Origin: Candidatus Nomurabacteria bacterium | GTDB taxonomy: Bacteria > Patescibacteriota > Patescibacteriia > Magasanikbacterales > UBA922 | Length of the DNA stretch: 64,000 nt | Direction: 5' to 3' | NCBI GenBank assembly: GCA_020632445.1 | Contig: JACKFN010000001.1 | Location: 75,975 to 139,974 of the forward strand | Shown here: positions 1 through 64,000 of the stretch, piece after piece | Position numbering within the stretch: position 1 is the first letter of the stretch | Layout: each line of letters starts with the position of its first letter | Made by a program: the position numbers and the translations under genes | The notes under the pieces: generated by a model | Database searches by the model: none | What the model was told of the DNA's origin: nothing | Seen by the model: the letters and a program-made list of their open reading frames with translations, nothing else

Positions 1-138
1 CCCCACTTTGGGAAAATTCACTGAATCTCTTGTGAGTGATAGGGTGAAAATAGGTACGACAAAGGCAAGTGCGTACAAAAGCCCACGCGAAATCATGGGC
101 AAAGGTTTAAATTTTGATCTAAAAAGCTTTATCATAAA

Positions 139-1881
139 TCATCGCTCAATAGCAGGTATATCGTCATCGTCGTCTTCTTTCTTTTTTTTCTTTCTTCGGC
201 GTCTTCTTTTTTTCTTTGGCTTATCAGACGCTGACGATGAGTCGACGTCTGTTTTCCCATCCTGGTCGCTAGCACCTTGCTTGTTGGACGATTCACTTTT
301 CTCCTTGTCTTTTTCTTCTTCTGCTACAGGTTTGGAATCAGGTGAAGGAGATGTCGATTTTTTTCGAGTGAATTCTTGGCGGTCAAGTTGGTCTGTCTCA
401 GAATCATCCTGCTTCTTATCCTTCTGCTTTTGTGAGTCATTTAAGATCTTTTGTGCAAGTTCAGATGGAGTAGGCTTCTGAGGAGGGTTGCTCGCAGGGT
501 CTGCGCGCTCTATGGTGATAGTTTCAGATAGCACCTGCTGAGCCGCATCCAAATCTTCTTCGTCATCTTGGTTACTACTCCAACGGGATACCTTGTCCTC
601 CACCTTTTCTCTTGGTTTACCGTAGCGCTCACGTGAAACCTGTATAACCTTCTGCGCACTGCCAGTACGATTAGCAATTGGTGGCAAGGTAGTCGCACTA
701 AATGGCATAGAAGCCACACCGTCAATCATCAACTTCAGAAAAATCTGAAATTTTGCCAAATTGACAATATCCTCTTCTATAAATGTCGGAGCAAATTCTT
801 GTGCAAGAAGCTGTGCATCTGCTCCCCCAACGCGAAAACTCACAATAGTACCGACATTTCCAAACACTGCATCGGCAACGACTTCGTCAAGCTGCGCAAC
901 ATACTGATGTGCCATAATGAGGCTCAAACGATATTTACGAGCTTCAGAGAGGATGTTTGCAAATGAAGGAGTCGCAAAATTCTGAAACTCATCAACATAC
1001 AGAAAAAAATCCTTCCGTTCATGTTCTGGGATATCGACTCGTTCCATGGCAGCAAGTTGAATTTTCGTAACAAGCATACCTCCAAGAAGTCGACTATTAT
1101 CCTCTCCTATTCTTCCTTTGGAAAGATTCATGATGATAATCTTGTTGCTGTCCATGGCCTCTCTTACATCAAACGTCGATTTAACCTGGGCCACCATGTT
1201 TCTGATGACGCTTGCAGACAAAAATTGCCCAATCTTATTTTGGATCGGCGCGACCGCCTCGGTCGCATACTTTTCACTATATCCAGCAAACTCAGTCTTC
1301 CAAAAAGCCTTCACAATTGGATCCTTGAGTACTCCCACGACCCTTTTTCGGTAGTCCTCATCAGCCAAAAGACGGTTAATACCAAGGAGTGTTGACCCAG
1401 GATAATCCAAGAGCGCGAGGAGTGTATTGTTAAGAATATATTCCATTCGAGAAGACCACACATCAGGCCAAATTTTCTTGAATGTTGCCATTAGCCCACT
1501 TGCAATAAGGTGCTTTTGCTTTTCATTTTTGACCTCCAAAACATTGAATCCCATTGGAAACTCAACATCTGCCGGATTGACATAAATAATATCATTGATA
1601 CGCCATGATGGAATGTAGTCAATCATTTTTTCCGCAAAATCTCCATGAGGATCGACAAGTCCTACCCCATGTCCCATGTAGATGTCATGAAGCATCATAT
1701 TCTCCATCATGGTTGACTTTCCCATACCCGTTTTTCCAATGATATACATGTGTCTACGTCTATCATCGGTCTTGATACCAAATTTTCGCATCTGATTGCG
1801 GTAATTGGTAGCAGCAAAAAGAGTCACCTTGTCTTCAGGTGAGCTTGATTGCGATGCTTGTCGAAGCTGTGGAGCAGGCAT
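139..1881 (-). CDS. TraD/VirD4/TrwB-like type IV coupling-protein family ATPase (paralog 1), with a C-terminal low-complexity charged tail
   Basis: Walker A GKTGMGKS and Walker B-like YVDEFQNFA. Collinear similarity to the paralog at 8237..9616. C-terminus carries S-rich, D/E-rich and K/R homopolymer stretches (KKKRRRRRKKKKKEDDDDD). Confidence 0.7.
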   Translation of the reverse strand: MPAPQLRQASQSSSPEDKVTLFAATNYRNQMRKFGIKTDDRRRHMYIIGKTGMGKSTMMENMMLHDIYMGHGVGLVDPHGDFAEKMIDYIPSWRINDIIYVNPADVEFPMGFNVLEVKNEKQKHLIASGLMATFKKIWPDVWSSRMEYILNNTLLALLDYPGSTLLGINRLLADEDYRKRVVGVLKDPIVKAFWKTEFAGYSEKYATEAVAPIQNKIGQFLSASVIRNMVAQVKSTFDVREAMDSNKIIIMNLSKGRIGEDNSRLLGGMLVTKIQLAAMERVDIPEHERKDFFLYVDEFQNFATPSFANILSEARKYRLSLIMAHQYVAQLDEVVADAVFGNVGTIVSFRVGGADAQLLAQEFAPTFIEEDIVNLAKFQIFLKLMIDGVASMPFSATTLPPIANRTGSAQKVIQVSRERYGKPREKVEDKVSRWSSNQDDEEDLDAAQQVLSETITIERADPASNPPQKPTPSELAQKILNDSQKQKDKKQDDSETDQLDRQEFTRKKSTSPSPDSKPVAEEEKDKEKSESSNKQGASDQDGKTDVDSSSASDKPKKKRRRRRKKKKKEDDDDDIPAIER

Positions 1882-1981
1882 TGAATTTTACTATATATTT
1901 GTATCATAACATATTTTGCACAGGTTGACTACACCGCAAAAAGCGCTATACTATAGGCACATAACTCTTAACCGAATACGT

Positions 1982-2560
1982 ATGGAAAATCACCCTATGC
2001 CACTGATTGGTCAAAAGGTAGACGACGTAGAATTTGCTATCTTCCACGAAGGAAGTGACAAAAAAGCCAAGCTTTCCGACTATCAGGGAAAATGGCTTAT
2101 TCTCTTCTTTTACCCAGCAGACTTCACCTTTGTATGCCCCACAGAGCTTGTGGACGTGGCAGAAAGCTATGATCAGTTCAAAGATCTCAATGCTGAAATT
2201 GTATCTGTGAGTACTGATACGGTGTTTGTGCATAAAGCCTGGAAGGATGCATCGCCGACGATTGGAAAGATTAGCTATCCAATGGCTGCAGATCCAACCG
2301 GAAAACTCTGTAGGATGTTTGGTACCTACATTCCTGAAGAAGGGCTTTCATATCGAGGAACATTCATTATTGACCCAGATGGCGTTATCAAGGCTTACGA
2401 AATCCATGACAATAGCATTGGAAGAAGTGCCGAGGAGCTCTTGCGGAAGCTCCGCGCCGCCATCCATGTGCGTGAGAATGGTGGTGAGGTATGTCCTGCA
2501 AGATGGAAGCCGGGAGATGACACGCTGAAGCCTCGAATGGATCTTGTTGGAAAAATCTAA
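1982..2560 (+). CDS. Peroxiredoxin (AhpC/TSA family, 2-Cys type)
   Basis: FTFVCPTEL peroxidatic-Cys motif and conserved Prx spacing. The ORF runs from 1916; I chose the internal ATG at 1982 as start (uncertain; 1997 is also possible). Confidence 0.85.
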   Translation: MENHPMPLIGQKVDDVEFAIFHEGSDKKAKLSDYQGKWLILFFYPADFTFVCPTELVDVAESYDQFKDLNAEIVSVSTDTVFVHKAWKDASPTIGKISYPMAADPTGKLCRMFGTYIPEEGLSYRGTFIIDPDGVIKAYEIHDNSIGRSAEELLRKLRAAIHVRENGGEVCPARWKPGDDTLKPRMDLVGKI

Positions 2561-2636
2561 ACAACGATTTAGCATATAGGGTAATGGGGTATAGAATTTT
2601 CTAAACCCTATCCCCTAAATCCTAACTCCTACTTCT

Positions 2637-3230
2637 ATGTACGAAGCAAAAAATTACGACCACTTGCTTGGGCTTGATGGCTTTTCTGATAAACAGCTCG
2701 AGGCACACTTCAAGCTCTACCAAGGCTATGTGAATAACACCAACACGGTCATTTCAAAAGTTCGAGAATATGTGGATGCAAATGAATTTGGACCAGAGTT
2801 TTCAGAAATCAAGCGCCGATTCGGATGGGAATTTGATGGTATGCGTCTGCATGAGTACTACTTTGATAATTTGACTAATGACAAAGCAGCTCGTGAATTT
2901 GACAAGGACAGTGAGTTTGCCGCAAAGATTAAAGAATGCTATGGATCACTTGAAAATGGTCATACAGAACTTACGGCAACCGCATCTATGCGTGGAATTG
3001 GCTGGGCCATTATGGCATATGACAAAGTCGCTGATCGTATTTTTACCACTTGGGCCAATGAACACGATGCTGGACACCTTGCCGGGGCGGTTCCACTGCT
3101 GGTGATGGATGTGTTTGAACATGCCTATGCCTTCGATTATGGAACCAATAGAAAAGAATACATCGAGGCATTCTATAATGCCACTGATTGGAGCAAGGTG
3201 AAAGAGAGATTTGATGCTGCCAGGAAATAG
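2637..3230 (+). CDS. Fe/Mn superoxide dismutase
   Basis: Fe/Mn-SOD signature DVFEHAYAFDYG (DVWEHAYY-type), HxxxH-containing N-terminal helical domain, and ~197 aa length. Confidence 0.85.
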   Translation: MYEAKNYDHLLGLDGFSDKQLEAHFKLYQGYVNNTNTVISKVREYVDANEFGPEFSEIKRRFGWEFDGMRLHEYYFDNLTNDKAAREFDKDSEFAAKIKECYGSLENGHTELTATASMRGIGWAIMAYDKVADRIFTTWANEHDAGHLAGAVPLLVMDVFEHAYAFDYGTNRKEYIEAFYNATDWSKVKERFDAARK

Positions 3231-3246
3231 TTTCTCAGAAGTGTAT

Positions 3247-3275
3247 AAAAAAAACCGCGATGAGCGGTTTTTTTT
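3247..3275. terminator. Bidirectional rho-independent terminator hairpin between the SOD gene (+) and rpoD (-)
   Basis: AAAAAAAACCGCgatgaGCGGTTTTTTTT: a GC stem flanked by A and T tracts. Confidence 0.7.
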
Positions 3276-3285
3276 ATGATTTACT

Positions 3286-4707
3286 TTAATAGTCCCTAAG
3301 CTTGTTAATCACATCAAATCCCTGAATCTTCTCAAGCGCCTTTGCCTCAATCTGGCGAATACGCTCACGTGTAACGTCAAATTCCTTTCCGACTTCTTCC
3401 AATGTGTGTGTCACACCGTCTGCGAGTCCAAAACGCATCTCAAGAATCTTTTGCTCTCGAGGAGAGAGTTGTGAAATAGCTTCATTGATATATTCCTTGA
3501 GCAGCTGTCTTCCTGCGACCTGTCTTGGTGATACGGTTTTGTTATCCTCAATAAAATCCGAAAGTGGAGAATCGTCGTCATCATCACCAATAGAGGTCTC
3601 AAGTGAAATGGTTTCCTGAGAAATCTTAATAATGTGGTTGATCTTATCAATAGGTTCACCCATTTCCGCAGCAAGCTCCTCAGGGGTCGGATTACGCCCA
3701 AGGTCTTGGAGTAGACGACGGGATATTTGCACGAAGCGATTGATCGTCTCTACCATATGTACCGGAATACGGATTGTACGAGACTGATCAGCCAATGCGC
3801 GCGTAATTGCCTGCCTGATCCACCAGGTAGCATAGGTAGAAAACTTATAGCCACGACGATAGTCAAACTTTTTTACGGCGCGAAACAAACCGACGTTTCC
3901 TTCTTGGATCAAATCAAGCAAGTGCAATTTCTTTCCTACAAATTTCTTGGCGATCGAAACCACCAAACGCAGATTTGCCTCAATCATTTGTTGTTCTGCT
4001 TCCCTATCCCCTCTTTCTTTGCGTTTGGCAAGAGAAACTTCTTCTTCTGCGGTCAAAAGTGGTATTCGGCCAATTTCACGCAAGTACATTTGAATAGAAT
4101 CCTGTGAAAGATTTTTGTAGTCAATACGTACCGCTGACTCAGAATTCTCACTACTGCTCGTGGTCCCAAGTAAGTCAGGGGTTTGCATTCTTGATCCACC
4201 CAAAAGCCCCTCTTTCATTTGCATGATAGAGATACTTGCCCTTGCCATCACATCCAAAAAAGCCTCAAACATCTCTACATAATGTTCGACATGCGGAAAA
4301 ACAGCAAGTACTTCTACTTCTGTCACAAATCCACGAGTGCGACCCTTTTCGATCAAGTGCCACGCTGCCTGTTCATCAGGAGACACCACATGCTCCTTTG
4401 TGGCTACTTTCTTGGGTTCGGTCTTTGATGAGCTCTTGCGAAGACTGGATGCCTTCTTGAGGGCAGCATTCACGCGTGAACGCCCTGTAGACGTCTTACG
4501 CTTCGCTGCTGAGGTGGCTTTTTTTGCTGTTGTTTTACGCACAGCACTGCGTTTCTTTGTTGCTGCCTTTGTTTTTATGGCTGTGACCTTTTTGGCACTT
4601 GCCCGCTTCTTGCTAGCAACTTTCTTTGCTGCGATTTTTCGCGCAGTTGGTTTTTTGACCGCACGCTTTGCGCTGGTCTTCTTGGTTGTCGACTTTTTCG
4701 TCGGCAT
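3286..4707 (-). CDS. rpoD: RNA polymerase primary sigma factor (sigma-70/RpoD) with a ~100-aa Lys/Ala-rich histone-H1-like N-terminal extension
   Basis: Region 2.4 [13 protein letters not shown] and region 4 HTH ([19 protein letters not shown]). Sits directly downstream of dnaG in the classic operon order. The N-terminal extension is made of AKK/KKA/TKK repeats. Confidence 0.9.
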
Positions 4708-4718
4708 GGTATGAATTA

Positions 4719-6494
4719 TCAGTTCAATTGTGAAAATTGTTCTAAAAGTGACTGCAACTTCTGATGGTCGCCTGCTTGCTCAGCCTGAGAAATTTCTTGC
4801 TGCAATTGAGCACGCCTTTGTTTGAGCCAGGTATTTTTGAGCTGCTCGCTAAGACTCCGTATTTCACTACTCGCTTGCGCTTTGCTCAAATGCCCAAAAT
4901 CCAACTCAGCCTTCATGAGTAGGATTTCTACTAAATCAAGTATGTCAGATTGCGGATACTGATGCCGAAATGCCTCGATATCTGCTTGTCCTGCATTATA
5001 CATGGACAGGAGCCTTTCGTAAAGAGGATAAGTAGCCAGCTGCGCCTCAAGTGAAACCAAGAACTCCACAGATCCAGCTTCGGGATACTTTAGGAGTAAG
5101 GCAAAAATGGCCTCCGAAAGCTCATCGGAGCGGGTTCTTTCGGGTCTACTTTCGAGATTTTCCGGTTTGGCCTGAGTTGTAGCTAAAGGTGTTTTGCGAG
5201 TAAGCCTCTTCATGTCTTCCTCCAAAACTTTTATATCTACTGCGAGGAGTGCAGAAAGCTGACTGACCCAATGCGATCTTTCAACCGCATACTGAATTTT
5301 CTGAATTTCAGGGAGAAGCTCATCTGCGGCAGCTTGTTTTTGCTTCGGATCAGAAAGGTTCTTGTCGGAAAACGCCATATCAAAATACCACTGCATAACA
5401 TCCTTGGCATTATCCACACATCTTTGCCAAAGTTCAGGATGCTTTTTTATGACTTCGTCTGGATCTTTTCCATAATCAGGATCAATCTGAATGATCTTGA
5501 CTGACATGCCTGCCTCAAGTGCAATCCCAATAGCTCGCTTGGCAGCAGAAACTCCAGCACTATCTGAATCAAACGAAAAAGCAATATTTTTACTATACCG
5601 TTTGATGAGGTGAATATGTCCCTCGGTAAGAGCTGTGCCGCTGGTTGCAACGACATTTTCGCTTCCATTTTGATGACAACTGATAACATCCGTCTGCCCC
5701 TCTACAAAAATCGCAAGATTTTTTTTCCGTATCGCCTGTTTGGCAAAATGGAGACCAAAAACAACCTGCGACTTGTCGAAAACCAATGTCTGTGGAGTGT
5801 TAATGTACTTCCCGCCAGAGTCCTCGGTTTCAACCAATATACGCGCCGTAAATCCCACGACATCTCCATGTACATTACGAATCGGAAAAATGATTCTCCC
5901 ACGAAACCTGTCATAAAACCCTTTCATTGATTGGCTGCTTGCTCCTTCGCGCTTTATGGTCAGTCCCGATGCAACAAGGTCATCAATGCTGTAGCCTTTT
6001 TTGAGAAGATATTTTGTAAGCAAATCCCACTGATCTACCACAAAGCCTATCTGCCACTTTTCTATGGTTTGATCACTCAATCCTCTTTTTGCCAAGTACT
6101 CACGAGCTGACTTGGCAGCATCAAGCTTGGTGAGAAAATTGTAATAAAAACGTGAAGCTTCAAGATTAATCTCTTTGATTCTATTTTTTTGACTTTTATG
6201 AATGTCCTGCTTGAAATCCGCAAGCTCAACACCTGCCTTTTGTGCAAGGAGCTTGAGTGCCTCAACAAATTCCAACCCCTCTATTTCCTCGACAAAGGTG
6301 AACGCGTCTCCCCCCTTATTACAACCAAAACAATGCCACCTCTGACGATCTCTATTTACCATAAAAGAAGGCGTCTTCTCTCCATGAAATGGACAAAGGC
6401 CTTTGTGGTTGATTCCTGCGGGTTTGAGTTCAATATACTCGCCTATCAGATCAACAATATCGATTTTCTGCTTTATCAGCTGTGTGTCGGACAT
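4719..6494 (-). CDS. dnaG: DNA primase DnaG
   Basis: Zinc ribbon [11 protein letters not shown]...CFGC. Toprim core EGQTDVIS...FDSDSAG. 591 aa, upstream of rpoD on the same strand. Confidence 0.9.
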
Positions 6495-6499
6495 GTCTA

Positions 6500-8233
6500 T
6501 TACTCTTGGTTAATAACCTGAAATTCCATTGCTTTGTCACTCATCAAAAAGCCGTGATAGCACTCACCGCATAAAAATCTTACCTGCTCATGTGGCGTAC
6601 GTGTGTATAGTACTGCGGAACACTTCTCACAGGCACCCCTGCTTGTCCGTATTTCCATCACATCTTTGTATCGCCTTAGTCTCCTCTCAATGGAGTGATC
6701 AGAGGGAAGCGCAATTCCAAATTTCTTATGAAATTCAAACTCTGGCTTTACAATCTGAAATACCCTTCCAGAGCCAGCATCAATGAACTTTTTATCAAGC
6801 ATCTCTTCACGAAAATCTGAAAGTCTTTCTGGAACCTTTTCCAGCGTCTGATTAGAAGACGCTGGCGGCTTGCCTTGATAATAGCGAAGACCCGCCGACT
6901 CCATCTGCGACTTAGTTTTTGGAAAGAAAATTCCAGCATGAGAGATATTATAGGCAATTGGAGAATCTTGCAAGCGAAAAAACTTTCCATACGTCCCCTC
7001 AGCAAGCATCTGGGTTTTGATAGCATCTAATGTCTTCCAGTATTCTTCCTCAGTATACTGCTTATTGAAGATGCAAAACTTCTTGCGCCTGAGGCCCACA
7101 CACCCAAAGCAATTCTCACAATTGCTGCACAGTTCGCAATATTCAACGTTTATACAATTGTCACACGAGAGTGACATCTTGTTTTCAAACCCTTCTGTCA
7201 CGCATGCTGTCAAACAGCTCTTTTCCACATTTGAGCTAGTGGTAACATCAAAACAATCTTTCGCAAAACCAACATCAAAAACATTGTATACCCTCTCAAG
7301 GTCGGTAGCCTCAAAACCAGAAGCATCTTTGCTACTTATCAAATGCTGACCAATAACGTTTTCTGATTGAAAATTTGTATCACCAAGGTGATAGCCCTGC
7401 TTCCAAAATTCTTTCGCTTTCCTGTCCCAATATTCAACAACACTTCTATCACTTAAGTCAATTTTACTTACTATTGACTCATATTCATCTTTTGTAAGTT
7501 GCTGATTGAAAAAACAGTACTCCTTATTCTGGATGTTCACACATCCAAAAACATGTGAACAATTTATACTCCCAAAAGTAAAATAGGCATCAAACAATCC
7601 ACTACTAAACTGCGAAAAAAAGGTATTTGAACACTGAAAAAGTTGAACACCCTCATATGACCACTGCGTCTGTACGACACTCATAACGTCTACGCAATGT
7701 TCACTTTGGATACATAAGTCCGCATACATTACTTCTTCACACTCTAGTCCACCATATGTTGCATAGGAATTTTTGAAAGCAAGCTCATAAATGCTCCACT
7801 GGCTTTTTTCACTCGACGGATCCTGAAGAAGCGGCACGTGCGGTACCCTGTACATAAGATCTCGAATCTGACTGATTATGGACCTACGAGTTGAATACTC
7901 CGCTGCATACTTTTGCGCATCAAAATTATCGCCAAACCAATCTTCTTCGCTTATAAGAGAAATTTCACTTTCAGGATCATACATGGTTACTACAGACTGA
8001 TTTCCAACGAGGATTCGTGAGAACAGCTCAATTCCCCCCATGTAAGCACGCAGACCCATGATTCTTTCGTGTGGGGCAACTTCTGGTAGCGGAACCTTCA
8101 GCATTTTATGCAGATGGTACTCTGCCTCAGAAATTTCAAAAGTGTCCCCACTTTCACTTGAAGTATATTGGCCTGGCAAATGGGTTTCGAAGTACTTATC
8201 AATTTCCCTATCAAAACATGGAGTGTTCGACAT
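6500..8233 (-). CDS. Cysteine-rich protein of unknown function (repeated CxxCxxCxxCxxC and C...KE(Y/F)C(F/I)FN-type motifs, C-terminal zinc-ribbon-like CxxC...CxxC)
   Basis: Long intact ORF of 577 aa, about 6 nt from the dnaG start. Motifs such as CELCSNCENCFGCVGLRRKKFCIFN, CSHVFGCVNIQNKEYCFFN and CEKC...CGEC. No family recognised. Confidence 0.5.
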   Translation of the reverse strand: MSNTPCFDREIDKYFETHLPGQYTSSESGDTFEISEAEYHLHKMLKVPLPEVAPHERIMGLRAYMGGIELFSRILVGNQSVVTMYDPESEISLISEEDWFGDNFDAQKYAAEYSTRRSIISQIRDLMYRVPHVPLLQDPSSEKSQWSIYELAFKNSYATYGGLECEEVMYADLCIQSEHCVDVMSVVQTQWSYEGVQLFQCSNTFFSQFSSGLFDAYFTFGSINCSHVFGCVNIQNKEYCFFNQQLTKDEYESIVSKIDLSDRSVVEYWDRKAKEFWKQGYHLGDTNFQSENVIGQHLISSKDASGFEATDLERVYNVFDVGFAKDCFDVTTSSNVEKSCLTACVTEGFENKMSLSCDNCINVEYCELCSNCENCFGCVGLRRKKFCIFNKQYTEEEYWKTLDAIKTQMLAEGTYGKFFRLQDSPIAYNISHAGIFFPKTKSQMESAGLRYYQGKPPASSNQTLEKVPERLSDFREEMLDKKFIDAGSGRVFQIVKPEFEFHKKFGIALPSDHSIERRLRRYKDVMEIRTSRGACEKCSAVLYTRTPHEQVRFLCGECYHGFLMSDKAMEFQVINQE

Positions 8234-8236
8234 AGA

Positions 8237-9616
8237 TTATAACGGTGCTGGAAGCTCCTCCTGTGAATAAGACTCTCTGTCTTTTGAACCTGCTCGATCT
8301 TCTTGATCAGAAGAAGCAAACATTCTTTTGTTATTATCTATGATACGCTCTGCATTTTCACTATGGCTAAAAGCCTCAACTTGAAGCGATGTCGCACAAA
8401 ATGGACGCAAAGTTTGACCATCAGTGGACATCTTAATGTAGTACTCTCCAAGCCCTAGGTTAAGAAAGTCTGCTGGGGAAAGCTCCGGCTGAAACTCCAT
8501 AGCAATTCTCTGGGCATCTTCTCCACCGAGCCGAAACACGACCATGTTCCCAGTATTTCCAAGTACGGCGTCCATGAGTGTCTTTGGTATTTGACTCAGA
8601 TACTGGTTGGCAATCGTGATATTGATGGCATATTTACGTGATTCAGAAAACAAGGAGATAAAAGACTCCGTGGCAACATTTTGAAATTCATCTGCATAGA
8701 GATAAAACGATTTTCGCTTATCTGTTTCCTCGCTAGCTCTTGCTAGTGCACCTTGCTCAATCATGGTGAGAAAAAAAGATCCAAGCAGTGAAGCATTTTG
8801 TTCGCCGAGTACTCCCTTTGACATATTAATGAACAAAATTTTTCCTTTCGACAGAATATCGGGTATGTGAATCTTGTTTTCGCTTTGTGAAAATATTTCT
8901 CGCAGGAGTGGATCGGCAAAAAAGGCACCAAGTCTGTTTGCAAGCGGAGTTATTGCCTCCTGCTCATATTTCTGGCTAAATCCGGCAAATTCAACGGCAA
9001 AAAACCTTCTGGTCATTTCATCATTGATATTTTCTATAACCATCTGACGATACTTACTGTCAGTTATAATTTGTAAAATGCCGTACAGTGTACCCTGCTC
9101 GTATTCAAGCATTGCGAGCGTGGCAAAACGAAAAAGATGCTCCATGCGAGGCGACCAAGAACTCTGAAATTGTTTTCGAAACACTTCTATGAGGCTCTGA
9201 CACACATGCTGACGCATGTGCGCAGGTACGCTTGCAAATGGGTTAAAAGAAATGGTATAACTGGGCAAAGTGGGATCAATATACACGACATCGTTTACCC
9301 TCTCATTTGGGATGCATTGCATAAGTCCTTTCACCAAATCTCCGTGAGGGTCTACTACCGCCACTCCCTGACCACTCTCAATGTCGCTACGTATCAAATT
9401 CTCCATAAAACATGTCTTCCCCATTCCACTTTTTCCAAGAATATAGGCATGCCTATTTCTATCAGCCCGCTTGAGACCAAACAAATGTCTTGTCTCGTAC
9501 ATACCGCTGACATAAAGCGTCTTGCCAATTGGAGTAGAGTCAACTCCTGATCCGACCGTTCCAGACAGTTGCTCTGGTGGTGGCGGGAGCATAAAAGGAT
9601 ATCGGTCTGTGACCAT
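8237..9616 (-). CDS. TraD/VirD4/TrwB-like type IV coupling-protein family ATPase (paralog 2)
   Basis: Walker A GKSGMGKT and Walker B YADEFQNVA. Collinear with the ORF at 139..1881 through the ATPase core. Confidence 0.7.
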   Translation of the reverse strand: MVTDRYPFMLPPPPEQLSGTVGSGVDSTPIGKTLYVSGMYETRHLFGLKRADRNRHAYILGKSGMGKTCFMENLIRSDIESGQGVAVVDPHGDLVKGLMQCIPNERVNDVVYIDPTLPSYTISFNPFASVPAHMRQHVCQSLIEVFRKQFQSSWSPRMEHLFRFATLAMLEYEQGTLYGILQIITDSKYRQMVIENINDEMTRRFFAVEFAGFSQKYEQEAITPLANRLGAFFADPLLREIFSQSENKIHIPDILSKGKILFINMSKGVLGEQNASLLGSFFLTMIEQGALARASEETDKRKSFYLYADEFQNVATESFISLFSESRKYAINITIANQYLSQIPKTLMDAVLGNTGNMVVFRLGGEDAQRIAMEFQPELSPADFLNLGLGEYYIKMSTDGQTLRPFCATSLQVEAFSHSENAERIIDNNKRMFASSDQEDRAGSKDRESYSQEELPAPL

Positions 9617-9715
9617 ATTATCTAATTTTAGGCATTTTATGGAGTATGCTATAATACCAGCATATCAATTTGACCCTCAATAGTCAACTTGTCATAGAGA
9701 GTAAGATTTGTAAAT

Positions 9716-10138
9716 ATGAGCAACGATCAAAGGCCAAAAGTAGGTATTGGTGTCATGATATTCAAAGATGGAAAGGTCCTTGTGTGTAAACGCAAGGGAG
9801 CACATGGCCAAGGTCAGTATGCCTGGCCCGGAGGCCATCTCGAATACATGGAATCTATCGTAGAATGTGCCAAACGAGAAACACGCGAAGAAGCTGGAAT
9901 AGAAATAGAAAATGTACGGTTCCTGAGACTGATGAATCTCAAAGAATATGCACCAAAACACTACGTCGATATAGCCATGATTGCTGATTGGAAATCGGGT
10001 GAGCCACAAGTATTGGAGCCTGAAAAGTGCGAATTTTGGGGCTGGTATGACCCATGTGAAATTCCACAACCACGCTTTGGCGCACTCGACACGTATCTTG
10101 ATGCACTTGAAACTGGAAATAACTTTTATGATGTTTAG
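9716..10138 (+). CDS. NUDIX hydrolase
   Basis: Nudix box GGHLEYMESIVECAKRETREEAGI (Gx5Ex7REUxEExGU). Confidence 0.85.
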   Translation: MSNDQRPKVGIGVMIFKDGKVLVCKRKGAHGQGQYAWPGGHLEYMESIVECAKRETREEAGIEIENVRFLRLMNLKEYAPKHYVDIAMIADWKSGEPQVLEPEKCEFWGWYDPCEIPQPRFGALDTYLDALETGNNFYDV

Positions 10139-10961
10139 ACCTATGATTCACGAATACTACCAATTTGCACAAAACATCGCACGCGGCGCTGGAGAAGTTA
10201 CGCTCAAATACTTCAAGGGGGATTTTAACGTGTTCACCAAGAGCTCAGCAAGTGATCCTCTTACTGATGCTGATCTTGCATCCAATGACTATCTCACGTC
10301 CGCTATCCAAGAAAACTACCCTGATCATGGCATTATTTCTGAAGAGACGGATGACCTCAATCCTGACGCCGAGTTTGTATGGGTACTCGATCCCATTGAC
10401 GGAACCTACAACTTCTCTACCAGCGTACCTTTGTACGCCGTGCTCGTGGCCCTTCTCAAGAACGGCGAGCCTATTATTGCAGCGCAGTACTACCCTGCTC
10501 TTGATGAAATGTACTGCGCCTACAAAGGTGGAGGTGCGTTTTGGAATGAAAAGCAAATCCACGTGCGAAAAAAACCTGACTTGGATCATAGCTTTGGAAC
10601 CTCGTCCGGAAGATTCAAGCCAAGCGTTTCACATGCGAGGTTTATCTCACAATATTTACTCAGCCAGAAATTTACTTTTGGCCTCAATAATTTCCATTGC
10701 ATGGCCTACGACCAAGCACTTATTGCCAGTGCCCGTCGTGATTGGACTATCCATCAAGGAGCAGCACTTTGGGATTATGTCTCTGGCGCACTCCTATTGC
10801 AAGAAGCAGGTGCAACGGTTACCAATCTTTCAGGTAAACCCTGGAGTATTGAGGATCGTGAGATGCTGGCAGCTCACCCTTCACTTCACCCAAAGCTCCT
10901 TGGAGCCTACCAAGAAAGTCTCAAAGAGTATCGCCACTATACCGATTCAAAAAATACCTAA
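10128..10961 (+). CDS. Inositol monophosphatase/SuhB family protein
   Basis: Motifs WVLDPIDGTYNF and WDYVSGALLLQEAG. The ORF track begins at 9981 in the NUDIX gene; the start was moved to the ATG that overlaps the NUDIX stop (uncertain). Confidence 0.75.
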   Translation: MMFRPMIHEYYQFAQNIARGAGEVTLKYFKGDFNVFTKSSASDPLTDADLASNDYLTSAIQENYPDHGIISEETDDLNPDAEFVWVLDPIDGTYNFSTSVPLYAVLVALLKNGEPIIAAQYYPALDEMYCAYKGGGAFWNEKQIHVRKKPDLDHSFGTSSGRFKPSVSHARFISQYLLSQKFTFGLNNFHCMAYDQALIASARRDWTIHQGAALWDYVSGALLLQEAGATVTNLSGKPWSIEDREMLAAHPSLHPKLLGAYQESLKEYRHYTDSKNT

Positions 10962-11033
10962 CCTGCACGTCGTCATTTGTGGCAGTATGTGGCTCGCATA
11001 ATCGATGCTTGAAATGGCAAGTAAGCTCAAAGC

Positions 11034-12188
11034 TTGACCACGATAGTTGCCATGAGTTCAAAAATTATTAGGCAAAACCTTTCTCTTATTGTTTCGAATA
11101 TGCAAGTTGACAAACTGTATCTAAAACAAATTTCGCTGACCGAATGGTACCGAAATATTGGACACAAAGATGCTGAAAGCATCGATCAAGAGGACTTCAC
11201 CAAACGTGATCGGCTTGCCGTGCTCAGAGAGGTTATTGGTCTTCCGTATGACAAACCATATAAGTTTTGCGCCTCATGTATTGCAGGCAGGGTTCCAAAA
11301 TTTTTGGACTACTTTAATACGCATAAAAGCGATCTGTGCGCTCTTCGCCTTATTCCAAAGGTAGCTGGTCTTGAGAAGCTTCGCATGCGAGGCAAAACGG
11401 TAGAGGGAGCCCTTGAATGGTTCGATAGCCTTGATATCGATCCTTCCAACTATCGCGCAGAAATTGTCCCCCACTCTGATCTTCCACTCTTTGGCACGAT
11501 CTTTGTTGTCACCGAAAATGGCATCTTTGGTGAGATAATTCGCGGTGGTCACCATCAACTCACGCAAGGATTTTATCAGAATCAAAAACCTATTGTCTTT
11601 TCCTACAACTTTTCTGACTGGTCAATGAGTCACGAAGATCAGGAGGTGCTCGAACATCTCAAATACATCGTATCGCTCCTCAAGGTAACCTCCCCAGAAA
11701 AACAACAATACCTTTCTGATCAGCTAAGCTCGACATTTTCTCATGACTACCTCAAGGGATATTTTGAAACCACTTCATCGGTAGAATATCCTCTTTTTTT
11801 TATTGACTATAACCGGATACTTGACAGTACCTTCGCTGAATTTTCTTTTCAGATAAATAAAACAGCCTCCAGATTTTCTGGAAGCTGCGCGTCTCCTGGC
11901 GTTGCCCAGGGAAGAATTCGAATCGTGAGCATTGAAGAAATCCACACCATTGACTTTCGTGAGGGTGAAGTTCTTGCCTGTACTATGACTTCTCCGGATT
12001 ATCTTCCACTTATGCAAAAGGCCAGTGCTATTGTAACTGCGCAGGGTGGAATTCTCTCACACGCCGCAATAGTATCAAGAGAGCTTGCAATACCTTGCAT
12101 CGTAGGCGTTCATGAACTTGATAAACTCAAGGACGGTAGCCACATACACGTCAATGCCACAAATGGGGAAATTTCTCTTCTTAACTAA
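11034..12188 (+). CDS. PEP-utilising-enzyme mobile (phospho-His swivel) domain protein
   Basis: C-terminal GEVLACTMTSPDYLPLMQKASAIVTAQGGILSHAAIVSRELAIPCIVGV matches the PEP-utilizers swivel domain. No family recognised for the N-terminal part. Confidence 0.65.
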   Translation: MTTIVAMSSKIIRQNLSLIVSNMQVDKLYLKQISLTEWYRNIGHKDAESIDQEDFTKRDRLAVLREVIGLPYDKPYKFCASCIAGRVPKFLDYFNTHKSDLCALRLIPKVAGLEKLRMRGKTVEGALEWFDSLDIDPSNYRAEIVPHSDLPLFGTIFVVTENGIFGEIIRGGHHQLTQGFYQNQKPIVFSYNFSDWSMSHEDQEVLEHLKYIVSLLKVTSPEKQQYLSDQLSSTFSHDYLKGYFETTSSVEYPLFFIDYNRILDSTFAEFSFQINKTASRFSGSCASPGVAQGRIRIVSIEEIHTIDFREGEVLACTMTSPDYLPLMQKASAIVTAQGGILSHAAIVSRELAIPCIVGVHELDKLKDGSHIHVNATNGEISLLN

Positions 12189-15100
12189 TTTCTTCCTCTG
12201 CGTAACGATTGTATAGCAACGGAATTACGATAAGTGATGAAACGGTTGAAAACAAGAGCCCAAAGATAATAGAATACGCAAGTGGCCCCCATGTTTCATC
12301 TGAAATAGCAAGCGGTGCCACACCAGCAATGGTAGTAATTGTCGTCAAAAGGATTGGTTGCAACCGCATCTTTGAACCTTCCAAAACAGCGATTGTTTTA
12401 TCCATACCTTCTCGGCGATTCTCGTTAATACGGTCGATAAGAATAATTGCATTGTTCACCACAATACCAGCAAGTGCCACCACACCAATAACGCCAGGAA
12501 AACTTAGTGGCAATCCCACCAAGAAAAGACCCGGGATCACACCGATAAATGCCAGTGGAATAGTAATGAGAATAAAAAGTGGTTGACGATATGACTGGAA
12601 CTGCCATACTAAAAGAGCAGCGATGAGGAAAATTGCCAAAAACATGGCTTTAAACATATCGGAAAAGGACTTGTCAATATCTTCCCTTTCACCACCAAGT
12701 TTTACAACATACCCATCAGGAACGTACACTTCATCCTGTCGCTTTTCAATTTCAGCAAAAATAACCTGTGCTGGAGTGTTTGCAAGTGTTTCAGATGTTA
12801 CCTTTACAATCCTCTGACCATCTTCATGTTGAATCTGTGAACGACTTGACTGTAAGGAATTTTTCGTAAATGCGCTCAGAGGAATATCCCCTTGTGGAGT
12901 CGCAATAGTAATCGCAGAAATCGAATCCAAAGAAATATTGTTTGCCGTAGGATCATCTTCACTCCCTTGTGCCAAATCATATTTCACAAGCACATCGATA
13001 TCTTCCCCATCTTTTCGAACTATCGTTGCGTCAACTCCTGAAACCGCATTTCGCAAAGTCTGCGCTATTTGCAACGTATTTGCTCCATAAAGCTGCGCCT
13101 TGACACGATCAACCGTAAGCACAAATTCTCCTGGAGAATCTTGAATATTGGTCTTTACATTTTTCGTGTTTTCTATTGACTTTACAAGCTCTTCATAGTC
13201 GCCTGCGATACTCTCCAGTACAGCAATGTCGTCACCCTGAATAACAACCTCTACTGGCGCTGCAGATGGCGGACCGTCACTTTGTTGCCACACACGAATT
13301 TTTGCCTTATCAAAATAGGCAAGCTTATCGGTGTATTCATCTACTAAGTCATAACTCTTTGTCTTGCGCAACTTTCCTTGTTCATGCAGTTTAATCACAA
13401 AATGAGCGAGATGTGTAGAGCCAAGTGAACTGTTACTTGAAACACTTCCGTCTCCAGAGCTTGAACCTACATTGGTGACAAAGGATTCTATTCGGGAATC
13501 CTGCACAAGCAAGTCCTCAATCTCTGGCAAAACACTGCTTGTAACATCAAGTGGAGTGCCAAGCGGCTTCTCTACGTCGATAAACATAATGGGAAAATCT
13601 GATGGAGGAAACATATTCACACGAACAATACCCACTCCTACCATAGCAATTGCCCCAACAAATGCCAAAATAAGCCTTCGCCTAAGCTTTTTAGCTTCCT
13701 TTTTATTATACAAAAGTCCAGAGAGTTTTTTTCCGTACCAGTCGTACATCTTCTGAATCTTTTCCTTTTTTCCTGCTTGGACTTTTTGGATTCGACCAAT
13801 GACACCGGAAAACCGTTGCAAAAACTTCCCTTGCTTGCCATCTCGCTGCTTTGGTGGCTTTTCACGGAGCATTCTCGATGCAAGTGTTGTAATAATTCCA
13901 AGCGCAACAAACAAAGAACCAATCAAAACACTACTCACTGTTACCGGAATAGTTTCAATAAACTTTCCCACAATTCCAGAAGAAAGCTTCATTGGTAAAA
14001 ACGCGAACACCGTAGTGAGTACCCCTGCAATAAGCGGAAGTCGGAACTCACGAATAGCCTTTCGGGCAGATTCTTTTGCAGTCAATCCCTCTTTCTTGTT
14101 TACATAAATGGCCTCGGTAATGACAATAGCGCTATCAACGAGTACTCCAAGCGAGAGAATCAAGGAGAACAAAGTCAAAAAGTTCAGGGTATAGCCAAGA
14201 TATGACAAAATAATAAAGCCAACAAAAAAGGTTAATGGAATAGAGAGACCTGCAAGCACTGCCTCCTTTACTCCCAAGAAAAAGTACAAAAGCAAAAAGA
14301 TAAGAATAATGGTCTGTATCCCATTTTTTGTGAGATTTCCAAGATCCCTTTCTATGTAATCAGCATTTTTCAAAATTGGAGCGATGGTGAGATTTTCTGG
14401 CAAGATTGCAGCCTTTTGTACACTCTCTATTTTTGACTCTATCGCCCGTGTTATATCAATAATATTCCCTCCACTGCGCTTAAAAACAAGAAGCGTAATG
14501 GAAGGTTCTGGATCGCTTCCGGAAACGCTCAGCCGAGATTGAGTACTTGCTTTGCTCAGTCCATCAATTACCCTTCCAACATCACTGACAAGTATTGGCG
14601 AGCCTTCTAATTGACGAATCGGCACACTGGCAATATCCTCAACATTCTGAAATCTCCCCTCAAGGCGCAGCGTATAATTGGAAATACCAGTTGTGACCGT
14701 TCCGGCAGGTATATCGGTGTTTGCAGAACGAATAGCACCGGTGACATCAGTAAGAGCCAAACCAAACTCATCAAGTTTTGCCTTGCTTACGATCACCTGA
14801 TATTCACGATCTTGTCCACCGATAATCCGAACGGTACTAACACCTGGAACAGCCTCTATTTCATCCTTAAGCTCTTCTGCAAAGTTTTTTATCTGGACGC
14901 TTGAGTAAGGGCCTGATAGTGCCATGGTCAAAACTGACTGATCTGCTACGGCAATCTGTGTGACGATGGGATCCTCAGCGTCATCAGGAAGATCAATTTT
15001 TGCGTTATCTATAGCATCCTTAAGATCGGCGATTTTTTCGTCGGCGTCAGCGTCGATTTCAAACTGGACGGTAATGCTTGACACTCCATCTTTTGAAACC

Positions 15101-15363
15101 GATGTAAATTCATCTAGCTCGTCGAGACCATTAATCCTATCCTCTATCGGATCAGTGACGAGCTCTTCCACGTCCTGCGCATTTGCTCCCGGATAAACGG
15201 TTGTTACCACAGCGATTGGCACTTCAATTTCAGGAGAAGACTCCTTTGGCATCGACCGAATCGACAAAGTACCCAAGAGGATGACACAAAAAAGCGCTAC
15301 GTACGTAAACTTGTAGTTGTCTATGAAAAATTCCCACAGGTGACTCTTTTTGTCATTACTCAT
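12181..15363 (-). CDS. RND superfamily efflux transporter (AcrB/HAE1-like inner-membrane pump)
   Basis: 1060 aa with two large periplasmic loops alternating with 12 predicted TM segments. Paired with an adaptor gene immediately upstream. Confidence 0.8.
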   Translation of the reverse strand: MSNDKKSHLWEFFIDNYKFTYVALFCVILLGTLSIRSMPKESSPEIEVPIAVVTTVYPGANAQDVEELVTDPIEDRINGLDELDEFTSVSKDGVSSITVQFEIDADADEKIADLKDAIDNAKIDLPDDAEDPIVTQIAVADQSVLTMALSGPYSSVQIKNFAEELKDEIEAVPGVSTVRIIGGQDREYQVIVSKAKLDEFGLALTDVTGAIRSANTDIPAGTVTTGISNYTLRLEGRFQNVEDIASVPIRQLEGSPILVSDVGRVIDGLSKASTQSRLSVSGSDPEPSITLLVFKRSGGNIIDITRAIESKIESVQKAAILPENLTIAPILKNADYIERDLGNLTKNGIQTIILIFLLLYFFLGVKEAVLAGLSIPLTFFVGFIILSYLGYTLNFLTLFSLILSLGVLVDSAIVITEAIYVNKKEGLTAKESARKAIREFRLPLIAGVLTTVFAFLPMKLSSGIVGKFIETIPVTVSSVLIGSLFVALGIITTLASRMLREKPPKQRDGKQGKFLQRFSGVIGRIQKVQAGKKEKIQKMYDWYGKKLSGLLYNKKEAKKLRRRLILAFVGAIAMVGVGIVRVNMFPPSDFPIMFIDVEKPLGTPLDVTSSVLPEIEDLLVQDSRIESFVTNVGSSSGDGSVSSNSSLGSTHLAHFVIKLHEQGKLRKTKSYDLVDEYTDKLAYFDKAKIRVWQQSDGPPSAAPVEVVIQGDDIAVLESIAGDYEELVKSIENTKNVKTNIQDSPGEFVLTVDRVKAQLYGANTLQIAQTLRNAVSGVDATIVRKDGEDIDVLVKYDLAQGSEDDPTANNISLDSISAITIATPQGDIPLSAFTKNSLQSSRSQIQHEDGQRIVKVTSETLANTPAQVIFAEIEKRQDEVYVPDGYVVKLGGEREDIDKSFSDMFKAMFLAIFLIAALLVWQFQSYRQPLFILITIPLAFIGVIPGLFLVGLPLSFPGVIGVVALAGIVVNNAIILIDRINENRREGMDKTIAVLEGSKMRLQPILLTTITTIAGVAPLAISDETWGPLAYSIIFGLLFSTVSSLIVIPLLYNRYAEEEIS

Positions 15364-15364
15364 A

Positions 15365-17116
15365 TTACTGTAGCTGAACAGTTTGTCCGAGTTTTATCGA
15401 TCGGACAGAAGAAAGGATGTTCATGTTTGCATCAATTCCAGAAAGGACTTCCACATCCTCACCAATCACTCTTCCAAGCTCTACTGGAACAGCCTGTGTC
15501 GTCTGATCATCGTCAAGTATGTACACAGAGGCACCATGCGTCGACGTCTTCACTGCCTCAAGAGGCACAAGAAATGTCTGCATCGTCTGCTCACTATTTG
15601 AGCGTATCGTTACATCCATAAACTCACCAATAACATAGCTCACCGAGGTATCACTAAGTGCTATAACCACCTCAACTTTTCTTCGTGTCGGATCAATGCT
15701 AGGTGAAACACGAGTAACCTCTCCGACCTCAGCACCATCGCTCTGACGATACACCTTAGCACCTACCGCAACATAGGCCACATCACTACTACTAATGTAG
15801 GTTTTGAGCTGATACCCCTGTGTATTGACTACAGCAGATACAAGTGCCCCACCGGTTGCAAGATCTCCCACACGAAGTGGCATGGCAGCAACGGTTCCAT
15901 CGATAGGACTCGTGATAATGGTCTTTGCAAGCTGAGCCTGAATGAGAGCGGCGTTTGCTTGAGCTTGTCTCACCCGCGCTTCACTCGCTCTGACATTGAG
16001 CTGCCCCTGCTCTACCATAGACTGCTGACTAAGAATCTGCTCTTGACGAGTGCCGGCCTGCGTAAGCGTAGACTGTTTTATCGCAAGGTCAACCGCGTTT
16101 TGAGCAGCTGTTATGGCATTTTGATTAGCAATTTTTTGTTGATCTATCCTTTGAATGTAATCCTCAATTCGAGTGACGAGTCCATTGAGTGTTGAACGCG
16201 CCGTGTTGATCTGTCCCTTGTAATTATTTCGCTCGGTTTCTCCAAGCCCGATTGCAGCGTCAGTTGCATCAACACTTGCCTCCAAAAAAGGTAAAAATGA
16301 TGCCATATACTTACGCGCTTGCGCCAGATAGAGATAGCGCTGCTGATTGTCGGGAATAAGTGCGTCAATTTCCTGCTTGAATTGATTCATCTTCGTTCGA
16401 GCAAGATGCCTCCCCCACTCAGCATCAATTTTTGCCTGAGAATTATACGAATCAAAGACGAGTCGTGGAAGATCACTTGAATACTCCTGTGTATTACCAA
16501 ACACACTACTAATTTGTCTATTGAGAGCATCATCGGCCGAAATATAAATATCATTGAGAAAGCTCGGAATATCATTGTAAATGTCCTGCAAATCTGCTTT
16601 TGCTTTTTGCTCAGTCACCTTGAGCTGCTTTTGTGCATTCTCCACCTGTGTAAGGGCAATGTCTTTTTCTTCCGAACGGGCACCACTTGTCATCTCGTCA
16701 AGCTTGATCTGTGTTTGGTTTAAGCTTGTTTTTGTCTGCTCTACTCCTATCTGTGCATCTTCTATGCTTGCATAGGCCTGCTGGAGCTGCGCATATAGAT
16801 CCGCGTTGGACAGACGAAGCAAAACCTGACCCCGCTTTACAGGGTCTCCAATTTTGGCACCGATATACTGGACCTGTCCCGTCGCCTGACTACGAAGCTC
16901 TACCTGCTCCAAAGCCTCTAACTCACCGACAACATTGACGGCATCCTGCTCTTTTACGAGGTCAGAGGTAGCAAGAAGGGTCACACGGGGAATTTGTGCT
17001 TCTTCCTGCTTCCCCGTTTGTGCGGAAAGAATTCTGTACCCTGCAAGAATAACGAGCAAAGCTACCACCAAAATGGTAACCAATCTTTTGCGCTCGATTT
17101 TTATGTATTTTCTCAT
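15365..17116 (-). CDS. Efflux RND periplasmic adaptor (membrane-fusion/HlyD-family) protein
   Basis: N-terminal TM anchor, long coiled-coil segments, C-terminal beta-barrel-like region. Its stop abuts the RND gene start. Confidence 0.75.
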   Translation of the reverse strand: MRKYIKIERKRLVTILVVALLVILAGYRILSAQTGKQEEAQIPRVTLLATSDLVKEQDAVNVVGELEALEQVELRSQATGQVQYIGAKIGDPVKRGQVLLRLSNADLYAQLQQAYASIEDAQIGVEQTKTSLNQTQIKLDEMTSGARSEEKDIALTQVENAQKQLKVTEQKAKADLQDIYNDIPSFLNDIYISADDALNRQISSVFGNTQEYSSDLPRLVFDSYNSQAKIDAEWGRHLARTKMNQFKQEIDALIPDNQQRYLYLAQARKYMASFLPFLEASVDATDAAIGLGETERNNYKGQINTARSTLNGLVTRIEDYIQRIDQQKIANQNAITAAQNAVDLAIKQSTLTQAGTRQEQILSQQSMVEQGQLNVRASEARVRQAQANAALIQAQLAKTIITSPIDGTVAAMPLRVGDLATGGALVSAVVNTQGYQLKTYISSSDVAYVAVGAKVYRQSDGAEVGEVTRVSPSIDPTRRKVEVVIALSDTSVSYVIGEFMDVTIRSNSEQTMQTFLVPLEAVKTSTHGASVYILDDDQTTQAVPVELGRVIGEDVEVLSGIDANMNILSSVRSIKLGQTVQLQ

Positions 17117-17232
17117 AAATAGTGGCTTTTTTATGTACGACTAGAGTAGCATAAAATACCACCTTTTCGGCATTGAGTCAAGGTGACATGATAGACGTAG
17201 GTCACATACAAAGAAAAAAGCGCTTCATAGCG

Positions 17233-18438
17233 CTAAATTTTCTTAATGTACTCTTTTTTGACTTTTTCAAACTCTTCCCGATACTGCTCCTTGATCGGGT
17301 CTCCAGGCGGTAACTCAATTTCCAGTGGATTGACAAGTGTCCCATTTTTTTGAATTTCATAATGTAGATGAGGTCCCGTAGAAAAACCGGTAGATCCAAC
17401 ATAGCCAATTATTTGCCCCTGCTTAACATGTACACCATACTTGATCCCAGTTCCATATCTTGATAGGTGCGCGTAGTGGGTTTGGTATATGCCATTATGC
17501 CTGACTTTCACAAAATTCCCGTAGCCCCCATTGTATCCTGCATACACAACGGTTCCATCAGCAGTAGCCATAACCGGCGTACCTATAGGCGCCGCATAAT
17601 CTATGGCCCTATGTGGAGTGGTTTGTTTGGTTACCGGATGAAAACGTGCATAGGTAAATCCTGACGTAATACGAGAATACTTGAGTGGTGCACGCAAAAA
17701 CTGACGAATGGTTGAATTTCCATCTTCATCATAATACCCAGCATTTTCTCCATCATCAAAGTAAAAAACCATGTGCTTATTTCCCATGTTAGTAAAACTG
17801 GCAGCCAAAATTCTGCCCGGGCGTGCCTGCTGTCCCCCGCGTAACCTATCTTCATACACCACAGCAAAACTATCGCCCTCTTGTACCTGTGTAGCAAAGT
17901 CGATATTCCACGCCAGTACCTCTGCCATCTCGAGTATTGTTTCGTCAGTCAAACCTGCTTGCTGACCAGCAACAAACATAGAACTTTCGATATGTGCACT
18001 CACGGCTTTTATTGTTACGTCGTATTCTATTGGTTTTCTCTCTACGGCAAGTACCTGAGGAAAAATTTCAAGATACTCCTCCGTGCTAATATCGTATTGG
18101 ATCTTCTCCAATTTTCCATCAAGAGACAAACCAACAAAGTTTTTTCCGGCCACGATTCTCGTCAAATCATATGTGTCTGCAGTACTAGACACCAATTGGA
18201 GCATTGTACCATAATCAACTCCATAGTATTCCATCACTTTTGCTATGGTATCGCCTGGCTGAACGGTGTATATATCCTTTTGATATTTTGGTGCTTCACT
18301 CTGACCACGTTGCGCAACTTCCTGCTGGGCAAGCACATAATCCCCATCTAACACGTCGCCACTTTCATTATCAGAAAAAAAGAAAAGCCAACCGGCAAAG
18401 CCAGTGGCTACAATGATAATGGTGAGAAGCTTTTTCAT
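17233..18438 (-). CDS. M23 family metallopeptidase with LysM-like N-terminal domain
   Basis: M23 motifs HRAIDYAAPIGTPV and GSTGFSTGPHLHYEI. LysM-like YTVQPGDTIAKVMEYYGVDY. Start placed at MKKLL, which has a GAGGA RBS, instead of 18483. Confidence 0.8.
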   Translation of the reverse strand: MKKLLTIIIVATGFAGWLFFFSDNESGDVLDGDYVLAQQEVAQRGQSEAPKYQKDIYTVQPGDTIAKVMEYYGVDYGTMLQLVSSTADTYDLTRIVAGKNFVGLSLDGKLEKIQYDISTEEYLEIFPQVLAVERKPIEYDVTIKAVSAHIESSMFVAGQQAGLTDETILEMAEVLAWNIDFATQVQEGDSFAVVYEDRLRGGQQARPGRILAASFTNMGNKHMVFYFDDGENAGYYDEDGNSTIRQFLRAPLKYSRITSGFTYARFHPVTKQTTPHRAIDYAAPIGTPVMATADGTVVYAGYNGGYGNFVKVRHNGIYQTHYAHLSRYGTGIKYGVHVKQGQIIGYVGSTGFSTGPHLHYEIQKNGTLVNPLEIELPPGDPIKEQYREEFEKVKKEYIKKI

Positions 18439-18454
18439 GTCCTCAATACTACGG

Positions 18455-19123
18455 TTATTTTTGGGTGTATATATCCAAATCAAATTCCATCATGTCATCA
18501 ATCATCTTATCACCAAGTTCTTTAAAAAACTTTCCAGAGCCATAGGTTATTCCCCAGAGCGTTCTATCCAGCTTAAACTGGGCAGTTGCATGTTCTACCC
18601 CATCCACACTTTCTATCTTTGCTGGAAATTGAATGTTTCTCCTTACATCCTTGATGGAAAGGTCTCCGGAAATGTTTTTTACCCCTTTGAGCCCTGCATC
18701 ACGGACAAGAGTAAAGGCAATTCGTGATGTCGGGAAGTTTACAACATCAAAAAAGTCCTCGTTCTTGAGATGATCATCGAGTGAAGTGACATCGCCGTCT
18801 GTCTTGATCGTATTCATATCCATCACAAACTGTCCGCCAATGAGTATCCCATCAAGATAATAGAGTTCGGCAGCTTGGATATCTACCGTACCGCTATACG
18901 ACGTGTCCCCATAACTCTTTCTTCCGGTCCAACGCACTGTGCTTTTTTCAAGATCTATAGTTTTTGTTACACTACCTTGCGGAATCTGCGCTCGATATTC
19001 CTGAAAAAGTCCCTGCTGCGAAGTATTTAGGACGTCAATATCTACCTGTTTGTCTTTACTGCCACAGCCTCCGACAAGTAACATTCCAATAAGTAATACG
19101 GCAAATGATATCTTCTGTTTCAT
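18455..19123 (-). CDS. YceI-like lipoprotein (polyisoprenoid-binding family)
   Basis: Lipoprotein signal LLVGGCGS. The WTGRK...G...DMNTIKTD...FFDV..FP pattern is typical of YceI. Confidence 0.6.
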   Translation of the reverse strand: MKQKISFAVLLIGMLLVGGCGSKDKQVDIDVLNTSQQGLFQEYRAQIPQGSVTKTIDLEKSTVRWTGRKSYGDTSYSGTVDIQAAELYYLDGILIGGQFVMDMNTIKTDGDVTSLDDHLKNEDFFDVVNFPTSRIAFTLVRDAGLKGVKNISGDLSIKDVRRNIQFPAKIESVDGVEHATAQFKLDRTLWGITYGSGKFFKELGDKMIDDMMEFDLDIYTQK

Positions 19124-19174
19124 ATATATACTTTAAGTAAACATTATAATAGCACAAGAATGACCTCGCGACAA

Positions 19175-19930
19175 CTAAAGGTAATCCAAAATTGCCTCAT
19201 AGTTAATAAAGCCAAAAAGAGAATAGAAAAACTCTATCCACAAAACAAAAGCATCAAACACCATAAACACTCCGAGGACAACCAACAAAATTCCACCCAG
19301 GATACTCACCACGTTTAGAAACCTTTGAAAAGCAGTCATAAACTGAAGTGTTCGAACAATAAGAGCCGCGCTGAGTAGAAAAGGAACGGCAAGACCCAAA
19401 CTAAATATTCCAAGGAGACCCGCGCCAGAAAACAATTGTCCTTTTGTCGCAGCAATAGTAAGAATACTCCCCAAGACAGGTCCGATGCAGGGTGTCCATC
19501 CAAATGCAAACGAAAGACCGAACAAAAAACTACTGTAAGGCTTTCCCGGCTTAAGTCTTTCAAAAAAAAGAAAACTCCTTTTTTTGGTCAAAACGGTGAG
19601 GCCAAGTGCATCAAACGCATGCATAAGATAAAGACCAAAAAAAATGACTACCAAACCAGCAAGACGAGTAAGTATCTCACGATGCATTGCGAGCGCCTGC
19701 CCAAAAAAACCAAAAATGCTTCCCATCAAAACAAAAACCAACGAAAAACCAAAGACGTAAGCAAGTGCATTTTCAAGAATACGCCTTTTGGAAAAGGCAT
19801 TGCCTTTGAGATCTTCTACCGATGCACCAGTAATAAAACTCATGTACGCCGGCAGAAGCGGGAAAGTGCATGGCGCAAAGAAGGTAAATACTCCGGAAAT
19901 AAAGGCAGCGATAAGAAATGGAAATTCCAT
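19175..19930 (-). CDS. ccdA: Cytochrome c-type biogenesis protein CcdA / DsbD-like thiol-disulfide transporter
   Basis: Conserved Cys pair in TM1 (FFAPCTFPLLPAYMSF), second motif WTPCIGPVLGSIL, six TM segments. Confidence 0.8.
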   Translation of the reverse strand: MEFPFLIAAFISGVFTFFAPCTFPLLPAYMSFITGASVEDLKGNAFSKRRILENALAYVFGFSLVFVLMGSIFGFFGQALAMHREILTRLAGLVVIFFGLYLMHAFDALGLTVLTKKRSFLFFERLKPGKPYSSFLFGLSFAFGWTPCIGPVLGSILTIAATKGQLFSGAGLLGIFSLGLAVPFLLSAALIVRTLQFMTAFQRFLNVVSILGGILLVVLGVFMVFDAFVLWIEFFYSLFGFINYEAILDYL

Positions 19931-20024
19931 ACAGACTAATATTATGCATGTACATTGTAGCTCTTTCTTTCACTCCAAACAAGGTGTGAAATTCACACTT
20001 TTTTTGGCACACAAAGCCCCCACG

Positions 20025-20390
20025 TTAGCCAAAGTGGCTTGCGGTACTTTCAAGAAAAGAATTAAGTCCATTTGTTGGCCTGCCTATAGCATATCCCAGC
20101 CACTGCACATGAAGATAAGGAAGGATCCACTCCTCCTCAGGTTCCGTGTGGTCTGGATGCTCATGACTGTGCTGATCATGTGGTTTTTCGAGTGAATAAC
20201 TCCCCTTCTCTCTATGATGCACCTGCTTAGGTACTGGTGAATGACCTACTTTGTGAGACTCATGTCCTGTATCCTCTTTGTGAGAAGGCTGCAACGAAAA
20301 CGACGCACTGAGAAGTTGCGTCGTTATTACGAAGAAAAGTGTTGCGGCAATAATCCTACTGCCTCTGGATTGTCCCATGTTTATTATCAT
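20025..20390 (-). CDS. Secreted histidine-rich small protein (possible metal-binding)
   Basis: Signal-peptide-like N-terminus, then HESHKVGHSPVPKQVHHREK...HDQHSHEHPDH. Adjacent to the cupredoxin and ccdA genes. Confidence 0.45.
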   Translation of the reverse strand: MIINMGQSRGSRIIAATLFFVITTQLLSASFSLQPSHKEDTGHESHKVGHSPVPKQVHHREKGSYSLEKPHDQHSHEHPDHTEPEEEWILPYLHVQWLGYAIGRPTNGLNSFLESTASHFG

Positions 20391-20631
20391 CTTTCTGATA
20401 TTAGGGACTGTTATTGGGTCTATATTATCATACTATCACAATTTTGTCAAGCACAGTTATGCACAAGCTATTTTTTTTACTAAAATTAAACTAATTTTGT
20501 GCTTTCTTCATCTATACACGATAAAAACACCACCCTTGATTCAAGACTTTTCCTCACTCTACCACTATTTGCCAAGCACAAAGAAATCTTGTATATTATG
20601 CATACAAGTATTTATTCTTTAAACATGCTTT

Positions 20632-21216
20632 ATGCAACAAAAAACACTTAACTCAAACTTGCCTCTTTTCCTTTTGGCTATTTCCTTAATTGCCTTGACC
20701 GTACTCTTTGCTGGCTGCACGAAAGCCAAAACTCAGGTTTCTGATACGACTGCTGGGGAGAATATGGAGGTAAACGAAGCTGATGATAGCATGATGAACG
20801 ACGACATGATGAACGACGACATGATGAACGACGACATGATGAACGACGACATGATGGACGACGACATGATGGACGACGACATGATGAACGACGACATGAT
20901 GAACGACGACATGATGGACGACCAAATGCAGACCATCTCGCTCTCAGGGAAAAATTTTGCATTCCTCATGAATGGAGAGGAAAACCCCACCCTTCGTGTC
21001 AAAAAAGGACAAAAAGTCAGCCTTGAATTTGTAAGTGACTCAGGATTTCACGATTTTGTAGTAGATGAGCTTGGTGTAGCGACTGACCGAGTACGTGACG
21101 GTGAAGGATCAACTACTGTTGAATTCACTCCAGAAAAAACAGGAACCTTTGAGTACTACTGTAGTGTGGGAGAGCACCGCGCAAATGGTATGAAGGGAAC
21201 CATCATTGTGGAATAA
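20632..21216 (+). CDS. Lipoprotein with (D-D-M-M-N/D)n Met/Asp-rich repeat region and C-terminal cupredoxin (type-1 copper) domain
   Basis: Lipobox LFAGCT. Nine tandem 15-bp repeats encode MMNDD/MMDDD. C-terminal YYCSVGEHRANGMKG fits the Cys-x-His-x-Met ligand spacing of plastocyanin/amicyanin-type copper sites. Confidence 0.65.
   Translation: MQQKTLNSNLPLFLLAISLIALTVLFAGCTKAKTQVSDTTAGENMEVNEADDSMMNDDMMNDDMMNDDMMNDDMMDDDMMDDDMMNDDMMNDDMMDDQMQTISLSGKNFAFLMNGEENPTLRVKKGQKVSLEFVSDSGFHDFVVDELGVATDRVRDGEGSTTVEFTPEKTGTFEYYCSVGEHRANGMKGTIIVE
20791..20925 (+). repeat. In-frame 15-bp tandem repeat (atgatgaacgacgac, ~9 copies, a/g variants)
   Basis: Directly visible perfect and near-perfect tandem units. 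Encodes the Met/Asp-rich tract of the cupredoxin lipoprotein. Confidence 0.95.
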
Positions 21217-21269
21217 CCCGTTTTTCAACCAAAAACAAAAACACCAGCTGTTGCTGGTGTTTTTTATTC

Positions 21270-22916
21270 TTACTCTATACCACTTCCTTCTTCGTATTGG
21301 GCCAAATCATCGACCTCGAGAATCCTGTCCGTTCGATACCCGAGTCTATCAAAAACTCTCAAGCTCTGTATGTGACGCTTTTGGGTTCTTGAAGGATCCT
21401 GAGGATTCGGCTCAAGTCGGTATACTCGACTATCCCCTTTTGCTTTTATCAGGGTAAATCGAGGATGTCTTGAGGCATCACGAATCTCTTCACCATCGGC
21501 ATACTGACTCAATAAGTCATCAGATACGTCTTCAATCCAATCGTATGAGTAGTTCAATGATTCAAATACACTCCCTGAACGAATCCAATACTTTTTTCCT
21601 CCCTGCAGGAGATACACCTTTGGATCTCCAACCACTTTTACAACCGCACCTTCTCCGGCATTGTATAAACGCCCAAGAGGCATAAATCTAAGACGATCCT
21701 CAGCGATACTGTTTATTCTGTCATCAACCTGGACTTCACCCCAACTCGTGAAGTAGGTAAAGAAGACACGGCTGTTGCGAAATGCTCTTTTGGTACACTG
21801 CTTTGCCGTAGTATCAATGCGTCCATTATCCAATCGCGGCTCTGTTACAAAGTACACAGCAGAGGAAGAGCGAGATTTGTATGCCTTTCCAACCTCCAAA
21901 GGGCAATCAAATGAGATCTCTGGTTGAGGCTGTGCTATAGGCACTGGAGTCAATATAGGCATTGGTGTTGGAACTGGTGTAAATCGTGGAGCAGTCTCAT
22001 ACGCGTCAGCTTCACTCGGCACATCGTCGTTACTTCCCTGATCTGCAGGGGGAAGCCCATCGGCTTCATTTGATTCGGTTGGGCCATCATCCTGGAATGG
22101 TTCAAGCGGTGGTGGCAATTCTTCAGGATCATTTTGCACTGGTGGTGGTGAAGGTGGTGGTTGGTTTCCACTGGCTACGGTATCATACGAGCTACTATGC
22201 AAACTCACATGAGAATACCTGTTGAAACCAACATAGTACTCTCCTATTTGTTGTGAGGCTGCAAATCTATACATCCCATTCCCCACACTCTCAATCTGAA
22301 CCGGTGCCTGCTTGCCTAATCCGGCGTAGGAAACAAAACCGGCATTTCCCACGGTATATACATCAATTTCATGGTAGCCTTGCTGATTTCCCCACTGACT
22401 ATTACTCCAAGGCTGCCCATTTTCATCATATATATACAGCGTTACGGTCTCACCTTGTCCAAATGCACGTGAAGGATAAATTTCTACAAAGGGCTCATTG
22501 CGAACTTGGAACACCTCGGAGGCAAAAAATTCTCCTTCAGGCGTTTGCATTCGAAACCGATAATACCCTGGATCATAAGGAGCTTCAAAAGAATAAGTCC
22601 CATCATCATAGGAGATGATATTATTTTCTGGCAGAAGTATCCGATGTACCCCCCAAACACCGCCTGGATACTGTGGGTTGACTGAAATCTCCACAAACCA
22701 TCCCTCTGGGATTGGCACCGGTTCACTTCTGTTGACGTTTTGACGAACATTTGGCTGCGTGTGCAGTGAAAAATGCATTTGGTGACCAGGTGTCACCTTG
22801 TTGCTTGAGAGTGAAACGGAAGTAATGTTCCCCGTTGCACTCACCTGCTCCGTGGACGAAAGGAGCATGGCAAGCACAAAAATGCTCGCGGCCACGACCC
22901 TAACAATGTGCTTCAT
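21270..22916 (-). CDS. Secreted protein with Pro-rich linker and a C-terminal domain shared with the ORF at 58260..59663
   Basis: Signal peptide. PPPSPPPVQNDPEELPPPLEPF linker. C-terminal ~230 aa align with the other secreted ORF (CPL..KAYKS..SS..YVTE...KRAF.NS..FTYF.SW.EVQ ... DPK.Y...G.K.W ... DP.VYR.EP..DP.R...RHI...F..LG.R.DRILE.D). Confidence 0.6.
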   Translation of the reverse strand: MKHIVRVVAASIFVLAMLLSSTEQVSATGNITSVSLSSNKVTPGHQMHFSLHTQPNVRQNVNRSEPVPIPEGWFVEISVNPQYPGGVWGVHRILLPENNIISYDDGTYSFEAPYDPGYYRFRMQTPEGEFFASEVFQVRNEPFVEIYPSRAFGQGETVTLYIYDENGQPWSNSQWGNQQGYHEIDVYTVGNAGFVSYAGLGKQAPVQIESVGNGMYRFAASQQIGEYYVGFNRYSHVSLHSSSYDTVASGNQPPPSPPPVQNDPEELPPPLEPFQDDGPTESNEADGLPPADQGSNDDVPSEADAYETAPRFTPVPTPMPILTPVPIAQPQPEISFDCPLEVGKAYKSRSSSAVYFVTEPRLDNGRIDTTAKQCTKRAFRNSRVFFTYFTSWGEVQVDDRINSIAEDRLRFMPLGRLYNAGEGAVVKVVGDPKVYLLQGGKKYWIRSGSVFESLNYSYDWIEDVSDDLLSQYADGEEIRDASRHPRFTLIKAKGDSRVYRLEPNPQDPSRTQKRHIQSLRVFDRLGYRTDRILEVDDLAQYEEGSGIE

Positions 22917-23074
22917 AAATATGGCTTACAAATTAGTGTTTTTATTATACCAGAAAATGCTGAGGCGCAACATATATGAAAACATGTATGAATTTGATCC
23001 ACTTTTGTTTACCCTTCATGAGACTTCATGTATACTGCCACTATTGACCTTCTTACTTTTATCCTATAAAGTCT

Positions 23075-24409
23075 ATGTTTGGTCTAAAAAAATTCTCGAT
23101 CCTTGTGCTCATCGCTGTTGTACTCCTATTTGAGCCATACGATCCTTTACTCGCGTACGATGCCTCAAAACCTTGGTACCAAAACTACAGCCACAGTGTC
23201 TCTCAAAAAACTGCTAACCTTGGATCAATGCCAATTGAGGAATTCTATTTACCCATTCTTTTTGGGGTTGATCTTGGTGACTTTGCTCCAAACTTTGGTG
23301 TAGCGCGTGGTGGTGGTTCACGAACACACGAGGGGCAGGACATCATTGCTGCAAATGGAACCCCCATAGTTTCACCGACTTCTGCAGTCGTTACGCACAT
23401 TCACTACGGAGAAAGTGCCGGGAACTCTGTGTATACTGCAAATCCTGGAAATGAAACCTTTGCCTATCTTCACCTCCAGCGTGTAAATCCCAATCTCTCT
23501 GTCGGAGATACGCTGCAAGTAGGAGACCTTCTTGGATATGTTGGCGATACCGGCAACGCCAAGGGTGGTGCCGCACATCTACACTTCGAGGTCTTAAGAA
23601 ATGAACCAACTGATCCATACCCACGCATAACCAAAGAATTTTCGCCTCAGGAAAAAATGTCACTGGTGTGGAGAATGTTTGAAAGCATGACTGAGGCAGA
23701 CAAAAAACACGTCGCCGGTTTTTTGGGAACCGAGTATAGGGAAGACTTCTCACTCGCCCGATCAAGAGGTTACCCATTACCTCCTGAGATTGTTCACGTA
23801 CTCGATAACCCAGATACCTATCTCCAACCACAGCTTGATTTGACTGTAGGTTCGTCTGGCCAGGAGGTTGCCAGGCTTCAACAGCTCCTGATTGACGCCA
23901 ATGCTGGTATTTATGCGCAAGGACTTGCTTCGGTTCGAGCTACGGGCTATTTTGGATCACTTACCTCTTCGGCTCTACTTGAATACCAACTTGCCAAAGG
24001 TATTTCACCTGCAAACGGATACTATGGAAAAGAAACTCGTGACTATCTTGAAGCGCGCTCAGTCAAATCACAGGATCCATTGCCTATCGTTGAAGATTCT
24101 TCTACTGAAGTGGTGCCAAATCAACCTCTGCCAGAAATCCTGATATCACCCAAAACAACATACGACCTGTCGCATATGCCAAATTCTGATTTATCATCAG
24201 GTGATAAGGGGATTGGAGTAACATGGCTCCAAACATTTCTCATTGCACAAGACACTGGTCCACATGCGAAATCTCTTTCTGATGTTGGAGCAACAGGATA
24301 CTTTGGTCAATTAACGACAAAAGCACTCGCCGAATATCAGGCGACACAAAATATCTCACCGGCCATCGGGTACTACGGTCCGCTGACTCGAGCGAGAATA
24401 AAAAAGTAG
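23075..24409 (+). CDS. M23 peptidase with two C-terminal peptidoglycan-binding (PG_binding_1-like) domains
   Basis: HEGQDIIAANGTPIVSP and GNAKGGAAHLHFEV (M23 family). Two copies of the SLS(D)VGATGYFG..T..AL.EYQ PG-binding motif. Confidence 0.8.
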   Translation: MFGLKKFSILVLIAVVLLFEPYDPLLAYDASKPWYQNYSHSVSQKTANLGSMPIEEFYLPILFGVDLGDFAPNFGVARGGGSRTHEGQDIIAANGTPIVSPTSAVVTHIHYGESAGNSVYTANPGNETFAYLHLQRVNPNLSVGDTLQVGDLLGYVGDTGNAKGGAAHLHFEVLRNEPTDPYPRITKEFSPQEKMSLVWRMFESMTEADKKHVAGFLGTEYREDFSLARSRGYPLPPEIVHVLDNPDTYLQPQLDLTVGSSGQEVARLQQLLIDANAGIYAQGLASVRATGYFGSLTSSALLEYQLAKGISPANGYYGKETRDYLEARSVKSQDPLPIVEDSSTEVVPNQPLPEILISPKTTYDLSHMPNSDLSSGDKGIGVTWLQTFLIAQDTGPHAKSLSDVGATGYFGQLTTKALAEYQATQNISPAIGYYGPLTRARIKK

Positions 24410-24430
24410 TCAAGTTTCTACATCCAAAAC

Positions 24431-24455
24431 AAAAACCGGCTTCATGCCGGTTTTG
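24431..24455. terminator. Rho-independent terminator hairpin
   Basis: AAAAACCGGCttcatGCCGGTTTTG, downstream of the M23/PG-binding gene. Confidence 0.6.
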
Positions 24456-24594
24456 TCTCTTATATATCTTCTTCGTAGAGTATTGCACTCTCCTGACTGG
24501 AGATACATATCGCTGATGATCAAGGCTCTCACATGCTCTCCAGCAACCTGAGAGGGATAACACCGTGATTCTTTTTCACTGGTCTGCGCAGCGC

Positions 24595-27500
24595 CTAAAT
24601 TACATCCTCTTGAATTGGCTGTGCAACCTCTACAATATTTACATTGTCGAGTATAAGCTCTCCGTCACGCACAATAAAGAATATCCGTGCTTCTCTTCCG
24701 TCATACTCATCTGGCACTGTAAACTCTCTTTCATATTGTCTCCATTCGTCTGTAGGAGCTATGTTGTGATACTTTTCCTCAAAATCACTATTGTTCCCTC
24801 CAAAGCCAGATATGTGAATGTGTGTTCTGATTCGGTTTCCAGACGCCTTGTAGTCATACGTCAAACGATATGTCTTTCCAGGCACAAAACTGAGATGCTC
24901 AAGAGTCACCCCTGCGTTCTTTCCAAGAGAATCAACATTCATTACAACACTTGATTTTGCATTGTCATAATATTTGTACACAAGATTTGGTGTCCCATAA
25001 TCTCTCCAATTGGCACGTCCAGCCTGTGACATGTCCCCATCCACAAACATGCGTGGTTCTGAAATTTCTTCAATTACAACATTATCAATGTATGCATCAC
25101 CATCTTTCAGGGTAAATACCAAATTTACCGGCCCATCAAGAACCTCTGGAAGGGTAAATTCTCTTACAAGTTCATTCCACTCTTCAAGTGGAAATCCACC
25201 TACAGTTACATTTCTCATGTAACGAACTGCCAGAGCTCCTTGGTAGTCAGCATTTGAACCATTGATCCCAATGCGTTGGGAGAGTACACCTGAGGCAAGC
25301 TGGTAGCGTACTGAGAGCCTATAGCTCTTGCCAGCCTCAAGTGGAAGATTCTTTTGTTGGATTCCGGCATGCTTTCCAAGAGTCTCAAGGTGTAAGCTTG
25401 AAAGCCCTTCATATCGTTCATCAACCGTTTTGGCAGCTACATTAGGATTTCCCCATACTGACCAATTTGCTGTTCCAATACCTTCCATATCACCATCAAC
25501 CACGATTGGCGCAGAAGTCAGATCAACAGGAGTCATATTGACGTTATCGATATACAGCTCTCCGCTTTTTGCACTCACGACAAAGCGGAAATCACTCACA
25601 AAATCCTGCGGAACCGTAAAATATCGCTCATAAATCTCCCAGTTTTCTCCAGTTTTTTCTATTGTTCGGTAACCCACTCCTTCAAAATCTCTATTTGAGT
25701 CTCTTATTCCCAACCGAGTTCTCATTTCACCAGAAAGCAATCGATAGGCAAAGGAAAGTCTATAGGTCTGTCCAGCCTCTACACCAAGATTGGTTTGTTG
25801 CAAACCTGAACCCTTGTCTTCTCCGGTCACCAGATGCAAGCTATGTCCTCCAAAATAAAAACTTGAAGCATCTGTTTTCTCGAGAACTTCTGGTTGACCC
25901 CATGGACGCCAGTTTACCGTACCAATACTTCCAGGAGTATAGTCGTCTGTCTCAAAGTTCCCATCACAGACAATTGGACGACTCACTGGTGCCTGTTCAT
26001 AATAGTTGATCCCACAAACAGTCGCGATTGGCAGGAGTGGCTCAGGATTATTTCCCATAGCCTCTACTACCGCGTTGTAGGCGTTCACGCGCTTGCCAGA
26101 CTTTACCGCTCCAGCAAGTGTGCCGAGGACATCTCCGGTATTCATGATGATCTCCTTGACCTGTAGCCAAGAGAGATCAGAATTCGCTGACCAAACCAAT
26201 CCAGCAACACCACTGACTATAGGAGTAGCCATTGAGGTCCCGGTCTTATAATTGTAATCATCGAGCGTTTCGTCAACAAAATTAGTAATAGCGACAGCAT
26301 CAACCGCACATCCTGCGCCAACCGTTCCATTTTCCGGATTACTATCTGTTTCCCAAACAAAACGTGCTGCAAAATTTTCTGTAAGGTACTGCTCTGGAAT
26401 ATACCCCCTCAGATTCGCATAAGCGAGGTCATTTTCATCAGAATTATTGTCAATCAACTGCTCGTCATACTGTAAAATACGATCAAAGTTTACCCCATCT
26501 CCACTAAATTCCAAACTCATACTATCACGAAAGTATTCTTCCCAAGTATTATCATAGTAATCCGTGTCACAGGCAGTCAAAAAGGAAAACTGCGGAGAAA
26601 TTTGATTTCCAGACAAATCAATAGTAGGAAGGTTCAAAATAGAAACATGATTGTCTCGATAGCTTTCAAGATCATCTCCCATAAGCGCATGACGCAGTTC
26701 GTCAATGGCTCCACCCCCTTGAATGACATTCGTCTGATCAATTCTTTGAAGTTTTTCAATAAAATCACCCGCCACCCATGTATCTTCGGTCGTGTATCCT
26801 GCTGGCAGTTCAGGTCCTTGATCCGCGTGGCCAAGATGCAAGTAATTTCTCCTAAATGTAGGCACGGTTGAAAGAACATAATCTCCTGGTGCTCCAACAT
26901 CAACACTGTTTGCCCCATATTGCGAATATGCTGATCGCACTCCGTCTTCACTCGTTGCAGCAACACAGATGATGTTGTCAAGATCGTAGCTGCAAGGATA
27001 AAAGCCATATTCATCATTGTCATACCCCCAATTTCCTGCTGCGGCAATAAAAAGACCTCCCGATTGTCCAAATCGATTGATAGCATCATAGAGAGATCGT
27101 GAGTAATATCCTCCACCCCAACTCGCATTGATAACTTTTACATTGTTTTGGATGGCAAAATCTATGGCACTGATCACATCACCGACAATAACTCCACTTT
27201 CATCTCCCACACGTAAGGCCATAACCTGAGCGTTCCAATTTACTCCGGCTATTCCCTTTTCATTGTTTCCACCTGCAGCAATAATTCCTGCTACGTGAGT
27301 TCCATGACCGTGTTCATCTCTTGGGTCGTTATCGTTATCTGCAAAGTCCCATCCATGATTTGGACAAACCATGTTATTTCCGAACGCGTCCTTACACCCC
27401 TGAGAGCCGTCCCACATATTTGATGCAAGATCCTCATGAGTAAAGGAAACACCACTATCAAGAACCGCAATAATTGGTCCATCGTGACTTCCCGTTGTTA

Positions 27501-28101
27501 CTGACCATGCCTGTTCGGCACTGATTCCTGCCTCTGCACTATTTAGACCCCATTGCTCACCATAAAAAGTATCGTTTGGCACAACTGGCTCTGCAGTCTC
27601 TTGGTCAAGAAACGAAAATACATAGTTAGGCTCAGCGTACTGAACGCCTGGGTCATTTTTTAGGTTTTCCAAAAGCTCCTGAGTGGTTTGTCCTGCAGTG
27701 GCATGAAGCACCACGAGGTCCGAAGAACCTTGATCCGGTCTCACTTCAAGATTTTGTCCCCAAGTAAGACGTCTTTCCTCCACTTCTCTTCGAGACCCAG
27801 GTTGAAGTTTTACTACGACTTCTCCTTCGACATAGTCTCGTTTCTTATCTTTTTGAGCTTTTTCAAACTCATCACTGACATACTCATGAGTGACTGGCGC
27901 ACCAACAGGGATGTAACGATCCTTTTGGATCGGACCCTCCATCTGCCTATCTAACGATGCTCGAGCAATCTGCACTGGCTGTCTTGGTACGACAACCGTT
28001 TGAGCACGCAAAGTCTGTGCGGTGGCTGGTGTCGCAATAAGCGAAAAAACGGTCATAACAACAGTTATGCCGGAAATCATGCGAAACGCAGGAGTTTTCA
28101 T
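24595..28101 (-). CDS. Secreted subtilisin-like serine protease (S8 family) with N-terminal propeptide and three tandem ~150-aa C-terminal CBM-like jelly-roll repeats
   Basis: Catalytic triad contexts AVLDSGV (Asp), HGTHVAGIIAAGGN (His), GTSMATPIVSGVAGLV (Ser). Signal peptide present. Three repeated WxxWG...GK.YRL...DN modules at the C-terminus. Confidence 0.85.
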   Translation of the reverse strand: MKTPAFRMISGITVVMTVFSLIATPATAQTLRAQTVVVPRQPVQIARASLDRQMEGPIQKDRYIPVGAPVTHEYVSDEFEKAQKDKKRDYVEGEVVVKLQPGSRREVEERRLTWGQNLEVRPDQGSSDLVVLHATAGQTTQELLENLKNDPGVQYAEPNYVFSFLDQETAEPVVPNDTFYGEQWGLNSAEAGISAEQAWSVTTGSHDGPIIAVLDSGVSFTHEDLASNMWDGSQGCKDAFGNNMVCPNHGWDFADNDNDPRDEHGHGTHVAGIIAAGGNNEKGIAGVNWNAQVMALRVGDESGVIVGDVISAIDFAIQNNVKVINASWGGGYYSRSLYDAINRFGQSGGLFIAAAGNWGYDNDEYGFYPCSYDLDNIICVAATSEDGVRSAYSQYGANSVDVGAPGDYVLSTVPTFRRNYLHLGHADQGPELPAGYTTEDTWVAGDFIEKLQRIDQTNVIQGGGAIDELRHALMGDDLESYRDNHVSILNLPTIDLSGNQISPQFSFLTACDTDYYDNTWEEYFRDSMSLEFSGDGVNFDRILQYDEQLIDNNSDENDLAYANLRGYIPEQYLTENFAARFVWETDSNPENGTVGAGCAVDAVAITNFVDETLDDYNYKTGTSMATPIVSGVAGLVWSANSDLSWLQVKEIIMNTGDVLGTLAGAVKSGKRVNAYNAVVEAMGNNPEPLLPIATVCGINYYEQAPVSRPIVCDGNFETDDYTPGSIGTVNWRPWGQPEVLEKTDASSFYFGGHSLHLVTGEDKGSGLQQTNLGVEAGQTYRLSFAYRLLSGEMRTRLGIRDSNRDFEGVGYRTIEKTGENWEIYERYFTVPQDFVSDFRFVVSAKSGELYIDNVNMTPVDLTSAPIVVDGDMEGIGTANWSVWGNPNVAAKTVDERYEGLSSLHLETLGKHAGIQQKNLPLEAGKSYRLSVRYQLASGVLSQRIGINGSNADYQGALAVRYMRNVTVGGFPLEEWNELVREFTLPEVLDGPVNLVFTLKDGDAYIDNVVIEEISEPRMFVDGDMSQAGRANWRDYGTPNLVYKYYDNAKSSVVMNVDSLGKNAGVTLEHLSFVPGKTYRLTYDYKASGNRIRTHIHISGFGGNNSDFEEKYHNIAPTDEWRQYEREFTVPDEYDGREARIFFIVRDGELILDNVNIVEVAQPIQEDVI

Positions 28102-28254
28102 AGAAATAAGGTTATGAATCTAAAAGGCATGAGACCCTCAGCAAGCTTTTATGCAAGTAGATCTTTATACCACAAAATGAGAATTTTGTCAAGTCTTAGC
28201 AAAAAAAAGCTCTCTCTAGGGTAGAACGTTCTTTCCGCAAACGTATTACACCTC

Positions 28255-30261
28255 CTATGAGGCACCACGTGCCTGATAAGCAGTATGCTTCCAAAATCTG
28301 CCTTTTTGAAACTGGAGCTTCTTCCAATTATAGAAGAAATGCAGCTCACAAAGCGTCAAAGGAAGATCTGCCTCAATGGCATTCTTATCAAATCCATCAC
28401 AATCAAGCAATCCGGGAACTCCTGAGATAGATTCCTGCCCATCCTCATTAATATACAGATCAAGATCATGCATACCCAAAAGGTTGGGATATTCCCTCCT
28501 TGCTTCAAAGATAGAGTACCCCTCAAGTGAATGAGACTCGTTTATACCAAGCATGTGCAGCAGTGTTGGTGTAAAATCAACACCATTTGCGCGCGTATAT
28601 ACTTCATTATCAAGCGTCGAAGAAGGAATATATGTCATGAAGACGTTTTGGTCGTAATAACTCAGGTCTAAATCCTCTGGAAATGCCTTTCGTACCGGTT
28701 GGCTTGGAAATGCCGCGTGATCCGCCACCAAAACGAGCATGGAATTTTGTGCTAGATCACTTTTGCGAAAATCGTCCCAAAACTCTCCAAAAGCTTCGTC
28801 TGTTGAATAAAATGTATCAAACACATCATCACTTCCATCATCAAGTCTGTGTCCATCTTTTGGAAAGGCATATGGCGGATGAGTATCAACCGTTGAATAC
28901 ATCATTAAAAATGGTCTTTCGTCATGAGCATGTTGCTGTGCAAACTTAAAAATTTCAGGAAACATCTGATGGTCTGAATACCCCCATGACTTTGCGTCTT
29001 CTTGAATGTATGCTGACATTTCCTGTGTACCAAGGACATCATCTACACCCATATTTACAAACATGCGATTCTTGTTTCCATAATCTTTCTCAACAGAGGT
29101 CATATATCCAGCGTACCCATAACCATGCTGCTTGAGTATTTCTGGCAAGCACTCGAGTCTATGTCCACTAAGAATTCCCTTGGTTTCTATCTCGACGTGA
29201 CTTGTAGTCGGATAGTGCGAGCACAGCAGCGAAAGCAAACCAGTGGCCGTAGGTGTACTTGCATTATAGTAATTGTGAAAGACCGTTACATCTGGATGCT
29301 CTGAAAATCGTTTCATGTTTGGAGTAACATTGCCAATCTCTTGATTGTAAACACTGGTAAGCCGTGAAGAAAATGATTCTAAAAAAAGAATGATAATATT
29401 TGGATGCTGCTTTTGAAATTCTTTTCGGGAAACCTTTGGCAATGCATCTGTGTACATGTCATCTCTACTTATCAAATAAAAATCCTGGTAGTTATAAAAA
29501 ATACCAAATCTTTCAAGTTTTTTTTGAAGTGCTTCTGGAAGCTCGCTATAATCTGAATTGACCTCACTATGATGCACAAACGGTCGAAGGACCAAACGTT
29601 CCGGCAAAGTAAAATACAAATCATATCTCATGACGCATGCTACCAATACGCACAGCGCCGCAACTAAGAAGATCAACTGAGATAAAAACCGGTTTCCCTG
29701 TGAAATAGCTAAAAGGAGCCTATACACCCCCCAAAATGCAACCACAAGTGCAATCGCTGCAGCCATCGGCACAGGCTGAAAAAAACTTTTTGCGATTATT
29801 GCTACTGCTCCGGTCGCATGCGCCATGGCTGTTGGCGTTATATGCAAGCCCGAATAGTATAAGATGAATGCGTCAACGAATAAAACTAAACTACACAGCG
29901 CAAAAAAAGAAACACTCAAGAAAACTTTTAATTTTCTTCTGAAAAAAGGAATAATCTGTAAGGTCAGAAAAAAAATCATCCATACGCTTGAAACTAAGAC
30001 AGAACGTTTTACAAAAATATTATGTATATGACGCGCTTCTTCGTAGACGTAGAATGTATACGAAAAAGCTTGGTACAGACCCACGACAAGAAACACAAAT
30101 CCACCAAGACCGAGTAACCTGGCAAGGGCGACTGCCTGTTCCGGGTATTTTTTTCTCAGAAAAAGGAATTCAAGCAACCCAAAGCTTGCACCTATATACA
30201 GTACCTGTAATAAAGTAAACACGTGATCCAAAAACTCATCAAGAAACATAGAATACTCCAA
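28255..30261 (-). CDS. LtaS/sulfatase-family membrane protein (alkaline-phosphatase-superfamily phosphoglycerol/phosphoethanolamine transferase-like)
   Basis: About 5 N-terminal TM helices followed by an extracellular sulfatase-like domain (YYNASTPTATGLLSLLCSHYP, DTHPPY, LVADHAAF). Confidence 0.7.
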   Translation of the reverse strand: MEYSMFLDEFLDHVFTLLQVLYIGASFGLLEFLFLRKKYPEQAVALARLLGLGGFVFLVVGLYQAFSYTFYVYEEARHIHNIFVKRSVLVSSVWMIFFLTLQIIPFFRRKLKVFLSVSFFALCSLVLFVDAFILYYSGLHITPTAMAHATGAVAIIAKSFFQPVPMAAAIALVVAFWGVYRLLLAISQGNRFLSQLIFLVAALCVLVACVMRYDLYFTLPERLVLRPFVHHSEVNSDYSELPEALQKKLERFGIFYNYQDFYLISRDDMYTDALPKVSRKEFQKQHPNIIILFLESFSSRLTSVYNQEIGNVTPNMKRFSEHPDVTVFHNYYNASTPTATGLLSLLCSHYPTTSHVEIETKGILSGHRLECLPEILKQHGYGYAGYMTSVEKDYGNKNRMFVNMGVDDVLGTQEMSAYIQEDAKSWGYSDHQMFPEIFKFAQQHAHDERPFLMMYSTVDTHPPYAFPKDGHRLDDGSDDVFDTFYSTDEAFGEFWDDFRKSDLAQNSMLVLVADHAAFPSQPVRKAFPEDLDLSYYDQNVFMTYIPSSTLDNEVYTRANGVDFTPTLLHMLGINESHSLEGYSIFEARREYPNLLGMHDLDLYINEDGQESISGVPGLLDCDGFDKNAIEADLPLTLCELHFFYNWKKLQFQKGRFWKHTAYQARGAS

Positions 30262-30389
30262 AGTATAACCTCCTCCTGAAAAAATGGCAACTTAGCTGAA
30301 AACGTATATCACACTATCACGACAAACAAAATCAATAAACAAAAAATACCCATAGGGCATTTTTTGTTTTACACCGTATTACTATACAT

Positions 30390-31658
30390 TTACTTATGCC
30401 ACCTTCCACGACGTCTTTTGTTCCCCCTTGAACCTTTTGATGATCCTCTTGAATGACCGTTTGGTTGACCTCTAAAGGATCTCTGATGACGTCTGTGCTG
30501 TGTTTCTTCGACTGGTGGCTTTTCCCTCTCAGGTGGCAACTCTGGAAGTGCAAGCACAGGAATGGCCTTTCGAATCATCTTTTCTATTCTCCGTATGTCA
30601 GACTTTTCTCCGGGAGTCACAAAAGAAATGGCCTTTCCAAATCTTCCCGCTCGCCCGGTTCTTCCAATTCGGTGTACATAATCTTCAAGGCTATCAGGCA
30701 GATCAAAATTGATAACCAAAGAAATATCTTTCACATCAATACCACGGGCAGCAATATCTGTAGCAACCATTACACGGAACCTGCCCTTGCGAAACCCATC
30801 GAGTGCCATCTCTCGTTGACGCTGTGAACGGTTCCCATGAATTTCCGTTGAAGTATGTCCCATGTTTCGGATGTCACGAGCAATTCTTTTTGCCCCGTGC
30901 TTGGTACGAGAAAAAATGAGGATAGTGTCGCTGCTATACTTTGACAAAAGTGAATCAAGCAAACGCATTTTTTTGTTTTTGAGGACAACAAAAATTTCTT
31001 GCTCAACATTTTCAGCTGAGGTTCCTTCAGGTGCCACCTCAATCCTTAGTGGTAATTTCATAAACTCACTGGCAAGCTTGGAAACTGACTTTGGCATGGT
31101 CGCAGAAAACAAAAGCGTCTGGCGCTGCTGTGGCACGCCTTTCATAATACGTTTTATATTCGGCAAGAAACCAACATCAAGCATTCTGTCAGCCTCATCC
31201 ATGGTGACGATCTTTACATCGCGCAAATGACATGCTCCCTGATTAACCAGATCATCAAGACGCCCTGGTGTTGCTACAATGATATGTGGTTTTTGCTTGA
31301 GTGCTCGCACCTGAGCATTCTGAGAGACACCACCAATGACTGCAACACTTCGCAATCCAAGGGGTCTTCCAATAGCGTCAAGAGAAGCATGCACCTGTCC
31401 TGCAAGTTCTCTTGTTGGAACAAGTACAAGCCCCTGTCCCTTGCCTGAAATAAGCCTTTCAATCATTGGAATACCAAAACCAAGGGTCTTTCCGGTCCCT
31501 GTTTGTGCAATTCCTACTATGTCTTTTCCTTCAAGCGCGTCAGGAATCACCTGATGCTGGATGGGTGTTGGGGATACAAATCCCTTTTGGTTGAGGGCCT
31601 CTAGCAAATTGCGAGAAATCCCAAGGTCGGCAAACCGACCAGTCTTGTTATCTTTCAT
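30390..31658 (-). CDS. DEAD-box ATP-dependent RNA helicase with Arg/Gly-rich C-terminal tail
   Basis: Q-motif region, AQTGTGKT, PTRELA, MDEADRMLD, SAT, HRIGRTGRAGR. C-terminal tail HRRHQRSFRGQPNGHSRGSSKGSRGNKRRRGRWHK. Confidence 0.9.
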   Translation of the reverse strand: MKDNKTGRFADLGISRNLLEALNQKGFVSPTPIQHQVIPDALEGKDIVGIAQTGTGKTLGFGIPMIERLISGKGQGLVLVPTRELAGQVHASLDAIGRPLGLRSVAVIGGVSQNAQVRALKQKPHIIVATPGRLDDLVNQGACHLRDVKIVTMDEADRMLDVGFLPNIKRIMKGVPQQRQTLLFSATMPKSVSKLASEFMKLPLRIEVAPEGTSAENVEQEIFVVLKNKKMRLLDSLLSKYSSDTILIFSRTKHGAKRIARDIRNMGHTSTEIHGNRSQRQREMALDGFRKGRFRVMVATDIAARGIDVKDISLVINFDLPDSLEDYVHRIGRTGRAGRFGKAISFVTPGEKSDIRRIEKMIRKAIPVLALPELPPEREKPPVEETQHRRHQRSFRGQPNGHSRGSSKGSRGNKRRRGRWHK

Positions 31659-31851
31659 AAAAAAAAGTATGACCCGATTATTCTTGAAGTCATACTTTTG
31701 ACATAAAAGATTCGAGCCGCCCGAAAGTCACACAATGACTGTGGGCATATAAATGAATACTGTATACTAACACGTCCAAGGAACTTTGTCAAGTATAGGC
31801 TTATCTTGCACAAAGGCCCCAAAAGTATTTAGGGCCTTCATCTACAAAAAG

Positions 31852-32892
31852 TTATCCTCTCCAGATTCTCTTCCCAGCCTTCCAGCCGTACTTTGCCACG
31901 AGTAATAGAATCAGTAGGTAAAGCGCATACTGAATAATCAAGAGCAGTATGGTTACAAGACCAATCGTGAGATCCTGACCGACCTGATTGATATTGCGAA
32001 CAAAATCTTGGACGGCAAACTTCCAGGAATCCTTTAGATCTTGCGTGTCGACGTATTTATTTTCAACCACATTCACAAAGAAATATGTATACTCCAATCG
32101 ATCAAGCTGTTCTGCTTTTGCCCTAAGAAGCTGATCAAGCTGAGCACTAACGACAATTCTTTCTTGCGTAAGGCGCTCAATGGTCTTTACTTTACTATCA
32201 ATAATACTAGCAAGCGCGTCCGCGTTTCTTGATGCGTGAGCGACTTCTGTAATGTCTTCATAGGCAGTAATTGCCTGTTCAAGTGTACTTTCTATTGTTT
32301 CCTGTTTCCGTTCGAGAATTTCCTGTTGGCTTGTAAAATCCTCGAGGAGTCCCTTTATCGTGTACGTACTTTCAGAGAGGTCTCGTACATGCAAATCATT
32401 GATACGGGCCAAAATTTCATCACTGACATCTTTCTTTACCTTAAACGTGTATGAACATCCACGCTCATATTCATCGGCATTTTCAAAGATAACATCGGCA
32501 CGTGATTTAAGCTCTGCAACTTTACCGCACGTTTCCTGAGCATTTCTCGTCTCAATATAGGCATTGTACCTCTTCACCTCATATTCTTCTGAATCGTCTC
32601 CCACAGGAGAACCTGGCATAGGTGGCTGTGGAGCAATGTTGCGAGCAGAAAGCGCAACCCCTTCCCCTCCCATTCCAAATGCGCTTTCTTCCATAGCCAT
32701 GTCTCCGGCATATGATGGCATGATAGCGGGCGCACCACCAGACATTTGTGCACTCATCTTTGCAAACGGAGAGGGTGCATTCCCAAAAAACATGCGAGTT
32801 AAAAAGGCAATCACGACTACGACTACGACTACAAGTCCAACCCCCCTCCAAAAAAGTCGAGCATTCAAATTCATTTGTTTGAAAAAATCCAT
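31852..32892 (-). CDS. Membrane-anchored coiled-coil protein, unknown function
   Basis: N-terminal TM helix, central coiled-coil-like segment, C-terminal TM helix. No motif recognised. Confidence 0.45.
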   Translation of the reverse strand: MDFFKQMNLNARLFWRGVGLVVVVVVVIAFLTRMFFGNAPSPFAKMSAQMSGGAPAIMPSYAGDMAMEESAFGMGGEGVALSARNIAPQPPMPGSPVGDDSEEYEVKRYNAYIETRNAQETCGKVAELKSRADVIFENADEYERGCSYTFKVKKDVSDEILARINDLHVRDLSESTYTIKGLLEDFTSQQEILERKQETIESTLEQAITAYEDITEVAHASRNADALASIIDSKVKTIERLTQERIVVSAQLDQLLRAKAEQLDRLEYTYFFVNVVENKYVDTQDLKDSWKFAVQDFVRNINQVGQDLTIGLVTILLLIIQYALYLLILLLVAKYGWKAGKRIWRG

Positions 32893-32969
32893 ATGATTAA
32901 AGTTAATTTCCTCCTCAATGGCAGTATATCACTGCAGGGTGCATGTTACAATATGAGCTCTGAGCAAAA

Positions 32970-33608
32970 CTACGTCCTTACCGATCGATACACCCCCCAA
33001 ACAAACGAGGTACATACATGTATCCCCAAGAGAATACTCACAGGATACTGATATTGAAAAACATACAGCGGAAAAATAATCAACAAAAATAACGCGATGG
33101 TGATACTACAAGATAGGACCAAAAAAAGCATATCGTCCCCAAAAAAACTCTCCAGCATATTTTTTCGGTATTCTCTTTTCCAGTAGTTTTTTAAAAAAGG
33201 GGTTACTCTCCTTTTCCATTCGGCTTTTTGTTTCCTGATGCGTGCAATCTGCTTCTTGTAAGAAAGGAATACATCAGTACACAATATACTTGAAAACGTA
33301 ATAGCCCATGAAACCACTATCACAAAAACCACAGACGAAAATCCTGACATGAAAAACACAATGAGTAGATTTACTATCCATAGAAAAAAATGTTTTCCAT
33401 AATGGTGCTGAGAAAACTTTTTCCACTCATGAGGTACATATATAAGACTCAACACTACGAGCATATACACAAAAAGCTCCATATGTCGTGTTGAAAACTG
33501 AAAAAGCAAACTCACAAAGAAAACTGGAAGCAAAAAAAAGAAAGCTATATACAACAGAAAGAAAATCGCTTTTGATGTTTTGTGTGAATAGAGAGTATTT
33601 TCTGACAT
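32970..33608 (-). CDS. Polytopic membrane protein, unknown function
   Basis: Multiple hydrophobic helices. No motif recognised. Confidence 0.4.
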   Translation of the reverse strand: MSENTLYSHKTSKAIFFLLYIAFFFLLPVFFVSLLFQFSTRHMELFVYMLVVLSLIYVPHEWKKFSQHHYGKHFFLWIVNLLIVFFMSGFSSVVFVIVVSWAITFSSILCTDVFLSYKKQIARIRKQKAEWKRRVTPFLKNYWKREYRKNMLESFFGDDMLFLVLSCSITIALFLLIIFPLYVFQYQYPVSILLGIHVCTSFVWGVYRSVRT

Positions 33609-33644
33609 GATATAGTTTTGTTTTCTTTCTGAACAACCTCTAAA

Positions 33645-34544
33645 TTATACAACCAAAAATCTATGATACGTATACAAAAATGTACAAAAGAAAATTGGAA
33701 TAAAAAACCACATCGGAAACTCAGGTACTGAAGCTCCAGAGACCGCTTCACCTGCAGCTAAGGCATCGACATCTGCACTTGACAAAGCACGATCATAGAC
33801 GAGTACATGATCGATCAAACCGCTTGCATATAAGTTAGAATTTGAAGCTGCACCTACACGAAATTCATTACTACCAGATGCGTTATATGATGAAGCATTT
33901 GTATATGTACCGACTGAAGTACCATTAATATAGTATTCAACCTCACCACTTCTTTGAACGGCGACCAAATGATACCAAGTATTTGTTGTGAGCTGACTTA
34001 TTACCACACGTTGATCGGCAACTCAATACTTTGAGATGTTTATCACATACTGACCACCGACTTGTTCATACTGAAACGCATACCCGGCAGATGAAGGAGT
34101 TCCCTTTGCGACAAAAACCCATGAAGCTTCTGGTCCTGGAGCTCCATCTGGACGAAACCACAAACTAATAGAAAAAGGACCATCCTCTACTTCCAAGATA
34201 CTTTGATCTCCCATAGTGACATAGTCGGTACTACCATTAAAATCAAGAGAACGAACATTTGTGACCTCAAGGGTTGGGACGGTCGTAGAGATGTCTGGAG
34301 TGCCAACGAAACTACCATTGTTTCCATGTCCAGACGAATCATATGATATGGTCCCACTCACTTCATCGAACTTCCAATATCCAACGAGAGCATCTTCAAG
34401 GGCAGCATCTACTTTAGGGACGTATACTGTGCCTGCACACAAGACACAAAAGAGGAGAAAAAGAAAAAAATGCCCTACCCATATGCTAGCTAAGCAATTT
34501 TCACCCCGGGGCTTGATTTTTTTCAATGACATATGAAATCTCAA
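33645..34544 (-). pseudogene. LamG/concanavalin-A-like lectin domain secreted protein interrupted by a single in-frame TGA (two ORFs 34023..34544 and 33645..34007 in the same frame)
   Basis: Both halves carry LamG_3-like sequence (GTISYDSSGHGNNGSF...LDFNGSTDYV ... WYHLVAVQRSGEVEYYINGT...GLIDHVLVYDRALS). Reading through the TGA gives ...INISKY*VADQRVVISQ... with no frame change. Confidence 0.6.
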
Positions 34545-34769
34545 CAGCGCAATTGTATAGATATTTTACTAAATATTTCTACAATTATCAATGAAAGACA
34601 AGAGACTGTGTCACTCATAATGTTTTTCTACTTGCTGCATTCATTTTTCAGTTTATTAATAGAGAAAAATATTGAAGCTTGAGAGAATTGCCACTGGAAC
34701 GAACCCTAAATCTTCCTCTTGACAAATGCTTAAAATTGTGCTATATTTGCTTAATAATAACGTATCTCT

Positions 34770-35375
34770 ATGAAATTTACTCCCTCAAAAAATTACCTTT
34801 TCCTTCTTCCGCTTGTAATGATTTCCTCAGGATGTTATATAAGCATTGGAACAGGGTCTCAACCTGAAAACCCAACCATGCCCGAAAAGGAAACCACTGC
34901 TGTCCAAGAAAATTTGCAAAATGAGGAGCACAAACCAATGCAAGACACTGATCAAAGTGAAGCTTCAGTTGTCACTGATTCCTTTAGTGACTCTCCAGAA
35001 GAACAAATCATTTATACTGAACCATCAGAGCCGACAGAATCTACTACAGCTCACAAACCCCAAGAAAAACCAGAAATACAGGTATCGTCACGAAAAGTAG
35101 AATTCATAGTCAAAGATGAAATGGGACAAGAGCTATTTGATGTATTCACCATTGCATTTGTTGATGCTGAGGGGAAGCAAATAAGAAAGTTCCCATATGG
35201 TGACAAAAGGATCACTTTTGATGGAATTAAACCAGGAACATACACTATTTCTGCCGGTGCTCTTACGCATCCTGGAGAATCGAGTAGTACATATGCAAGT
35301 CAATCCTTTGAATTGACACTCTCTGATAACACATATGATACTGAAGTGGTAACTATCATTGCCAAAAAGAAATAG
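34770..35375 (+). CDS. Lipoprotein with C-terminal small beta-sandwich-like domain, unknown function
   Basis: Signal plus lipobox (VMISSGCY). Acidic low-complexity linker. C-terminal KVEFIVKDEMGQ...GTYTISAG region. Confidence 0.5.
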   Translation: MKFTPSKNYLFLLPLVMISSGCYISIGTGSQPENPTMPEKETTAVQENLQNEEHKPMQDTDQSEASVVTDSFSDSPEEQIIYTEPSEPTESTTAHKPQEKPEIQVSSRKVEFIVKDEMGQELFDVFTIAFVDAEGKQIRKFPYGDKRITFDGIKPGTYTISAGALTHPGESSSTYASQSFELTLSDNTYDTEVVTIIAKKK

Positions 35376-35665
35376 AGTTCTCCTTGTACGTTAAAAAGTA
35401 CCCTACGGGGTATTTTTTTGTTCACGTCTTTTAGATACTCCACTTTCCACATCTTCAGTTTACATTTGCCTCTTCTTCTTTCGGTGATGCCGAACCTTTT
35501 TGAATTCTTTATAGTCTGCACTTACCTGCTTACTTCCAAAAAAATTTTTCATGGGCTTTCGTTTCAATTATTGTACGGAACTTGTGTATGCCGGTCCATC
35601 AATCATTGACAAGTCAGTTTTTTTATGCTTAGATGTAGCCTAGACACCCAGCGGAGGACTACGCC

Positions 35666-36022
35666 ATGTACCACATCGGTTACCAAGACCACCTCGAACT
35701 GTGGCACCTACTGTACTCGGGCTACTTGCTCTGGATCATAGGCCTGCAGTTTTTCTTTTTGTTGGCATCCAGTCCAGAACCGATGGATCTTCTCGGCCAG
35801 ATGAAGCAAAGTACTTTGGGTCGCATCCTCATGGTCTGGATTGGTCTTTCGCTCATTGGGGCGGGGTTGTACTGGTACATGTTGCCGGCAGTGCCCCTTC
35901 TAATCATTTCATTTGGTGCACCACTGGGCGCAGTGGTCATCGCAGTCATCTATACGATGTTTGTCTTCATCACAAGCGCCAAACTCCTCATGGAACGTTA
36001 CGCGCCACAATCAAGCCCCTAG
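35666..36022 (+). CDS. Small membrane protein (3 TM), GC-elevated (~52%) single-gene unit with its own TTGACA promoter and terminator
   Basis: Promoter-like TTGACAagtcagtttttttatgcTTAGAT and RBS GGAGG upstream. The 3' flank CCCACCAGCAAACTCCACAATTATTTTTA resembles the cargo 3' junctions of the 51.5-57.7 kb array. Terminator at 36096..36123. Confidence 0.5.
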   Translation: MYHIGYQDHLELWHLLYSGYLLWIIGLQFFFLLASSPEPMDLLGQMKQSTLGRILMVWIGLSLIGAGLYWYMLPAVPLLIISFGAPLGAVVIAVIYTMFVFITSAKLLMERYAPQSSP

Positions 36023-36095
36023 AAACCCACCACTCGTAGCTGTGCCCACCAGCAAACTCCACAATTATTTTTATCTGACAGAGATAATTGAGATC

Positions 36096-36123
36096 AAAAA
36101 AACACCTACTGCGGTGTTTTTTT
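36096..36123 (+). terminator. Rho-independent terminator
   Basis: AAAAAAACACCtactgcGGTGTTTTTTTG. Confidence 0.65.
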
Positions 36124-36236
36124 GTACTTGCTCCCCACAATTCCTCTTTTCGGAACTGTTTGGAGTTTATTTGGATGTCGTGGGAGTTGAGGGAAAATTA
36201 TTGAAGTTTGAGAAAGTGGCGCCACTGGCGTCCTAA

Positions 36237-36725
36237 TTACGATGGAATAATCTTGTCTGTAATATATTTAAAACAATCATGTTCCTCTCTTTTTGTATCA
36301 CTAAAGTATTTATCATGGATAGCACTCAAAAAAATGGAATATGATTTGTTGATTGAGTTTAATATAAGACCAACGTTCCACGCAACCTTTTCAGACAATC
36401 TATCCTTTGTAATATGCTGTAAATGTTTGTTAATTTTTTTCTTAATAGTATCTGGTATACTTGTACAAATTGAATTAATTTTCAAACCATTAATGCCACA
36501 AAAATCAAATGCAAACAAGTCCGAATCGTTTTTTTTACTTTTTGCTTCAAAAAAATCAATCAAATTTCTAGCATGTACCAAAAATGCCTCTAGCTTCATC
36601 CTTCTTAGCTGTTCTTCATCAGTAATGAGTGGAACACAACAGTTAAGCTGTTTCACCTCATAAAACACCAAATCAAACTCATTTCTAGCTATTACAGGAA
36701 CATTTATGCAAAATACTTCATCCAT
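36237..36725 (-). CDS. Hypothetical protein encoded in a markedly AT-rich segment
   Basis: 162-aa ORF. Local GC is visibly lower than the flanks. No motif recognised. Confidence 0.4.
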   Translation of the reverse strand: MDEVFCINVPVIARNEFDLVFYEVKQLNCCVPLITDEEQLRRMKLEAFLVHARNLIDFFEAKSKKNDSDLFAFDFCGINGLKINSICTSIPDTIKKKINKHLQHITKDRLSEKVAWNVGLILNSINKSYSIFLSAIHDKYFSDTKREEHDCFKYITDKIIPS

Positions 36726-36738
36726 AATATTTACCTAC

Positions 36739-37842
36739 TTACCACTGAGAACCTTTCTTCACCTTAAACTCGCCCTTTCCTTCAGAACGCCTCACCAGAT
36801 CCTCCATTCTAAACTGGCCCAAATATACTTCAACAGCCTCCATAGCCAACACCTGTACATCACCAAGCCCATTTTTTTCAAGCATAGCCTGCACGTCTTG
36901 CATGTGTTTTATTGGAACAATAATGGCTTTGATATCCTCAGGTTTCACAACATCCTCACCTCTAGCCTCATGCACGCCCAGAACCAGCATATCGCTATCT
37001 GCCGTCACATCTGTTTTATTGATGCATAATACCGCTCCCCAATTTCCTTCAATCTCTGACTTCATATCGAGCTGCGCATTAAATCCTTTCTGCTCACTTC
37101 CTTGCGCAGTAAATGATGTGAGCCATTTTTGAAAACGCTCACTCCTATCAAAACCTTCTGCATCACGCTTGCGCTTCATCTCCATCATTTGCTTCTTTTC
37201 TTTTTTTACTCGCCGAGCTGTGTCAAGTAAATTTCCAGCCTCACCAAACTCACGCTTGATAGAATCATACACAAAAAATGGAAAGTAATTGTTGGGATCA
37301 CCAAGTTGCCATTGTGGTTGATCACTCTCAGTCATGTATTTTGAAGCGTACCATTTAGAATAGAAGTAACTTTCAGTGAGTGATACAAAATCATCATCCC
37401 TTGTTGGGTGCCAAATATCTTTGTGAGGCTGCAAACCGTCATGTAGCACACTTTCAAGAATCTCCACGGGTTCATCTTGCTTATTCTCGTCAGGAATCTC
37501 TGTATCATCCTTTTTTTCGTACTTTTCTCCAGAATACTTCAGCCTCCCCGTACCATGAAAATAATAGTCATGCTTGAGCCCCTCCTCTGGAGTACCAAAA
37601 AAATCTACAAGCTTATCTCGCTGGAGCTCGAGCATTTTTTGAACCCCAGCTGAAGGGTAACCCTGCTCGCTCAAAAAACGGGCGACTTTTTGTTCAAGCC
37701 TGCCGGGTGTTCTCACTTCCCACATTCTGCGTTTAAATTTACGCATTTCTTCCTTGGGCGAAGGGTAGTGCCTTTCAATTTCGTCTATAGGTGGAATGGT
37801 TCTCCCCATTTCTAAAAAATTTCTCATATTTTGAAGTTTCAA
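36739..37842 (-). CDS. Hypothetical protein (367 aa), unknown function
   Basis: Intact ORF in tandem with the 36237..36725 ORF. No motif recognised. Confidence 0.45.
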   Translation of the reverse strand: MKLQNMRNFLEMGRTIPPIDEIERHYPSPKEEMRKFKRRMWEVRTPGRLEQKVARFLSEQGYPSAGVQKMLELQRDKLVDFFGTPEEGLKHDYYFHGTGRLKYSGEKYEKKDDTEIPDENKQDEPVEILESVLHDGLQPHKDIWHPTRDDDFVSLTESYFYSKWYASKYMTESDQPQWQLGDPNNYFPFFVYDSIKREFGEAGNLLDTARRVKKEKKQMMEMKRKRDAEGFDRSERFQKWLTSFTAQGSEQKGFNAQLDMKSEIEGNWGAVLCINKTDVTADSDMLVLGVHEARGEDVVKPEDIKAIIVPIKHMQDVQAMLEKNGLGDVQVLAMEAVEVYLGQFRMEDLVRRSEGKGEFKVKKGSQW

Positions 37843-37870
37843 TTATTATACCTAAATAGCTACTGAAATC

Positions 37871-37899
37871 AAAAAAACACCTTTCATGGTGTTTTTTTG
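37871..37899. terminator. Rho-independent terminator hairpin
   Basis: AAAAAAACACCtttcatGGTGTTTTTTTG. Confidence 0.6.
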
Positions 37900-38041
37900 T
37901 ACAATGCTCGGCGGGTGGGCGCTGCGCTATATGAACTCGGCACTTCGTGTCCTCTTGGGAAAACCTTCGGGTTTTCCCAACCTTTCCTCTAAATGTAAGG
38001 GGACCCCCCTTACCATCCCCCGTTCAAATCCCACCCTAATC

Positions 38042-38066
38042 AAAAAAAGCCCAAAGGGCTTTTTTA
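38042..38066. terminator. Bidirectional terminator hairpin immediately 3' of the intron-containing tRNA
   Basis: AAAAAAAGCCCaaaGGGCTTTTTT. Confidence 0.65.
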
Positions 38067-38071
38067 TCTGC

Positions 38072-38444
38072 TCGGCGGGTGGGATTTGAACCCACGACCA
38101 ATTGGTTACACGTTCTCCCCCATTTTCATAAGGGCGTGGACTATATCATCACCCGCGAATACCAGATCTTGCCTGGACGCTAGGGTGCAAGGCGCTTCGC
38201 CTCCCAAGGCATAAAGCCCTGAAAGACTACTCCCGTACAGTTTCTCGAACGAATCGAGATCAACATGGGATAGTCTCTGAACCTTTCCAGATTATCATTT
38301 ATTCGATTCTCTGGACTTGGCTGCTGATTACCCGTCAGATTTCTCTGGTGTGGGCTTCCAGCAATTCACCTTGTTTTGCACCTAAGAATTACTTCTTAGG
38401 GCTGCAATTTACAGCCAACTGCTCTACCACTGAGCTACCGCCGA
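38072..38444 (-). tRNA. tRNA (probably Asn, anticodon GUU) interrupted in the anticodon loop by a ~302-nt group-I-like intron
   Basis: 5' exon (38411-38444, minus strand): TCGGCGG-TA-GCTCAGTGGTAGAGC-A-GTTGG-CTGT. 3' exon (38072-38108): TAA-CCAAT-TGGTC-GTGGGTTCAAATCCCAC-CCGCCGA-G. The halves restore a complete cloverleaf with a 7-bp acceptor stem pairing across the gap. The intron (38109..38410) starts after a U that closes a P1-like helix (exon GGCUGU paired with downstream GCAGCC, ending in a U.G wobble). The intron ends in G. Confidence 0.6.
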
Positions 38445-38636
38445 ATGTGGTAATATTGTTTATTCGTACCTTTAGCTTCGCGTTTTACTCCCGCTTGCGG
38501 GACTACCACGCAGCTACCGCCGAATTACATCAAATATACGATCTTCTCATATATTGCTGCGCTCAAGTATACACTCTTTGCCTCCTTTTGTCAAGAAAAA
38601 CATGATGCGCGCTCTAGAGTGCATTTCATGCTTCTC

Positions 38637-39677
38637 TCACTCACTTTTGAGCGCCAATTGTCCACAAGCTGCATTGATGTCATCACCCATGGTTTTGCGC
38701 TGTGTCACATCAATATCATAGCCTCGAAGAATTTCCTTGAACCTCTCTACCCTCTCCTTTCCAGAACGTGTGTACTTCTTTCCGCTTACGGGATTGAGCG
38801 GGATAACATTTACCTTGGTAACAGCCGTCTTTTTTACATACTGGCCAAGTTCATGCGCAAGCTCCTCGGTATCATTTACTCCATCAATGAGTGTATATTC
38901 AAACGTAAGATGGTGCATACGATTTCCGAGCGTCGATTGGTACTCGTGTGACCACTGCGCTAGACGCTTTATAAACTCGGGCACGGTTGTTGGCACGATT
39001 TCTTCACGTTTCTTTTGATCCGCACTGTGAAGGGAAATCGCAATTCTCACTGGTGGCCAGTCTGGATCGGACAACAGTTTTTTGAGCTGAGGCAAAATTC
39101 CAACAGTTGAAACAACAATCTTCGTTGGTCCAATGTCCGTATAATCAAGCCATGTGTGAATTGCCTCTTTTACATTTTCATAGTTAGCCAGAGGCTCACC
39201 CATCCCCATAAATACCACGTTGGAAATTCTTTGTGGAAAATCAGGATGCTCTAGCAAAAATCCCTTCCAAAATCGATACTGATCAATAATCTCATCAGCC
39301 CCCATGCTTCTTTTGAGACCCATGGTTCCTGTCGCACAAAAATTACAACGCATGGCACACCCAATCTGTGAGGAAACACATATGGTCCACTGCCCTTTTG
39401 AATTTGCCATCAAAACAGTCTCAAAGTATTTCTTGTCTGCAGTCTCCAAGACGGCTTTAAACGTATCTTCATTTTTACTTTGATAGAGTGAATGTTTCTT
39501 CACACTCATCCAAGGGACATGCTCCTCAAGCTTGCTGCGCATATCCAGTGGCAAAGTTGACACCTCAGACCAAACCGCAATATTTGTATCAAAAGAAGCA
39601 CGATCAATCTGCTTGAGTCGAAACGATGGACTCCCATCAAAAAGTTCCTGTATTTGCGCCTTGCGACTTTTGTACAT
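38637..39677 (-). CDS. rlmN: Radical-SAM 23S rRNA/tRNA adenine-C2 methyltransferase RlmN (RlmN/Cfr family)
   Basis: CxxxCxxC cluster GCAMRCNFCATG, MGMGEPLANY and the second conserved Cys region. 346 aa. Confidence 0.85.
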   Translation of the reverse strand: MYKSRKAQIQELFDGSPSFRLKQIDRASFDTNIAVWSEVSTLPLDMRSKLEEHVPWMSVKKHSLYQSKNEDTFKAVLETADKKYFETVLMANSKGQWTICVSSQIGCAMRCNFCATGTMGLKRSMGADEIIDQYRFWKGFLLEHPDFPQRISNVVFMGMGEPLANYENVKEAIHTWLDYTDIGPTKIVVSTVGILPQLKKLLSDPDWPPVRIAISLHSADQKKREEIVPTTVPEFIKRLAQWSHEYQSTLGNRMHHLTFEYTLIDGVNDTEELAHELGQYVKKTAVTKVNVIPLNPVSGKKYTRSGKERVERFKEILRGYDIDVTQRKTMGDDINAACGQLALKSE

Positions 39678-39750
39678 ATATACTTTTTGGTTTGAAAAGC
39701 TTTCACAGATTGTGAAAGCTTTTGAATATCTTTTTGTACTGATTCTACGG

Positions 39751-40116
39751 CTACATCATTTTATGGCAGCTTCGATATGAAAGAGCGAGGATGATCATAA
39801 ACGCAAAAGGTAGAATCAATCCCACACCAAATCCGTCGACCACCCAGATGCTTACAAATGCTGAAATAAAATCAATTCCAAACCCCGCATATGCCCACTC
39901 TTTGAAACGCTTTGGGACAGAAGGAATAATCAAAACAAGTGAACCGATAACTTTGAAGATCGCAAGCATTACTCCAAAATAGTCTGGGTACCCAAGATGT
40001 CGTATCCCCTCTTTTGCCATTTCACTTTGCGAAGTGAAGGCTACAAGCACTCCTTCAAACAAAAAAATAATCGTTGTTGTTATCCAAAAAACTATTTTGT
40101 CTTTTTTTAACTTCAT
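39751..40116 (-). CDS. DoxX-like small membrane protein
   Basis: Four hydrophobic helices and ~120 aa; the pattern resembles DoxX/SURF4 family proteins. Confidence 0.45.
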   Translation of the reverse strand: MKLKKDKIVFWITTTIIFLFEGVLVAFTSQSEMAKEGIRHLGYPDYFGVMLAIFKVIGSLVLIIPSVPKRFKEWAYAGFGIDFISAFVSIWVVDGFGVGLILPFAFMIILALSYRSCHKMM

Positions 40117-40131
40117 AGCACTTAGCGCGAA

Positions 40132-40596
40132 TTAAATATCAAAATAGTCGATAGCAGTGGTCTGGACGTCTCCACAATTAGCAACATCCGGATTTGGTGT
40201 CCACTGACCACAACCTGAGTAATTTGTAGTCACTCGAATCCACAAGGTTGTAGAAGGCGTATACATCGTTGATGTTGGGGCATCCATATAGCAAATATAA
40301 CTCTCTGATGAATCTACAACATCAAAGTGTGAACAACCGAAATTTCTGTTCCAATTCGCTGGCGGATTATTTGGATCCTCTGTCAACTTATAGTAGAGAG
40401 CTGTATATTCACCGTATGCGTCACTGGTATTTACGGTCCACAAAACTTTAAAGGTTTCTGTAGGAAACACCATGGTCTTACTTACCCAAAATGGATTTAT
40501 CCACTCATAAACAGAGGCAAAAACGGGCCCAATGGTCACGGCGAAACCAAAGACCAATAAAAACGCAAATCGCAAAAAACCAACTCTTTTCTTCAT
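40132..40596 (-). CDS. Secreted hypothetical protein
   Basis: Signal peptide (MKKRVGFLRFAFLLVFGFAVTIGPVFA), Cys-containing C-terminal region. No motif recognised. Confidence 0.45.
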   Translation of the reverse strand: MKKRVGFLRFAFLLVFGFAVTIGPVFASVYEWINPFWVSKTMVFPTETFKVLWTVNTSDAYGEYTALYYKLTEDPNNPPANWNRNFGCSHFDVVDSSESYICYMDAPTSTMYTPSTTLWIRVTTNYSGCGQWTPNPDVANCGDVQTTAIDYFDI

Positions 40597-40618
40597 ACGT
40601 ATGTAAATTGTAATTATG

Positions 40619-40689
40619 CTCGGGGACAGGGATTCGAACCCCGATAGCCAGGACCAAAACCTGGAGTCCTACCATTAGACGATCCCCGA
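40619..40689 (-). tRNA. tRNA-Gln (anticodon UUG)
   Basis: Minus-strand TCGGGGA-TC-GTCTAATGGTAGGAC-T-CCAGG-TTTTGGT-CCTGG-CTATC-CGGGGTTCGAATCCCTG-TCCCCGA-G. Anticodon loop UUUUGGU reads UUG. T-loop TTCGAAT. Confidence 0.85.
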
Positions 40690-40802
40690 ATGTTGCTTCG
40701 GAGCTAACCGTGATATTCCCCTCTCTTTGATGCCAGGAATATTACTGCCAGTTTATCCGCCTTGGGCGGATCCCCGAATATGATTTCTTAACAAACCTCG
40801 AC

Positions 40803-41711
40803 TTACGTTCTCAGATATCTTCTCATCGCAAGAGTTGCAGAGAAGATCGTGAGCACCAATACGGCTGCTGTTTGGGAAGAAAGTAGGAAGAGTATATTAG
40901 AATTGTAGTAATTTGTCAAGAAGTCTGCCTGGTGCCATATAAGCCCCCAGTAAGGATCAAACCGTGACCAAATAAACATCACTAAATAACTAGTAACCGC
41001 AATAGATATTACGGTAAAGAAGATACTCTGGACAATATAAGGCCCTTTGACAAACCAGTCAGTTGCTCCCACAAGCTTTTTGATGCTAATTTCTTCTCTT
41101 TGTGTATAAATGGCCACTCGGATAGTATTGAAGATGATAATAAAAGCAATAAGCCCAAACATGATTGCAAGTGACAATGAAACCCTTTCAACACGCTCGG
41201 TGATATTGCGAATATTTTCTATAGCTGCCTGTGTGTCACCAAAAGTTTGTGCATCAATGATATCTTGATACTCTGGAATATCAATGGCAGTAATGATGTT
41301 TTCGTAATCTTCTGGATTGTTCGTCTTTACGATAAGCGTAGCGCCAAGTGGATTCTCTCCTAACTCATCAAGAGACGCCAGAATTTCATGATTTGCTGCA
41401 TGCTGGGTACGAAATTCTTCAAGTACCTGATCAGGTGTTTTAAAAGTCGTTTGTTCTACTTCAGGAAAAGACTGCACAAAACCAACGATCTCGGAAATGT
41501 GTTCGTCACTTGCTGTGTGCGAAAAATAAATACTAATGTTGATTTGATCTTCAACCATTTCGATGGCATGCTGACCCACAACCCGAAATGCAATGAGCGC
41601 ATTAACAGAAAGCAACATCAACACCAATGTCAAAATGGTCATGAATGATAAAGAAAAGTTTCGAAAAAAATCTTGTATGGCAAATTTGATGACACGGAAA
41701 AAAGAAAGCAT
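40803..41711 (-). CDS. ftsX: Cell-division ABC transporter permease FtsX
   Basis: Four-TM FtsX topology with a large extracytoplasmic loop. Immediately downstream of ftsE with stop and start adjacent. Confidence 0.8.
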   Translation of the reverse strand: MLSFFRVIKFAIQDFFRNFSLSFMTILTLVLMLLSVNALIAFRVVGQHAIEMVEDQINISIYFSHTASDEHISEIVGFVQSFPEVEQTTFKTPDQVLEEFRTQHAANHEILASLDELGENPLGATLIVKTNNPEDYENIITAIDIPEYQDIIDAQTFGDTQAAIENIRNITERVERVSLSLAIMFGLIAFIIIFNTIRVAIYTQREEISIKKLVGATDWFVKGPYIVQSIFFTVISIAVTSYLVMFIWSRFDPYWGLIWHQADFLTNYYNSNILFLLSSQTAAVLVLTIFSATLAMRRYLRT

Positions 41712-41712
41712 A

Positions 41713-42411
41713 CTAAAGTCGATATTTTCCTGACTGCTGATCAGAAACAATCTGACCACCATGAATAGTAATTACGCGCTTGCGTAGGTGATTTACTACG
41801 TCTTTATTGTGAGTAACCAGCAAGATAGTCGTACCAAAGTCATTAATCTTGCTGAGAATATCAATAATCTCCTGCGTATTGATAGCGTCCAAATTTCCTG
41901 TAGGCTCATCGGCGACAATAATTTTGGGCCTGTGTACCAGAGACCTTGCAATGACAACACGTTGCTGTTCTCCTCCAGAGAGTTGGTGTGGGTACCGACT
42001 CATCTTGTCTTGCAAACCGACGATCTCAATAACCTCCGGGACAACCTCTCGTATACGAAACGGTGACTCTCCAGCAACCTGAAGAGCAAATGCCACATTT
42101 TCGTAAACGGTTTTTTTCGCAAGAAGTTTAAAATCCTGAAAAATCACTCCGATCTGCCTACGCAGGAGCGGTACATCTCTACGAGACACTCGTGTGATAT
42201 CCCAATCACCTATTTTTACTCGACCAGAACTGGCACGTTCTTCTGCAATGAGAAGCTTTACGAGTGTGGTCTTACCACTTCCACTTTGACCGACAATAGA
42301 AACCATTTCCCCCGGTTCAATAAAAAGTGACACATCTTCCAGTGCAACACTTTTTCGGTTATATTTTTTGCTCACTGATTCGAGTGAAATCATATGGCAG
42401 TAGTATACCAC
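41713..42411 (-). CDS. ftsE: Cell-division ABC transporter ATP-binding protein FtsE
   Basis: Walker [14 protein letters not shown] signature LSGGEQQRV, Walker [14 protein letters not shown]-loop. Confidence 0.9.
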
Positions 42412-42435
42412 ATTTCTTTTGCTGAAGAAACCAAT

Positions 42436-44802
42436 TTATCCCTCTTTCAAAATACGCACAACCCCATTTTCAGCATCTATCTCGATCTCATCTCCATCAC
42501 GCAAGATTTGCGTAGCATGCTTGGTGCCAACGACGCATGGCTTACGCAATTCGCGAGCTACGATAGCCGCGTGAGAAGTGACTCCCCCAACATCCGTGAC
42601 AAATCCAATAGCCCGAATCATAGCGGGCAGTAGTTGTGGGCTCGTTGCCGTTGATACGAGTATGTCACCTTCTTTTACCTTTTCATTATGTTGGGGTCCA
42701 AAAACCAGCCTTACTTTTCCCCTCACCAATCCCTGATAAGCGGTTTGTCCTCTGAGCGTTTGCTGATCCTCAAGTTCTACGCGCTGTAAAGTCTTTCCCA
42801 AGAATGCCGCGACTTGTTGACCGTAGATTACCTTATAGTGTCCATCTTCACTCTGGGGTACAAGTAAGCAATGTTTGTGTCGACTTTCAAGATCTTCTGG
42901 CAGTGATTTCTTGTCACTAGCGATCTCTAAAATTTCATGAGCAGACATAACCCCGATCAAATACGCCTGACTTCCCCAGAGCTGCGCAAGTCTTTTTGCG
43001 ATAAGGTTTACGACTACGTTGAGATTTTGTCTTGAATCAGCGCGCAAAGATTTTATAAAAACAATGTCTTGTGATACTTCAAAGTACCGCCGTTCCTGAT
43101 CAGTGAGCTGAAGTTCATCCATCAATTCAGCGGCGCTTGCAGTGATATCACGGTCGTCTTGATTCAATGCATGCTTTTTTGTTTCTCGAAGCTGCAAAGT
43201 GGTAAGACCTTCTCCAATATACCCCTGATCGAGCCAAAAGTACTGGTCACAAAGCTCTTCGTCAGAAAGGCCACTTTTTACAATATCCATTCTCGCCTTT
43301 TCTGTCAGACTCGGTTCGGTCGGACTTCCCAGCACGTGCGAGTACCAATGTGTTGGATGTACAAGGTTTTTTCTTTCATTTATCACATCCATAAGCTTTT
43401 GTGAGATCAGCCCGGTGATGTCTGCCCATGCCACAATGGTACCATACGCAACACAGTCAGCTTGTAGCCTACGGATATGTTGCAGTAGATCTGCGAGTTG
43501 GTGCTGATCATACGTATCGATCTGCTTGCGGTGTTCCTCGGCGCACTGTCGCATGGCACTGCAACTCTCGATGGTGTTTTGCCTCAGTGAATTGAGCAGC
43601 TCTGGTCTTTCGAGTAATGCACTTGCCGCAATCTTTACAAATTTTTCTATAGGCGCAGCAAGCACATAGGTATTGAGCGTCGAACCCTGAATCATCTCTT
43701 CAAACATCCGTGGCACAGGGATACCAATTTGCTGCTCAATCATAGGATCTTTCATCCCACACCATGTCATCTCCAAAGTCAAAAACGAACAATCAACATC
43801 CTGATTTCCAAGCATAAATGCATGGCACCAATTTTTTGGTATGCCAAGTGAGTCCTCATCGACTGGTCTAAGAGTAGTAATCGGACGACTTTGCACAATA
43901 AAAAAAGAACCATTTTCATATGCCCACTCAATGTCGCAGGGAAAGCCATAATGTTCTTCAATACGCACGACGATTTCTGAAAGAACAAGGATAGCCTCTT
44001 TAGAAAGGACTTGCTTTTCTCCAAAAGAAATATCTAGCCATTCACTGTCTCCGCCTTCCTTGCGATAAAGGCCCCTGCTCTGAGACTTCACATCGATACT
44101 CAAAATGCGCAAAGGATTTTTCTGTATAACGTATCCATCTGGGGTAATTTGACCAGACACTATTGCTTCTCCCAAACCAAAACCAGCCTCTATAATAATT
44201 TCATTTTCATTCTGCGTTACCGGGTGAACTGAAAAAGCAACTCCAGACTTTTCGCTATTGACCATCTTTTGAATTACCACAGCTACGGATATACTTTGGC
44301 CATTTAAATTATGTTGAAAACGATAGGAAATGGCCCGTGGGCTAAACAAGGATGCCCAGCACTTTTTTACATTTTCCAAAACTGACTCCTCTGTAGTGTT
44401 CAGATAACTTTCAAGTTGCCCCGCCCATGCCGCAGCCGAAGAATCTTCTGCAGTAGCAGAAGAACGCACTGCCACATACTGCGCATCCAGAGCCCGAAAC
44501 GCTTCCATGATGGCTTGCTGCAATTCACTTGACATTTCGTGATCCAAAATGAGCTGCTGAATTTTCTGTGATGCTTGCAGCACTTCCTTTTCATCTGGAT
44601 TATCGCCTAGTGCAAGATGTTTTTCGATCTGATCTGATAAACCACCATCAACAAGAAAAGCTTCAAACGCACTTGTCAAAACCACAAAGCCGTCTGGAAC
44701 CGGAATACCTGACTGAATCATTTCTCCCAGTGAGGCCCCTTTACCACCCCCCACAGAAACATCATTCTTATTAAGCTGTAAAAATTTTTTGATATATGTC
44801 AT
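42436..44802 (-). CDS. PEP synthase / rifampicin-phosphotransferase-like PEP-utilising enzyme (N-terminal ATP-grasp PPDK_N-like domain, C-terminal phospho-His swivel domain)
   Basis: N-terminal GGKGASLGEM (PPDK_N). C-terminal TDVGGVTSHAAIVARELRKPCVVGT swivel domain at the extreme C-terminus. No TIM-barrel PEP-binding domain follows. Confidence 0.7.
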   Translation of the reverse strand: MTYIKKFLQLNKNDVSVGGGKGASLGEMIQSGIPVPDGFVVLTSAFEAFLVDGGLSDQIEKHLALGDNPDEKEVLQASQKIQQLILDHEMSSELQQAIMEAFRALDAQYVAVRSSATAEDSSAAAWAGQLESYLNTTEESVLENVKKCWASLFSPRAISYRFQHNLNGQSISVAVVIQKMVNSEKSGVAFSVHPVTQNENEIIIEAGFGLGEAIVSGQITPDGYVIQKNPLRILSIDVKSQSRGLYRKEGGDSEWLDISFGEKQVLSKEAILVLSEIVVRIEEHYGFPCDIEWAYENGSFFIVQSRPITTLRPVDEDSLGIPKNWCHAFMLGNQDVDCSFLTLEMTWCGMKDPMIEQQIGIPVPRMFEEMIQGSTLNTYVLAAPIEKFVKIAASALLERPELLNSLRQNTIESCSAMRQCAEEHRKQIDTYDQHQLADLLQHIRRLQADCVAYGTIVAWADITGLISQKLMDVINERKNLVHPTHWYSHVLGSPTEPSLTEKARMDIVKSGLSDEELCDQYFWLDQGYIGEGLTTLQLRETKKHALNQDDRDITASAAELMDELQLTDQERRYFEVSQDIVFIKSLRADSRQNLNVVVNLIAKRLAQLWGSQAYLIGVMSAHEILEIASDKKSLPEDLESRHKHCLLVPQSEDGHYKVIYGQQVAAFLGKTLQRVELEDQQTLRGQTAYQGLVRGKVRLVFGPQHNEKVKEGDILVSTATSPQLLPAMIRAIGFVTDVGGVTSHAAIVARELRKPCVVGTKHATQILRDGDEIEIDAENGVVRILKEG

Positions 44803-44882
44803 AGGTTTTTCTTTCTCGTATAATAACAGTATGCAGAAATTTTTCCAAATAAAATACTGCCAAAGGCAGCGTTCTATATACT

Positions 44883-44958
44883 TGGAGCCGATAGTCGGAT
44901 TTGAACCGACGACCTCTTCCTTACGAAGGAATTGCTCTACCAGCTGAGCTATATCGGC
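44883..44958 (-). tRNA. tRNA-Thr (anticodon CGU), CCA encoded
   Basis: Minus-strand GCCGATA-TA-GCTCAGCTGGTAGAGC-A-ATTCC-TTCGTAA-GGAAG-AGGTC-GTCGGTTCAAATCCGAC-TATCGGC-T-CCA. Confidence 0.85.
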
Positions 44959-45024
44959 GTAACCTCCCTATTTAACCAAAAAACGCAGGCTTTTTCAACC
45001 TGCGTTTTTGAAGTTATCCTCAGC

Positions 45025-46290
45025 TTACTGGTCCATCGGCTCCAAATCGACTCCTACTGGAGTAAACTCTGGCTCTGGGTACATCTCTGCAACTAAGTCA
45101 GTGGTGTATCCATCTTCAGTAACCATAGCATCAATCTCTTCTCTTCTATCCATGGCAAGCAAAATGTCGTTTTTGATTCTCTCAAACGGATTGCTTTCAC
45201 TGACGCTTACGCGAACACGCGCATCTAGAAGGACATTATCCAGATAGTATTTGAAATCAGGCACGCGACGACGATCATCAACACGGACAATATGATATCC
45301 AAAGTCAGATTCTACCAGTCCATCATGGAGCTCCCCTACCTTGGTTGAAAATACCGCATCCTCGAATGGAGCCACCATGACTCCTGGTCCAAACCAGTCA
45401 AGGTCACCACCAATATCTTTGGTTCCATCTTCTCCAAACTGCTCTGCCATCGCAGCAAAATCCTCTCCGTCACGAATTCTTTGCAAAACTCCCTCTGCCT
45501 TTTCGCGAATAGCTGTTCTTTCCTCTTCAGTTGCTTCAGGATCTACCTTAAACAAAATATGTCTTGCTCTTCTTTCTTCACGGGTATAGGTCTGTGCCTG
45601 CTCTGACTCACCGGTCATAAAAGCCTCGACGATTTTTTGTTCAAGGATGCCAGGTCTGAGTACTCGATCAACATACTGATCAAACGTCCAACCGTAAAGT
45701 TCTTCAAGTTCAGTATTTGCCGCTTCGATACCACCAACCTGTGCAAGCGCTGCTTCCTTTTGAGTGTTTAACTCCTCCTCCGTTACGGAAACATCAAAGA
45801 CATCAGCCAAAGAATGGATCTTTCTATTCACCAGTTGCTGTGACAAAATAATATCTCGGATAGTGTCGTCATCTGCACTTCCATACTGCATAGCAAATGC
45901 ATCTGGGTTCCCCTGCGCTAATTTCTTCAACCCATTAAAATGCGCCAAATACTCGTCATAAGGGAACACCTCGTTATCTATGGCGGCGGCAGAGATGCCA
46001 AACAATTTTGTCGTCTGAATAACGAAAGGAGTTTGAGAACCCTGTCTTACCTGTGACTTCAAAAACATGCCAAGTCCGATAAGTACGAAGATAATGACAA
46101 TGATAAATCCAATTACCAGCATTTTTACTGGTGATTTACTCTTTGTTGGCTTAGCAGCAGCCATATCTTTTGGCTCATTCATTTTTTCGCCAAGATCCTT
46201 GCCTGCATGTGCCTGTGCTTTTTCCACCGGCTTTACCTCTTGTGCAGAATCTGCTTTTTTCTGCTTCTCCTCGCTTTTGTGTTCACTCAT
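45025..46290 (-). CDS. Membrane-anchored parvulin-type peptidyl-prolyl cis-trans isomerase (PrsA/SurA-like)
   Basis: PpiC/rotamase core ARHILFKV...GGDLDWFGPGVMVAPFEDAVF...FGYHIVRV. N-terminal TM anchor and long chaperone-like region. Confidence 0.75.
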   Translation of the reverse strand: MSEHKSEEKQKKADSAQEVKPVEKAQAHAGKDLGEKMNEPKDMAAAKPTKSKSPVKMLVIGFIIVIIFVLIGLGMFLKSQVRQGSQTPFVIQTTKLFGISAAAIDNEVFPYDEYLAHFNGLKKLAQGNPDAFAMQYGSADDDTIRDIILSQQLVNRKIHSLADVFDVSVTEEELNTQKEAALAQVGGIEAANTELEELYGWTFDQYVDRVLRPGILEQKIVEAFMTGESEQAQTYTREERRARHILFKVDPEATEEERTAIREKAEGVLQRIRDGEDFAAMAEQFGEDGTKDIGGDLDWFGPGVMVAPFEDAVFSTKVGELHDGLVESDFGYHIVRVDDRRRVPDFKYYLDNVLLDARVRVSVSESNPFERIKNDILLAMDRREEIDAMVTEDGYTTDLVAEMYPEPEFTPVGVDLEPMDQ

Positions 46291-46307
46291 AAAACGTGAT
46301 ACTAGAA

Positions 46308-46691
46308 TTATTTATGAAAAAAATATCGAAACCATTTTTTGGGATTGGAAAGCTTGTCATCTTTTATTTCTACCTGCTGTCCAACTTCTTTGTAATCGGT
46401 CATAAACGCTACACGCTCGCCTGGCTTTTTCATATTCATCTCGCTACGAGCCTTCTCCTCTACAAATTCATCACTCATGACATACTTGAGTATCTCAAGT
46501 GACTCGAGTTTTTTTTGCTCCATGCTCTCAATTTCCTGCTCGATACGAGTAATCTCCTTCTTGACCAAGTAATTCTTGTAGTAAGCGCGAGTATACCCAA
46601 TTGCCAAGAAAAGTGCAATAGCTAGTAAAACAAAAAGCGCAGACTTTGACTGAAAAAGTTTTGATGACATAAGTTTATTCCGCCTGCTCAT
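46308..46691 (-). CDS. ftsB: Septum formation initiator (FtsB/DivIC family)
   Basis: Single TM followed by a coiled coil (EITRIEQEIESMEQKKLESLEIL) and ~127 aa, typical of FtsB/DivIC. Confidence 0.6.
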   Translation of the reverse strand: MSRRNKLMSSKLFQSKSALFVLLAIALFLAIGYTRAYYKNYLVKKEITRIEQEIESMEQKKLESLEILKYVMSDEFVEEKARSEMNMKKPGERVAFMTDYKEVGQQVEIKDDKLSNPKKWFRYFFHK

Positions 46692-48072
46692 AGGTTTCTA
46701 TTGCGCCGCGAGCAATGTCACGATCGTCCCACGGAATGAGTGTACCCTTAACGACCATCGCCTGCTCCGACCCCTTTCCGGTGATGAGCACTACATCACC
46801 TGCTTTTGCCATATGGATAGCTTTGGTGATAGCCATCTTTCTATCCAGGACAGAAAACAAGTCCTTATCTAATGTTTTGCCGCCCTCCTGGCATGCCGAC
46901 ACCACGTCGTCAATGATGGCTTGCGGATCGTCGTCGTACGGGTCCTCGTCAGTGATTATACAAATGTCCGCGTGCTTTGCGACAAATTTTCCTACCGTAA
47001 ACCTTCTTTCAATATCTCTTCCCCCACCGGTAGACCCAAAAACATGTATCACCCTCTTTGGTCCCATGAGCTCAACAACTTTGTACAAAGCCTCTATAGC
47101 GATAGGTTCAAATGCATAGTCAACAATTACTTGAAAACCATAATCACTTGCCTGAGAAATAAGCTCTATTCTTCCCGGCACACCTCGAAATGCCTGCACA
47201 CTTTTTTGTATTTTTTCATAAGACACTCCGAGCGCTCGCGCAATACTTATAGCAGACAAGATGTTCATTACATTATACTCTCCATACATATGTGCTTTCA
47301 TTTCATACCCATCAACTTGAAAAGCTATTCCCTCTGGCGCGATGGAAATGTCATCGGCCCCAACCACAAGATCAAAATCAATGGTTTGAATTTCCTTTTC
47401 TTTGTCGAGGCGAAGAAAAACACCCTTTTCGTCAAAGGAAAACTGCAAAAAATCAGAAGCATGTTCGCTGTTTCCGTTTGCAATGCCAATCTTTGGAATG
47501 ATATCTTTCCAATGAGGATGCTTGAATGCAAGAGTCTTGGCGGCTTTACGCTTGCCGTTTGCAATGTAGCGAAAAATATCCAGCTTTGCTTTTTTATAGT
47601 TTTCAAAGCTTCCATGATGCTCGATATGCTCTGGATACAAATTGGTATAGAGAACAATATCATAGTTGATAAAACGGTGGCGATGCTGTAATACTCCCTC
47701 AGAAGTTGTCTCAACAATAGCAATCTGGCACCCCTTATCAACCATCTCACGCAGATACTTTTGTATCTGCGCTCTTCCGAGCATGGTCATCTTTTGGTCA
47801 TTTAACTTATTTTCTCCTGCAATAGAAAAGTCTATGGTAGAAAGTGAACCAACCACAAATCCAGAACTCTCAAGAAGCTGACGCAAAAGTGCTACGGTAC
47901 TTGACTTTCCACTCGTCCCAGTAATACCAACGACCAAAAGTTCTTCGGAAGGTTTACCATACTTACGGGCACCCAACCAACCATAAAAAAAGTGCTGGAT
48001 ATTCCAAATCGGTTCAGGAAGAATTTTTTTTAAAAATTTTTTGACTTTTTGTATCATAATACTGGAGAACAA
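46675..48072 (-). CDS. Mur ligase family protein (MurE/MurF-like UDP-N-acetylmuramoyl-peptide ligase)
   Basis: P-loop VVGITGTSGKSST. Mur-ligase middle and C-terminal domain pattern (DYAFEP in place of DYAHNP). Cannot decide between MurE and MurF from the sequence alone. Confidence 0.7.
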   Translation of the reverse strand: MFSSIMIQKVKKFLKKILPEPIWNIQHFFYGWLGARKYGKPSEELLVVGITGTSGKSSTVALLRQLLESSGFVVGSLSTIDFSIAGENKLNDQKMTMLGRAQIQKYLREMVDKGCQIAIVETTSEGVLQHRHRFINYDIVLYTNLYPEHIEHHGSFENYKKAKLDIFRYIANGKRKAAKTLAFKHPHWKDIIPKIGIANGNSEHASDFLQFSFDEKGVFLRLDKEKEIQTIDFDLVVGADDISIAPEGIAFQVDGYEMKAHMYGEYNVMNILSAISIARALGVSYEKIQKSVQAFRGVPGRIELISQASDYGFQVIVDYAFEPIAIEALYKVVELMGPKRVIHVFGSTGGGRDIERRFTVGKFVAKHADICIITDEDPYDDDPQAIIDDVVSACQEGGKTLDKDLFSVLDRKMAITKAIHMAKAGDVVLITGKGSEQAMVVKGTLIPWDDRDIARGAIETYEQAE

Positions 48073-48167
48073 GACGTTCTCTAGAGATTAGTATACCGCG
48101 GGCACTAAGAATGTGCAAGATTAGACATTTTTGAATTCTGACGACTCGTCCAATGATCCCTACAATG

Positions 48168-48746
48168 TTACTTTTCTCCTCTTAAGGATAACTCATACGC
48201 AACAATCTCAAGTTTGTGCATAGCACCTCGAGCCTGGTCGGCCTTTGTTCGAAGGTATTTGGTAAAATCAAACTCCGTAATCTCACCGATGATAGCTTGT
48301 GCCTGCTCAACACATCGCTTCACAGTTTCATGATCTTTATCCGTCGCAGCCTTGATAGAAAACCGATACAGTTCACCAGGTAAATCACACAAACCTGCCA
48401 AAAAAACATCGTCCGCCACCTGCAATGTTTTTGGCTTTGAAAGTTTTTGACCGTTTGCAAATTGATAAAATAATATTGATTCAACAATCTCTTCTACAGC
48501 CGCTTGGTAAGAACCTTCGTTGTGGATCTGCGGGTACTTTTTGTACTTTTTGTGAAGCTCCAGAATATACTTTTCTGCTTCCATGATTTTTGCTTTTGCT
48601 TCCCCCATATTTCCACGATGAGTTTCAAAAATCGCACGTTTGGCGTGGTGAAGCGCATCTCCAGCATGCTTGATCACATCACGACGAACAAGTGCATAGG
48701 TATGAAATTCTTTTCGTACTTTTTTGAAGTAATTTTTATCTATCAT
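48168..48746 (-). CDS. Hypothetical all-helical cytoplasmic protein (translin-like length and composition; uncertain)
   Basis: 192-aa ORF overlapping the start of the P-type ATPase gene by 4 nt. No diagnostic motif recognised. Confidence 0.4.
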   Translation of the reverse strand: MIDKNYFKKVRKEFHTYALVRRDVIKHAGDALHHAKRAIFETHRGNMGEAKAKIMEAEKYILELHKKYKKYPQIHNEGSYQAAVEEIVESILFYQFANGQKLSKPKTLQVADDVFLAGLCDLPGELYRFSIKAATDKDHETVKRCVEQAQAIIGEITEFDFTKYLRTKADQARGAMHKLEIVAYELSLRGEK

Positions 48747-51355
48747 ATCTGTTGTCTTCTTTGCTTGGTTAAATAAAGCATTTTAATAAATTCAATAACA
48801 ATGATATTTACCACTCCCATAAAACACAAAATAATCCAATCTTGCAGAGAAAGCGGCACCAGGTGCAGCAAATTAGCAACATGCGGAATATATATTGCCG
48901 CGAGCAGAAGACCAAAACTGACAATTCTGGCAATATTGAGGTACATATTATCGAGGTGAAAAACCTCCCAAACGTAGTAACGCATGCTTCTGATGGAAAA
49001 TATATAGAAGAATGAAAGTGCCCCGAGTCCTGCAAACACCATGGTTCTCGCATAAGCAATTTCAAAACCAACATGAGTAAGATACGCAAACAAAGCAAAT
49101 AGCAATCCAGAAGAAAAAATTGTTACGGCTATGGCCATCGCCTTCATCTCTGAATCAAATATATTTGTGTCTTTTTTTCGAGGTGGATCAGTCATGTTTT
49201 CCTTGTCGCCCTTATCAAACGCAAGTGCCATGGTTGGAAACGTCTCCTGTATGATGTTGGTCCAAAGTATTTGTGCTGGCAAGAGTGCAAGCGGCAGACC
49301 AGATACAATGCTTGCTATGATAAGCAAAACTTCAGTAAAACTCCCACTAAGCAAGTATAATATTACCTTCTTGAGATTTTGGTAAATTCTTCGCCCCTCC
49401 GACACCGCAGCCACAATGGTAGAAAAACTGTCATCAAGCAAAACCATGTCAGCAGTTTCCTTAGCAACATCTGTACCTGAACCTACCGCAACACCTATAT
49501 CGGCACCTTTAAGCGCAGGGGCGTCGTTGACACCATCACCGGTCATCGCCACTACTTCACCTGTTTTTTGTAGTGCTTGTACAATGCGTACTTTATGCCT
49601 TGGCTCAACTCTGGCAAAAACATGGAAATTTCCAATTTTCTCCTCTAACTCTTGGTCTGACATAGCATCGAGCTGCTTACCTTCACAAATGTTCACGGCT
49701 TGATGCTCTATCCCAAGCTGCTGCGCAATATGGACAGCCGTACGCATATGATCTCCTGTTATCATAATAACCCTTATCCCCGCATTCTGAGCAGTCGCAA
49801 GTGTGCTTTTCACGTCGCTACGAAGCGGATCTTCAATAACTGCCAAACCGATGCACTCGCACTCTTTTACATCATCTTCAATGCGTGATGAGCCGGTAGC
49901 TTTCTTTGCAAATGCCAAAATGCGATATCCTTGTTGTGCATATTTTTGAGCAGCGTCAAATAAAACTTTGGTTCTCTCGTTTTGTATACATCGCTCCATC
50001 ACTCTCTCTGGAGCACCTTTAAGATACAGCATGTTTTCTTTTTCCCCCTTTATAAGGGTAAACATACATTTCTTCGCACTTGAAAATGGTACCTCATCAA
50101 GACGGAGTGACGACTTTCGCAGTGCCTCAACGTCAACTCCACGTATCTGCGCTGCATGAATAAGAGCAATTTCTGTCGTGTCTCCAACAAAACGCCAGTC
50201 AGTCTCATCGGCTCTAGGGTTTTCCAAGCTTGCATTACTGCAAAGAATTCCGGCATTAATAATATCGGTATCTTGATCGATAGTTTTTCCTGTTTCATCA
50301 ATATAATAAGCAACACGCATTTTTGCCTGTGTGAGGGTGCCTGTTTTATCTGTACAAATAACGCTCACACTCCCAAGTGTTTCCGCCGCCAATAAACGTC
50401 GCACGAGGGCTTTACGTTTGAGGATTCTTTGCATTCCTATTGCCAAAATAACAGTAAGGGAAATGGCTAACCCTTCTGGAATGGCTGCCACCGCGATAGC
50501 GATTGCTGTTTCAAACAACAAAAAAATTGAATAGTTCACACTCGGCAAAAGTTGTCCAAGAACAAGGATACTTATAGCGACTCCAACCACAATTATTCCA
50601 ATAGTTTTGCTCAGGCGCGTAAGCTGTATCTGTAATGGTGTTTGATCATCGTTGGTGGATTGTACGAGTTGTGCAATTTTTCCAAGTTCTGTGTGAACCC
50701 CTGTTGCTGTAACTACTACCTGCGCCTCCCCTGCTGTGGCTGTTGTCCCACGAAAAACCATATTGTGCATATCCCCTATACTTACTTCACCAGAAATAGC
50801 TTCTACTGTTTTTTCAGATGGTTCAGACTCTCCAGTCAAAACCGATTCATCTACAAAAAATACTTTTGAGTCAACAACTCGTCCGTCGACAGGAACCTTA
50901 TCACCCGATGAAAGAAAAAGTATATCACCTGGTACGACCAATTCGGATGGAATTGACTTTTTTACGCCATCACGCAAAACCACAGCTGTGAGTTTTACCA
51001 TTGACTGGAGCTTTTTGAGAGACTCATTCGCTTTAAATTCTTGAAAAAAACCAATGGTGATATTTAAAAAAACCGTTACAAATATAATGACAGCATCGGC
51101 GAACTCATGTAAGACAAAACTTACAACCCCAGCGGCTAAAAGAATTAAAATAAGTGGACTTTTAATCTGGTTCCACAAAAGTTGCAAAATCAAAAAACGA
51201 CTTTCCTTTTTTGGAAGTGCGTTTGCTCCATGCTGCTCGAGACTATGCTGAGCAACTCGGCTATGAAGCCCAATGGTCAATGATGACTTAAAGTGAGCTA
51301 CAATTTCATCGGTTGTCTTTTGGTAGAACTTCATGACTTGACTTTTTGTCACCAT
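48743..51355 (-). CDS. P-type cation-transporting ATPase (type IIA/IIB, Ca2+-ATPase-like)
   Basis: Phosphorylation site ICTDKTGTLT, nucleotide-binding MITGDH, hinge AMTGDGVNDAPALKGADIG. 10 TM segments; 870 aa. Confidence 0.9.
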   Translation of the reverse strand: MVTKSQVMKFYQKTTDEIVAHFKSSLTIGLHSRVAQHSLEQHGANALPKKESRFLILQLLWNQIKSPLILILLAAGVVSFVLHEFADAVIIFVTVFLNITIGFFQEFKANESLKKLQSMVKLTAVVLRDGVKKSIPSELVVPGDILFLSSGDKVPVDGRVVDSKVFFVDESVLTGESEPSEKTVEAISGEVSIGDMHNMVFRGTTATAGEAQVVVTATGVHTELGKIAQLVQSTNDDQTPLQIQLTRLSKTIGIIVVGVAISILVLGQLLPSVNYSIFLLFETAIAIAVAAIPEGLAISLTVILAIGMQRILKRKALVRRLLAAETLGSVSVICTDKTGTLTQAKMRVAYYIDETGKTIDQDTDIINAGILCSNASLENPRADETDWRFVGDTTEIALIHAAQIRGVDVEALRKSSLRLDEVPFSSAKKCMFTLIKGEKENMLYLKGAPERVMERCIQNERTKVLFDAAQKYAQQGYRILAFAKKATGSSRIEDDVKECECIGLAVIEDPLRSDVKSTLATAQNAGIRVIMITGDHMRTAVHIAQQLGIEHQAVNICEGKQLDAMSDQELEEKIGNFHVFARVEPRHKVRIVQALQKTGEVVAMTGDGVNDAPALKGADIGVAVGSGTDVAKETADMVLLDDSFSTIVAAVSEGRRIYQNLKKVILYLLSGSFTEVLLIIASIVSGLPLALLPAQILWTNIIQETFPTMALAFDKGDKENMTDPPRKKDTNIFDSEMKAMAIAVTIFSSGLLFALFAYLTHVGFEIAYARTMVFAGLGALSFFYIFSIRSMRYYVWEVFHLDNMYLNIARIVSFGLLLAAIYIPHVANLLHLVPLSLQDWIILCFMGVVNIIVIEFIKMLYLTKQRRQQI

Positions 51356-51396
51356 TAGTATATCATATTGAGGTCAAAATCAAAGTATCTGTTATG

Positions 51397-51468
51397 ACCC
51401 TGTAGCTCAGCTGGTAGAGCAGCAGCCTTTTAAGCTGACGGTCCTGGGTTCGAGCCCCAGCGGGGTCA
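51397..51468 (+). tRNA. tRNA-Lys (anticodon UUU)
   Basis: GACCCTG-TA-GCTCAGCTGGTAGAGC-A-GCAGC-CTTTTAA-GCTGA-CGGTC-CTGGGTTCGAGCCCCAG-CGGGGTC-A. Confidence 0.85.
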
Positions 51469-51474
51469 CATAAT

Positions 51475-51505
51475 AAAAAACTCCTTATTTTAGAGGAGTT
51501 TTTTT
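51475..51505 (+). terminator. Rho-independent terminator just 3' of tRNA-Lys
   Basis: AAAAAACTCCTtattttaGAGGAGTTTTTTT. It resembles the terminator at the end of each repB copy. Confidence 0.7.
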
Positions 51506-51545
51506 GTAGTTGAGTGCGCCCGTTGTCCACTGTCTCGAACACTGC

Positions 51546-51613
51546 AACAAAAAAATACCGCTTTCACAGTATTCCTCTTTTTCCAACTACTTCTACGTTG
51601 TAAAAATGATTGG
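51546..51613. repeat. repA copy 1 (conserved cassette 3' module; contains the terminator for minus-strand cargo)
   Basis: caacaaaaaaataccgctttcacagtattcctctttttccaactacttctacgttgtaaaaatgattgg. Near-identical copies at 52785..52853 and 54961..55030. On the minus strand it reads CCAATCATTTTTAC...GGAATACTGtgaaagCAGTATTTTTTT, a hairpin followed by a T-tract. Confidence 0.85.
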
Positions 51614-51641
51614 AGTAGTTTGGTGGGGGTGGGTTGTTGGT

Positions 51642-51962
51642 TCAGCGCGGCTTGTACGTCTCCCAGTTCGAGGCGATGAAGCCACTGAGACCGTGACGGT
51701 CGTCGATTCGGCCGTGTACCGCGAAGCGGTCTGCATCACCTGCGACTACACCGCTCGTCCCTTCAGGGACTTCGCAGCCCTCGAAGCTCCATGACCTAGG
51801 ACGGTCAACAGCACGCGCGACCTGCAGGATGTTGACCCTCACGGCTCCACGGTTGGTGTAGATCGTTATGGTCTCTTCCGCACGCATGGAGCGGATTAGA
51901 GCGTCAATGCCGACAGATCCATCACCCTCAATCTCAGCAGTGATGCTTTCTCCCACGATCAT
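51642..51962 (-). CDS. Cargo ORF 1: small GC-rich (~58%) protein of unknown function
   Basis: Composition clearly departs from the flanks. Start placed at MIVGESIT; a GTG three codons downstream has a GGAG RBS and is also possible. The upstream part of the longer track ORF is encoded by the conserved repB leader and is shared with cargo 2 in another frame. Confidence 0.55.
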   Translation of the reverse strand: MIVGESITAEIEGDGSVGIDALIRSMRAEETITIYTNRGAVRVNILQVARAVDRPRSWSFEGCEVPEGTSGVVAGDADRFAVHGRIDDRHGLSGFIASNWETYKPR

Positions 51963-51984
51963 CTCCACGAGCCGTTTGCATCTT

Positions 51985-52220
51985 TGTGGGCTGCTGGCGA
52001 ATGCCTGCAAACCATCCCACGTAGAACGAAATAACATATCACAAAAAAGACCTTTTGTCAAGGCCTTCTTTCTACTATTTACCTAATTTTAAACAAAAAC
52101 AGCTCTATTTTCCTCAAATATCCCTCCCATTTCCACTATCCCCCGCTCCAATGTGTTCCAGCATAAAACCCACTGGCTCACATAATCAGAAAAACCTCTA
52201 AAATTAGAGGTTTTTTGTTC
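51985..52220. repeat. repB copy 1 (~235 bp module). Read on the minus strand: terminator, ~150-nt conserved segment, TTGACA/TATGTT promoter, 47-nt conserved leader
   Basis: ~90% identical to 53548..53786. A partial third copy lies at 57589..57668. The minus strand carries the promoter cTTGACAaaaggtcttttttgtgaTATGTTat and the leader ttcgttctacgtgggatggtttgcaggcattcgccagcagcccacaa. Confidence 0.85.
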
Positions 52221-52231
52221 CGCCGATTTTC

Positions 52232-52735
52232 TTAGAGCTGCACAATCAGCTTATTTATGAGTGGGGAAAAATGATCCTTATAACGATCTTGCAATTCATT
52301 CATTTTCCAATCACTGCCTGTTACAAAACCGCGGCACGTAGCTTCCCCACAACAACGCTCCCAACTTGAATGATATTCAGGATCTGCTTGAAATAATTCA
52401 TAATCTACGGTCAGTTCTTCTCCTACACTTACGGCCCTTTTAGCTACCAATGTATAGGCATCACCCATCCACAGATTTGAGTCACATGAATGATTTACAA
52501 AATACCCAGTGTCTTTTCCTCTTTCCTCTATACTATACAAATCACTATCCCACTGCATGACAAGCAAGCCCTTTTTCTGAAATTCAATAGCACCTTTCTT
52601 GTTAGTATAGTTTCCACCCCAAATAATTACCTTTTCTCCCTCTTTTATATCTTCATGGGCAAATATTCCCTTTCCAGCAATGCCACTATCAAAAACTTTA
52701 ACTTTTGGGTTTTTCCAGTCTTGTTTTTTATCCAT
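52232..52735 (-). CDS. SET-domain protein (putative protein-lysine methyltransferase)
   Basis: SET hallmark FVNHSCDSN (NHSCxPN), ELTVDY (ELxxDY), and post-SET-like Cys cluster CCGEATC. Host-like AT-rich composition. Confidence 0.75.
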   Translation of the reverse strand: MDKKQDWKNPKVKVFDSGIAGKGIFAHEDIKEGEKVIIWGGNYTNKKGAIEFQKKGLLVMQWDSDLYSIEERGKDTGYFVNHSCDSNLWMGDAYTLVAKRAVSVGEELTVDYELFQADPEYHSSWERCCGEATCRGFVTGSDWKMNELQDRYKDHFSPLINKLIVQL

Positions 52736-52784
52736 AATATAAACTGCAACACTCTTAGTTTACCTTAGATAGGCAAAATTTCAA

Positions 52785-52853
52785 GCACAAAAAAATACTG
52801 CTTTCACAGTATTTCTTTTTTTCCAACTATTTCTACGAAGGTAAAAATGATTG
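52785..52853. repeat. repA copy 2
   Basis: aaaaaaatactgctttcacagtatttctttttttccaactatttctacgaaggtaaaaatgattggg. Upstream extension agtttaccttagataggcaaaatttcaagcac is also shared with copy 3. Confidence 0.85.
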
Positions 52854-52925
52854 GGAATTCTTGGGCGCCTGTGGGTGGTCGGCGCCCGTTGGGGGTGTGG
52901 TGGGATGCGCAGCTTCAGCGCGAGG

Positions 52926-53519
52926 TCACTTGACGGTCGCGTGCGTCCGCCAGAACTCCACGCTGCGCGCGTAGGCGTCGCGGTCGAGGGGCTGGCCGCT
53001 GCCGCCCTCCTCGCGACCGAGCGCGTTGCGCATCATGGTGATGGGGGGCATGGGCGACTCGGCCGCCTGGAGCTCCGCGTTGACGCTCACGATGCCCCAG
53101 TTGGCGTCGGGCACGTCGGGCTCGCCCTCGGGGAACTTCTTGGCCTCCGCCTCCAGCGCCTCGCGCGTGTAGAGGACCAGGTCCAGGTGCGTGGCCCGCG
53201 GCGCCTCGACGCCCTCGAGCCAGCGGACCATCACGGGGAGCTCGCCCTCGCGGCGCGCGACGTAGTCGGTGCGCAGCGCGTGGCGGTTCTCGTCCGTGAT
53301 GGGCGCGATGCCCGCGAGGGTGTCCGACTCGTTCACCAGGAAGAGGTGCTTGCAGAACGGGGCGTACCCGTCGACCAGCTCCGCCCCCGCGGCGAGCGCC
53401 TCGTTGGCCAGCTCCACGAGCTGCTCGGGCGTCAAGCCCACGACTCGGGTGCCCGCGAACTCGGGATCGAAGTGGCGGCCCTGGGCGAATCGGGTGATGT
53501 CGATCTCTCGGCTGCTCAT
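52926..53519 (-). CDS. Cargo ORF 2: GC-rich (~68-70%) protein of unknown function (197 aa)
   Basis: Start MSSREIDITRF, preceded by GGAGAAG RBS, just downstream of the conserved repB promoter and leader. Codon usage and GC unlike the host genes. No motif recognised. Confidence 0.6.
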   Translation of the reverse strand: MSSREIDITRFAQGRHFDPEFAGTRVVGLTPEQLVELANEALAAGAELVDGYAPFCKHLFLVNESDTLAGIAPITDENRHALRTDYVARREGELPVMVRWLEGVEAPRATHLDLVLYTREALEAEAKKFPEGEPDVPDANWGIVSVNAELQAAESPMPPITMMRNALGREEGGSGQPLDRDAYARSVEFWRTHATVK

Positions 53520-53547
53520 CGGTTCTTCTCCGAATGAGGTGATGTCC

Positions 53548-53786
53548 TTGTGGGCCGCTGGCGAATGCCTGCAAACCATCCCACGTAGAACGAAGTAATA
53601 TAACACAAAAAAAGCCTCTTGTCAAGGCCTTCTTTCTACTATTTACCTAATTTTAAACAAAAAATGCCATGTTTTTCCTCAAATATCCCTCCCATATACA
53701 CTATCCCACGCTCCACAGTGTTCCAGCATAAACCCCATTGGCTCACATAGTCAGAAAAACCTCTAAATTTAGAGGTTTTTTGTTGT
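53548..53786. repeat. repB copy 2
   Basis: See repB copy 1. Minus-strand promoter cTTGACAagaggctttttttgtgtTATATTact. Confidence 0.85.
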
Positions 53787-53823
53787 TCTTTTTTTGTTAT
53801 TGGTACCTAAGCTGGAACACTTA

Positions 53824-54912
53824 CTACCTCTTATCCATTCTTGGAATTTCTCTTTCTTTCCTCATTTCCGAAAGCCTTTCACTTTCACGAAGTAACTCCC
53901 CTTTTGTTTCACCACGTAAGTTGGAATCTGCCAACATACGCATTTCATCTTTATCGCTGGAACGAGACAGCACGTAATTCGCCTTGATCATAATTTGCTG
54001 AAAGTCAGGCACACATCGCAGCCTTAACCACTCAGAGTTCGGTGGTTCTGTCATCTGATCGGCAAAGAAAACAATAGTATTGGGCGCATATTCTTGTATC
54101 CACTGCACCACCTTACTTTCTGAATTCAGCGGCTGCTCATGTGGTAAATCAAACAAAACTATGGCATCCACAATATCCGCTGCAGCCTTTAATTTGGCTT
54201 GTATAGAATCACTCATTTCAGAACAAACTCCAATAGGCAATATGTCTTTCTCCACGAGAGGATTAAATTCTACCTCCATTCCTTCAGTTTCCTCATAAAG
54301 CTTATCTTCTTCAACAGATATCTCACCTCTATACAATGTAGCAATTGGCTGTTCAGTTACACCATCCATTGCATCAACATCTGAAGCTGAAAACTTTCTT
54401 GTATGCACTGCTCGAAAAAGCTTTCCTGCAAAACAAACAGTTACTTCATTAATAGAAGGAATTTCGTTTCCTGACTGTGCTGCAACTTCAATAGCATCCA
54501 AAAGATTTCGTGGGCCATCTGATTCCTCTTCGACAGCTGGTATCATACTCCCTGTAAAGACTACAGGCCCTTTCAAACCTTGCAATTCATAACTCAATGC
54601 TCCCGCTGAAGGTCCCATGGTATCTGTACCAAAGACAACCACAATTCCGTCATAATTTTGCTGTTCCTTTGATATCCGATCACCCAAAAGTTGATAAAGC
54701 TCAATGTTTGCATCTGATGAATCAATAAACTTGTCGTTCAACTTAAACTCTGACCAATCTACCCGATATAGCAACTCTTCTAGACCTGGTATGTTCTGTT
54801 GTAGCATCTCCATGGATCCAGGCTTTAGACCACCCTTCAGATTCGTAGGCACCATACCAATGGTTCCACCTGTATATAGTACAAGAATCTTTCTTTCGCT
54901 TGCTTGTTTCAT
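53824..54912 (-). CDS. L-asparaginase family protein (type I / GatD-like) with basic C-terminal tail
   Basis: N-terminal ILVLYTGGTIGM motif, GIVVVFGTDTM second motif. 362 aa. Host-like composition. Confidence 0.75.
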   Translation of the reverse strand: MKQASERKILVLYTGGTIGMVPTNLKGGLKPGSMEMLQQNIPGLEELLYRVDWSEFKLNDKFIDSSDANIELYQLLGDRISKEQQNYDGIVVVFGTDTMGPSAGALSYELQGLKGPVVFTGSMIPAVEEESDGPRNLLDAIEVAAQSGNEIPSINEVTVCFAGKLFRAVHTRKFSASDVDAMDGVTEQPIATLYRGEISVEEDKLYEETEGMEVEFNPLVEKDILPIGVCSEMSDSIQAKLKAAADIVDAIVLFDLPHEQPLNSESKVVQWIQEYAPNTIVFFADQMTEPPNSEWLRLRCVPDFQQIMIKANYVLSRSSDKDEMRMLADSNLRGETKGELLRESERLSEMRKEREIPRMDKR

Positions 54913-54960
54913 AGTTTTTAGTCACTATATCCAGTTTACCCTACACAGCTAAAATATCAA

Positions 54961-55030
54961 GTGACAAAAAAATACTGCTTTCACAGTATTTCTTTTTTTC
55001 CAATTATTTCTACATTGTAAAAATGATTAG
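54961..55030. repeat. repA copy 3 (upstream extension from 54933)
   Basis: gtgacaaaaaaatactgctttcacagtatttctttttttccaattatttctacattgtaaaaatgattag. Confidence 0.85.
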
Positions 55031-55075
55031 GAACTTGTCGAGGCTGGGTGGATCAGCCCCTGACGTTGGTAGGTT

Positions 55076-55807
55076 TTAGGTGGGTGGGTTCAGCATGGCA
55101 AGGGCGTTCTTGGCGGCATCCTTGCGAGCTTCTTTTCTGGAGAGCCCAGTTCCGATGGCGTAGAAGGTGCTCCCAACGTAGACCGCTTCCGTATAGGTGC
55201 GCTCATGGTCAGGACCTTCTTCAGAAACAAGGCTGTAGGTAGGAGTTGGCTTCCCAAGCCCCTGAATTTGCTCCTGAAAGATACTCACGAAGTCAGTGTA
55301 ACTACGGTCGAAGATCCTCTGCAGGCGCGGAAGGATCATCTCAAGTACGAACGACTGGGCTGCCATCAGTCCACGATCCTGATAGATGGCACCAACCACT
55401 GCCTCAAGAACATCAGCGAACAACTTGGTCGTCCGCTCTAGATTTCGTACGTCCTTACGTTGCCCGCGAGACATTCGCACGTAGTTGATGATACCCAGCT
55501 CCACGGTCACCTCAGAGAGTGCCCTACCACACACAAGGCCCGAACGAAGCTTGGTAAGTTCACCCTCCGTCTTGTCACTATGGTTTCGAACGAGAAAATC
55601 CGTAACCACGAGCTCAATGACCGCGTCACCAAGAAATTCAAGAAGCTCGTAGTGTCCAAGCTCCCTTGCCGCCCTGTGCTCGTTGACGTAGGAGCGGTGA
55701 GTGAGCGCCTTCAGGAGAAGCTTCCTGTCGTGGAACTCGATGCCAAGGAGTTTACGAAGCTGCGAGAAGTAGTCTTCAGCTCGCATCTTCGTCCACCTCA
55801 TCATCAC
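55076..55807 (-). CDS. rnc: Ribonuclease III (in GC-elevated cargo block 3)
   Basis: RNase III signature HRSYVNEH...ELLEFLGDAV, catalytic DVLEAVVGAIY, C-terminal dsRBD (LSRKEARKDAAKNALAML). ~55-57% GC against a ~40% background. Confidence 0.8.
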   Translation of the reverse strand: MMMRWTKMRAEDYFSQLRKLLGIEFHDRKLLLKALTHRSYVNEHRAARELGHYELLEFLGDAVIELVVTDFLVRNHSDKTEGELTKLRSGLVCGRALSEVTVELGIINYVRMSRGQRKDVRNLERTTKLFADVLEAVVGAIYQDRGLMAAQSFVLEMILPRLQRIFDRSYTDFVSIFQEQIQGLGKPTPTYSLVSEEGPDHERTYTEAVYVGSTFYAIGTGLSRKEARKDAAKNALAMLNPPT

Positions 55808-57380
55808 TCAGATCGGGTCGATTGACCTGCTCCCATCGGACGTTGAGGTCGCACCGAATTTCGAAGAGGTCCTTCTTGAACTCTTCGTCCTCCCGAGCGA
55901 GCTCGAGAGCCTCGGACTTCGCACGCTTGAACCACGCCACGCTCCTACGGCACTCCCGCGCCAGGATCGGGTACTGGGGATCCCAATGACCACCAGTGTA
56001 GCCGAGGGACAACAGTACGTATGCAAGCATCGCTCTAGATACGACAGCTGAAACCCTGCGCCCCTCCATCTCGTTGGTACTGACTCCGTAGTAGAGACAG
56101 ACTTCTTCCATGATGAGGCGTGCTGACAGGGCCCTCCTGTGATCGATGGGCCTACGAGGCTTCTCGGGAAGCACCTGGACAGAAGATGCCCCCACCTTAC
56201 GCGGCTTGGCCTTCGGAGTCGGAACATCAGCGATGAACCCACCGATTTCCGCTTCGTCGTCCATGTCATCTGGCCCCTCTGTCTCTTCAGCGAACAGAGA
56301 TTCCAAAAGACCCGAGCTACGAAGCTTCTTAATGGCGGCAGCCTCACGTTGGCGAATTCTCTCACTTGTCACGCCGAAGGTGCTACCAATCTCCGTGAGG
56401 GTCCTTTGGCCCTTACCATCGAGGCCAAAACGCATCATGATAACTCGCCGTTCTACCTCAATGAGCCCCACCTCGTCGAATAGCTTCCTGATGGCTAAAC
56501 GCGCGAAGACACGATCCTCGAGACTGCTCTTGTCAACATCCCAAGGGGAACCAACTTGTGGCTGAAGACCACCTTCGCCTTCTGCGTCGAGTGACAGGGC
56601 ATCTTCGACACGGGGGCCATCCTCACCGCTTTTATCCCTACCGAACGCATTGTGGATCTCAAGAACTCGAGAACGCTGCCACCTAACTGCAGAGAGAACG
56701 TTTGCCAGCTCATTTCCCTTTGGATCCCAACCCAACATCACTGCCACCTCTTCGCCCGTAGGCCAGACACCGTGCTCCTTCCTGAATACACGTTGAGCGT
56801 TCACGAACTGAAAGAGGGAGGACCAGAGGTGAACGGGAACCCGAACGAGCCCAGAGTTGTAGACGGCACGAGTTACCTTCTGACGAATCCAGTGGTAGGC
56901 GTAGGTGCTGAACTGGTGCCCCTTGTCAGGATCGAACTTTCGAGCTGCAGTGAGCATCCCGATAGCTCCCTCTTGGGCGAAGTCTTCCAGGTCGTATGCA
57001 GGATCGAACTCAGGGTTCTCCACCAGATACCTGCACCTCCTGGTGACGAAACGCCACACGAGCCGCATATTCTCCTCAAAAACCCCCTCGAGGGCTTCGG
57101 CGTCACCACCGAGGTAATGCACCACATCGTTCGTGAGCCTGGTGCCTCCACTGATACCACCGCCACTATACCGCTTCTCTGGAATCGTATCACCCTTCAG
57201 AACGAGCCCGTACTCAGCGAGCTTCTTACGGACGAACCCCAGACGCCGCCTGGTGATTCCATTCCGCTTCGCACCGTCGAGAGTCTCGTTGGCCAGATCC
57301 CCCAGCGTGTGATACCCCATCTGCTTGAAGTCCTGGACCTGCTTCGGCCTGAACCCTGCGTCGGCAAGGCTCAGCTTCAT
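55776..57380 (-). CDS. Sigma-70-family-like multidomain DNA-binding protein (cargo block 3) with extra N- and C-terminal HTH-like domains
   Basis: Region 2-like STYAYHWIRQKVTRAVYNSGLVRVPVHLW. Region 4-like LTEIGSTFGVTSERIRQREAAAIKKLR. N-terminus resembles an RNAP alpha-CTD HhH (LADAGFRPKQVQDFKQMGYHTLGDL...GITRRRLGFVRKKLAEYGL). C-terminus resembles DnaA domain IV (EVCLYYGVSTNEMEGRRVSAVVSRAMLAYVLLSLGYTGG). Start chosen at MKLSLAD. The terminal-domain identities are weak. Confidence 0.55.
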   Translation of the reverse strand: MKLSLADAGFRPKQVQDFKQMGYHTLGDLANETLDGAKRNGITRRRLGFVRKKLAEYGLVLKGDTIPEKRYSGGGISGGTRLTNDVVHYLGGDAEALEGVFEENMRLVWRFVTRRCRYLVENPEFDPAYDLEDFAQEGAIGMLTAARKFDPDKGHQFSTYAYHWIRQKVTRAVYNSGLVRVPVHLWSSLFQFVNAQRVFRKEHGVWPTGEEVAVMLGWDPKGNELANVLSAVRWQRSRVLEIHNAFGRDKSGEDGPRVEDALSLDAEGEGGLQPQVGSPWDVDKSSLEDRVFARLAIRKLFDEVGLIEVERRVIMMRFGLDGKGQRTLTEIGSTFGVTSERIRQREAAAIKKLRSSGLLESLFAEETEGPDDMDDEAEIGGFIADVPTPKAKPRKVGASSVQVLPEKPRRPIDHRRALSARLIMEEVCLYYGVSTNEMEGRRVSAVVSRAMLAYVLLSLGYTGGHWDPQYPILARECRRSVAWFKRAKSEALELAREDEEFKKDLFEIRCDLNVRWEQVNRPDLSDDEVDEDAS

Positions 57381-57588
57381 CGCTGTTTGCTTATCTCGCA
57401 CTCTCTTGACCTTTCATCCTTAGTATCCACTGAGTTGAAGACAACGAAAAGTGCTACATTTCAAAGAACTCCACATTCATGAGTGGTAATTCACCATAGC
57501 TTAAAGTTATGAAAAAGTCAATATTTTTCTTCTAATCTAAGTGCAAAAAACGCTTAATTTACTGGTAACCACTACAAAATTACATAAT

Positions 57589-57668
57589 CCTTGCTCCAAA
57601 GTGTTCCAGCATAGACTCCACTGGCTCACAGTTTTAAAAACTCCCTATTTTAGAAACATTTTTTTCTT
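57589..57668. repeat. repB partial copy 3 (only the terminator and the first ~60 nt of the conserved segment)
   Basis: ccttgctccaaagtgttccagcatagactccactggctcacagttttaaaaactccctattttagaaacattttttt aligns to the right-hand end of repB copies 1 and 2. Confidence 0.7.
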
Positions 57669-57735
57669 AATTCTTGACTCACAATAATTATCACGTTACA
57701 TTTATATACAGCGTCAGAATATTTCACATTTTTAT

Positions 57736-58194
57736 ATGAATAAGGCTTCATGCCTGGTTTGCTCTCGTATAGAAAGCATTCATAGTAATAAAAATCCCTA
57801 TTACGTTACGGAGCTTCCATCAGGATATGTAGTACTTGGTGACCATCAGTTATTTAAGGGATATTCACTTTTGCTTCTGAAAAATCATGTCCAAGAGCTT
57901 CATGAACTCATTGACAACGACCGAAGACAGTTTCTCGAAGATATGAGCCTACTTGGAAAAGCAATCAATAATGCTTTTTCCCCCGAAAAAATAAACTACG
58001 AACTTCTAGGAAACTCAGCAAATCACTTACACTGGCATATTTTTCCAAGACATAAGAATGATCCTCGGCCACAAGGACCTGTTTGGGCAATAGACAAAGC
58101 GATAAGATATAGCGAAGAATATATTCCCAAGACAAAAACACTTCAAGATCTAAAAAATGCTCTTCTTTCTGAAATAAACAAGCTTAAAAGCTGA
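57736..58194 (+). CDS. HIT (histidine triad) family hydrolase
   Basis: Histidine triad HLHWHIFPR (HxHxHxx). ~150 aa. Confidence 0.8.
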   Translation: MNKASCLVCSRIESIHSNKNPYYVTELPSGYVVLGDHQLFKGYSLLLLKNHVQELHELIDNDRRQFLEDMSLLGKAINNAFSPEKINYELLGNSANHLHWHIFPRHKNDPRPQGPVWAIDKAIRYSEEYIPKTKTLQDLKNALLSEINKLKS

Positions 58195-58259
58195 CTTCGT
58201 AAAAAAACTTCCCTACAGGGAAGTTTTTTTGTTTTTTGCCAACACTTCAAATGGTACTC

Positions 58260-59663
58260 CTAACTTCCCATTTCGACAGAATTTATTATCTCGTCTAACA
58301 CTCGCTCCGGCTTAGATGGGCTGTTTTGGCTATAATTACCGACAAAAAGATACCAACCCTTATCATTTTTTGTTACATAAACTTCCTTTGTCTTGTACTG
58401 GCTTTCACCAATACCCGTCCCAGGCTCAACGATAAGCAATGCGTAGCGTCCAAGACTCTCATTTTCATGAAAAACCACATCAGAATCATCAGTTATACCA
58501 TATACTTCTCTATACTCTTTTACAATGTCCTCGAGCGTTGCAGCTTTCATTTCGTTGAAATATCCAGCCGATTCTGATGAAGCCTCACCATTATCTGACA
58601 ACCTATCAAATATTTGATCAACTTCGTCATAATTGAAGAAAATAGTTTCATATGACACCGTACTGTTTTCCAAAGTCTGATGGCTAGGCCAAAATACAAT
58701 TCTTGTTCCAAACAAACTTTCAAAATTAGGAACAAATGCAAAATTGAAATCTCTTGGAAACTGAAATGTCAAACCATATTTAGGTTCAATATGCGTAAAA
58801 TAATCATCATTATAATTGGTTTTGTTTAACCTTTCCACCTCCTGCGATACATCAATCGTATATAAATCACCCGCTGACCGTATTGGTTGTCCTATTGGCA
58901 GGAAAACAAAAGGATCGACCATATTTACCTCCAGGGTTACACCTGGTTCCACAATGGTGACAGGATTACTGTCAATTTCTAAAATTCTATCCATTCTAAA
59001 ACCAAGATCAGCAAAAACGTCCGCATCGACAATATGGCGAAGCACTTTTCTCCTCGGATCATCTCTGTCAGGTTCAATTCTATACACTTTTGGATCATTC
59101 TTCTTCTTGACGAGAGAAAAATATGGTTGAGAAAAAACACCAACTCCATTAAAGAAGCCAACTTCAGAGGTATCTATTCGTATAGACTTACCTGTTTGGT
59201 ACTTATCCAACATACGCTGATCAACATCTTCTACCCAATCCCACTTATACCCAAGTTGCTGATATGCTGAGGAGCTTTCTACCCAATGTTTTTCTTTTCC
59301 AAGGACAACATATATCTTCGGGTCATTGGTAGTCTTTACTACAGCACCGTATCGAGGATCAAATAAAGGACCATATGGGAGAAAACCCAATTGATCATCC
59401 GGTACATTATTCAGACTCTCTTGGGTAACCTGTTGCACTTCACTCCATGATTCAAAGTACGTGAAGTAAATTTTCGAATTTTTAAACGCTCTTTTCGTAC
59501 AATTCTCGGTAACATACCAAACGGATGAGGATTGGCTACTCTTATACGCTTTTTGCTCCTGCAATGGACATCCTATTGCATCTGCTGGGGCAAAAAGTAG
59601 CAGAGAAAACAAAGCAAGCGGAAGGAAACTAAAAAATTTCTTCATAGTGTGATTTAAAATCAT
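58260..59663 (-). CDS. Secreted protein; N-terminal domain paralogous to the C-terminal domain of the ORF at 21270..22916
   Basis: Signal peptide. The first ~230 mature residues are collinear with the other secreted protein (CPL..KAYKS, KRAF.NS..FTYF.SW.EVQ, DPK.Y, DP.VYR.EP, RHI, LG.R.DRILE.D). Confidence 0.6.
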   Translation of the reverse strand: MILNHTMKKFFSFLPLALFSLLLFAPADAIGCPLQEQKAYKSSQSSSVWYVTENCTKRAFKNSKIYFTYFESWSEVQQVTQESLNNVPDDQLGFLPYGPLFDPRYGAVVKTTNDPKIYVVLGKEKHWVESSSAYQQLGYKWDWVEDVDQRMLDKYQTGKSIRIDTSEVGFFNGVGVFSQPYFSLVKKKNDPKVYRIEPDRDDPRRKVLRHIVDADVFADLGFRMDRILEIDSNPVTIVEPGVTLEVNMVDPFVFLPIGQPIRSAGDLYTIDVSQEVERLNKTNYNDDYFTHIEPKYGLTFQFPRDFNFAFVPNFESLFGTRIVFWPSHQTLENSTVSYETIFFNYDEVDQIFDRLSDNGEASSESAGYFNEMKAATLEDIVKEYREVYGITDDSDVVFHENESLGRYALLIVEPGTGIGESQYKTKEVYVTKNDKGWYLFVGNYSQNSPSKPERVLDEIINSVEMGS

Positions 59664-59694
59664 TTAATTAACATGTTATGCATCTAAATAGCCT

Positions 59695-60279
59695 TTACTC
59701 ATAATCTTCCTCATATGATGACCCTTTTGAACACAAATCTATCAAAAACTTAATATCCTCATCATTCTCAACTCGTAATTCACGAATTTCCTCACCACTA
59801 TCATCGTGAACACTTATTCGCCAACATTCACAAGAATAATCAGGATATATAGTATATTCCAATCCACCATCTGTAAATGTTAGAAAATGATACTCATCAT
59901 AATCAGCATACAAGACACGAGCATCTTGCGCTAATTTTTGCTTAAAATATGGTGACAAATCACTTTGAGATATCTGCTCAATAAACTCCAAATCATCATA
60001 GTCATCAACCCCGTGTGTATATACAACCTCTCCGCTCGAATCAGAAACTGACACCTCCCAATCATCGGATTCGCCCTTTGAAAATACATACGTGTACTCT
60101 CCCACTTGAACCTTCACATTCCTTTCGAACATAACATATGTGTATTCAATTTCCCGCTTCTCTTGAAGAACCGACTTTAATGAATCTGGAATTCTTCCAT
60201 CGACAAATCGCAAAAAACTCGGTTGCCTCGAATCGCTCTGTTCAGCTGCTAATCTTCTCGTTATAAAATCTTCACCCAT
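59695..60279 (-). CDS. Acidic hypothetical protein
   Basis: 194-aa ORF rich in D/E/Y. No motif recognised. Confidence 0.4.
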   Translation of the reverse strand: MGEDFITRRLAAEQSDSRQPSFLRFVDGRIPDSLKSVLQEKREIEYTYVMFERNVKVQVGEYTYVFSKGESDDWEVSVSDSSGEVVYTHGVDDYDDLEFIEQISQSDLSPYFKQKLAQDARVLYADYDEYHFLTFTDGGLEYTIYPDYSCECWRISVHDDSGEEIRELRVENDEDIKFLIDLCSKGSSYEEDYE

Positions 60280-60315
60280 ATTATAAATTCAATTCTATTT
60301 TAGTAAAAATATCTT

Positions 60316-60789
60316 TCACACAAGCGTAGGCCAGATATACTCTACCACAAACCCTCCCCAATACATCGCGATTCCAGAAACCAGACAAAGCAACACCGTC
60401 CAAACAGGTAGCCACTGAATATGTGACTGTTTGTAAAATGCTTCAACGGCAAATATCACCACAAGCACTTCAAGAAGTCCAATAACCGCATCAAGTAATC
60501 CAAATGGAAGTGGTTGTCCAACATAGGGGGCATTCCATATACGTGTCATGTACCACGTCACGGCAACTCCTCCATGCAAAATCATCCCCAGCCAAAACAT
60601 GGGATGCGATTGTTTTTCATGAAAAAAATGTCCCCAGATAAGTTGCGCAGCACCCACGAAAATAAAAAGCATCGCCATAGGACGGACATTCCAATGCAAT
60701 GAGCTCGCAAAAAATAGATGCAGCAGTGCAACCGTTGCGCCGGCATAAAAAGTATACTGGCTATAGCGCTCTTGATGGAAAAGTGGCAT
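60316..60789 (-). CDS. Small membrane protein (4 TM), unknown function
   Basis: Hydrophobic helices, several His and Trp. No motif recognised. Confidence 0.4.
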   Translation of the reverse strand: MPLFHQERYSQYTFYAGATVALLHLFFASSLHWNVRPMAMLFIFVGAAQLIWGHFFHEKQSHPMFWLGMILHGGVAVTWYMTRIWNAPYVGQPLPFGLLDAVIGLLEVLVVIFAVEAFYKQSHIQWLPVWTVLLCLVSGIAMYWGGFVVEYIWPTLV

Positions 60790-60840
60790 ATAAAATAAGA
60801 TGATTTGTCATTTTCTGTAGTATACCCTATTTTCTCCTAC

Positions 60841-60892
60841 AAAAAAACCCGTTTGAGCTTCCTTGCCGTGCAAAGAAACTCAAACGGGTTCC
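60841..60892 (-). terminator. Rho-independent terminator downstream of GC-rich island 4
   Basis: Minus strand: AACCCGTTTGAGtttctttgcacggcaaggaagCTCAAACGGGTTTTTTT. Confidence 0.65.
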
Positions 60893-61082
60893 GGAAGCGG
60901 TGAGGCTCCCGGCTTTGGTGGCGCACTCGGTCGCCCCCTCAGGTGGGTGTTGCTTGGACACGGAGTCCTGCATCACTCACAACCCTCCTCGACGCCGATC
61001 CTGGCTCACGGTGGCAGGTGAACCTACCGGTCCATGGATACCAGGATGGCGATCGAGGTTCGCGCCGACGAAGCGGACGCGA

Positions 61083-61487
61083 TCAGCGGGTCGCCGCGGT
61101 CGCCTCGATCAGGCACTGGGCCACGTAGGCCGCGTAGGTGCCGTTGTCGACGTGGTAGCCCGGCCCGGCGAACTTCGCCGTGATGGCGTTGGGGCCGGCC
61201 ATGGCCGCGTCCACCAACACCTTGTGGGCCCCGTTGATGGAACCGCCGGCGATCTTGCCGATGACCGAACCCTTGCTGAGGCCCGTCTGCCCCGCGATCA
61301 TGTTGGCGGTCTGGTCGAGCGTGACCGCGGCCGCCGTCGTCACCGCGGTGATCGCCGCCGCGTTGCGGTCGAAGTTCTCGTCGGGGACGTCGAGCGTGAT
61401 CACCACCTGGGTGGTGAACTTCACCCCCACGTTCGGGTTCTCGGTGGCCTGCTGCAGGTACTGCGTGAACTTGTCCATGGTCTTCAT
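61083..61487 (-). CDS. GC-rich (~62%) small protein of unknown function (island 4) with a long structured 5' leader
   Basis: Start MKTMDKFTQ, preceded by GGGGGA RBS. Ala/Thr/Gly-rich. Composition foreign to the flanking murG and membrane-protein genes. Confidence 0.55.
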   Translation of the reverse strand: MKTMDKFTQYLQQATENPNVGVKFTTQVVITLDVPDENFDRNAAAITAVTTAAAVTLDQTANMIAGQTGLSKGSVIGKIAGGSINGAHKVLVDAAMAGPNAITAKFAGPGYHVDNGTYAAYVAQCLIEATAATR

Positions 61488-61675
61488 GTGTCCCCCTCTG
61501 AGGGTGTTCCAGCCTCCGAAAGCCGGATTCGTAAGTTCCTCCCGACCAAGGAGGGTGCGCTGCTGCCCGAAGGCTGCATCGGAATACGCACTAAAGCTTT
61601 GTATCTGTCTACCCGTAGGCACACAGATACAAAGCTTCTCTAGGGTTGTGTGTAAATTGTAAAAAGCAATGCCAC

Positions 61676-61704
61676 AATTCTACTCAAAGATCCCAATTTT
61701 GTCA
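61676..61704 (-). promoter_or_regulatory. Sigma-70-type promoter for the island-4 gene
   Basis: Minus strand TTGACAaaattgggatctttgagTAGAAT, ~190 nt upstream of the start codon. Confidence 0.5.
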
Positions 61705-62020
61705 ACCTCTCTGTCCACACGGACTCAAAAAAATCGCTCCATTGCCATAACTTGACAAGCTCATCTTTTCATGTTACGGTAATTATAGAGAGTTAATTCT
61801 TAACAGACTCTATGACAGATCTGAAAACTCTTGCTTCTGGTTCATACGGCTACAGGCAGAGATAGGCAGCCAGATTGTTCCGGCACGCCTGTAGTCGGTG
61901 TTACTGGATTCACATTTCCTTTGTATTGACGTACAATAAAACCCTGACCAAACATCAGGGTTTTGTTTTTTTAATTTCCCTATACCACTTTCTTTTCACT
62001 CTTTTATTCTTCTCTTACTT

Positions 62021-63094
62021 TTACTTTTGAAGTCTCTGCACAACCTGCATCACCTCTTCATCTTGTGCAATACGAAAATGCTTAACCAATCTCTGCGTCA
62101 TACCCATTCTTTTTTCTGGAATAGTGAGTATTTCACGAATCTTCCCTCCAAGTTGATTCCCGTCAGAGAGCTCTTGGTCCAACATCTCTACAGCGCCTTG
62201 CTCATAAAGATTCACGACATTACTCACCTGATGACCAGGCAATGGTACTATGATACTTGGCTTTTGGAGCGCAGCAATTTCTGTGAGTGTTCCAAACCCC
62301 CCTCTTGCAACGATCACGTCCGCAGCAGCAAGTGCGTGCTTCATATCGCCACTGAGAAATTCAACAGGATGATAAAACGGAAAAACTTTTTGTGCATTAT
62401 CAACAAACTTCCCCCACTTTCCCTTTCCAGTCAGGTGAAGTATCTGGCAAACTCCTTGCAAGTGTGGAAGCGCCTGAACAATAAGCTCATTGATTTTCGC
62501 AGATCCTGTTCCTCCACCAGTGACGAGCACCAGTGGAAGCTGCTTATCAAGTCCAAATGCTTGCAAAGCCATATCCCGATTTCCGTCATATATCCCCTTT
62601 CGAACCGGGTTTCCAAGATGTATCACTTTCTTTTTGGGAAATTTTAGGACATTGGCCTCAAGTGCTACCGTTACCACTTTTGCCAGGGGTGCCATTATTC
62701 TATTTGCCAGACCAATCTTTACATCCTGCTGATGTACCCAGCATGGGATTCCAAAAAACCAGGCTATGATGTGAAGCGGAACCGAATTGTATCCCCCGGC
62801 GGTTATGCACATATCCGGCTTAAACCTCCAGATAATTTTTACTGCTTGGAACAAACCAGCAATGCTTCGGAATATATCAGCGATATTCAAAATCGAAAAG
62901 TATCTACGCAACTTTCCGGCTGAAATGCTTTCAAACTTAATTCCTACAGATTCAACCAAGTCGAGTTCCGGGCCATTATGCGTACCCACAAACAAAAACT
63001 CAGCATCCTTTTGATGCTCGGCAATTATTTGTGAAAAGGCAATGAGTGGAGTCACCGGCCCAAGAGTTCCTCCCCCGGAAAGAATGATCTTCAT
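62021..63094 (-). CDS. murG: UDP-N-acetylglucosamine:N-acetylmuramyl-(pentapeptide)-PP-undecaprenol GlcNAc transferase MurG
   Basis: N-terminal MKIILSGGGTLGPVTP (GGGTGGH-type). Glycosyltransferase-28 fold. Directly downstream of ftsW, the conserved dcw order. Confidence 0.85.
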   Translation of the reverse strand: MKIILSGGGTLGPVTPLIAFSQIIAEHQKDAEFLFVGTHNGPELDLVESVGIKFESISAGKLRRYFSILNIADIFRSIAGLFQAVKIIWRFKPDMCITAGGYNSVPLHIIAWFFGIPCWVHQQDVKIGLANRIMAPLAKVVTVALEANVLKFPKKKVIHLGNPVRKGIYDGNRDMALQAFGLDKQLPLVLVTGGGTGSAKINELIVQALPHLQGVCQILHLTGKGKWGKFVDNAQKVFPFYHPVEFLSGDMKHALAAADVIVARGGFGTLTEIAALQKPSIIVPLPGHQVSNVVNLYEQGAVEMLDQELSDGNQLGGKIREILTIPEKRMGMTQRLVKHFRIAQDEEVMQVVQRLQK

Positions 63095-63097
63095 ACG

Positions 63098-63991
63098 CTA
63101 AGTATTTCGATGCTTACTCACACTTGTCAAGAGACCAACGGCCGCCATAGAGATCATAAGTGCAGTTCCACCATGGCTCACAAATGGCAAAGGTACCCCG
63201 GTAATTGGCAAAATACCAATCATTGCACCGATGTTCAAAAATGACTGAATAAAAAACCATGTCGTAATTCCAACGACAATCAACCGACCAAAATTGTCTG
63301 TCGACTGCTTGGCAAGTCGGAGACATCGAAGCACAATAAATACCAACAGCAAAACAAATGCCGCCGCAAAGAAAAATCCCATTTCTTCAGCAAAAACCGC
63401 AAAAATACTGTCAGAGTGCACTTCTGGCAAATACTGAAACTTTTGTCTTGATTGTCCAAACCCCTGACCAAAAAGTCCACCACTACCAACCGCCAAGAGT
63501 GCCTGGTTAATATGATATCCAATTCCTAGTGGATCAAGCTCTGGATGCAAAAAAGTCATAAACCGCGCAACACGATACGGAGCATTAAGAATCATAAGCG
63601 CAAGTCCCGCAGCACCCACTCCTGCAAGCATACCAAGATGTGCATACCTCGCTCCTGCGACCCACAACATGGTAAATATCATTGCCAAAAAAATGGCAAG
63701 AGTTCCTGTGTCCGGCTGAATCACCAAAAGGAGTACCGGCCCAAGAGTAAACAAAAACGCTGGCAATAAGCCAGACTTTAGATTCATGACATGCTTGTCT
63801 ATGGCAGCTAAATAGGCCGCAAAAAAAAGAACAAAACCAAGTTTTGCAAGTTCTGCTGGTTGCAATGTATATCCGAATATACTGATCCAGCTCCTTGCTC
63901 CGTTGATAGTAAGACCGACTCCAGGCACAAATACGAGAAGTAAAAGACCAATGCAGGCCGCATAAATGTACCACATATACTTGTACCACAT
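63098..63991 (-). CDS. ftsW: SEDS-family peptidoglycan glycosyltransferase FtsW/RodA (N-terminally truncated by the window edge)
   Basis: Polytopic membrane protein with conserved SEDS segments (GARSWI, QPAELAKL, PDTGT...). Upstream of murG. The ORF continues beyond 64000. Confidence 0.75.
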   Translation of the reverse strand: MWYKYMWYIYAACIGLLLLVFVPGVGLTINGARSWISIFGYTLQPAELAKLGFVLFFAAYLAAIDKHVMNLKSGLLPAFLFTLGPVLLLVIQPDTGTLAIFLAMIFTMLWVAGARYAHLGMLAGVGAAGLALMILNAPYRVARFMTFLHPELDPLGIGYHINQALLAVGSGGLFGQGFGQSRQKFQYLPEVHSDSIFAVFAEEMGFFFAAAFVLLLVFIVLRCLRLAKQSTDNFGRLIVVGITTWFFIQSFLNIGAMIGILPITGVPLPFVSHGGTALMISMAAVGLLTSVSKHRNT

Positions 63992-64000
63992 TCGATAGTC

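What the first reader, a model, noticed from the sequence alone, without database searches (positions are those of the whole stretch)
38072..38444. tRNA gene split by a ~300-nt group-I-like intron in the anticodon loop
Exon halves 372 nt apart on the minus strand reconstitute a complete tRNA: acceptor stem TCGGCGG/CCGCCGA, D-arm GCTCAGTGGTAGAGC, T-arm GTGGGTTCAAATCCCAC.

Features matching group I intron conventions:
- The 5' exon ends ...GGCUGU.
- Six nt downstream is GCAGCC, giving a P1 helix whose last pair is the U.G wobble.
- The intervening sequence ends in G immediately before the 3' exon.
- By my inferred boundaries the insertion lies between nt 35 and 36, which would give anticodon GUU (Asn).

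Intron-containing tRNAs are rare in bacteria. The known cases are a few tRNA-Leu, tRNA-fMet, tRNA-Ile and tRNA-Arg group I introns, plus introns reported in candidate-phyla genomes.

Automated tRNA finders will usually miss this gene, leaving an apparent tRNA-Asn gap.
Basis: partly seen in the sequence, partly recalled or inferred. Interest (0 to 1): 0.7.

Follow-up and report, generated by a model that had tools for sequence, protein, structure and literature searches.

The report
Self-splicing intron inside tRNA-Asn gene
The asparagine tRNA gene of this tiny-genome bacterium (Candidatus Nomurabacteria) is interrupted in its anticodon loop by a 302-base group I intron, a real feature that belongs to a class already published and shown to self-splice in 2025-2026, so it is another example rather than a discovery.

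Summary

On the minus strand:
- Exon 1 (38444-38411) and exon 2 (38108-38071) join into a canonical 72-nt tRNA-Asn(GUU).
- The 302 nt between them (38410-38109) match Rfam's group I intron model end to end at 94.9 bits.
- The group I hallmarks are present: a 6-bp P1 ending in the U.G wobble, P7 strands GACUA/UAGUC, and a terminal G.
- The intron has no homing endonuclease gene.
- Default ARAGORN and the Rfam tRNA model both miss the gene.

NCBI labels the window's proteins "Candidatus Nomurabacteria bacterium", which is Patescibacteria. Nakagawa et al. [quoted passage not shown] A truncated scan of reference genomes found 42 more species with the same architecture. Their introns are homologous to this one and show compensatory changes in P2, P3, P6, P8 and P9.

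Local peculiarities:
- A 74-nt two-hairpin insert lies between P7 and P3'.
- Duplicated fragments of the tRNA's own ends flank the gene.
- Two independent assemblies break exactly at the 5' splice site.

Verdict: a new member of a known kind, of low to moderate interest.

The parts
38566..38594 (-). Sigma-70-like promoter (TTGACA, 17-nt spacer, TATACT), about 120 nt upstream of the tRNA 5' end; the likely promoter of the precursor
   Evidence: 11 of 12 consensus matches. This is a consensus match only; function is inferred.
38503..38525 (-). Leader fragment that copies the tRNA's first 21 nt plus 2 upstream nt (21 of 23 identical), 79 nt upstream of the real 5' end
   Evidence: repeat D1; 2 matches in the window, 0 expected by chance.
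38411..38444 (-). 5' exon of tRNA-Asn, tRNA positions 1-35. It ends GGCUGU; U35 is the 5' splice site.
38109..38410 (-). Group I intron, 302 nt, with no homing endonuclease ORF
   Evidence: RF00028, 94.9 bits. ARAGORN i(35,302); no credible ORF. MFE -109.9 kcal/mol, z = -4.5 against shuffles.
38400..38405 (-). Internal guide sequence GCAGCC. It pairs with exon GGCUGU (38416-38411) to form P1; G38405.U38411 is the wobble pair at the splice site.
   Evidence: GCAGC is present in all 43 family members.
38381..38400 (-). P2 hairpin: CCUAAGAA and UUCUUAGG closed by a GUAA tetraloop
   Evidence: There is strong covariation across the 43 introns.
38281..38373 (-). P3 5' strand (38373-38369), J3/4, and the P4-P5-P6 domain
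   Evidence: P4 and P5 are nearly invariant; P3 and P6 show compensatory changes.
38271..38283 (-). J6/7 and the P7 5' strand (GGUUCAGAGACUA)
   Evidence: GACUA pairs with UAGUC in 42 of 43 introns.
38197..38270 (-). 74-nt insert between P7 and P3' that folds into two hairpins. It sits where P7.1 and P7.2 lie in subgroup IA introns. Only L118 has a comparable expansion at this point.
   Evidence: unaligned insert. MFE -31.2 kcal/mol; the P7 to J8/7 segment is 123 nt here against a family median of 66.
38138..38195 (-). P3 3' strand (38192-38188), P8 (38187-38150), J8/7 and the P7 3' strand (GAUAUAGUCC, 38147-38138)
38109..38134 (-). P9 hairpin (38134-38117) and the 3' tail ending in the terminal G (omega-G) at 38109
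   Evidence: All 43 family introns end in G.
38071..38108 (-). 3' exon of tRNA-Asn: positions 36-72 plus the discriminator G73. CCA is not encoded.
38040..38062 (-). Bidirectional terminator-like hairpin (A-run, GCCC/GGGC stem, T-run) directly after the tRNA
   Evidence: Read directly from the sequence. The consensus scan did not list it.
38022..38036 (-). Inverted, 15 of 15 exact copy of the T-loop and T-stem 3' strand of the tRNA
   Evidence: inverted repeat I2.
37905..37919 (-). Direct, 15 of 15 exact copy of the tRNA 3' end (T-stem 3' strand, acceptor 3' strand, G73 and CA), followed by a second terminator-like hairpin at 37870-37899
   Evidence: repeats D3 and I4; 2 matches in the window, 0.05 expected.

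Best explanation
This is the tRNA-Asn(GUU) gene of a Patescibacteria genome (NCBI label Candidatus Nomurabacteria bacterium). A 302-nt group I intron without a homing endonuclease gene interrupts it between anticodon nucleotides 35 and 36.

Proposed mechanism:
1. The precursor is probably transcribed from the sigma-70-like promoter at 38594-38566 and ends at the hairpin after the gene.
2. The intron folds into the group I core (P3-P9).
3. Its guide sequence GCAGCC pairs with exon GGCUGU to form P1, with the U35.G wobble marking the 5' splice site.
4. A free guanosine bound in P7 attacks after U35.
5. The terminal G (38109) then takes its place in the G-binding site, and the freed 3'-OH of U35 attacks before U36.
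6. The exons are ligated, restoring the anticodon loop CUGUUAA.
7. RNase P, 3' trimming and CCA addition finish the tRNA.

Shown here: the sequence and structure features, homology to a family with compensatory base changes, and the Asn identity of the product. Inferred from experiments on homologous introns: the self-splicing activity. Not established: whether this is the genome's only tRNA-Asn gene.
For: - The group I model RF00028 matches end to end at 94.9 bits against a gathering score of 50.
- The in silico spliced product is a canonical tRNA-Asn(gtt), and intron-tolerant ARAGORN gives i(35,302).
- P1 is 6 bp with the U.G wobble at the splice site, and the intron ends in G.
- P7 is GACUA/UAGUC.
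- The intron RNA folds much better than shuffled controls, z = -4.5.
- 42 other reference-genome species have the same split tRNA-Asn. All 42 introns match this one by nhmmer, with a best E of 6e-18.
- Alignment of the 43 introns shows many compensatory changes in P2, P3, P6, P8 and P9.
- The best annotated matches to the spliced tRNA that span the anticodon arm are tRNA-Asn genes, at 90-96% identity.
- NCBI names the window's proteins Candidatus Nomurabacteria.
- PMC13011429 reports this class and shows precise in vitro self-splicing at 35/36, abolished by mutating the terminal G to C.
Against: - No RNA data or splicing assay exists for this particular intron.
- The intron carries an unusual 74-nt insert between P7 and P3'. 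Among the 43 introns only L118 has a comparable expansion there, and its effect on activity is unknown.
- P1 does not co-vary with exon positions 30 and 31 across the family, so comparative support for P1 is conservation only.
- The rest of the genome could not be searched for a second, uninterrupted tRNA-Asn.
- Two Logan assemblies break exactly at the 5' splice site, which shows that exon 1 has another continuation somewhere in those samples.
- The taxonomic assignment rests on NCBI's label for a metagenome-assembled genome.
Confidence: 0.9

Rival explanations
1. The gene is a decaying or redundant copy. The intron no longer splices efficiently, and asparagine decoding is supplied by another, uninterrupted tRNA-Asn gene in the genome.
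For: - The locus has been rearranged: partial copies of the tRNA's 5' and 3' ends and an inverted T-arm copy flank it.
- Two independent assemblies break exactly after exon 1. That fits an exon1-exon2 sequence, or a different intron behind the same exon, in the same samples.
- The 74-nt insert in the core is atypical for the family.
Against: - Every core helix, both P7 strands, the guide sequence and the terminal G are intact.
- Both exons form a flawless cloverleaf.
- A near-consensus promoter and a terminator flank the gene.
- In complete Patescibacteria genomes the two intron-split genes chosen for the splicing assays, one tRNA-Asn and one tRNA-Asp, are the sole genomic copies of those tRNA genes (PMC13011429).
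- No intronless version of this exact exon junction appeared among the 120 metagenome rows returned, although that scan was truncated.
Confidence: 0.06
2. The gene is a tRNA-Thr(UGU) with the intron at 33/34. The exon ends GGCU, the intron ends ...AACG, and the 3' exon begins UGUAACC.
For: - These boundaries also have a U before the intron and a G at its end.
- ARAGORN accepts that spliced product as tRNA-Thr(tgt).
- ARAGORN made this call for many relatives.
Against: - In P1, U33 pairs with A, not G. The only U.G wobble is at U35.
- The tRNA body matches annotated tRNA-Asn genes and has the U1-A72 and G73 features typical of bacterial tRNA-Asn, a point from general knowledge.
- The window's own tRNA-Thr(CGU) has a different body.
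- PMC13011429 sequenced the spliced products of homologous introns and found 35/36. It identifies Thr 33/34 as a software artefact caused by a 2-nt shift.
Confidence: 0.03
3. The insert is not a ribozyme but another kind of insertion, such as a mobile element or an assembly chimera, that happens to split a tRNA gene.
For: The flanking partial duplications show that recombination has occurred at this locus.
Against: - The group I model matches over its full length.
- The insert is homologous to 42 other introns at the identical tRNA position.
- Covariation supports the fold.
- The sequence is not repeated elsewhere in the window.
- Two independent Logan assemblies are identical to the window up to the splice site.
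Confidence: 0.01

Closest known systems
[quoted passage not shown]
   Same: - Same tRNA, same insertion point, same phylum.
- U|...G| boundaries, no endonuclease gene, and missed or mis-called by standard tRNA finders.
- Homologous by sequence to 42 such introns found here.
   Different: - This genome is a draft metagenome-assembled genome and was probably outside their set of 95 complete genomes.
- At 302 nt the intron is at the long end of the family (193-309 nt), because of a 74-nt insert between P7 and P3'.
- Its subgroup (IA in their classification) was not tested here.
Cyanobacterial and plastid tRNA-Leu(UAA) group I intron, and the proteobacterial tRNA-Ile(CAU) (Azoarcus) and tRNA-Arg(CCU) (Agrobacterium) introns
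   Same: They are self-splicing group I introns in a bacterial tRNA anticodon loop, with P1 built from anticodon stem-loop nucleotides and no endonuclease gene.
   Different: - The tRNAs and insertion sites differ: 34/35 and 36/37.
- Those introns are subgroup IC3, from general knowledge.
- The paper places the 35/36 introns in IA.
Phage group I introns in protein-coding genes, for example the intron in the split thyX gene of Alteromonas phage vB_AmaP_AD45-P1
   Same: This is the best DNA match in the phage collection: 78% identity over 88-90 nt covering P1 to P6. Rfam confirms a group I intron there at 105.7 bits.
   Different: The phage intron sits in a protein-coding gene and lies next to HNH and GIY-YIG endonuclease genes. 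The similarity is limited to the conserved core.

Membership tests
Group I intron (Rfam RF00028) | Conserved catalytic core helices P3-P9 in the canonical order | tested here: met
   94.9 bits against a gathering score of 50, model positions 1-253 of 253. P3, P4, P5, P6, P8 and P9 are recovered in a 43-intron alignment, with compensatory changes in P3, P6, P8 and P9.
Group I intron (Rfam RF00028) | P1 helix between the 5' exon and the internal guide sequence, with a U.G wobble at the 5' splice site | tested here: met
   GGCUGU pairs with GCAGCC over 6 bp, and U38411.G38405 is the terminal pair. GCAGC is conserved in all 43 relatives but does not co-vary with the exon.
Group I intron (Rfam RF00028) | Terminal guanosine (omega-G) immediately before the 3' exon | tested here: met
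   G at 38109. All 43 family introns end in G.
Group I intron (Rfam RF00028) | P7 helix that forms the guanosine-binding site | tested here: met
   GACUA (38275-38271) pairs with UAGUC (38143-38139). The same pairing is present in 42 of 43 introns.
Group I intron (Rfam RF00028) | Guanosine-dependent self-splicing by two transesterifications | not testable with these tools
Patescibacteria tRNA-Asn/Asp 35/36 group I introns (PMC13011429) | Insertion between nt 35 and 36 of tRNA-Asn(GUU), restoring a canonical tRNA on splicing | tested here: met
   Asn(gtt), i(35,302); the tRNA body matches annotated tRNA-Asn genes; the 33/34 alternative was examined and rejected.
Patescibacteria tRNA-Asn/Asp 35/36 group I introns (PMC13011429) | Host belongs to Patescibacteria (the candidate phyla radiation) | tested here: met
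   five window proteins are exact NCBI entries (MCB9798171 and others) named Candidatus Nomurabacteria bacterium. This rests on the depositor's or NCBI's label only.
Patescibacteria tRNA-Asn/Asp 35/36 group I introns (PMC13011429) | Sequence homology of the intron to other members | tested here: met
   nhmmer hits to all 42 other 35/36 tRNA-Asn introns, best E = 6e-18. Global identity is only about 54%, so no member is close.
Patescibacteria tRNA-Asn/Asp 35/36 group I introns (PMC13011429) | Structural subgroup IA | tested here: inconclusive
   No subgroup covariance models were available. The 74-nt two-hairpin insert lies between P7 and P3', where P7.1 and P7.2 of IA introns lie. Most relatives have little sequence at that junction.
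Patescibacteria tRNA-Asn/Asp 35/36 group I introns (PMC13011429) | Sole tRNA-Asn gene of the genome | not testable with these tools
   Only 64 kb of the genome is available, and no other tRNA-Asn lies in the window. The contig break at the splice site leaves the question open.
Subgroup IC3 tRNA introns (tRNA-Leu UAA, tRNA-Ile CAU, tRNA-Arg CCU) | Insertion at 34/35 (Leu) or 36/37 (Arg, Ile) of those tRNAs | tested here: not met
   The tRNA is Asn and the site is 35/36.
Protein-spliced (bulge-helix-bulge) tRNA introns of archaea and eukaryotes | Short intron, usually at 37/38, flanked by a bulge-helix-bulge motif and lacking a ribozyme core | tested here: not met
   The intron is 302 nt, has a full group I core and sits at 35/36.

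The most novel reading that the evidence does not exclude
Intron-bearing tRNA-Asn genes in these lineages may carry footprints of how they were acquired. Short copies of the tRNA's own 3' end lie 70-230 nt downstream, sometimes with an inverted T-arm copy and sometimes with a 5'-end copy upstream. Within shared exon types these occur next to 8 of 20 intron-bearing genes and 5 of 92 intronless genes (exact stratified P about 0.001).

If the association is real, endonuclease-less tRNA introns might spread or be fixed through recombination events that replace or duplicate part of the tRNA gene, rather than by classical homing. Candidate routes are integration of a small element at an attachment site, or error-prone repair of a double-strand break.

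The exact contig breaks at the splice site might also reflect intron-plus and intron-minus forms co-existing in the sampled community.
Probability: 0.12. Interest if true: 0.5.

Novelty: new member of a known kind. Interest (0 to 1): 0.25.

Why it matters
- Annotation: the gene is invisible to default tRNA finders. This genome would appear to lack tRNA-Asn, which lowers tRNA-based completeness scores, and software that tolerates introns may mis-call it as tRNA-Thr.
- Biology: it is one more instance of an organism with a very reduced genome depending on a ribozyme to mature an essential tRNA. The truncated scan here also shows that the class extends over many more uncultured lineages than the complete-genome survey covered. 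Besides many Patescibacteria classes, it includes metagenome-assembled genomes labelled Omnitrophota, Planctomycetia and Gammaproteobacteria.
- Limits: it opens no new question by itself. The flanking tRNA-end fragments are the only element that might.

Tried and rejected
1. tRNA-Thr(UGU) with the intron at 33/34. The boundaries are formally possible. I rejected this on the position of the P1 wobble and the Asn identity of the tRNA body.
2. P1 covariation with exon positions 30 and 31 across 43 introns. There is none: the guide sequence GCAGC is constant and P1 is 4-6 bp.
3. A homing endonuclease in the intron. No credible ORF exists.
4. A larger genomic island bounded by tRNA-end repeats. Only the two local copies exist in 64 kb. 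No integrase domain turned up in neighbouring ORFs, and there are no convincing phage hits.
5. The trailer, the leader or the 74-nt insert as a repeated mobile element. None is repeated in the window or in any locus.
6. The trailer as a known RNA family. Rfam has no match at permissive thresholds.
7. The trailer as specific to intron-bearing genes. It also occurs downstream of intronless tRNA-Asn genes, although less often.
8. The 3' side of the Logan contig break. The downstream contig starts at 38004, not at the 3' splice site, so it gives no matching junction signal.
9. ORF-based look-ups meant to retrieve contigs across the junctions found nothing.
10. An intronless copy of the window's exact exon junction in JGI metagenomes. 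None appeared among the 120 rows returned, and the scan was truncated.
11. A closely syntenic pair of intron-plus and intron-minus loci to reconstruct the insertion event. Only 65-75% identical flanks were available.

Full report
**1. The observation**

Reading the minus strand confirms every sequence statement in the finding.
- The gene starts at T38444. Acceptor strand TCGGCGG is followed by the D-arm GCTCAGTGGTAGAGC and the anticodon stem strand GTTGG, and the exon ends CTGT at 38411.
- After 302 nt, at 38108, the sequence resumes TAA-CCAAT-TGGTC-GTGGGTTCAAATCCCAC-CCGCCGA-G and ends at 38071.
- Joined, the two parts form a 72-nt cloverleaf that ARAGORN calls tRNA-Asn(gtt). ARAGORN with its intron option calls the unspliced gene Asn(gtt) with an intron of 302 nt after position 35.
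- Small corrections: the exons are 302 nt apart, not 372; the discriminator G is at 38071; CCA is not encoded.

**2. The insert is a group I intron**

- Rfam RF00028 matches 38422-38117 on the minus strand at 94.9 bits (gathering score 50, E = 3.5e-23), covering the whole model.
- The guide sequence GCAGCC (38405-38400) pairs with exon GGCUGU over 6 bp. U38411.G38405 is the wobble pair at the splice site.
- The P7 strands are GACUA (38275-38271) and UAGUC (38143-38139).
- The intron ends in G38109.
- The RNA folds far better than shuffled controls: -109.9 against -82.9 kcal/mol, z = -4.5.
- There is no credible ORF, so there is no homing endonuclease gene.
- A near-consensus sigma-70-type promoter lies upstream (38594-38566, 11 of 12 matches). 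A bidirectional terminator-like hairpin follows the gene (38062-38040, read).

**3. Asn or Thr**

Shifting both boundaries by 2 nt also gives a U before the intron and a G at its end, and the product is then accepted as tRNA-Thr(tgt). I reject this for four reasons.
- The only U.G wobble in P1 is at U35.
- The best annotated matches that span the anticodon arm are tRNA-Asn genes: 96.5% over 57 nt in Vibrio phage PhiImVa-1, and 90.5% over 63 nt in Escherichia phage Cyrano and in E. coli plasmid records.
- The window's own tRNA-Thr(CGU) has a different body.
- The literature identifies this exact 2-nt shift as a software artefact and settled it by sequencing spliced products.

**4. Relatives**

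- Applying group I boundary rules, 42 loci besides the window are tRNA-Asn(GUU) genes split at 35/36 by 193-309 nt.
- Most are Patescibacteria: Saccharibacteria, Paceibacterota, Kaiserbacteria, Daviesbacteria, Berkelbacteria and Peregrinibacteria. Some metagenome-assembled genomes are labelled Omnitrophota, Planctomycetia, Gammaproteobacteria or Nevskiaceae.
- All 42 introns are detectably homologous to the window's by nhmmer, up to 56 bits, but none is close; global identity is about 54% at best.
- A 43-sequence alignment recovers P2, P3, P4, P5, P6, P8 and P9. Compensatory changes are abundant in P2, P3, P6, P8 and P9, and P4 and P5 are nearly invariant.
- P7 is invariant in 42 of 43.
- The guide sequence GCAGC is constant and does not co-vary with exon positions 30 and 31, so P1 is 4-6 bp. 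The window has the full 6.
- The window's extra length lies in one place: a 74-nt insert (38270-38197) between P7 and P3' that folds into two hairpins. Only L118 has a similar expansion there; the P7 to J8/7 segment is 123 and 129 nt in these two against a family median of 66. This is where P7.1 and P7.2 lie in subgroup IA introns (general knowledge), but I could not run a subgroup classifier.

**5. The organism**

Five window proteins (RpoD, DnaG, a PEP-utilising enzyme, RlmN and a DEAD-box helicase) are exact NCBI entries, MCB9798171 to MCB9798202. NCBI names them Candidatus Nomurabacteria bacterium, on a 189-kb contig. That places the window in Patescibacteria. The assignment rests on that label.

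**6. What is known**

Nakagawa et al. (mSystems 2026, PMC13011429; preprint July 2025) describe exactly this class.
- In 95 complete Patescibacteria genomes, 15 tRNA-Asn(GUU) and 3 tRNA-Asp(GUC) genes carry group I introns at 35/36. Many are missed, or mis-called as Thr 33/34, by ARAGORN and tFind.
- In vitro transcripts self-splice precisely at 35/36, and a mutation of the terminal G to C blocks exon ligation.
- Among 4,934 complete bacterial genomes, 28 introns sit at 35/36: 19 in Patescibacteria, the rest in Cyanobacteriota, Nitrospirota, Bacillota_A, Bipolaricaulota and Pseudomonadota.
- 25 of those 28 are classed IA, and most tRNA introns lack endonuclease genes.

The window's intron is therefore a new member of a known, experimentally validated kind.

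**7. Side observations**

(a) Fragments of the tRNA's own ends surround the gene.
- A 21 of 23 identical copy of the 5' end lies 79 nt upstream (38525-38503).
- An exact inverted 15-nt copy of the T-loop and T-stem lies just past the terminator (38036-38022).
- An exact 15-nt direct copy of the 3' end lies 164 nt downstream (37919-37905), followed by a second terminator-like hairpin.
- Similar downstream copies, each matching its own tRNA, occur in 8 other intron-bearing loci. Spacing is often 143-177 nt. L021 also has the nested 5' copy, and L106, L039 and L059 also have the inverted copy.
- The same architecture occurs downstream of intronless tRNA-Asn genes of the same types from metagenomes, so it is a property of the locus, not of the intron. 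It is less frequent there, however. Within shared anticodon-stem types, after collapsing near-duplicates, the counts are 8 of 20 intron-bearing against 5 of 92 intronless, exact stratified P = 0.0012.
- The two sets come from different collections and are not phylogenetically matched, so I treat the association as a lead only.
- In L216 the inverted part is the far arm of a long palindrome centred on the terminator, and the direct repeat runs on into the tRNA's trailer. That looks like an attachment-site or duplication scar rather than an RNA gene.
- Rfam has no match. The module is not repeated elsewhere. No integrase domain turned up in the neighbouring ORFs.

(b) Two Logan assemblies of different runs (SRR12358675 and SRR12358676) are identical to the window but both end exactly at 38411, the last base of exon 1.
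- In a de Bruijn assembly this means that the last 30 nt of exon 1 are followed by at least two different sequences in those samples.
- The candidates are an intronless tRNA-Asn (a paralogue, an allele or a relative), a relative with a different intron, or spliced RNA.
- The downstream contig begins at 38004, not at the 3' splice site, so there is no matching signal on that side.
- I could not retrieve the alternative path.

(c) The only phage-collection match of the region lies inside a group I intron of the split thyX gene of Alteromonas phage AD45-P1, next to HNH and GIY-YIG endonuclease genes. It reflects the shared ribozyme core.

**8. Verdict**

- Mechanism: guanosine-initiated self-splicing that restores tRNA-Asn(GUU). 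This is inferred from intact hallmarks and from experiments on homologues, with confidence 0.9.
- Novelty: a new member of a known kind.
- Interest: 0.25. The practical value is in annotation and completeness scoring. The flanking tRNA-end fragments and their apparent enrichment at intron-bearing genes are the only part that might lead somewhere new.

Noticed in passing
window 38503-38525, 38022-38036 and 37905-37919 (minus strand); also L021, L039, L059, L084, L106 (intron-bearing) and L129, L132, L192, L196, L216, L219 (intronless): Partial copies of the tRNA-Asn gene's own ends flank the gene. A copy of the 5' end lies upstream. An inverted T-arm copy lies just past the terminator. A direct copy of the 3' end lies about 140-230 nt downstream. 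The layout recurs in diverse lineages, each copy matching its local tRNA, and matches no Rfam family. It also occurs at intronless genes, but less often: 5 of 92 against 8 of 20 within shared exon types, stratified P about 0.001. The two sets come from different collections.
   Followed up: partly
window 38411 (L001 and L002 from Logan runs SRR12358675 and SRR12358676): Two independent assemblies that are identical to the window both end exactly at the last base of the 5' exon. This implies a second continuation of exon 1 in those samples: an intronless copy, a different intron, or spliced RNA. The alternative path could not be retrieved.
   Followed up: partly
window 38197-38270 (minus strand); L118: A 74-nt, two-hairpin insert lies between P7 and P3' of the intron. 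Among the 43 introns only L118 has a comparable expansion at this junction, and the two inserts show no obvious sequence similarity. This is the position of P7.1 and P7.2 in subgroup IA introns.
   Followed up: partly
L118, L031, L026, L098, L042 compared with window 3286-6494: In several intron-bearing genomes the split tRNA-Asn lies within a few kb downstream of the dnaG-rpoD operon. In the window the same two genes are about 32 kb away. RpoD is 53-62% identical between them.
   Followed up: no
L084 (labelled Nevskiaceae); L066, L098, L118 (labelled Gammaproteobacteria): Some loci with the intron carry non-Patescibacteria labels. L084 has tRNA-Asn exons identical to those of several Saccharimonadales genomes, so at least that contig may be mis-binned or mislabelled. 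The apparent spread of the intron outside Patescibacteria in draft genomes should be treated with caution.
   Followed up: no
L244 (Alteromonas phage vB_AmaP_AD45-P1, NC_021532.1, 67.0-68.8 kb): The phage's thyX gene is annotated as two separate thymidylate synthase CDSs with HNH and GIY-YIG endonuclease genes between them. Rfam finds a group I intron there (105.7 bits) that the record does not annotate.
   Followed up: partly
window 33645-34544 (minus strand): Two small ORFs a few kb downstream of the tRNA give weak PHROG matches to phage virion or baseplate-like proteins (best E = 3e-10). They lie in a stretch of ORFs without Pfam hits and with slightly lower GC content (0.40 against 0.43).
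   Followed up: no

What the first reader, a model, noticed from the sequence alone, without database searches (positions are those of the whole stretch)
51470..57700. Tandem cassette array next to tRNA-Lys: conserved terminator/promoter/leader modules flanking GC-rich foreign cargo genes
Directly downstream of tRNA-Lys, two non-coding repeat families alternate three times with genes (all on the minus strand). Modules:
- repA, ~70-100 bp (51546-51613, 52785-52853, 54961-55030).
- repB, ~235 bp (51985-52220, 53548-53786; truncated copy 57589-57668).

Order, read 3' to 5' relative to the genes: repA | cargo1 | repB | SET-domain gene | repA | cargo2 | repB | asparaginase | repA | RNase III + sigma-like | partial repB.

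Cargo and host genes:
- Cargo ORFs are compositionally foreign: cargo 2 ~68-70% GC, cargo 1 ~58%, block 3 ~56%, against ~40% for the genome.
- The genes between repB and the next repA are host-like.

Module anatomy on the minus strand:
- repB supplies a terminator (for the upstream gene), a near-consensus promoter (TTGACA-17-TATGTT/TATATT), and a 47-nt conserved leader ending ...GCCAGC(A/G)GCCCACAA.
- Past that point the sequence becomes cargo-specific and each cargo carries its own RBS.
- repA supplies CCAATCATTTTTAC...hairpin-T7 (a terminator) right after each cargo.

So every acquired gene sits in a pre-fabricated host expression module with a sharp recombination-like junction on both sides.

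What it is not: no integrase, attC-type site or transposase is present, so this is not a classical integron, IS element or prophage.

The GC values fit capture from high-GC donors (for example Actinobacteria). That would be striking if this organism is an episymbiont of such hosts.
Basis: partly seen in the sequence, partly recalled or inferred. Interest (0 to 1): 0.9.

Follow-up and report, generated by a model that had tools for sequence, protein, structure and literature searches.

The report
Foreign-gene expression cassettes beside tRNA-Lys
In this tiny-genome (CPR/Patescibacteria) bacterium, several GC-rich foreign genes each sit in the same ready-made AT-rich promoter/terminator casing; these casings with their cargo have been gained, lost and passed between species, mostly next to a tRNA-Lys gene, with no mobility enzyme found in the window.

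Summary
repA (3 copies) and repB (2 full, 1 diverged) alternate with GC-rich genes on the minus strand just downstream of tRNA-Lys.

Added here:
- The distal 54 nt of repB copies the terminator plus the last ~15 nt of tRNA-Lys, so it looks like an att site.
- A sibling species (Magasanikbacteria CG11) has asparaginase and SET adjacent, with no DUF3228 cassette. It carries other inserts instead, each flanked by 91-108-nt repeats of repA or distal repB.
- The repB-cargo1-repA block has dS 0.19 between the two species. Neighbouring host genes have dS of 1.4 or more, mostly saturated. The block is therefore shared horizontally.
- A fourth repA copy follows another GC-elevated ORF 15 kb away on the other strand.
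- About 49 ORFs were tested and none is an integrase or transposase. repA is not a canonical attC.
- Cargo1, the sigma-like protein and a fourth islet protein are orphans. The closest DUF3228 relatives are GC-rich islets in other CPR-like contigs, so no actinobacterial donor is shown.

Best reading: a small family of integrase-less, self-insulating expression cassettes. They accumulate by recombination at their own repeated ends, seeded at tRNA-Lys. The recombination mechanism is inferred, not shown. I rate this a new variant of tRNA-linked islands or moron-like cassettes, interest about 0.6.

The parts
51396..51469 (+). tRNA-Lys (UUU), anchor of the array
   Evidence: ARAGORN; Rfam tRNA 66.9 bits
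51455..51507 (.). T0: the last ~15 nt of tRNA-Lys plus its downstream bidirectional terminator hairpin. This is the prototype of the T segment repeated in repB.
   Evidence: blastn 88.7% over 53 nt, E 1.6e-11, against the sibling's repB. A 54-nt family with 3 copies at 85-91% in L001. The repB profile hits it at E 7e-5.
51546..51640 (-). repA1: C-rich tract (CCCACCCCCACCAAACTAC), hairpin 1 (CCAATCATTTTTAC/GTAGAAGTAGTTGG), and hairpin 2 + U7 (terminator)
51642..51962 (-). cargo1, a 106-aa orphan, 59% GC, GC3 0.64
   Evidence: Only itself and the sibling homologue in 5.8e9 proteins. No Pfam, PHROG or PADLOC hit. dN 0.08, dS 0.19 against the sibling.
51963..52239 (-). repB1. From the upstream gene's stop it contains: T1 (terminator + partial tRNA, about 52145-52220), a G-rich conserved spacer, promoter TTGACA-17-TATGTT (52061-52033), and a 47-nt leader ending GCCCACAA (about 52032-51985).
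52232..52735 (-). SET-domain gene, host-like composition
   Evidence: Pfam SET 5.9e-12. 63% aa identity and dS 1.84 against the sibling.
52740..52753 (-). Right copy of the 14-nt direct repeat AGTGTTGCAGTTTA flanking the DUF3228 cassette
   Evidence: Pattern search: 4 hits against 0.12 expected. Local shuffle test p about 0.04. Suggestive only.
52757..52880 (-). repA2 (C-rich hairpin, hairpin 1, terminator) plus the downstream promoter-like site P2, TTGAAA-16-TAAACT (52784-52757), facing SET
   Evidence: P2 is homologous to the one after repA3 (1 of 2000 shuffles).
52926..53519 (-). cargo2: DUF3228 protein, 72% GC, GC3 0.97
   Evidence: Pfam PF11539 2.7e-64. Homologues. AF2 pLDDT 93.8; the fold matches only apicomplexan hypothetical proteins 2pd0 and 4fbd.
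53520..53804 (-). repB2: T2 (about 53710-53786), G-rich spacer, promoter TTGACA-17-TATATT (53625-53597), leader
   Evidence: 89% identical to repB1 and 87% to the sibling's repB.
53808..53821 (-). Left copy of the 14-nt direct repeat (AGTGTTCCAGCTTA), directly after the asparaginase stop. It is an inverted copy of the motif inside T2 and T3.
   Evidence: (I2)
53824..54912 (-). Asparaginase-family gene, host-like composition
   Evidence: Pfam 3.7e-44. 83% aa identity to the sibling, where it lies 19 nt from the SET ATG.
54933..55053 (-). repA3 plus promoter-like P2, TTGATA-16-TAAACT (54960-54933), facing asparaginase
   Evidence: The Logan contig L035 breaks exactly at 54964.
55076..55789 (-). 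cargo3b: RNase III, 54% GC
   Evidence: Pfam Ribonucleas_3_3 3.9e-32 plus dsrm; phrog_28637
55776..57401 (-). cargo3a: sigma-70-family protein with extra N- and C-terminal regions, 57% GC. It is not the housekeeping sigma.
   Evidence: Pfam regions 2 and 4. Only itself in the database, next best 34-36%. 30% identical to the native RpoD at 3286-4707. Closest PDB sequences are SigA/RpoD.
57401..57679 (-). repB3: diverged full-length copy, with T3 (57593-57669) and promoter TTGACT-17-TATGGT (57521-57493)
   Evidence: D5; E 3e-53
35666..36022 (+). cargo5: 118-aa membrane-like ORF, GC3 0.66, outside the reported interval
36036..36130 (+). Fourth repA-family copy (C-rich CCCACCAGCAAACTCC, hairpin 1, terminator)
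   Evidence: Smith-Waterman against repA1, repA2 and repA3: 0 of 2000 shuffles reach the score. Motif searches.
37840..37902 (+). repA-like remnant with no cargo, a paralogous 'empty' arrangement
   Evidence: (D6, D7)
60846..61705 (-). Fourth GC-rich islet, with its own promoter (61705-61677), a structured 190-nt leader, an orphan ORF at 61083-61487 (GC3 0.98) and a terminator (60889-60847). It has no repA or repB.

Best explanation
The locus holds a small family of integrase-less, self-contained gene cassettes.

Anatomy. Each cassette has AT-rich ends typical of this bacterial group.
- The 5' end (repB) contains a terminator that stops read-through from the upstream gene, a copy of the tRNA-Lys 3' end, a conserved spacer, a near-consensus sigma-70 promoter and a short leader.
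- The 3' end (repA) contains a C-rich tract and two RNA hairpins, the second being an intrinsic terminator. In two copies repA continues into a further promoter-like site that could restart the downstream gene.
- Between the ends lies a compositionally foreign ORF with its own ribosome-binding site.

Because the unit terminates, drives and re-initiates transcription by itself, it can sit inside a dense operon without polar damage.

History. The cassettes are shared horizontally between related species. They accumulate beside tRNA-Lys because their T segment is homologous to the tRNA's 3' end and terminator.

How new units enter. I infer recombination at the repeated ends, which leaves the insert flanked by direct repeats of T, of repA or of a short microhomology. 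My lean is homology-driven recombination: Campbell-type single crossover of a circle, or double crossover in the conserved ends after DNA uptake. A trans-acting tyrosine integrase is the alternative.

Shown: the anatomy, the foreign composition, the presence/absence polymorphism, the flanking repeats, and the recent horizontal sharing.
Inferred: promoter and terminator activity, the non-polar design, and the recombination mechanism.
For: 1. Repeat families and their anatomy.
2. The T segment is homologous to the true tRNA-Lys flank. Evidence: 88.7% over 53 nt, E 1.6e-11; a 54-nt family at 85-91%; and the repB profile, built without the tRNA flanks, hits them at E 7e-5 and 4.5e-4.
3. Sibling genome L001. 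Asparaginase and SET are 19 nt apart with no DUF3228 unit. A paralogous GC-rich ORF (cargoX) is flanked by 91-nt repA repeats (92%). A PPDK-like gene is flanked by 108-nt distal-repB repeats (89%).
4. Horizontal sharing. cargo1 has dS 0.19, against 1.38 to saturated for five neighbouring host genes. Non-coding repB is 86% identical between the species, the 3'UTR plus repA 95%, and the spacer to the tRNA 89%. Two repA subtypes are shared across the two species (alignment).
5. repA follows a GC-elevated ORF in 4 of 4 intact copies in the window and 2 of 2 in the sibling, including a solitary copy 15 kb away on the other strand.
6. The T pattern occurs only twice in the sibling's 506-kb contig, both at this locus. 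No further repA or repB copies occur in the window. These are therefore not genome-wide dispersed repeats.
7. The flanking repeats have different sequences (T, repA, a 14-mer, possibly a 12-mer). No recombinase was found among about 49 ORFs tested. Both points favour homology-driven over single-site recombination.
8. Independent assemblies confirm the junctions.
Against: - Only two lineages carry the modules, so the comparison rests on one sibling. The polarity of each event (insertion or deletion) is inferred by parsimony.
- No circular or excised form and no donor carrying the same ends with other cargo was seen.
- The 14-nt repeat around the DUF3228 unit is only marginally significant locally (p about 0.04). 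No repeat was found around the sigma/RNase III unit.
- How a new foreign ORF first gets between the conserved leader and repA is unexplained.
- Only 64 kb of a 189-kb contig was visible, so an integrase may lie elsewhere in the genome.
- Promoter and terminator calls are consensus matches only.
- Island 4 and the sibling's other islets show that GC-rich genes also exist without these ends.
Confidence: 0.55

Rival explanations
1. Classical site-specific accretion. Each unit is the remnant of a small integrative element inserted by a tyrosine integrase into the 3' end of tRNA-Lys. New arrivals push older ones outward. T copies are attR scars, and the integrase genes have been lost or act in trans. 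This would be a CIME, satellite or tycheposon-like island.
For: - Partial-tRNA plus terminator repeats are in the same orientation as the tRNA.
- The same element sits at the same tRNA in two species whose host genes have dS of 1.4 or more, mostly saturated.
- The conserved about-110-nt spacer next to T, with repeated GGGATA motifs, could be an attP arm.
- The paradigm is documented for Prochlorococcus tRNA islands (bioRxiv 10.1101/2020.12.28.424599).
Against: - No integrase among about 49 ORFs tested in the 64-kb window.
- The DUF3228 unit lies between asparaginase and SET, which are adjacent in the sibling, so it did not enter at the tRNA.
- cargoX is flanked by repA, not by T.
- The solitary cassette at 36 kb has no T and no tRNA beside it.
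- T copies resemble each other more than they resemble the tRNA beyond the first ~15 nt.
Confidence: 0.25
2. Fixed host 'landing pads'. repA and repB are resident host regulatory modules duplicated locally, and foreign ORFs were captured into them one by one by illegitimate recombination. The modules themselves are not mobile.
For: - The modules have host-like AT-rich composition and host-type promoters.
- The junctions at GCCCACAA| and |CCAATCATTTTTAC are sharp.
Against: - The module-plus-cargo1 block is far less diverged between species than the host genes.
- The whole module set, not just the ORF, is absent between asparaginase and SET in the sibling.
- repA subtypes are shared across species.
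Confidence: 0.12
3. Integron-like array without a nearby integrase (CALIN). repA hairpin 1 acts as an attC-type folded recombination site at the 3' end of each cassette.
For: - repA is an imperfect palindrome placed directly 3' of every cargo, with a GTTGG/CCAAT core and one fixed mismatch.
- cargoX is bracketed by two repA copies, as a cassette would be.
Against: - The arms are only 14 nt, with no R/L box spacing or extrahelical bases.
- The wobble pairs indicate an RNA structure, not a DNA structure, on the sense strand.
- The cassettes carry their own promoters.
- No IntI was found.
- The sequence is strongly conserved, unlike attC sites.
Confidence: 0.05
4. Artefact: chimeric assembly or contaminant contigs joined at repeats.
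For: The genome is a MAG. The DUF3228 junctions are seen in one assembly only.
Against: - Independent Logan contigs are identical across the third cassette.
- cargo1 with both ends recurs in another species and in several samples.
- The repeat copies flanking DUF3228 are diverged (89%), not identical.
- DUF3228 is a similar GC-rich single-gene islet in five other contigs.
Confidence: 0.03

Closest known systems
tRNA-linked genomic islands built by successive integrations, including integrase-less remnants (Prochlorococcus tycheposon islands; cis-mobilizable elements (CIMEs) at tRNA-Lys in streptococci)
   Same: - Location directly 3' of a tRNA gene.
- Repeated partial-tRNA segments separating the units.
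- Foreign composition.
- Different unit content in related genomes.
- Units without their own integrase.
The tycheposon description was read. CIMEs are from my own knowledge.
   Different: - The units here are 0.7-2.8 kb with one or two genes.
- No integrase or replication module occurs anywhere in the window.
- The repeat extends past the tRNA into its terminator.
- Some units lie away from the tRNA or are bracketed by repA instead of the tRNA fragment.
- Conserved promoter and terminator ends are not a feature of those elements.
Phage 'morons' (autonomous promoter-ORF-terminator units of deviant GC inserted between phage genes; own knowledge)
   Same: A single ORF with its own promoter and terminator, base composition unlike its neighbours, inserted between two adjacent genes.
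   Different: - There is no prophage context.
- Morons do not share one conserved promoter/terminator casing.
- Morons are not associated with tRNA-derived repeats.
Integron gene cassettes and CALINs
   Same: An array of short units, each with a variable ORF followed by a conserved-position imperfect palindrome, all in one orientation.
   Different: - Each unit has its own promoter.
- The palindrome is too short for attC and is conserved in sequence.
- Its structure is RNA-type.
- No IntI or attI is present.
Minimal mobile elements of Neisseria (cassettes exchanged by transformation and homologous recombination in conserved flanks; own knowledge)
   Same: No mobility genes, variable content between constant flanks, and exchange between lineages.
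   Different: - The flanks here are short non-coding regulatory modules that travel with the cargo and are repeated within one genome.
- In Neisseria the flanks are conserved chromosomal genes.

Membership tests
tRNA-targeted integrative island / accretion | Lies immediately next to a tRNA gene | tested here: met
   tRNA-Lys at 51396-51469, with the first unit starting at 51470. The arrangement is the same in the sibling.
tRNA-targeted integrative island / accretion | Direct repeats of the tRNA 3' end bound the units | tested here: met
   A 54-nt repeat of terminator plus about 15 nt of the tRNA, 85-91% identical. Beyond about 15 nt the resemblance to the tRNA is weak.
tRNA-targeted integrative island / accretion | Integrase (tyrosine or serine recombinase) in or next to the island | tested here: not met
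   No recombinase or transposase domain in about 49 ORFs across the 64-kb window. The rest of the genome is not visible.
tRNA-targeted integrative island / accretion | Variable presence in related genomes and deviant composition | tested here: met
Integron / CALIN | IntI integrase with attI and a Pc promoter | tested here: not met
   No integrase found. Each unit has its own promoter.
Integron / CALIN | attC sites: 57-141 nt, R''-L''/L'-R' boxes with AAC/GTT cores, unpaired spacer, extrahelical bases, structure but not sequence conserved | tested here: inconclusive
   Hairpin 1 has 14-nt arms, a GTTGG core and one mismatch, but no spacer or extrahelical bases. It is more than 85% conserved in sequence, and its variable pairs are G-U. 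The IntegronFinder attC model could not be run.
Phage moron | Autonomous promoter-ORF-terminator unit with deviant GC | tested here: met
   (prediction only)
Phage moron | Embedded in a (pro)phage genome | tested here: not met
   Neighbours are asparaginase, SET, HIT and a P-type ATPase, with no phage structural genes. repA, repB and leader patterns are absent from IMG/VR.
Transposon / MITE / IS200-IS605-type element | Transposase, or terminal inverted repeats / subterminal hairpins with a constant target | tested here: not met
   No transposase and no terminal inverted repeats. The flanking direct repeats differ in length and sequence.
Known structured RNA families (riboswitch or leader in repB or repA) | Match to an Rfam covariance model | tested here: not met
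   Only tRNA-Lys passes. All other hits are far below the gathering score.

The most novel reading that the evidence does not exclude
CPR/Patescibacteria may carry a previously undescribed class of non-autonomous gene cassette. It would be an AT-rich, self-insulating 'expression casing' (terminator, promoter, leader, cargo, double hairpin terminator, restart promoter) whose conserved ends double as portable recombination sites. It would shuttle unameliorated high-GC genes between cells and install them without polar effects in streamlined genomes. The recurrent GC3 0.75-0.98 single-gene islets seen in other CPR-like contigs would be the wider footprint of the same traffic.
Probability: 0.25. 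Interest if true: 0.8.

Novelty: new variant of a known kind. Interest (0 to 1): 0.6.

Why it matters
CPR bacteria have tiny, densely packed genomes and few recognised mobile elements, yet they clearly take up foreign genes. This locus shows one concrete way such genes may be installed and expressed: a reusable casing supplies termination, a strong promoter and a restart promoter. It also shows that casing and cargo move between species.

If general, this would explain how unameliorated GC-rich genes are made functional in AT-rich streamlined genomes. It would also give a sequence signature (T, repA) for tracking gene flow in uncultivated lineages. The promoter-leader and terminator modules are candidate parts for the genetic tools now being developed for Patescibacteria.

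Tried and rejected
- Exact-protein look-ups of SET and DUF3228 found nothing. This NCBI MAG is not in the gene-position index.
- The genome-contig scan with asparaginase returned a single sibling. The one metagenome scan with the T pattern returned the same sibling contig plus one unrelated marine hit with no similarity to the window or sibling. No third lineage was available.
- IMG/VR scans were unproductive. The T pattern gave three chance hits inside one phage gene. The hairpin-1 pattern gave 28 hits, which I judged by my own estimate to be in the range expected by chance and did not inspect. The repA terminator and the leader gave none. A phage vehicle is therefore not supported.
- Rfam found nothing in the leaders or repeats.
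- The leader fold is no more stable than shuffles (z -0.5 to -0.7), so I do not propose a riboswitch.
- I considered that the P2 segment upstream of SET is a duplicated asparaginase 3' end. The alignment is not significant, so I rejected it.
- I looked for flanking repeats around island 4, the sibling's 8-kb islets, the Uhrbacteria DUF3228 islet and the sigma/RNase III unit. None was convincing.
- PADLOC gave only a generic sigma-domain match to MzaA, so I make no defence-system claim.
- DUF3228 is absent from plasmids and nearly absent from phage records. Its predicted structure gave no function.
- I considered that the GC-rich sigma is the housekeeping rpoD. This is rejected because the native dnaG-rpoD pair is at 3286-6494.

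Full report
WHAT THE WINDOW IS

The window is about 42% GC. It carries dcw genes (murG, ftsW), dnaG-rpoD, a P-type ATPase and three tRNAs. Exact protein matches place it in an NCBI MAG labelled 'Candidatus Nomurabacteria bacterium' (locus tags H6758_*, contig 189,074 nt). The only close relative found is a Crystal Geyser 'Candidatus Magasanikbacteria' MAG, PCWN01000007.1 (locus L001). Its asparaginase is 83% identical to the window's. The JGI contig L033 and several short contigs (L042-L048) are the same organism as L001.

The repeat finder recovers repA three times and repB twice in full, plus a shared 38-nt core in a third place. Alignments and an nhmmer profile show that the third repB is a full-length but diverged copy at 57401-57679.

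The composition steps are sharp:

| Gene(s) | GC | GC3 |
|---|---|---|
| cargo1 | 59% | 0.64 |
| DUF3228 | 72% | 0.97 |
| RNase III + sigma-like | 54-57% | 0.61-0.64 |
| Neighbouring host genes | 37-45% | 0.29-0.41 |

At least three compositional classes are present, which implies several sources.

Independent Logan assemblies from SRR12358675/6 are 100% identical to window 54964-58168 and 55211-57651. One of them stops exactly at repA3, as an assembler does at a repeat. The cargo1 unit with both ends recurs in the sibling species in several samples. The repeat copies around DUF3228 are 89% rather than 100% identical to the others. A chimeric assembly is therefore very unlikely.

ANATOMY

repB, read in the sense of the genes, begins at the stop codon of the upstream gene. 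It contains, in order:
- a bidirectional hairpin terminator;
- a segment GTGAGCCAGTGGGGTTTATGCTGGAACAC;
- a G-rich conserved spacer with two GGGATA motifs;
- an A/T-rich stretch;
- a near-consensus promoter with an upstream TG (TTGACA-17-TATGTT or TATATT);
- a 47-nt leader ending GCCCACAA.

After the leader the sequence becomes cargo-specific, and each cargo has its own GGAG. The leader does not fold better than shuffled sequence, and Rfam finds nothing.

repA begins within a few bases of the cargo stop. It contains a C-rich tract holding CCACCC, which in two copies sits in the loop of a GC hairpin. Next comes hairpin 1 (CCAATCATTTTTAC / GTAGAAATAGTTGG), then hairpin 2 followed by U7. Across five copies all 26 base pairs are kept. 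All eight one-sided changes are G-U/A-U or G-U/G-C switches, and three pairs are invariant G-U. The structure is therefore read on the cargo-sense RNA, as expected of a 3' end/terminator module rather than a folded-DNA recombination site.

After repA2 and repA3 the similarity continues into a promoter-like site (TTGAAA or TTGATA, 16 nt, TAAACT) facing SET and asparaginase. A complete unit thus terminates the upstream gene, drives its cargo, terminates again and could restart the downstream gene.

A LINK TO THE tRNA

The first 54 nt of repB are homologous to the true 3' flank of tRNA-Lys, that is, its terminator hairpin plus the last ~15 nt of the tRNA.
- In the sibling the three copies are 85-91% identical.
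- blastn gives 88.7% over 53 nt, E 1.6e-11.
- A repB profile built without the tRNA flanks hits them at E 7e-5 and 4.5e-4.

I call this segment T. Beyond ~15 nt the T copies resemble each other, not the tRNA.

Partial-tRNA repeats between units are the hallmark of islands built by successive integration at a tRNA. This is described for Prochlorococcus tycheposon islands (bioRxiv 10.1101/2020.12.28.424599).

COMPARISON WITH THE SIBLING

In L001 the order is: asparaginase, SET, T (108 nt of distal repB), a PPDK-like gene, full repB, the cargo1 homologue, repA, a different GC-rich ORF (cargoX), repA, spacer, T0/tRNA-Lys. Three differences are informative.

1. Asparaginase and SET are only 19 nt apart (stop to ATG) in L001. 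The whole repB2-DUF3228-repA2-P2 unit (about 1.05 kb) is therefore an insertion into that pair in the window's lineage, or a clean loss in the other. In the window the unit is bracketed by a 14-nt direct repeat, AGTGTT(C/G)CAG(C/T)TTA (53808-53821 and 52740-52753). The same motif occurs inverted inside T2 and T3. The pattern has 4 hits against 0.12 expected in the window, but a local shuffle test gives only p about 0.04. I treat it as suggestive.
2. cargoX is flanked by two repA copies (91 nt, 92%).
3. The PPDK-like gene is flanked by two distal-repB copies (108 nt, 89%).

Every insert for which an 'empty' state can be inferred is thus flanked by direct repeats. However, the repeats differ (T, repA, a 14-mer).

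THE UNITS ARE HORIZONTALLY SHARED

Divergence between the two species:

| Gene or segment | dS | aa identity |
|---|---|---|
| Asparaginase | 1.38 | 83% |
| SET | 1.84 | 63% |
| P-type ATPase | 3.4 | 65% |
| Translin-like | saturated | 63% |
| Mur ligase | saturated | 63% |
| cargo1 | 0.19 (dN 0.08) | 87% |

The non-coding parts of the cargo1 unit are also close between the species: repB 86%, the cargo1 3'UTR plus repA 95%, and the spacer down to the tRNA 89%.

Within the window repB1 and repB2 are 89% alike, and repB2 is 87% like the sibling's repB. The modules are therefore about equally distant within and between genomes. Two repA subtypes (GAGGAAT and AAGAAAT before hairpin 2) each occur in both species (alignment).

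The block from T1 to the tRNA, ends and cargo together, was therefore shared long after the species separated. This is the main reason I do not regard the modules as fixed host landing pads.

THE FAMILY EXTENDS BEYOND THE REPORTED INTERVAL

A fourth repA copy lies at 36036-36130 on the plus strand. It has the same C-rich tract (CCCACCAGCAAACTCC), hairpin 1 and terminator, and it is significant against each of repA1-3 (0 of 2000 shuffles). It follows a 118-aa membrane-like ORF with GC3 0.66. The promoter region there resembles that of repB2 (7 of 2000 shuffles), but there is no T.

A paralogous locus at 37809-37902 has the same left flank and a repA-like remnant with nothing between them. The motif CAATTATTnTAC is present once there and on both sides of the 485-nt insert at 35.6 kb. 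This is again suggestive of a repeat-flanked insertion.

In all, repA follows a GC-elevated ORF in 4 of 4 intact copies in the window and 2 of 2 in the sibling. Conversely, the T pattern occurs only twice in the sibling's 506-kb contig, both times here. nhmmer finds no further repA or repB in the window. These are not ordinary dispersed intergenic repeats.

NOT ALL GC-RICH GENES USE THESE ENDS

Island 4 (60846-61705) has its own promoter TTGACA-17-TAGAAT, a strongly structured leader (z -5.8), an ORF with GC3 0.98 and a 20-bp terminator, all unrelated to repA and repB. The sibling has two further GC-rich ORFs at 8070-8803. One is a 34%-identical paralogue of cargoX.

THE CARGO

- cargo1 has no relative except its sibling copy in 5.8 billion proteins.
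- The island-4 protein has none in 1.8 billion representatives.
- The sigma-like protein has only itself, then 34-36% matches to primary sigma factors.
  - It is 30% identical to the genome's own RpoD, which sits in a normal dnaG-rpoD pair at 3286-6494.
  - Its closest solved relatives are SigA/RpoD.
- RNase III and the sigma match phage protein families, but only generically.
- DUF3228 has many relatives.
  - The closest (62-75%) lie in contigs labelled Parcubacteria or Uhrbacteria, or of similar mosaic make-up.
  - In all five contigs read, the gene is again a GC-rich islet (GC3 0.75-0.98) next to AT-rich DNA.
  - More distant relatives (43-50%) occur in large IMG/VR contigs. There are none on plasmids.
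  - Its confidently predicted fold (pLDDT 93.8) matches only uncharacterised apicomplexan proteins.

No donor can be named, and nothing points to Actinobacteria. Why the family keeps GC3 above 0.9 in several AT-rich lineages is unexplained.

MOBILITY GENES

None of about 49 ORFs tested across the window has an integrase, recombinase or transposase domain. Two VirD4/TraG-like ATPases lie 40-50 kb away. Only a third of the contig is visible.

HOW IT MOST LIKELY WORKS

Shown:
- a family of units with conserved AT-rich ends and unrelated, compositionally foreign cargo;
- their gain and loss between two species;
- flanking direct repeats at each inferred insertion;
- recent horizontal sharing of ends plus cargo;
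- a tRNA-derived segment in the 5' end;
- clustering beside that tRNA.

Inferred:
- the ends act as terminator, promoter and restart promoter, so the unit is transcriptionally insulated and non-polar;
- units enter by recombination at their repeated ends.

The flanking repeats are of several kinds and lengths (12-14 nt, 54-108 nt), and no recombinase is in sight. I therefore lean to homology-driven recombination. This could be a Campbell-type crossover of a circular copy with a resident T, repA or microhomology, or replacement by double crossover in the two conserved ends after DNA uptake. T gives the first foothold at the tRNA-Lys flank. A trans-acting tyrosine integrase using T as its att site is the main rival and would explain the tRNA association more directly. 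Neither model explains how a new ORF first comes to lie between the leader and repA.

COMPARISON WITH KNOWN SYSTEMS

The locus works like a tRNA-linked island built by accretion of integrase-less units. Each unit looks like a phage moron, and the array superficially resembles an integron. It fails a defining test of each:
- no integrase;
- no prophage;
- no attC or IntI, and each unit has its own promoter.

The conserved, travelling promoter/terminator casing around variable foreign cargo is the feature I could not find described. I rate it a new variant of a known kind. The finding is real and of moderate to good interest, but it rests on two lineages and has an unresolved mechanism.

Noticed in passing
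window 35566-36130 (+) and 37809-37902: A solitary cassette lies outside the reported interval. It has a promoter-like site, a 118-aa membrane-like ORF (GC3 0.66) and a diverged repA copy. A paralogous locus 2.2 kb away has the same left flank and a repA-like remnant but no cargo. The motif CAATTATTnTAC occurs on both sides of the 485-nt insert and only once at the empty locus.
   Followed up: partly
window 60846-61705 (-): A fourth GC-rich islet (67% GC, GC3 0.98). It has its own 11/12 consensus promoter, a 190-nt highly structured leader (z -5.8), an orphan 134-aa ORF and a 20-bp-stem terminator, all unrelated to repA and repB. The 10-mer GTGTTCCAGC of the T segment also occurs in its leader (61504-61513).
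   Followed up: partly
loci L037, L038, L041, L049, L051 (DUF3228 relatives in other CPR-like contigs): In all five contigs the DUF3228 gene has GC3 0.75-0.98 and lies in or beside AT-rich DNA. It is often next to other GC-rich ORFs without Pfam domains. GC-rich single-gene or mosaic islets therefore seem recurrent in CPR genomes. Why GC3 is not ameliorated is unexplained.
   Followed up: partly
L001 8070-8803: The sibling genome has two further convergent GC-rich small ORFs away from the tRNA. One is a 34%-identical paralogue of cargoX, with its own promoter and terminator and a CCCACC motif in the 3' UTR.
   Followed up: partly
window 51615-51633, 52858-52905, 55035-55060, 36028-36060, 60940-60960: A C-rich CCACCC/CCCACC motif lies in the 3' UTR of every GC-rich cargo. 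In two cases it is in the loop of a GC hairpin, and it also occurs where the terminator is unrelated. Its function is unknown, and the motif was chosen post hoc.
   Followed up: no
window 139-1881 and 8237-9616 (-): Two VirD4/TraG-like coupling-protein ATPases (TrwB_AAD_bind) flank the native dnaG-rpoD pair.
   Followed up: no
window 55776-57401 (-): The GC-rich sigma-70-family protein has about 90 extra N-terminal residues and about 170 extra C-terminal residues beyond regions 2-4. By eye these resemble an alpha-CTD-like helix-hairpin-helix and a DnaA-C-like helix-turn-helix. Its gene overlaps the RNase III gene by 14 nt.
   Followed up: no
window 20760-20958: Ten tandem copies of a 15-nt unit (ATGATGAACGACGAC, coding MMNDD repeats) lie inside a cupredoxin-like ORF (20632-21216).
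   Followed up: no
window 42436-44802 vs L001 11802-14141: Both genomes have a PPDK-like gene, but at different places: next to tRNA-Thr in the window, and inside the tRNA-Lys array between two T copies in the sibling. The two are only 39% identical, so they are paralogues or independent acquisitions.
   Followed up: partly

What the first reader, a model, noticed from the sequence alone, without database searches (positions are those of the whole stretch)
51985..52220. repB embeds a degenerate copy of the tRNA-Lys 3' end plus terminator, hinting at repeated site-specific integration
The right-hand end of each repB copy resembles the sequence running from the 3' acceptor/T-arm of tRNA-Lys through its terminator.
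- tRNA-Lys 3' end plus terminator: CCCAGCGGGGTCACATAATaaaaaactccttattttagaggagttttttt.
- repB copy 1: AAACCCACTGGCTCACATAATcagaaaaacctctaaaattagaggtttttt.
- repB copy 2: ACCCCATTGGCTCACATAGTcagaaaaacctctaaatttagaggtttttt.
- repB copy 3: GACTCCACTGGCTCACAGTTTTAAAAACTCCCTATTTTAGAAACATTTTTTT.

Duplicated, progressively degenerate tRNA 3' ends are the usual scar of tandem integrative elements inserting at a tRNA attB. This suggests the modules arrived by successive integrations at tRNA-Lys, using a recombinase supplied in trans.

The ~150 nt between this att-like end and the promoter is ~90% conserved between copies. Its only ORF (about 16 codons, MLEH..) varies non-synonymously, so it looks like an RNA or DNA element rather than a peptide.
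Basis: partly seen in the sequence, partly recalled or inferred. Interest (0 to 1): 0.7.

Follow-up and report, generated by a model that had tools for sequence, protein, structure and literature searches.

The report
Gene modules stacked behind tRNA-Lys
In a tiny-genome (CPR, Magasanikbacteria-like) bacterium, several small foreign-looking gene modules sit in a row behind a lysine tRNA gene, each ending in a worn copy of the tRNA's tail and terminator, which is the usual footprint of DNA inserted repeatedly at one tRNA site; here the modules are very small and no insertion enzyme lies nearby.

Summary
The right end of each repB copy is homologous to the last ~13-22 nt of tRNA-Lys(UUU), its trailer and its terminator.

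- A profile built only from repB ends finds the tRNA-Lys tails of three genomes (E 1e-9 to 2e-7) and nothing else that is not an arm of the palindromic terminators.
- In the relative CG11 the match is 51 of 55.

Three comparisons support insertion at the tRNA 3' end.
- In relative A3, tRNA-Lys is joined directly to the terminator and flank that lie behind repB2 in the window.
- Module 1 is young: dS 0.19 between window and CG11, against 1.4-3.0 for neighbouring host genes. It sits at the same site in both.
- A second tRNA in the window, Tyr with a group I intron, has a 164-bp insert bounded by a perfect 15-nt repeat of its 3' end. CG11 has the empty site.

The rest of repB is a promoter plus a 5'UTR hairpin, and repA is a 3' hairpin plus a terminator. 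Both frame GC-rich ORFs.

No recombinase was found in any sequence held. Old host genes (SET, asparaginase) lie between modules, so simple stacking is not the whole history.

Verdict: a tRNA-linked accretion array, a new variant of a known kind.

The parts
51396..51469 (+). tRNA-Lys(UUU), intact. Its last bases plus the first base after it, TCACA (51466-51470), are shared with every repB end.
   Evidence: ARAGORN; Rfam RF00005, 66.9 bits; sequence
51471..51546 (+). Trailer TAAT, terminator T-alpha (51475-51505) and a 41-nt spacer. Read as the element-borne arm (P') of module 1. It is 92% conserved with CG11 and absent from A3.
51547..51611 (-). repA1: on the minus strand, a 14-bp A/U-rich hairpin followed by an intrinsic terminator (ATACTG-TGAAAG-CAGTAT plus a T run). 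It forms the 3' end of the cargo-1 transcript.
51642..51962 (-). Cargo 1: a 106-aa ORF, 59% GC, with no known family. It is under purifying selection (dN/dS 0.39). dS against CG11 is 0.19.
51981..52086 (-). repB1, promoter-proximal half. It holds the promoter TTGACA-17-TATGTT with a TG extension (52061-52033) and a conserved 5'UTR hairpin (GUGGG...GCAGGC-AUUC-GCCAGC...CCCAC) that ends at CCCACAAAGA.
   Evidence: one compensatory G-C/A-U pair against CG11
52087..52182 (+). repB1 'P arm': a conserved C-rich ~70 nt. It ends in the invariant hairpin GTGTTCCAG-N11-CTGGCTCAC and in TCACA (52178-52182), which is the degenerate copy of the tRNA-Lys 3' end.
52183..52216 (+). Trailer TAATCAG plus terminator T-beta (CCTCTAAAATTAGAGG). 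It is bidirectional and also ends the SET gene.
52232..52735 (-). SET-domain gene, 38% GC. An old resident: dS 2.0 against CG11.
52757..52851 (-). repA2 (52787-52851) plus an outward promoter (TTGAAA-16-TAAACT, 52784-52757) that drives SET.
52926..53519 (-). Cargo 2: a DUF3228 protein of 197 aa, in the most GC-rich stretch of the array (60-74% GC in 200-nt windows).
   Evidence: (Pfam E 2.7e-64)
53545..53781 (-). repB2: 5'UTR, promoter (53625-53597, 11 of 12 consensus matches), P arm, TCACA (53743-53747), trailer TAGTCAG and T-beta (53755-53781).
53782..53823 (+). Flank GTTGTTCTTTTTTTGTTATTGGTACCTAAGCTGGAACAC. In A3 the homologous sequence follows tRNA-Lys and T-beta directly (64 of 70 aligned positions identical including T-beta; 0 of 5000 shuffles reach the score).
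53824..54912 (-). Asparaginase-family gene, 41% GC. An old resident: dS 1.4 against CG11.
54933..55028 (-). repA3 (54964-55028) plus an outward promoter (54960-54933) that drives the asparaginase gene.
55076..57401 (-). Cargo 3: a divergent sigma-70-family factor (55776-57401) and RNase III (55076-55807), about 55% GC. It has its own promoter at 57521-57493.
57593..57666 (+). repB3, a partial copy. It keeps the end of the P arm with its hairpin, TCACA (57626-57630), and a decayed T-alpha-like terminator whose stem is broken.
   Evidence: E 3.7e-14
57736..58194 (+). HIT-family gene at the outer edge of the island. dS against A3 is only 0.51, while backbone genes are saturated.
37905..38083 (-). 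Independent parallel at a second tRNA. The 3' end of tRNA-Tyr(GUA), which carries a group I intron, is followed by a 164-bp insert (38068-37905). The insert begins with its own terminator and ends in a perfect 15-nt repeat (37919-37905) of the tRNA's last 15 nt (38083-38069). The native terminator follows it, outside this span. CG11 has the empty site.

Best explanation
**What it is.** The 6.2 kb between tRNA-Lys(UUU) and the HIT gene is a tRNA-linked genomic island. It was built largely by site-specific recombination at the extreme 3' end of tRNA-Lys.

**The recombination site.** The repeated block is the ~70-nt 'P arm' ending in the hairpin GTGTTCCAG-N11-CTGGCTCAC, then TCACA, then a trailer and a terminator. 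This is the att-type site.
- Left of TCACA lies either the tRNA (attL) or the P arm of the neighbouring element.
- Right of TCACA lies the terminator-first arm of the next element, or the native tRNA flank.
- The crossover can be placed only within TCACA plus at most 4 nt.

**The elements.** They are very small: module 1 is about 0.7 kb and module 2, with SET, about 1.6 kb. They encode no recombinase, so the enzyme must act in trans. This resembles cis-mobilizable elements or decayed islands.

**The remainder of repB, and repA.** These are not att sequence. They form a standard low-GC expression scaffold.
- repB supplies a sigma-70-type promoter and a 5'UTR hairpin.
- repA supplies a 3' hairpin and an intrinsic terminator.
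- In copies 2 and 3, repA also carries an outward promoter that restores expression of the downstream host gene.
- The scaffold wraps unrelated GC-rich ORFs.

**Shown**
- Homology of the repB end with the tRNA-Lys tail.
- The recombinant-type joints in three genomes.
- The young age of module 1.
- The promoter and terminator motifs.

**Inferred**
- That a recombinase made the joints.
- The order of integration events.
- That later homologous recombination and deletion moved modules relative to SET and asparaginase.
For: **Homology of the repB end with the tRNA-Lys tail**
- The profile of repB ends finds tRNA-Lys tails in the window, CG11 and A3 (E 1e-9 to 2e-7). Apart from terminator arms it finds nothing else.
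- CG11 shows 51 of 55 identity.
- The anchored 13-nt test gives p = 2e-4 to 4e-3.

**Constant breakpoint**
- All eight joints in three genomes share TCACA.
- To its left is either the tRNA or the P arm. To its right are six different continuations, each beginning with a terminator.

**Comparison with A3**
- A3 has tRNA-Lys | CCGTCAG-T-beta-flank.
- The window has P arm | TAGTCAG-T-beta-flank, 64 of 70 aligned positions identical, with 0 of 5000 shuffles reaching the flank score.
- In the window, tRNA-Lys is instead followed by T-alpha, the spacer and repA1.
- This amounts to a 2.28-kb insertion exactly at the tRNA end.

**Age of module 1**
- Cargo 1 has dS 0.19. The non-coding parts of the module are 87-92% identical between the window and CG11.
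- Flanking asparaginase, SET and ATPase have dS 1.4, 2.0 and 3.0.
- HIT and T-beta with its flank are likewise young against A3.

**Locus restriction**
- The core pattern occurs only at the tRNA-Lys locus in the CG11 genome, and in no other of 185,579 species genomes.
- The repA pattern occurs only in that contig among JGI metagenomes.

**Independent parallel**
- tRNA-Tyr in the same window has a 164-bp insert with a perfect 15-nt repeat of the tRNA 3' end and an element-supplied terminator. The site is empty in CG11.

**Hotspot in the wider clade**
- In more distant Magasanikbacteria the position just 3' of tRNA-Lys also carries insertions: GIY-YIG ORFs followed by pseudo-tRNA fragments.

**Known precedent**
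- Successive integrations at a tRNA push older elements inward and leave partial tRNAs behind (tycheposons, bioRxiv 10.1101/2020.12.28.424599).
Against: - No tyrosine or serine recombinase, transposase or HUH enzyme was found in the sequence held. The A3 and CG11 loci carry precomputed Pfam hits.
- Identity with the tRNA body is short and degenerate, and it is not significant without anchoring.
- All five P arms share the same derived sequence. They are therefore copies of one another or of one element family, not independently displaced tRNA ends.
- Module 2 lies between asparaginase and SET, which are old vertically inherited genes and are adjacent in CG11. That needs an extra deletion or rearrangement, or another insertion mechanism.
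- In CG11 the distal copy, not the proximal one, is most like the tRNA tail.
- Only three genomes are informative, and no excision junction was observed.
Confidence: 0.6

Rival explanations
1. The array grew by local duplication and homologous recombination, with no site-specific recombinase. A promoter-terminator scaffold next to tRNA-Lys happened to include a copy of the tRNA trailer and terminator. It was duplicated by unequal crossing-over. Cargo ORFs and whole modules were then swapped between strains by homologous recombination in the conserved flanks, for example after DNA uptake. In this view the tRNA-like end is a passenger of the duplicated terminator.
For: - The strongest part of the homology is the trailer and terminator, not the tRNA body.
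- The indels between the window and CG11 are bounded by repeats that could recombine. The cargoX-repA unit lies between two repA copies. The CG11 PPDK-like gene lies between two T-core-P-arm copies.
- Within each genome the tRNA trailer and one repB trailer match each other: CATAAT in the window and CACCAT in CG11. Gene conversion would produce this.
- Module 2 sits between two old host genes, away from the tRNA.
- No recombinase was found.
Against: - It does not explain why the same right-hand sequence (T-beta plus flank) is joined to the tRNA in A3 and to a P arm in the window, with the break at TCACA.
- It does not explain why module 1, about ten times younger than the backbone, sits at the same tRNA in two species whose flanks are only 66-79% identical. 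That is too diverged for efficient homologous exchange.
- It does not explain the clean 15-nt direct repeat and empty site at tRNA-Tyr.
Confidence: 0.2
2. The conserved block is primarily a regulatory and insulating DNA module. It would be a bidirectional terminator that shields the cargo promoter from read-through, followed by a G-rich operator or UP region (the P arm). It is conserved because it controls the cargo promoters, and its resemblance to the tRNA tail has no bearing on mobility.
For: - In all five copies the block lies between the terminator of an upstream gene and a promoter for the next gene. This includes the two partial copies, which precede different promoters.
- In the CG11 partial copy the end of the P arm supplies the -35 hexamer.
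- The P arm has an invariant hairpin and repeated TATCCC motifs, with no covariation and no coding signal.
Against: - Regulation does not explain the homology with the tRNA-Lys tail in three genomes, the A3 joint, or the restriction of the family to the tRNA-Lys locus.
- It is compatible with, rather than an alternative to, an att function.
Confidence: 0.1
3. Insertions at this tRNA are driven by a homing-type nuclease, such as the small GIY-YIG proteins that abut tRNA-Lys in related Magasanikbacteria. Double-strand-break repair would copy the neighbouring DNA and duplicate the tRNA end.
For: - In L011 and L012 a 74-82-aa GIY-YIG ORF starts 1-2 nt after tRNA-Lys. It is followed by a pseudo-tRNA fragment and, in L011, by GC-rich ORFs.
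- The window also carries a group I intron in a tRNA.
Against: - No GIY-YIG or other nuclease gene lies in or near the window array, in CG11 or in A3.
- The P arm is not a recognisable pseudo-tRNA.
- Homing does not normally leave ordered direct repeats with a constant breakpoint.
Confidence: 0.05

Closest known systems
Tandem accretion of integrative elements at tRNA or tmRNA 3' ends. Examples: tycheposon islands of Prochlorococcus (bioRxiv 10.1101/2020.12.28.424599); ssrA-linked islands of Dehalococcoides (PMC3146451); CIME/ICE accretion in streptococci (reviewed in PMC5704250).
   Same: - An intact tRNA sits at one end.
- Same-orientation partial copies of the tRNA 3' end lie between and behind the units.
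- Content differs between close relatives.
- Younger units lie next to the tRNA in the window.
- Units without their own integrase exist in those systems too (CIMEs and decayed elements).
   Different: - The units here are far smaller (about 0.7-1.6 kb, essentially one ORF).
- No integrase or integrase remnant is found anywhere in the held sequence.
- The repeat keeps only about 13-22 degenerate nt of the tRNA, but also the trailer and a whole terminator.
- The units share a standard promoter/5'UTR/terminator scaffold around GC-rich ORFs.
- The host is a CPR bacterium.
Integron gene-cassette arrays
   Same: - A row of single-ORF units of unrelated function, all in one orientation.
- Conserved hairpin-forming boundary sequences.
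- Cargo composition differs from that of the host.
   Different: - No intI, attI or Pc was found.
- Each unit has its own promoter and terminator, whereas integron cassettes are typically promoterless.
- The boundary repeat derives from a tRNA tail, not from an attC with R''/L''-L'/R' boxes.
- The array is anchored on a tRNA gene.
Xer-dependent modules (IMEX elements; pdif modules of Acinetobacter plasmids). This comparison rests on my own knowledge.
   Same: Small modules without a recombinase that would rely on a host-encoded tyrosine recombinase acting in trans.
   Different: - No 11-6-11 dif-like site is present. The GGTCACATAA resemblance to a XerC arm has the wrong spacing to any XerD-like arm, and it is not conserved in CG11, where the sequence is CACACCAT.
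- The modules are direct, not alternately inverted.
IS200/IS605-type hairpin-ended elements and their non-autonomous derivatives. This comparison rests on my own knowledge.
   Same: - Hairpins lie just inside both ends of the inserted DNA.
- Insertion is right after a short fixed sequence (TCACA).
   Different: - The two hairpins are unrelated in sequence.
- No TnpA or TnpB gene is present.
- The short sequence is repeated at both ends, and the family is confined to one tRNA locus.

Membership tests
tRNA-targeting integrative element / genomic island | Lies immediately 3' of an intact tRNA gene | tested here: met
   tRNA-Lys 51396-51469 is intact. Element-type sequence begins at 51471.
tRNA-targeting integrative element / genomic island | A direct repeat of the tRNA 3' end at the distal boundary or boundaries, in the same orientation | tested here: met
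   - Three copies, all on the + strand.
- Profile hits to tRNA-Lys tails at E 1e-9 to 2e-7.
- Anchored 13-nt test, p 2e-4 to 4e-3.
- The repeat is degenerate, and the tRNA body alone is not significant without anchoring.
tRNA-targeting integrative element / genomic island | A related genome in which the sequences flanking the insert are joined directly | tested here: met
   - A3 joins tRNA-Lys directly to the T-beta and flank that lie behind repB2 in the window.
- Caveat: T-beta with its flank is itself unusually conserved, so it may belong to another element.
tRNA-targeting integrative element / genomic island | An element-encoded tyrosine or serine recombinase next to an att site | tested here: not met
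   No Phage_integrase, Resolvase or Recombinase hit in the window ORFs scanned, nor in the CG11 or A3 loci. The rest of each genome was not available.
tRNA-targeting integrative element / genomic island | Excision or circular junctions, or population-level presence/absence | not testable with these tools
   Needs read-level data. Only between-species presence/absence was seen.
Cis-mobilizable element (att sites present, no recombination or transfer genes) | Bounded by att-type repeats, lacks its own integrase, and lies in an array with related elements | tested here: met
   The defining dependence on a helper element's integrase is untested.
Integron | An intI gene with an adjacent attI and Pc promoter | tested here: not met
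   No tyrosine recombinase in the window.
Integron | Promoterless cassettes ending in attC sites | tested here: not met
   - Each module has its own strong promoter match and terminator.
- The repA hairpins show no GTTRRRY/RYYYAAC boxes by inspection.
- No attC model was run.
Known structured RNA family for the conserved repB segment | A match to an Rfam covariance model, or covariation support | tested here: not met
   - Rfam at E up to 1 returned only chance terminator-like hits.
- The P-arm hairpin is invariant, with 0 compensatory pairs.
- The 5'UTR hairpin has a single compensatory pair among three sequences.
Pseudo-tRNA (a full tRNA-Lys duplicate) | Similarity across the D, anticodon and T arms, or a cloverleaf fold | tested here: not met
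   ARAGORN finds nothing in repB. The alignment shows no similarity 5' of the last ~15-22 nt.

The most novel reading that the evidence does not exclude
CPR (Magasanikbacteria-like) bacteria may carry an integron-like gene-capture system that has not been described. In this reading, a trans-acting recombinase stacks minimal, integrase-less, single-gene units at the 3' end of tRNA-Lys, and of other tRNAs. Each unit is a GC-rich foreign ORF embedded in a standardized low-GC scaffold: an insulating terminator, an att arm, a promoter, a 5'UTR hairpin, a 3' hairpin and a terminator. This makes foreign genes immediately expressible. The units would circulate between species.
Probability: 0.25. Interest if true: 0.75.

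Novelty: new variant of a known kind. Interest (0 to 1): 0.55.

Why it matters
Mobile elements and routes of gene gain in CPR/Patescibacteria are poorly known. These genomes are tiny and the organisms uncultivated.

This locus shows a tRNA-anchored site where ready-to-express single-gene modules of foreign composition (57-72% GC in a 42% GC genome) accumulate and are exchanged between species.
- If a trans-acting recombinase is confirmed, the P arm-TCACA-terminator site and the promoter/UTR/terminator scaffold would define a minimal natural gene-delivery cassette for these organisms.
- The site would also give a searchable signature for finding more such islands.
- If not, it is still a documented case of a hypervariable tRNA-linked island in a CPR genome. 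That is an ordinary kind of feature in an unusual host.

Tried and rejected
- **Known RNA family in repB or repA.** The Rfam E-value search of 50000-64000 and the gathering search of the whole window found none.
- **P arm as a full pseudo-tRNA**, or as a relative of the pseudo-tRNA behind the GIY-YIG gene in L011. The alignment shows no similarity 5' of the last ~15-22 nt, and ARAGORN is negative.
- **The MLEH mini-ORF as a peptide.** It has no SD, variable sites fall 7/7/5 by codon position, and it is truncated in copy 3.
- **Integron, IS200/IS605 and Xer/dif readings.** Defining features are absent (see the membership test).
- **Phage origin.** Exact patterns for the P arm, the UTR and repA gave 0 hits in IMG/VR. 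PHROGs hit only the generic sigma and RNase III families.
- **Relocation of the PPDK-like gene** between tRNA-Thr (window) and the tRNA-Lys island (CG11). Rejected: the two proteins are only 39% identical, so they are paralogues, and no tRNA-Thr repeat exists.
- **Searching for more family members.**
  - Only the window genome and CG11 carry the repeats.
  - Cargo 1 has no other homologue.
  - The nearest DUF3228 relative (75% identity, L006) lies in a different context without these repeats or a tRNA.
  - Profile searches of all held loci found no further copies.
- **Recombinase search by phmmer.** This is a weak test.
- **A unique order of events** could not be reconstructed. The positions of SET and asparagin­ase, and the trailer types (CATAAT/CATAGT against CACCAT/CACCGT), fit several histories.
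Full report
**1. Setting**

The window comes from a CPR bacterium.
- Cargo and ATPase proteins match, at 100% identity, an NCBI MAG named 'Candidatus Nomurabacteria bacterium' with locus tags H6758_.
- The closest genomes I could recover are Candidatus Magasanikbacteria.
  - CG11 (PCWN01000007.1 = Ga0210057_1000012 = an ENA contig; loci L002-L005 and L010).
  - An unnamed relative, 'A3' (Logan contigs L007-L009).
- The genome is about 42% GC.

**2. Anatomy**

tRNA-Lys(UUU) lies at 51396-51469 on the + strand. All the genes behind it are on the - strand. Reading outward from the tRNA:

| Step | Feature | Coordinates |
|---|---|---|
| 1 | Trailer TAAT and terminator T-alpha | 51471-51505 |
| 2 | 41-nt spacer | 51506-51546 |
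| 3 | repA1 | 51547-51611 |
| 4 | Cargo 1 (106 aa, 59% GC) | 51642-51962 |
| 5 | repB1 | 51981-52234 |
| 6 | SET-domain gene | 52232-52735 |
| 7 | repA2 | 52787-52851 |
| 8 | Cargo 2 (DUF3228; up to 74% GC in 200-nt windows) | 52926-53519 |
| 9 | repB2 | 53545-53799 |
| 10 | Asparaginase gene | 53824-54912 |
| 11 | repA3 | 54964-55028 |
| 12 | RNase III plus a divergent sigma factor (about 55% GC) | 55076-57401 |
| 13 | Partial repB3 | 57593-57666 |
| 14 | HIT gene (+ strand) | 57736-58194 |

In gene orientation, repB reads in this order:
- a bidirectional terminator;
- GTGAGCCAGTGGGG..., the reverse complement of the tRNA-like end;
- a conserved G-rich ~70 nt, which I call the P arm;
- an A/T-rich stretch;
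- a strong sigma-70-type promoter, TTGACA-17-TATGTT or TATATT with a TG extension (10-11 of 12 consensus matches);
- a 5'UTR of about 50 nt with a hairpin that ends at CCCACAA(A/G)GA. The copies diverge after this point.

repA is a 14-bp A/U-rich hairpin followed by an intrinsic terminator. In copies 2 and 3 it continues into an outward promoter for SET and for asparaginase.

**3. Checking the observation**

The quoted strings are correct. Within the window, the three best non-self matches to the tRNA-Lys tail are the three repB ends.

The similarity is carried mainly by TCACA, the trailer and the terminator.
- The tRNA body alone is not significant in a free local alignment.
- Anchored next to the homologous trailer, the last 13 nt are significant, with p = 2e-4 to 4e-3.
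- A profile built only from four repB ends retrieves the tRNA-Lys tails of the window, CG11 and A3. E-values are 9.7e-10, 7.4e-10 and 1.7e-7, and the alignments start about 22 nt inside the tRNA.
- In CG11, the tRNA tail and the repB end next to SET are 51 of 55 identical.

The extent is the last ~13-22 nt of the tRNA, then the trailer, then the terminator. It is not a recognisable T-arm. The P arm is not a pseudo-tRNA.

**4. Evidence on mechanism**

(a) *Constant breakpoint.* Eight joints in three genomes all contain TCACA. To its left is the tRNA or a P arm. To its right are six different continuations that all begin with a terminator.

(b) *The A3 joint.*
- In A3, tRNA-Lys is followed directly by CCGTCAG, terminator T-beta and a 40-nt flank.
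- In the window the same T-beta and flank follow the P arm of repB2. They are 64 of 70 aligned positions identical, and 0 of 5000 shuffles reach the flank score.
- The tRNA in the window is followed by T-alpha, the spacer and repA1 instead.
- Relative to A3, 2.28 kb is therefore inserted exactly at the tRNA 3' end. It is bounded by the tRNA end on one side and its degenerate copy on the other.

(c) *Age.*
- Cargo 1 has dS 0.19 (dN/dS 0.39) between the window and CG11.
- The module's non-coding parts are 87-92% identical.
- The neighbouring asparaginase, SET and ATPase genes have dS 1.4, 2.0 and 3.0.
- The module thus reached, or was exchanged between, two long-separated species, and it sits at the same tRNA in both.
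- HIT (dS 0.51) and T-beta with its flank (91% identity) are also young between the window and A3, whereas ATPase, Translin and MurG are saturated. The whole stretch from tRNA-Lys to HIT behaves as an exchangeable island.

(d) *Locus restriction.*
- The core pattern occurs in only one of 185,579 species genomes (CG11). It occurs there only twice, both times at tRNA-Lys.
- The repA pattern gives only that contig in the JGI metagenomes.
- IMG/VR gives nothing.

(e) *An independent parallel in the same window.*
- A tRNA-Tyr(GUA) is interrupted by a group I intron (Rfam, 94.9 bits).
- It is followed by a 164-bp insert that starts with its own terminator and ends in a perfect 15-nt repeat of the tRNA 3' end. 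The native terminator comes after the repeat.
- CG11 has the uninterrupted site.
- The architecture matches tRNA-Lys: the element supplies a new terminator, and the native one is displaced behind the repeat.

(f) *Hotspot in the wider clade.* In more distant Magasanikbacteria (L011, L012), the position 1-2 nt after tRNA-Lys is occupied by a small GIY-YIG ORF followed by pseudo-tRNA fragments. L011 also has GC-rich ORFs nearby. This spot is a recurrent insertion point in the clade.

**5. What does not fit a simple stacking model**

- No recombinase gene was found in the window, in 23.5 kb of CG11 or in 20 kb of A3.
- All P arms share the same derived sequence. They belong to one element family (attP-type arms), and are not independently displaced tRNA ends.
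- SET and asparaginase are old residents, and in CG11 they are adjacent, 22 nt apart. Module 2, which lies between them in the window, needs either a deletion in CG11 or a further rearrangement or insertion.
- In CG11 the distal att copy is the one most like the tRNA tail. That suggests either integration of a composite unit or gene conversion.
- The indels between the genomes are bounded by repeats that could also recombine homologously.

I therefore commit to site-specific integration at the tRNA-Lys 3' end by a trans-acting recombinase as the primary process (confidence 0.6). Homologous recombination and deletion would have reshaped the array afterwards.

**6. The conserved ~150 nt**

- The P arm has one invariant hairpin, GTGTTCCAG-N11-CTGGCTCAC, that abuts TCACA. 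It has no compensatory changes and no Rfam match.
- The MLEH ORF shows no coding signature.
- The segment always lies between an upstream terminator and a downstream promoter. This holds even in the two partial copies, which precede different promoters.
- The best reading is a DNA element: an att arm, possibly doubling as an operator or UP region. It does not look like a structured RNA or a peptide.
- The 5'UTR hairpin has one compensatory pair, G-C against A-U, between the window and CG11. That is suggestive only.

**7. Comparison with known systems**

- The closest known kind is tandem accretion of integrative elements at tRNA or tmRNA 3' ends. Examples are tycheposon islands, ssrA islands of Dehalococcoides and CIME/ICE accretion.
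- The differences are the minute size of the units, the absence of any linked integrase, an att repeat that keeps the whole terminator, and the shared expression scaffold around GC-rich ORFs.
- It resembles integrons in logic but fails their defining features.

**8. Verdict**

The integration reading is the best one, but the enzyme and the excision products are unobserved.
- Novelty: a new variant of a known kind, in an under-studied lineage.
- Interest: moderate, 0.55.

Noticed in passing
window 37905-38443 (- strand): - A tRNA-Tyr(GUA) is split by a group I intron at 38117-38422 (Rfam RF00028, 94.9 bits). ARAGORN misses it.
- Directly behind it lies a 164-bp insert (38068-37905). The insert starts with its own terminator and ends in a perfect 15-nt repeat (37919-37905) of the tRNA's last 15 nt, CCCACCCGCCGAGCA (38083-38069).
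- CG11 has the empty site.
   Followed up: yes
window 60850-61640; L007 6350-7200: - A fourth GC-rich ORF (69% GC, 134 aa, no known family) has its own promoter, a long structured 5'UTR and a GC-rich 3' tail. It lies between a membrane-protein gene and murG.
- A3 has the same scaffold at the same position, but with a very different GC-rich ORF.
   Followed up: partly
window 51642-57401; L006 4393-12149; L002 3650-4370; L011 8373-9173: - GC-rich ORFs (55-72% GC) sit as islands in low-GC (36-43%) CPR-type contigs, each with low-GC promoter and terminator flanks.
- This recurs in several unrelated contigs.
- The source of the GC-rich genes, and why they stay GC-rich, is unexplained.
   Followed up: partly
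L011 9400-9841; L012 9560-9944: In more distant Magasanikbacteria a 74-82-aa GIY-YIG ORF starts 1-2 nt after tRNA-Lys. It is followed by a pseudo-tRNA-like fragment with an odd CCCCGC...GCGGGG arm.
   Followed up: partly
L007 9176-9290: In A3, an insert of about 105 nt lies at the 5' end of tRNA-Lys. It is flanked by a 15-nt repeat of the tRNA 5' end (ATGACCCTGTAGCTC).
   Followed up: no
window 53718-53730 and 53811-53823: - A 13-nt inverted repeat, GTGTTCCAGC(A/T)TA, brackets the TCACA-T-beta segment of repB2.
- The outer arm is conserved in A3, next to its tRNA-Lys terminator.
- The profile hit on the reverse strand has E 4e-4. Its meaning is unknown.
   Followed up: partly
window 52145-52158; L003 2490-2503: - The 14-mer GAACACATTGGAGC of the window P arm recurs exactly in the leader of the CG11 'cargoX' gene, just upstream of its start codon.
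- A related GCTGGAACAC...GAGGGGGA lies before the start of the GC-rich ORF at about 61500.
- This may be a recombination joint or a chance match.
   Followed up: no
window 139-1881 and 8237-9616 (- strand): Two TrwB/TraG/VirD4-like coupling-protein ATPases flank the dnaG and rpoD genes. This may be a conjugation- or DNA-transfer-related gene set.
   Followed up: no
window 55776-57401 (- strand): - The cargo sigma factor is a second, divergent sigma-70-family protein. The housekeeping rpoD is at 3286-4707.
- It has a long C-terminal extension.
- Its best NCBIfam hit, far below the cutoff, is the anti-phage MzaA sigma model.
   Followed up: partly
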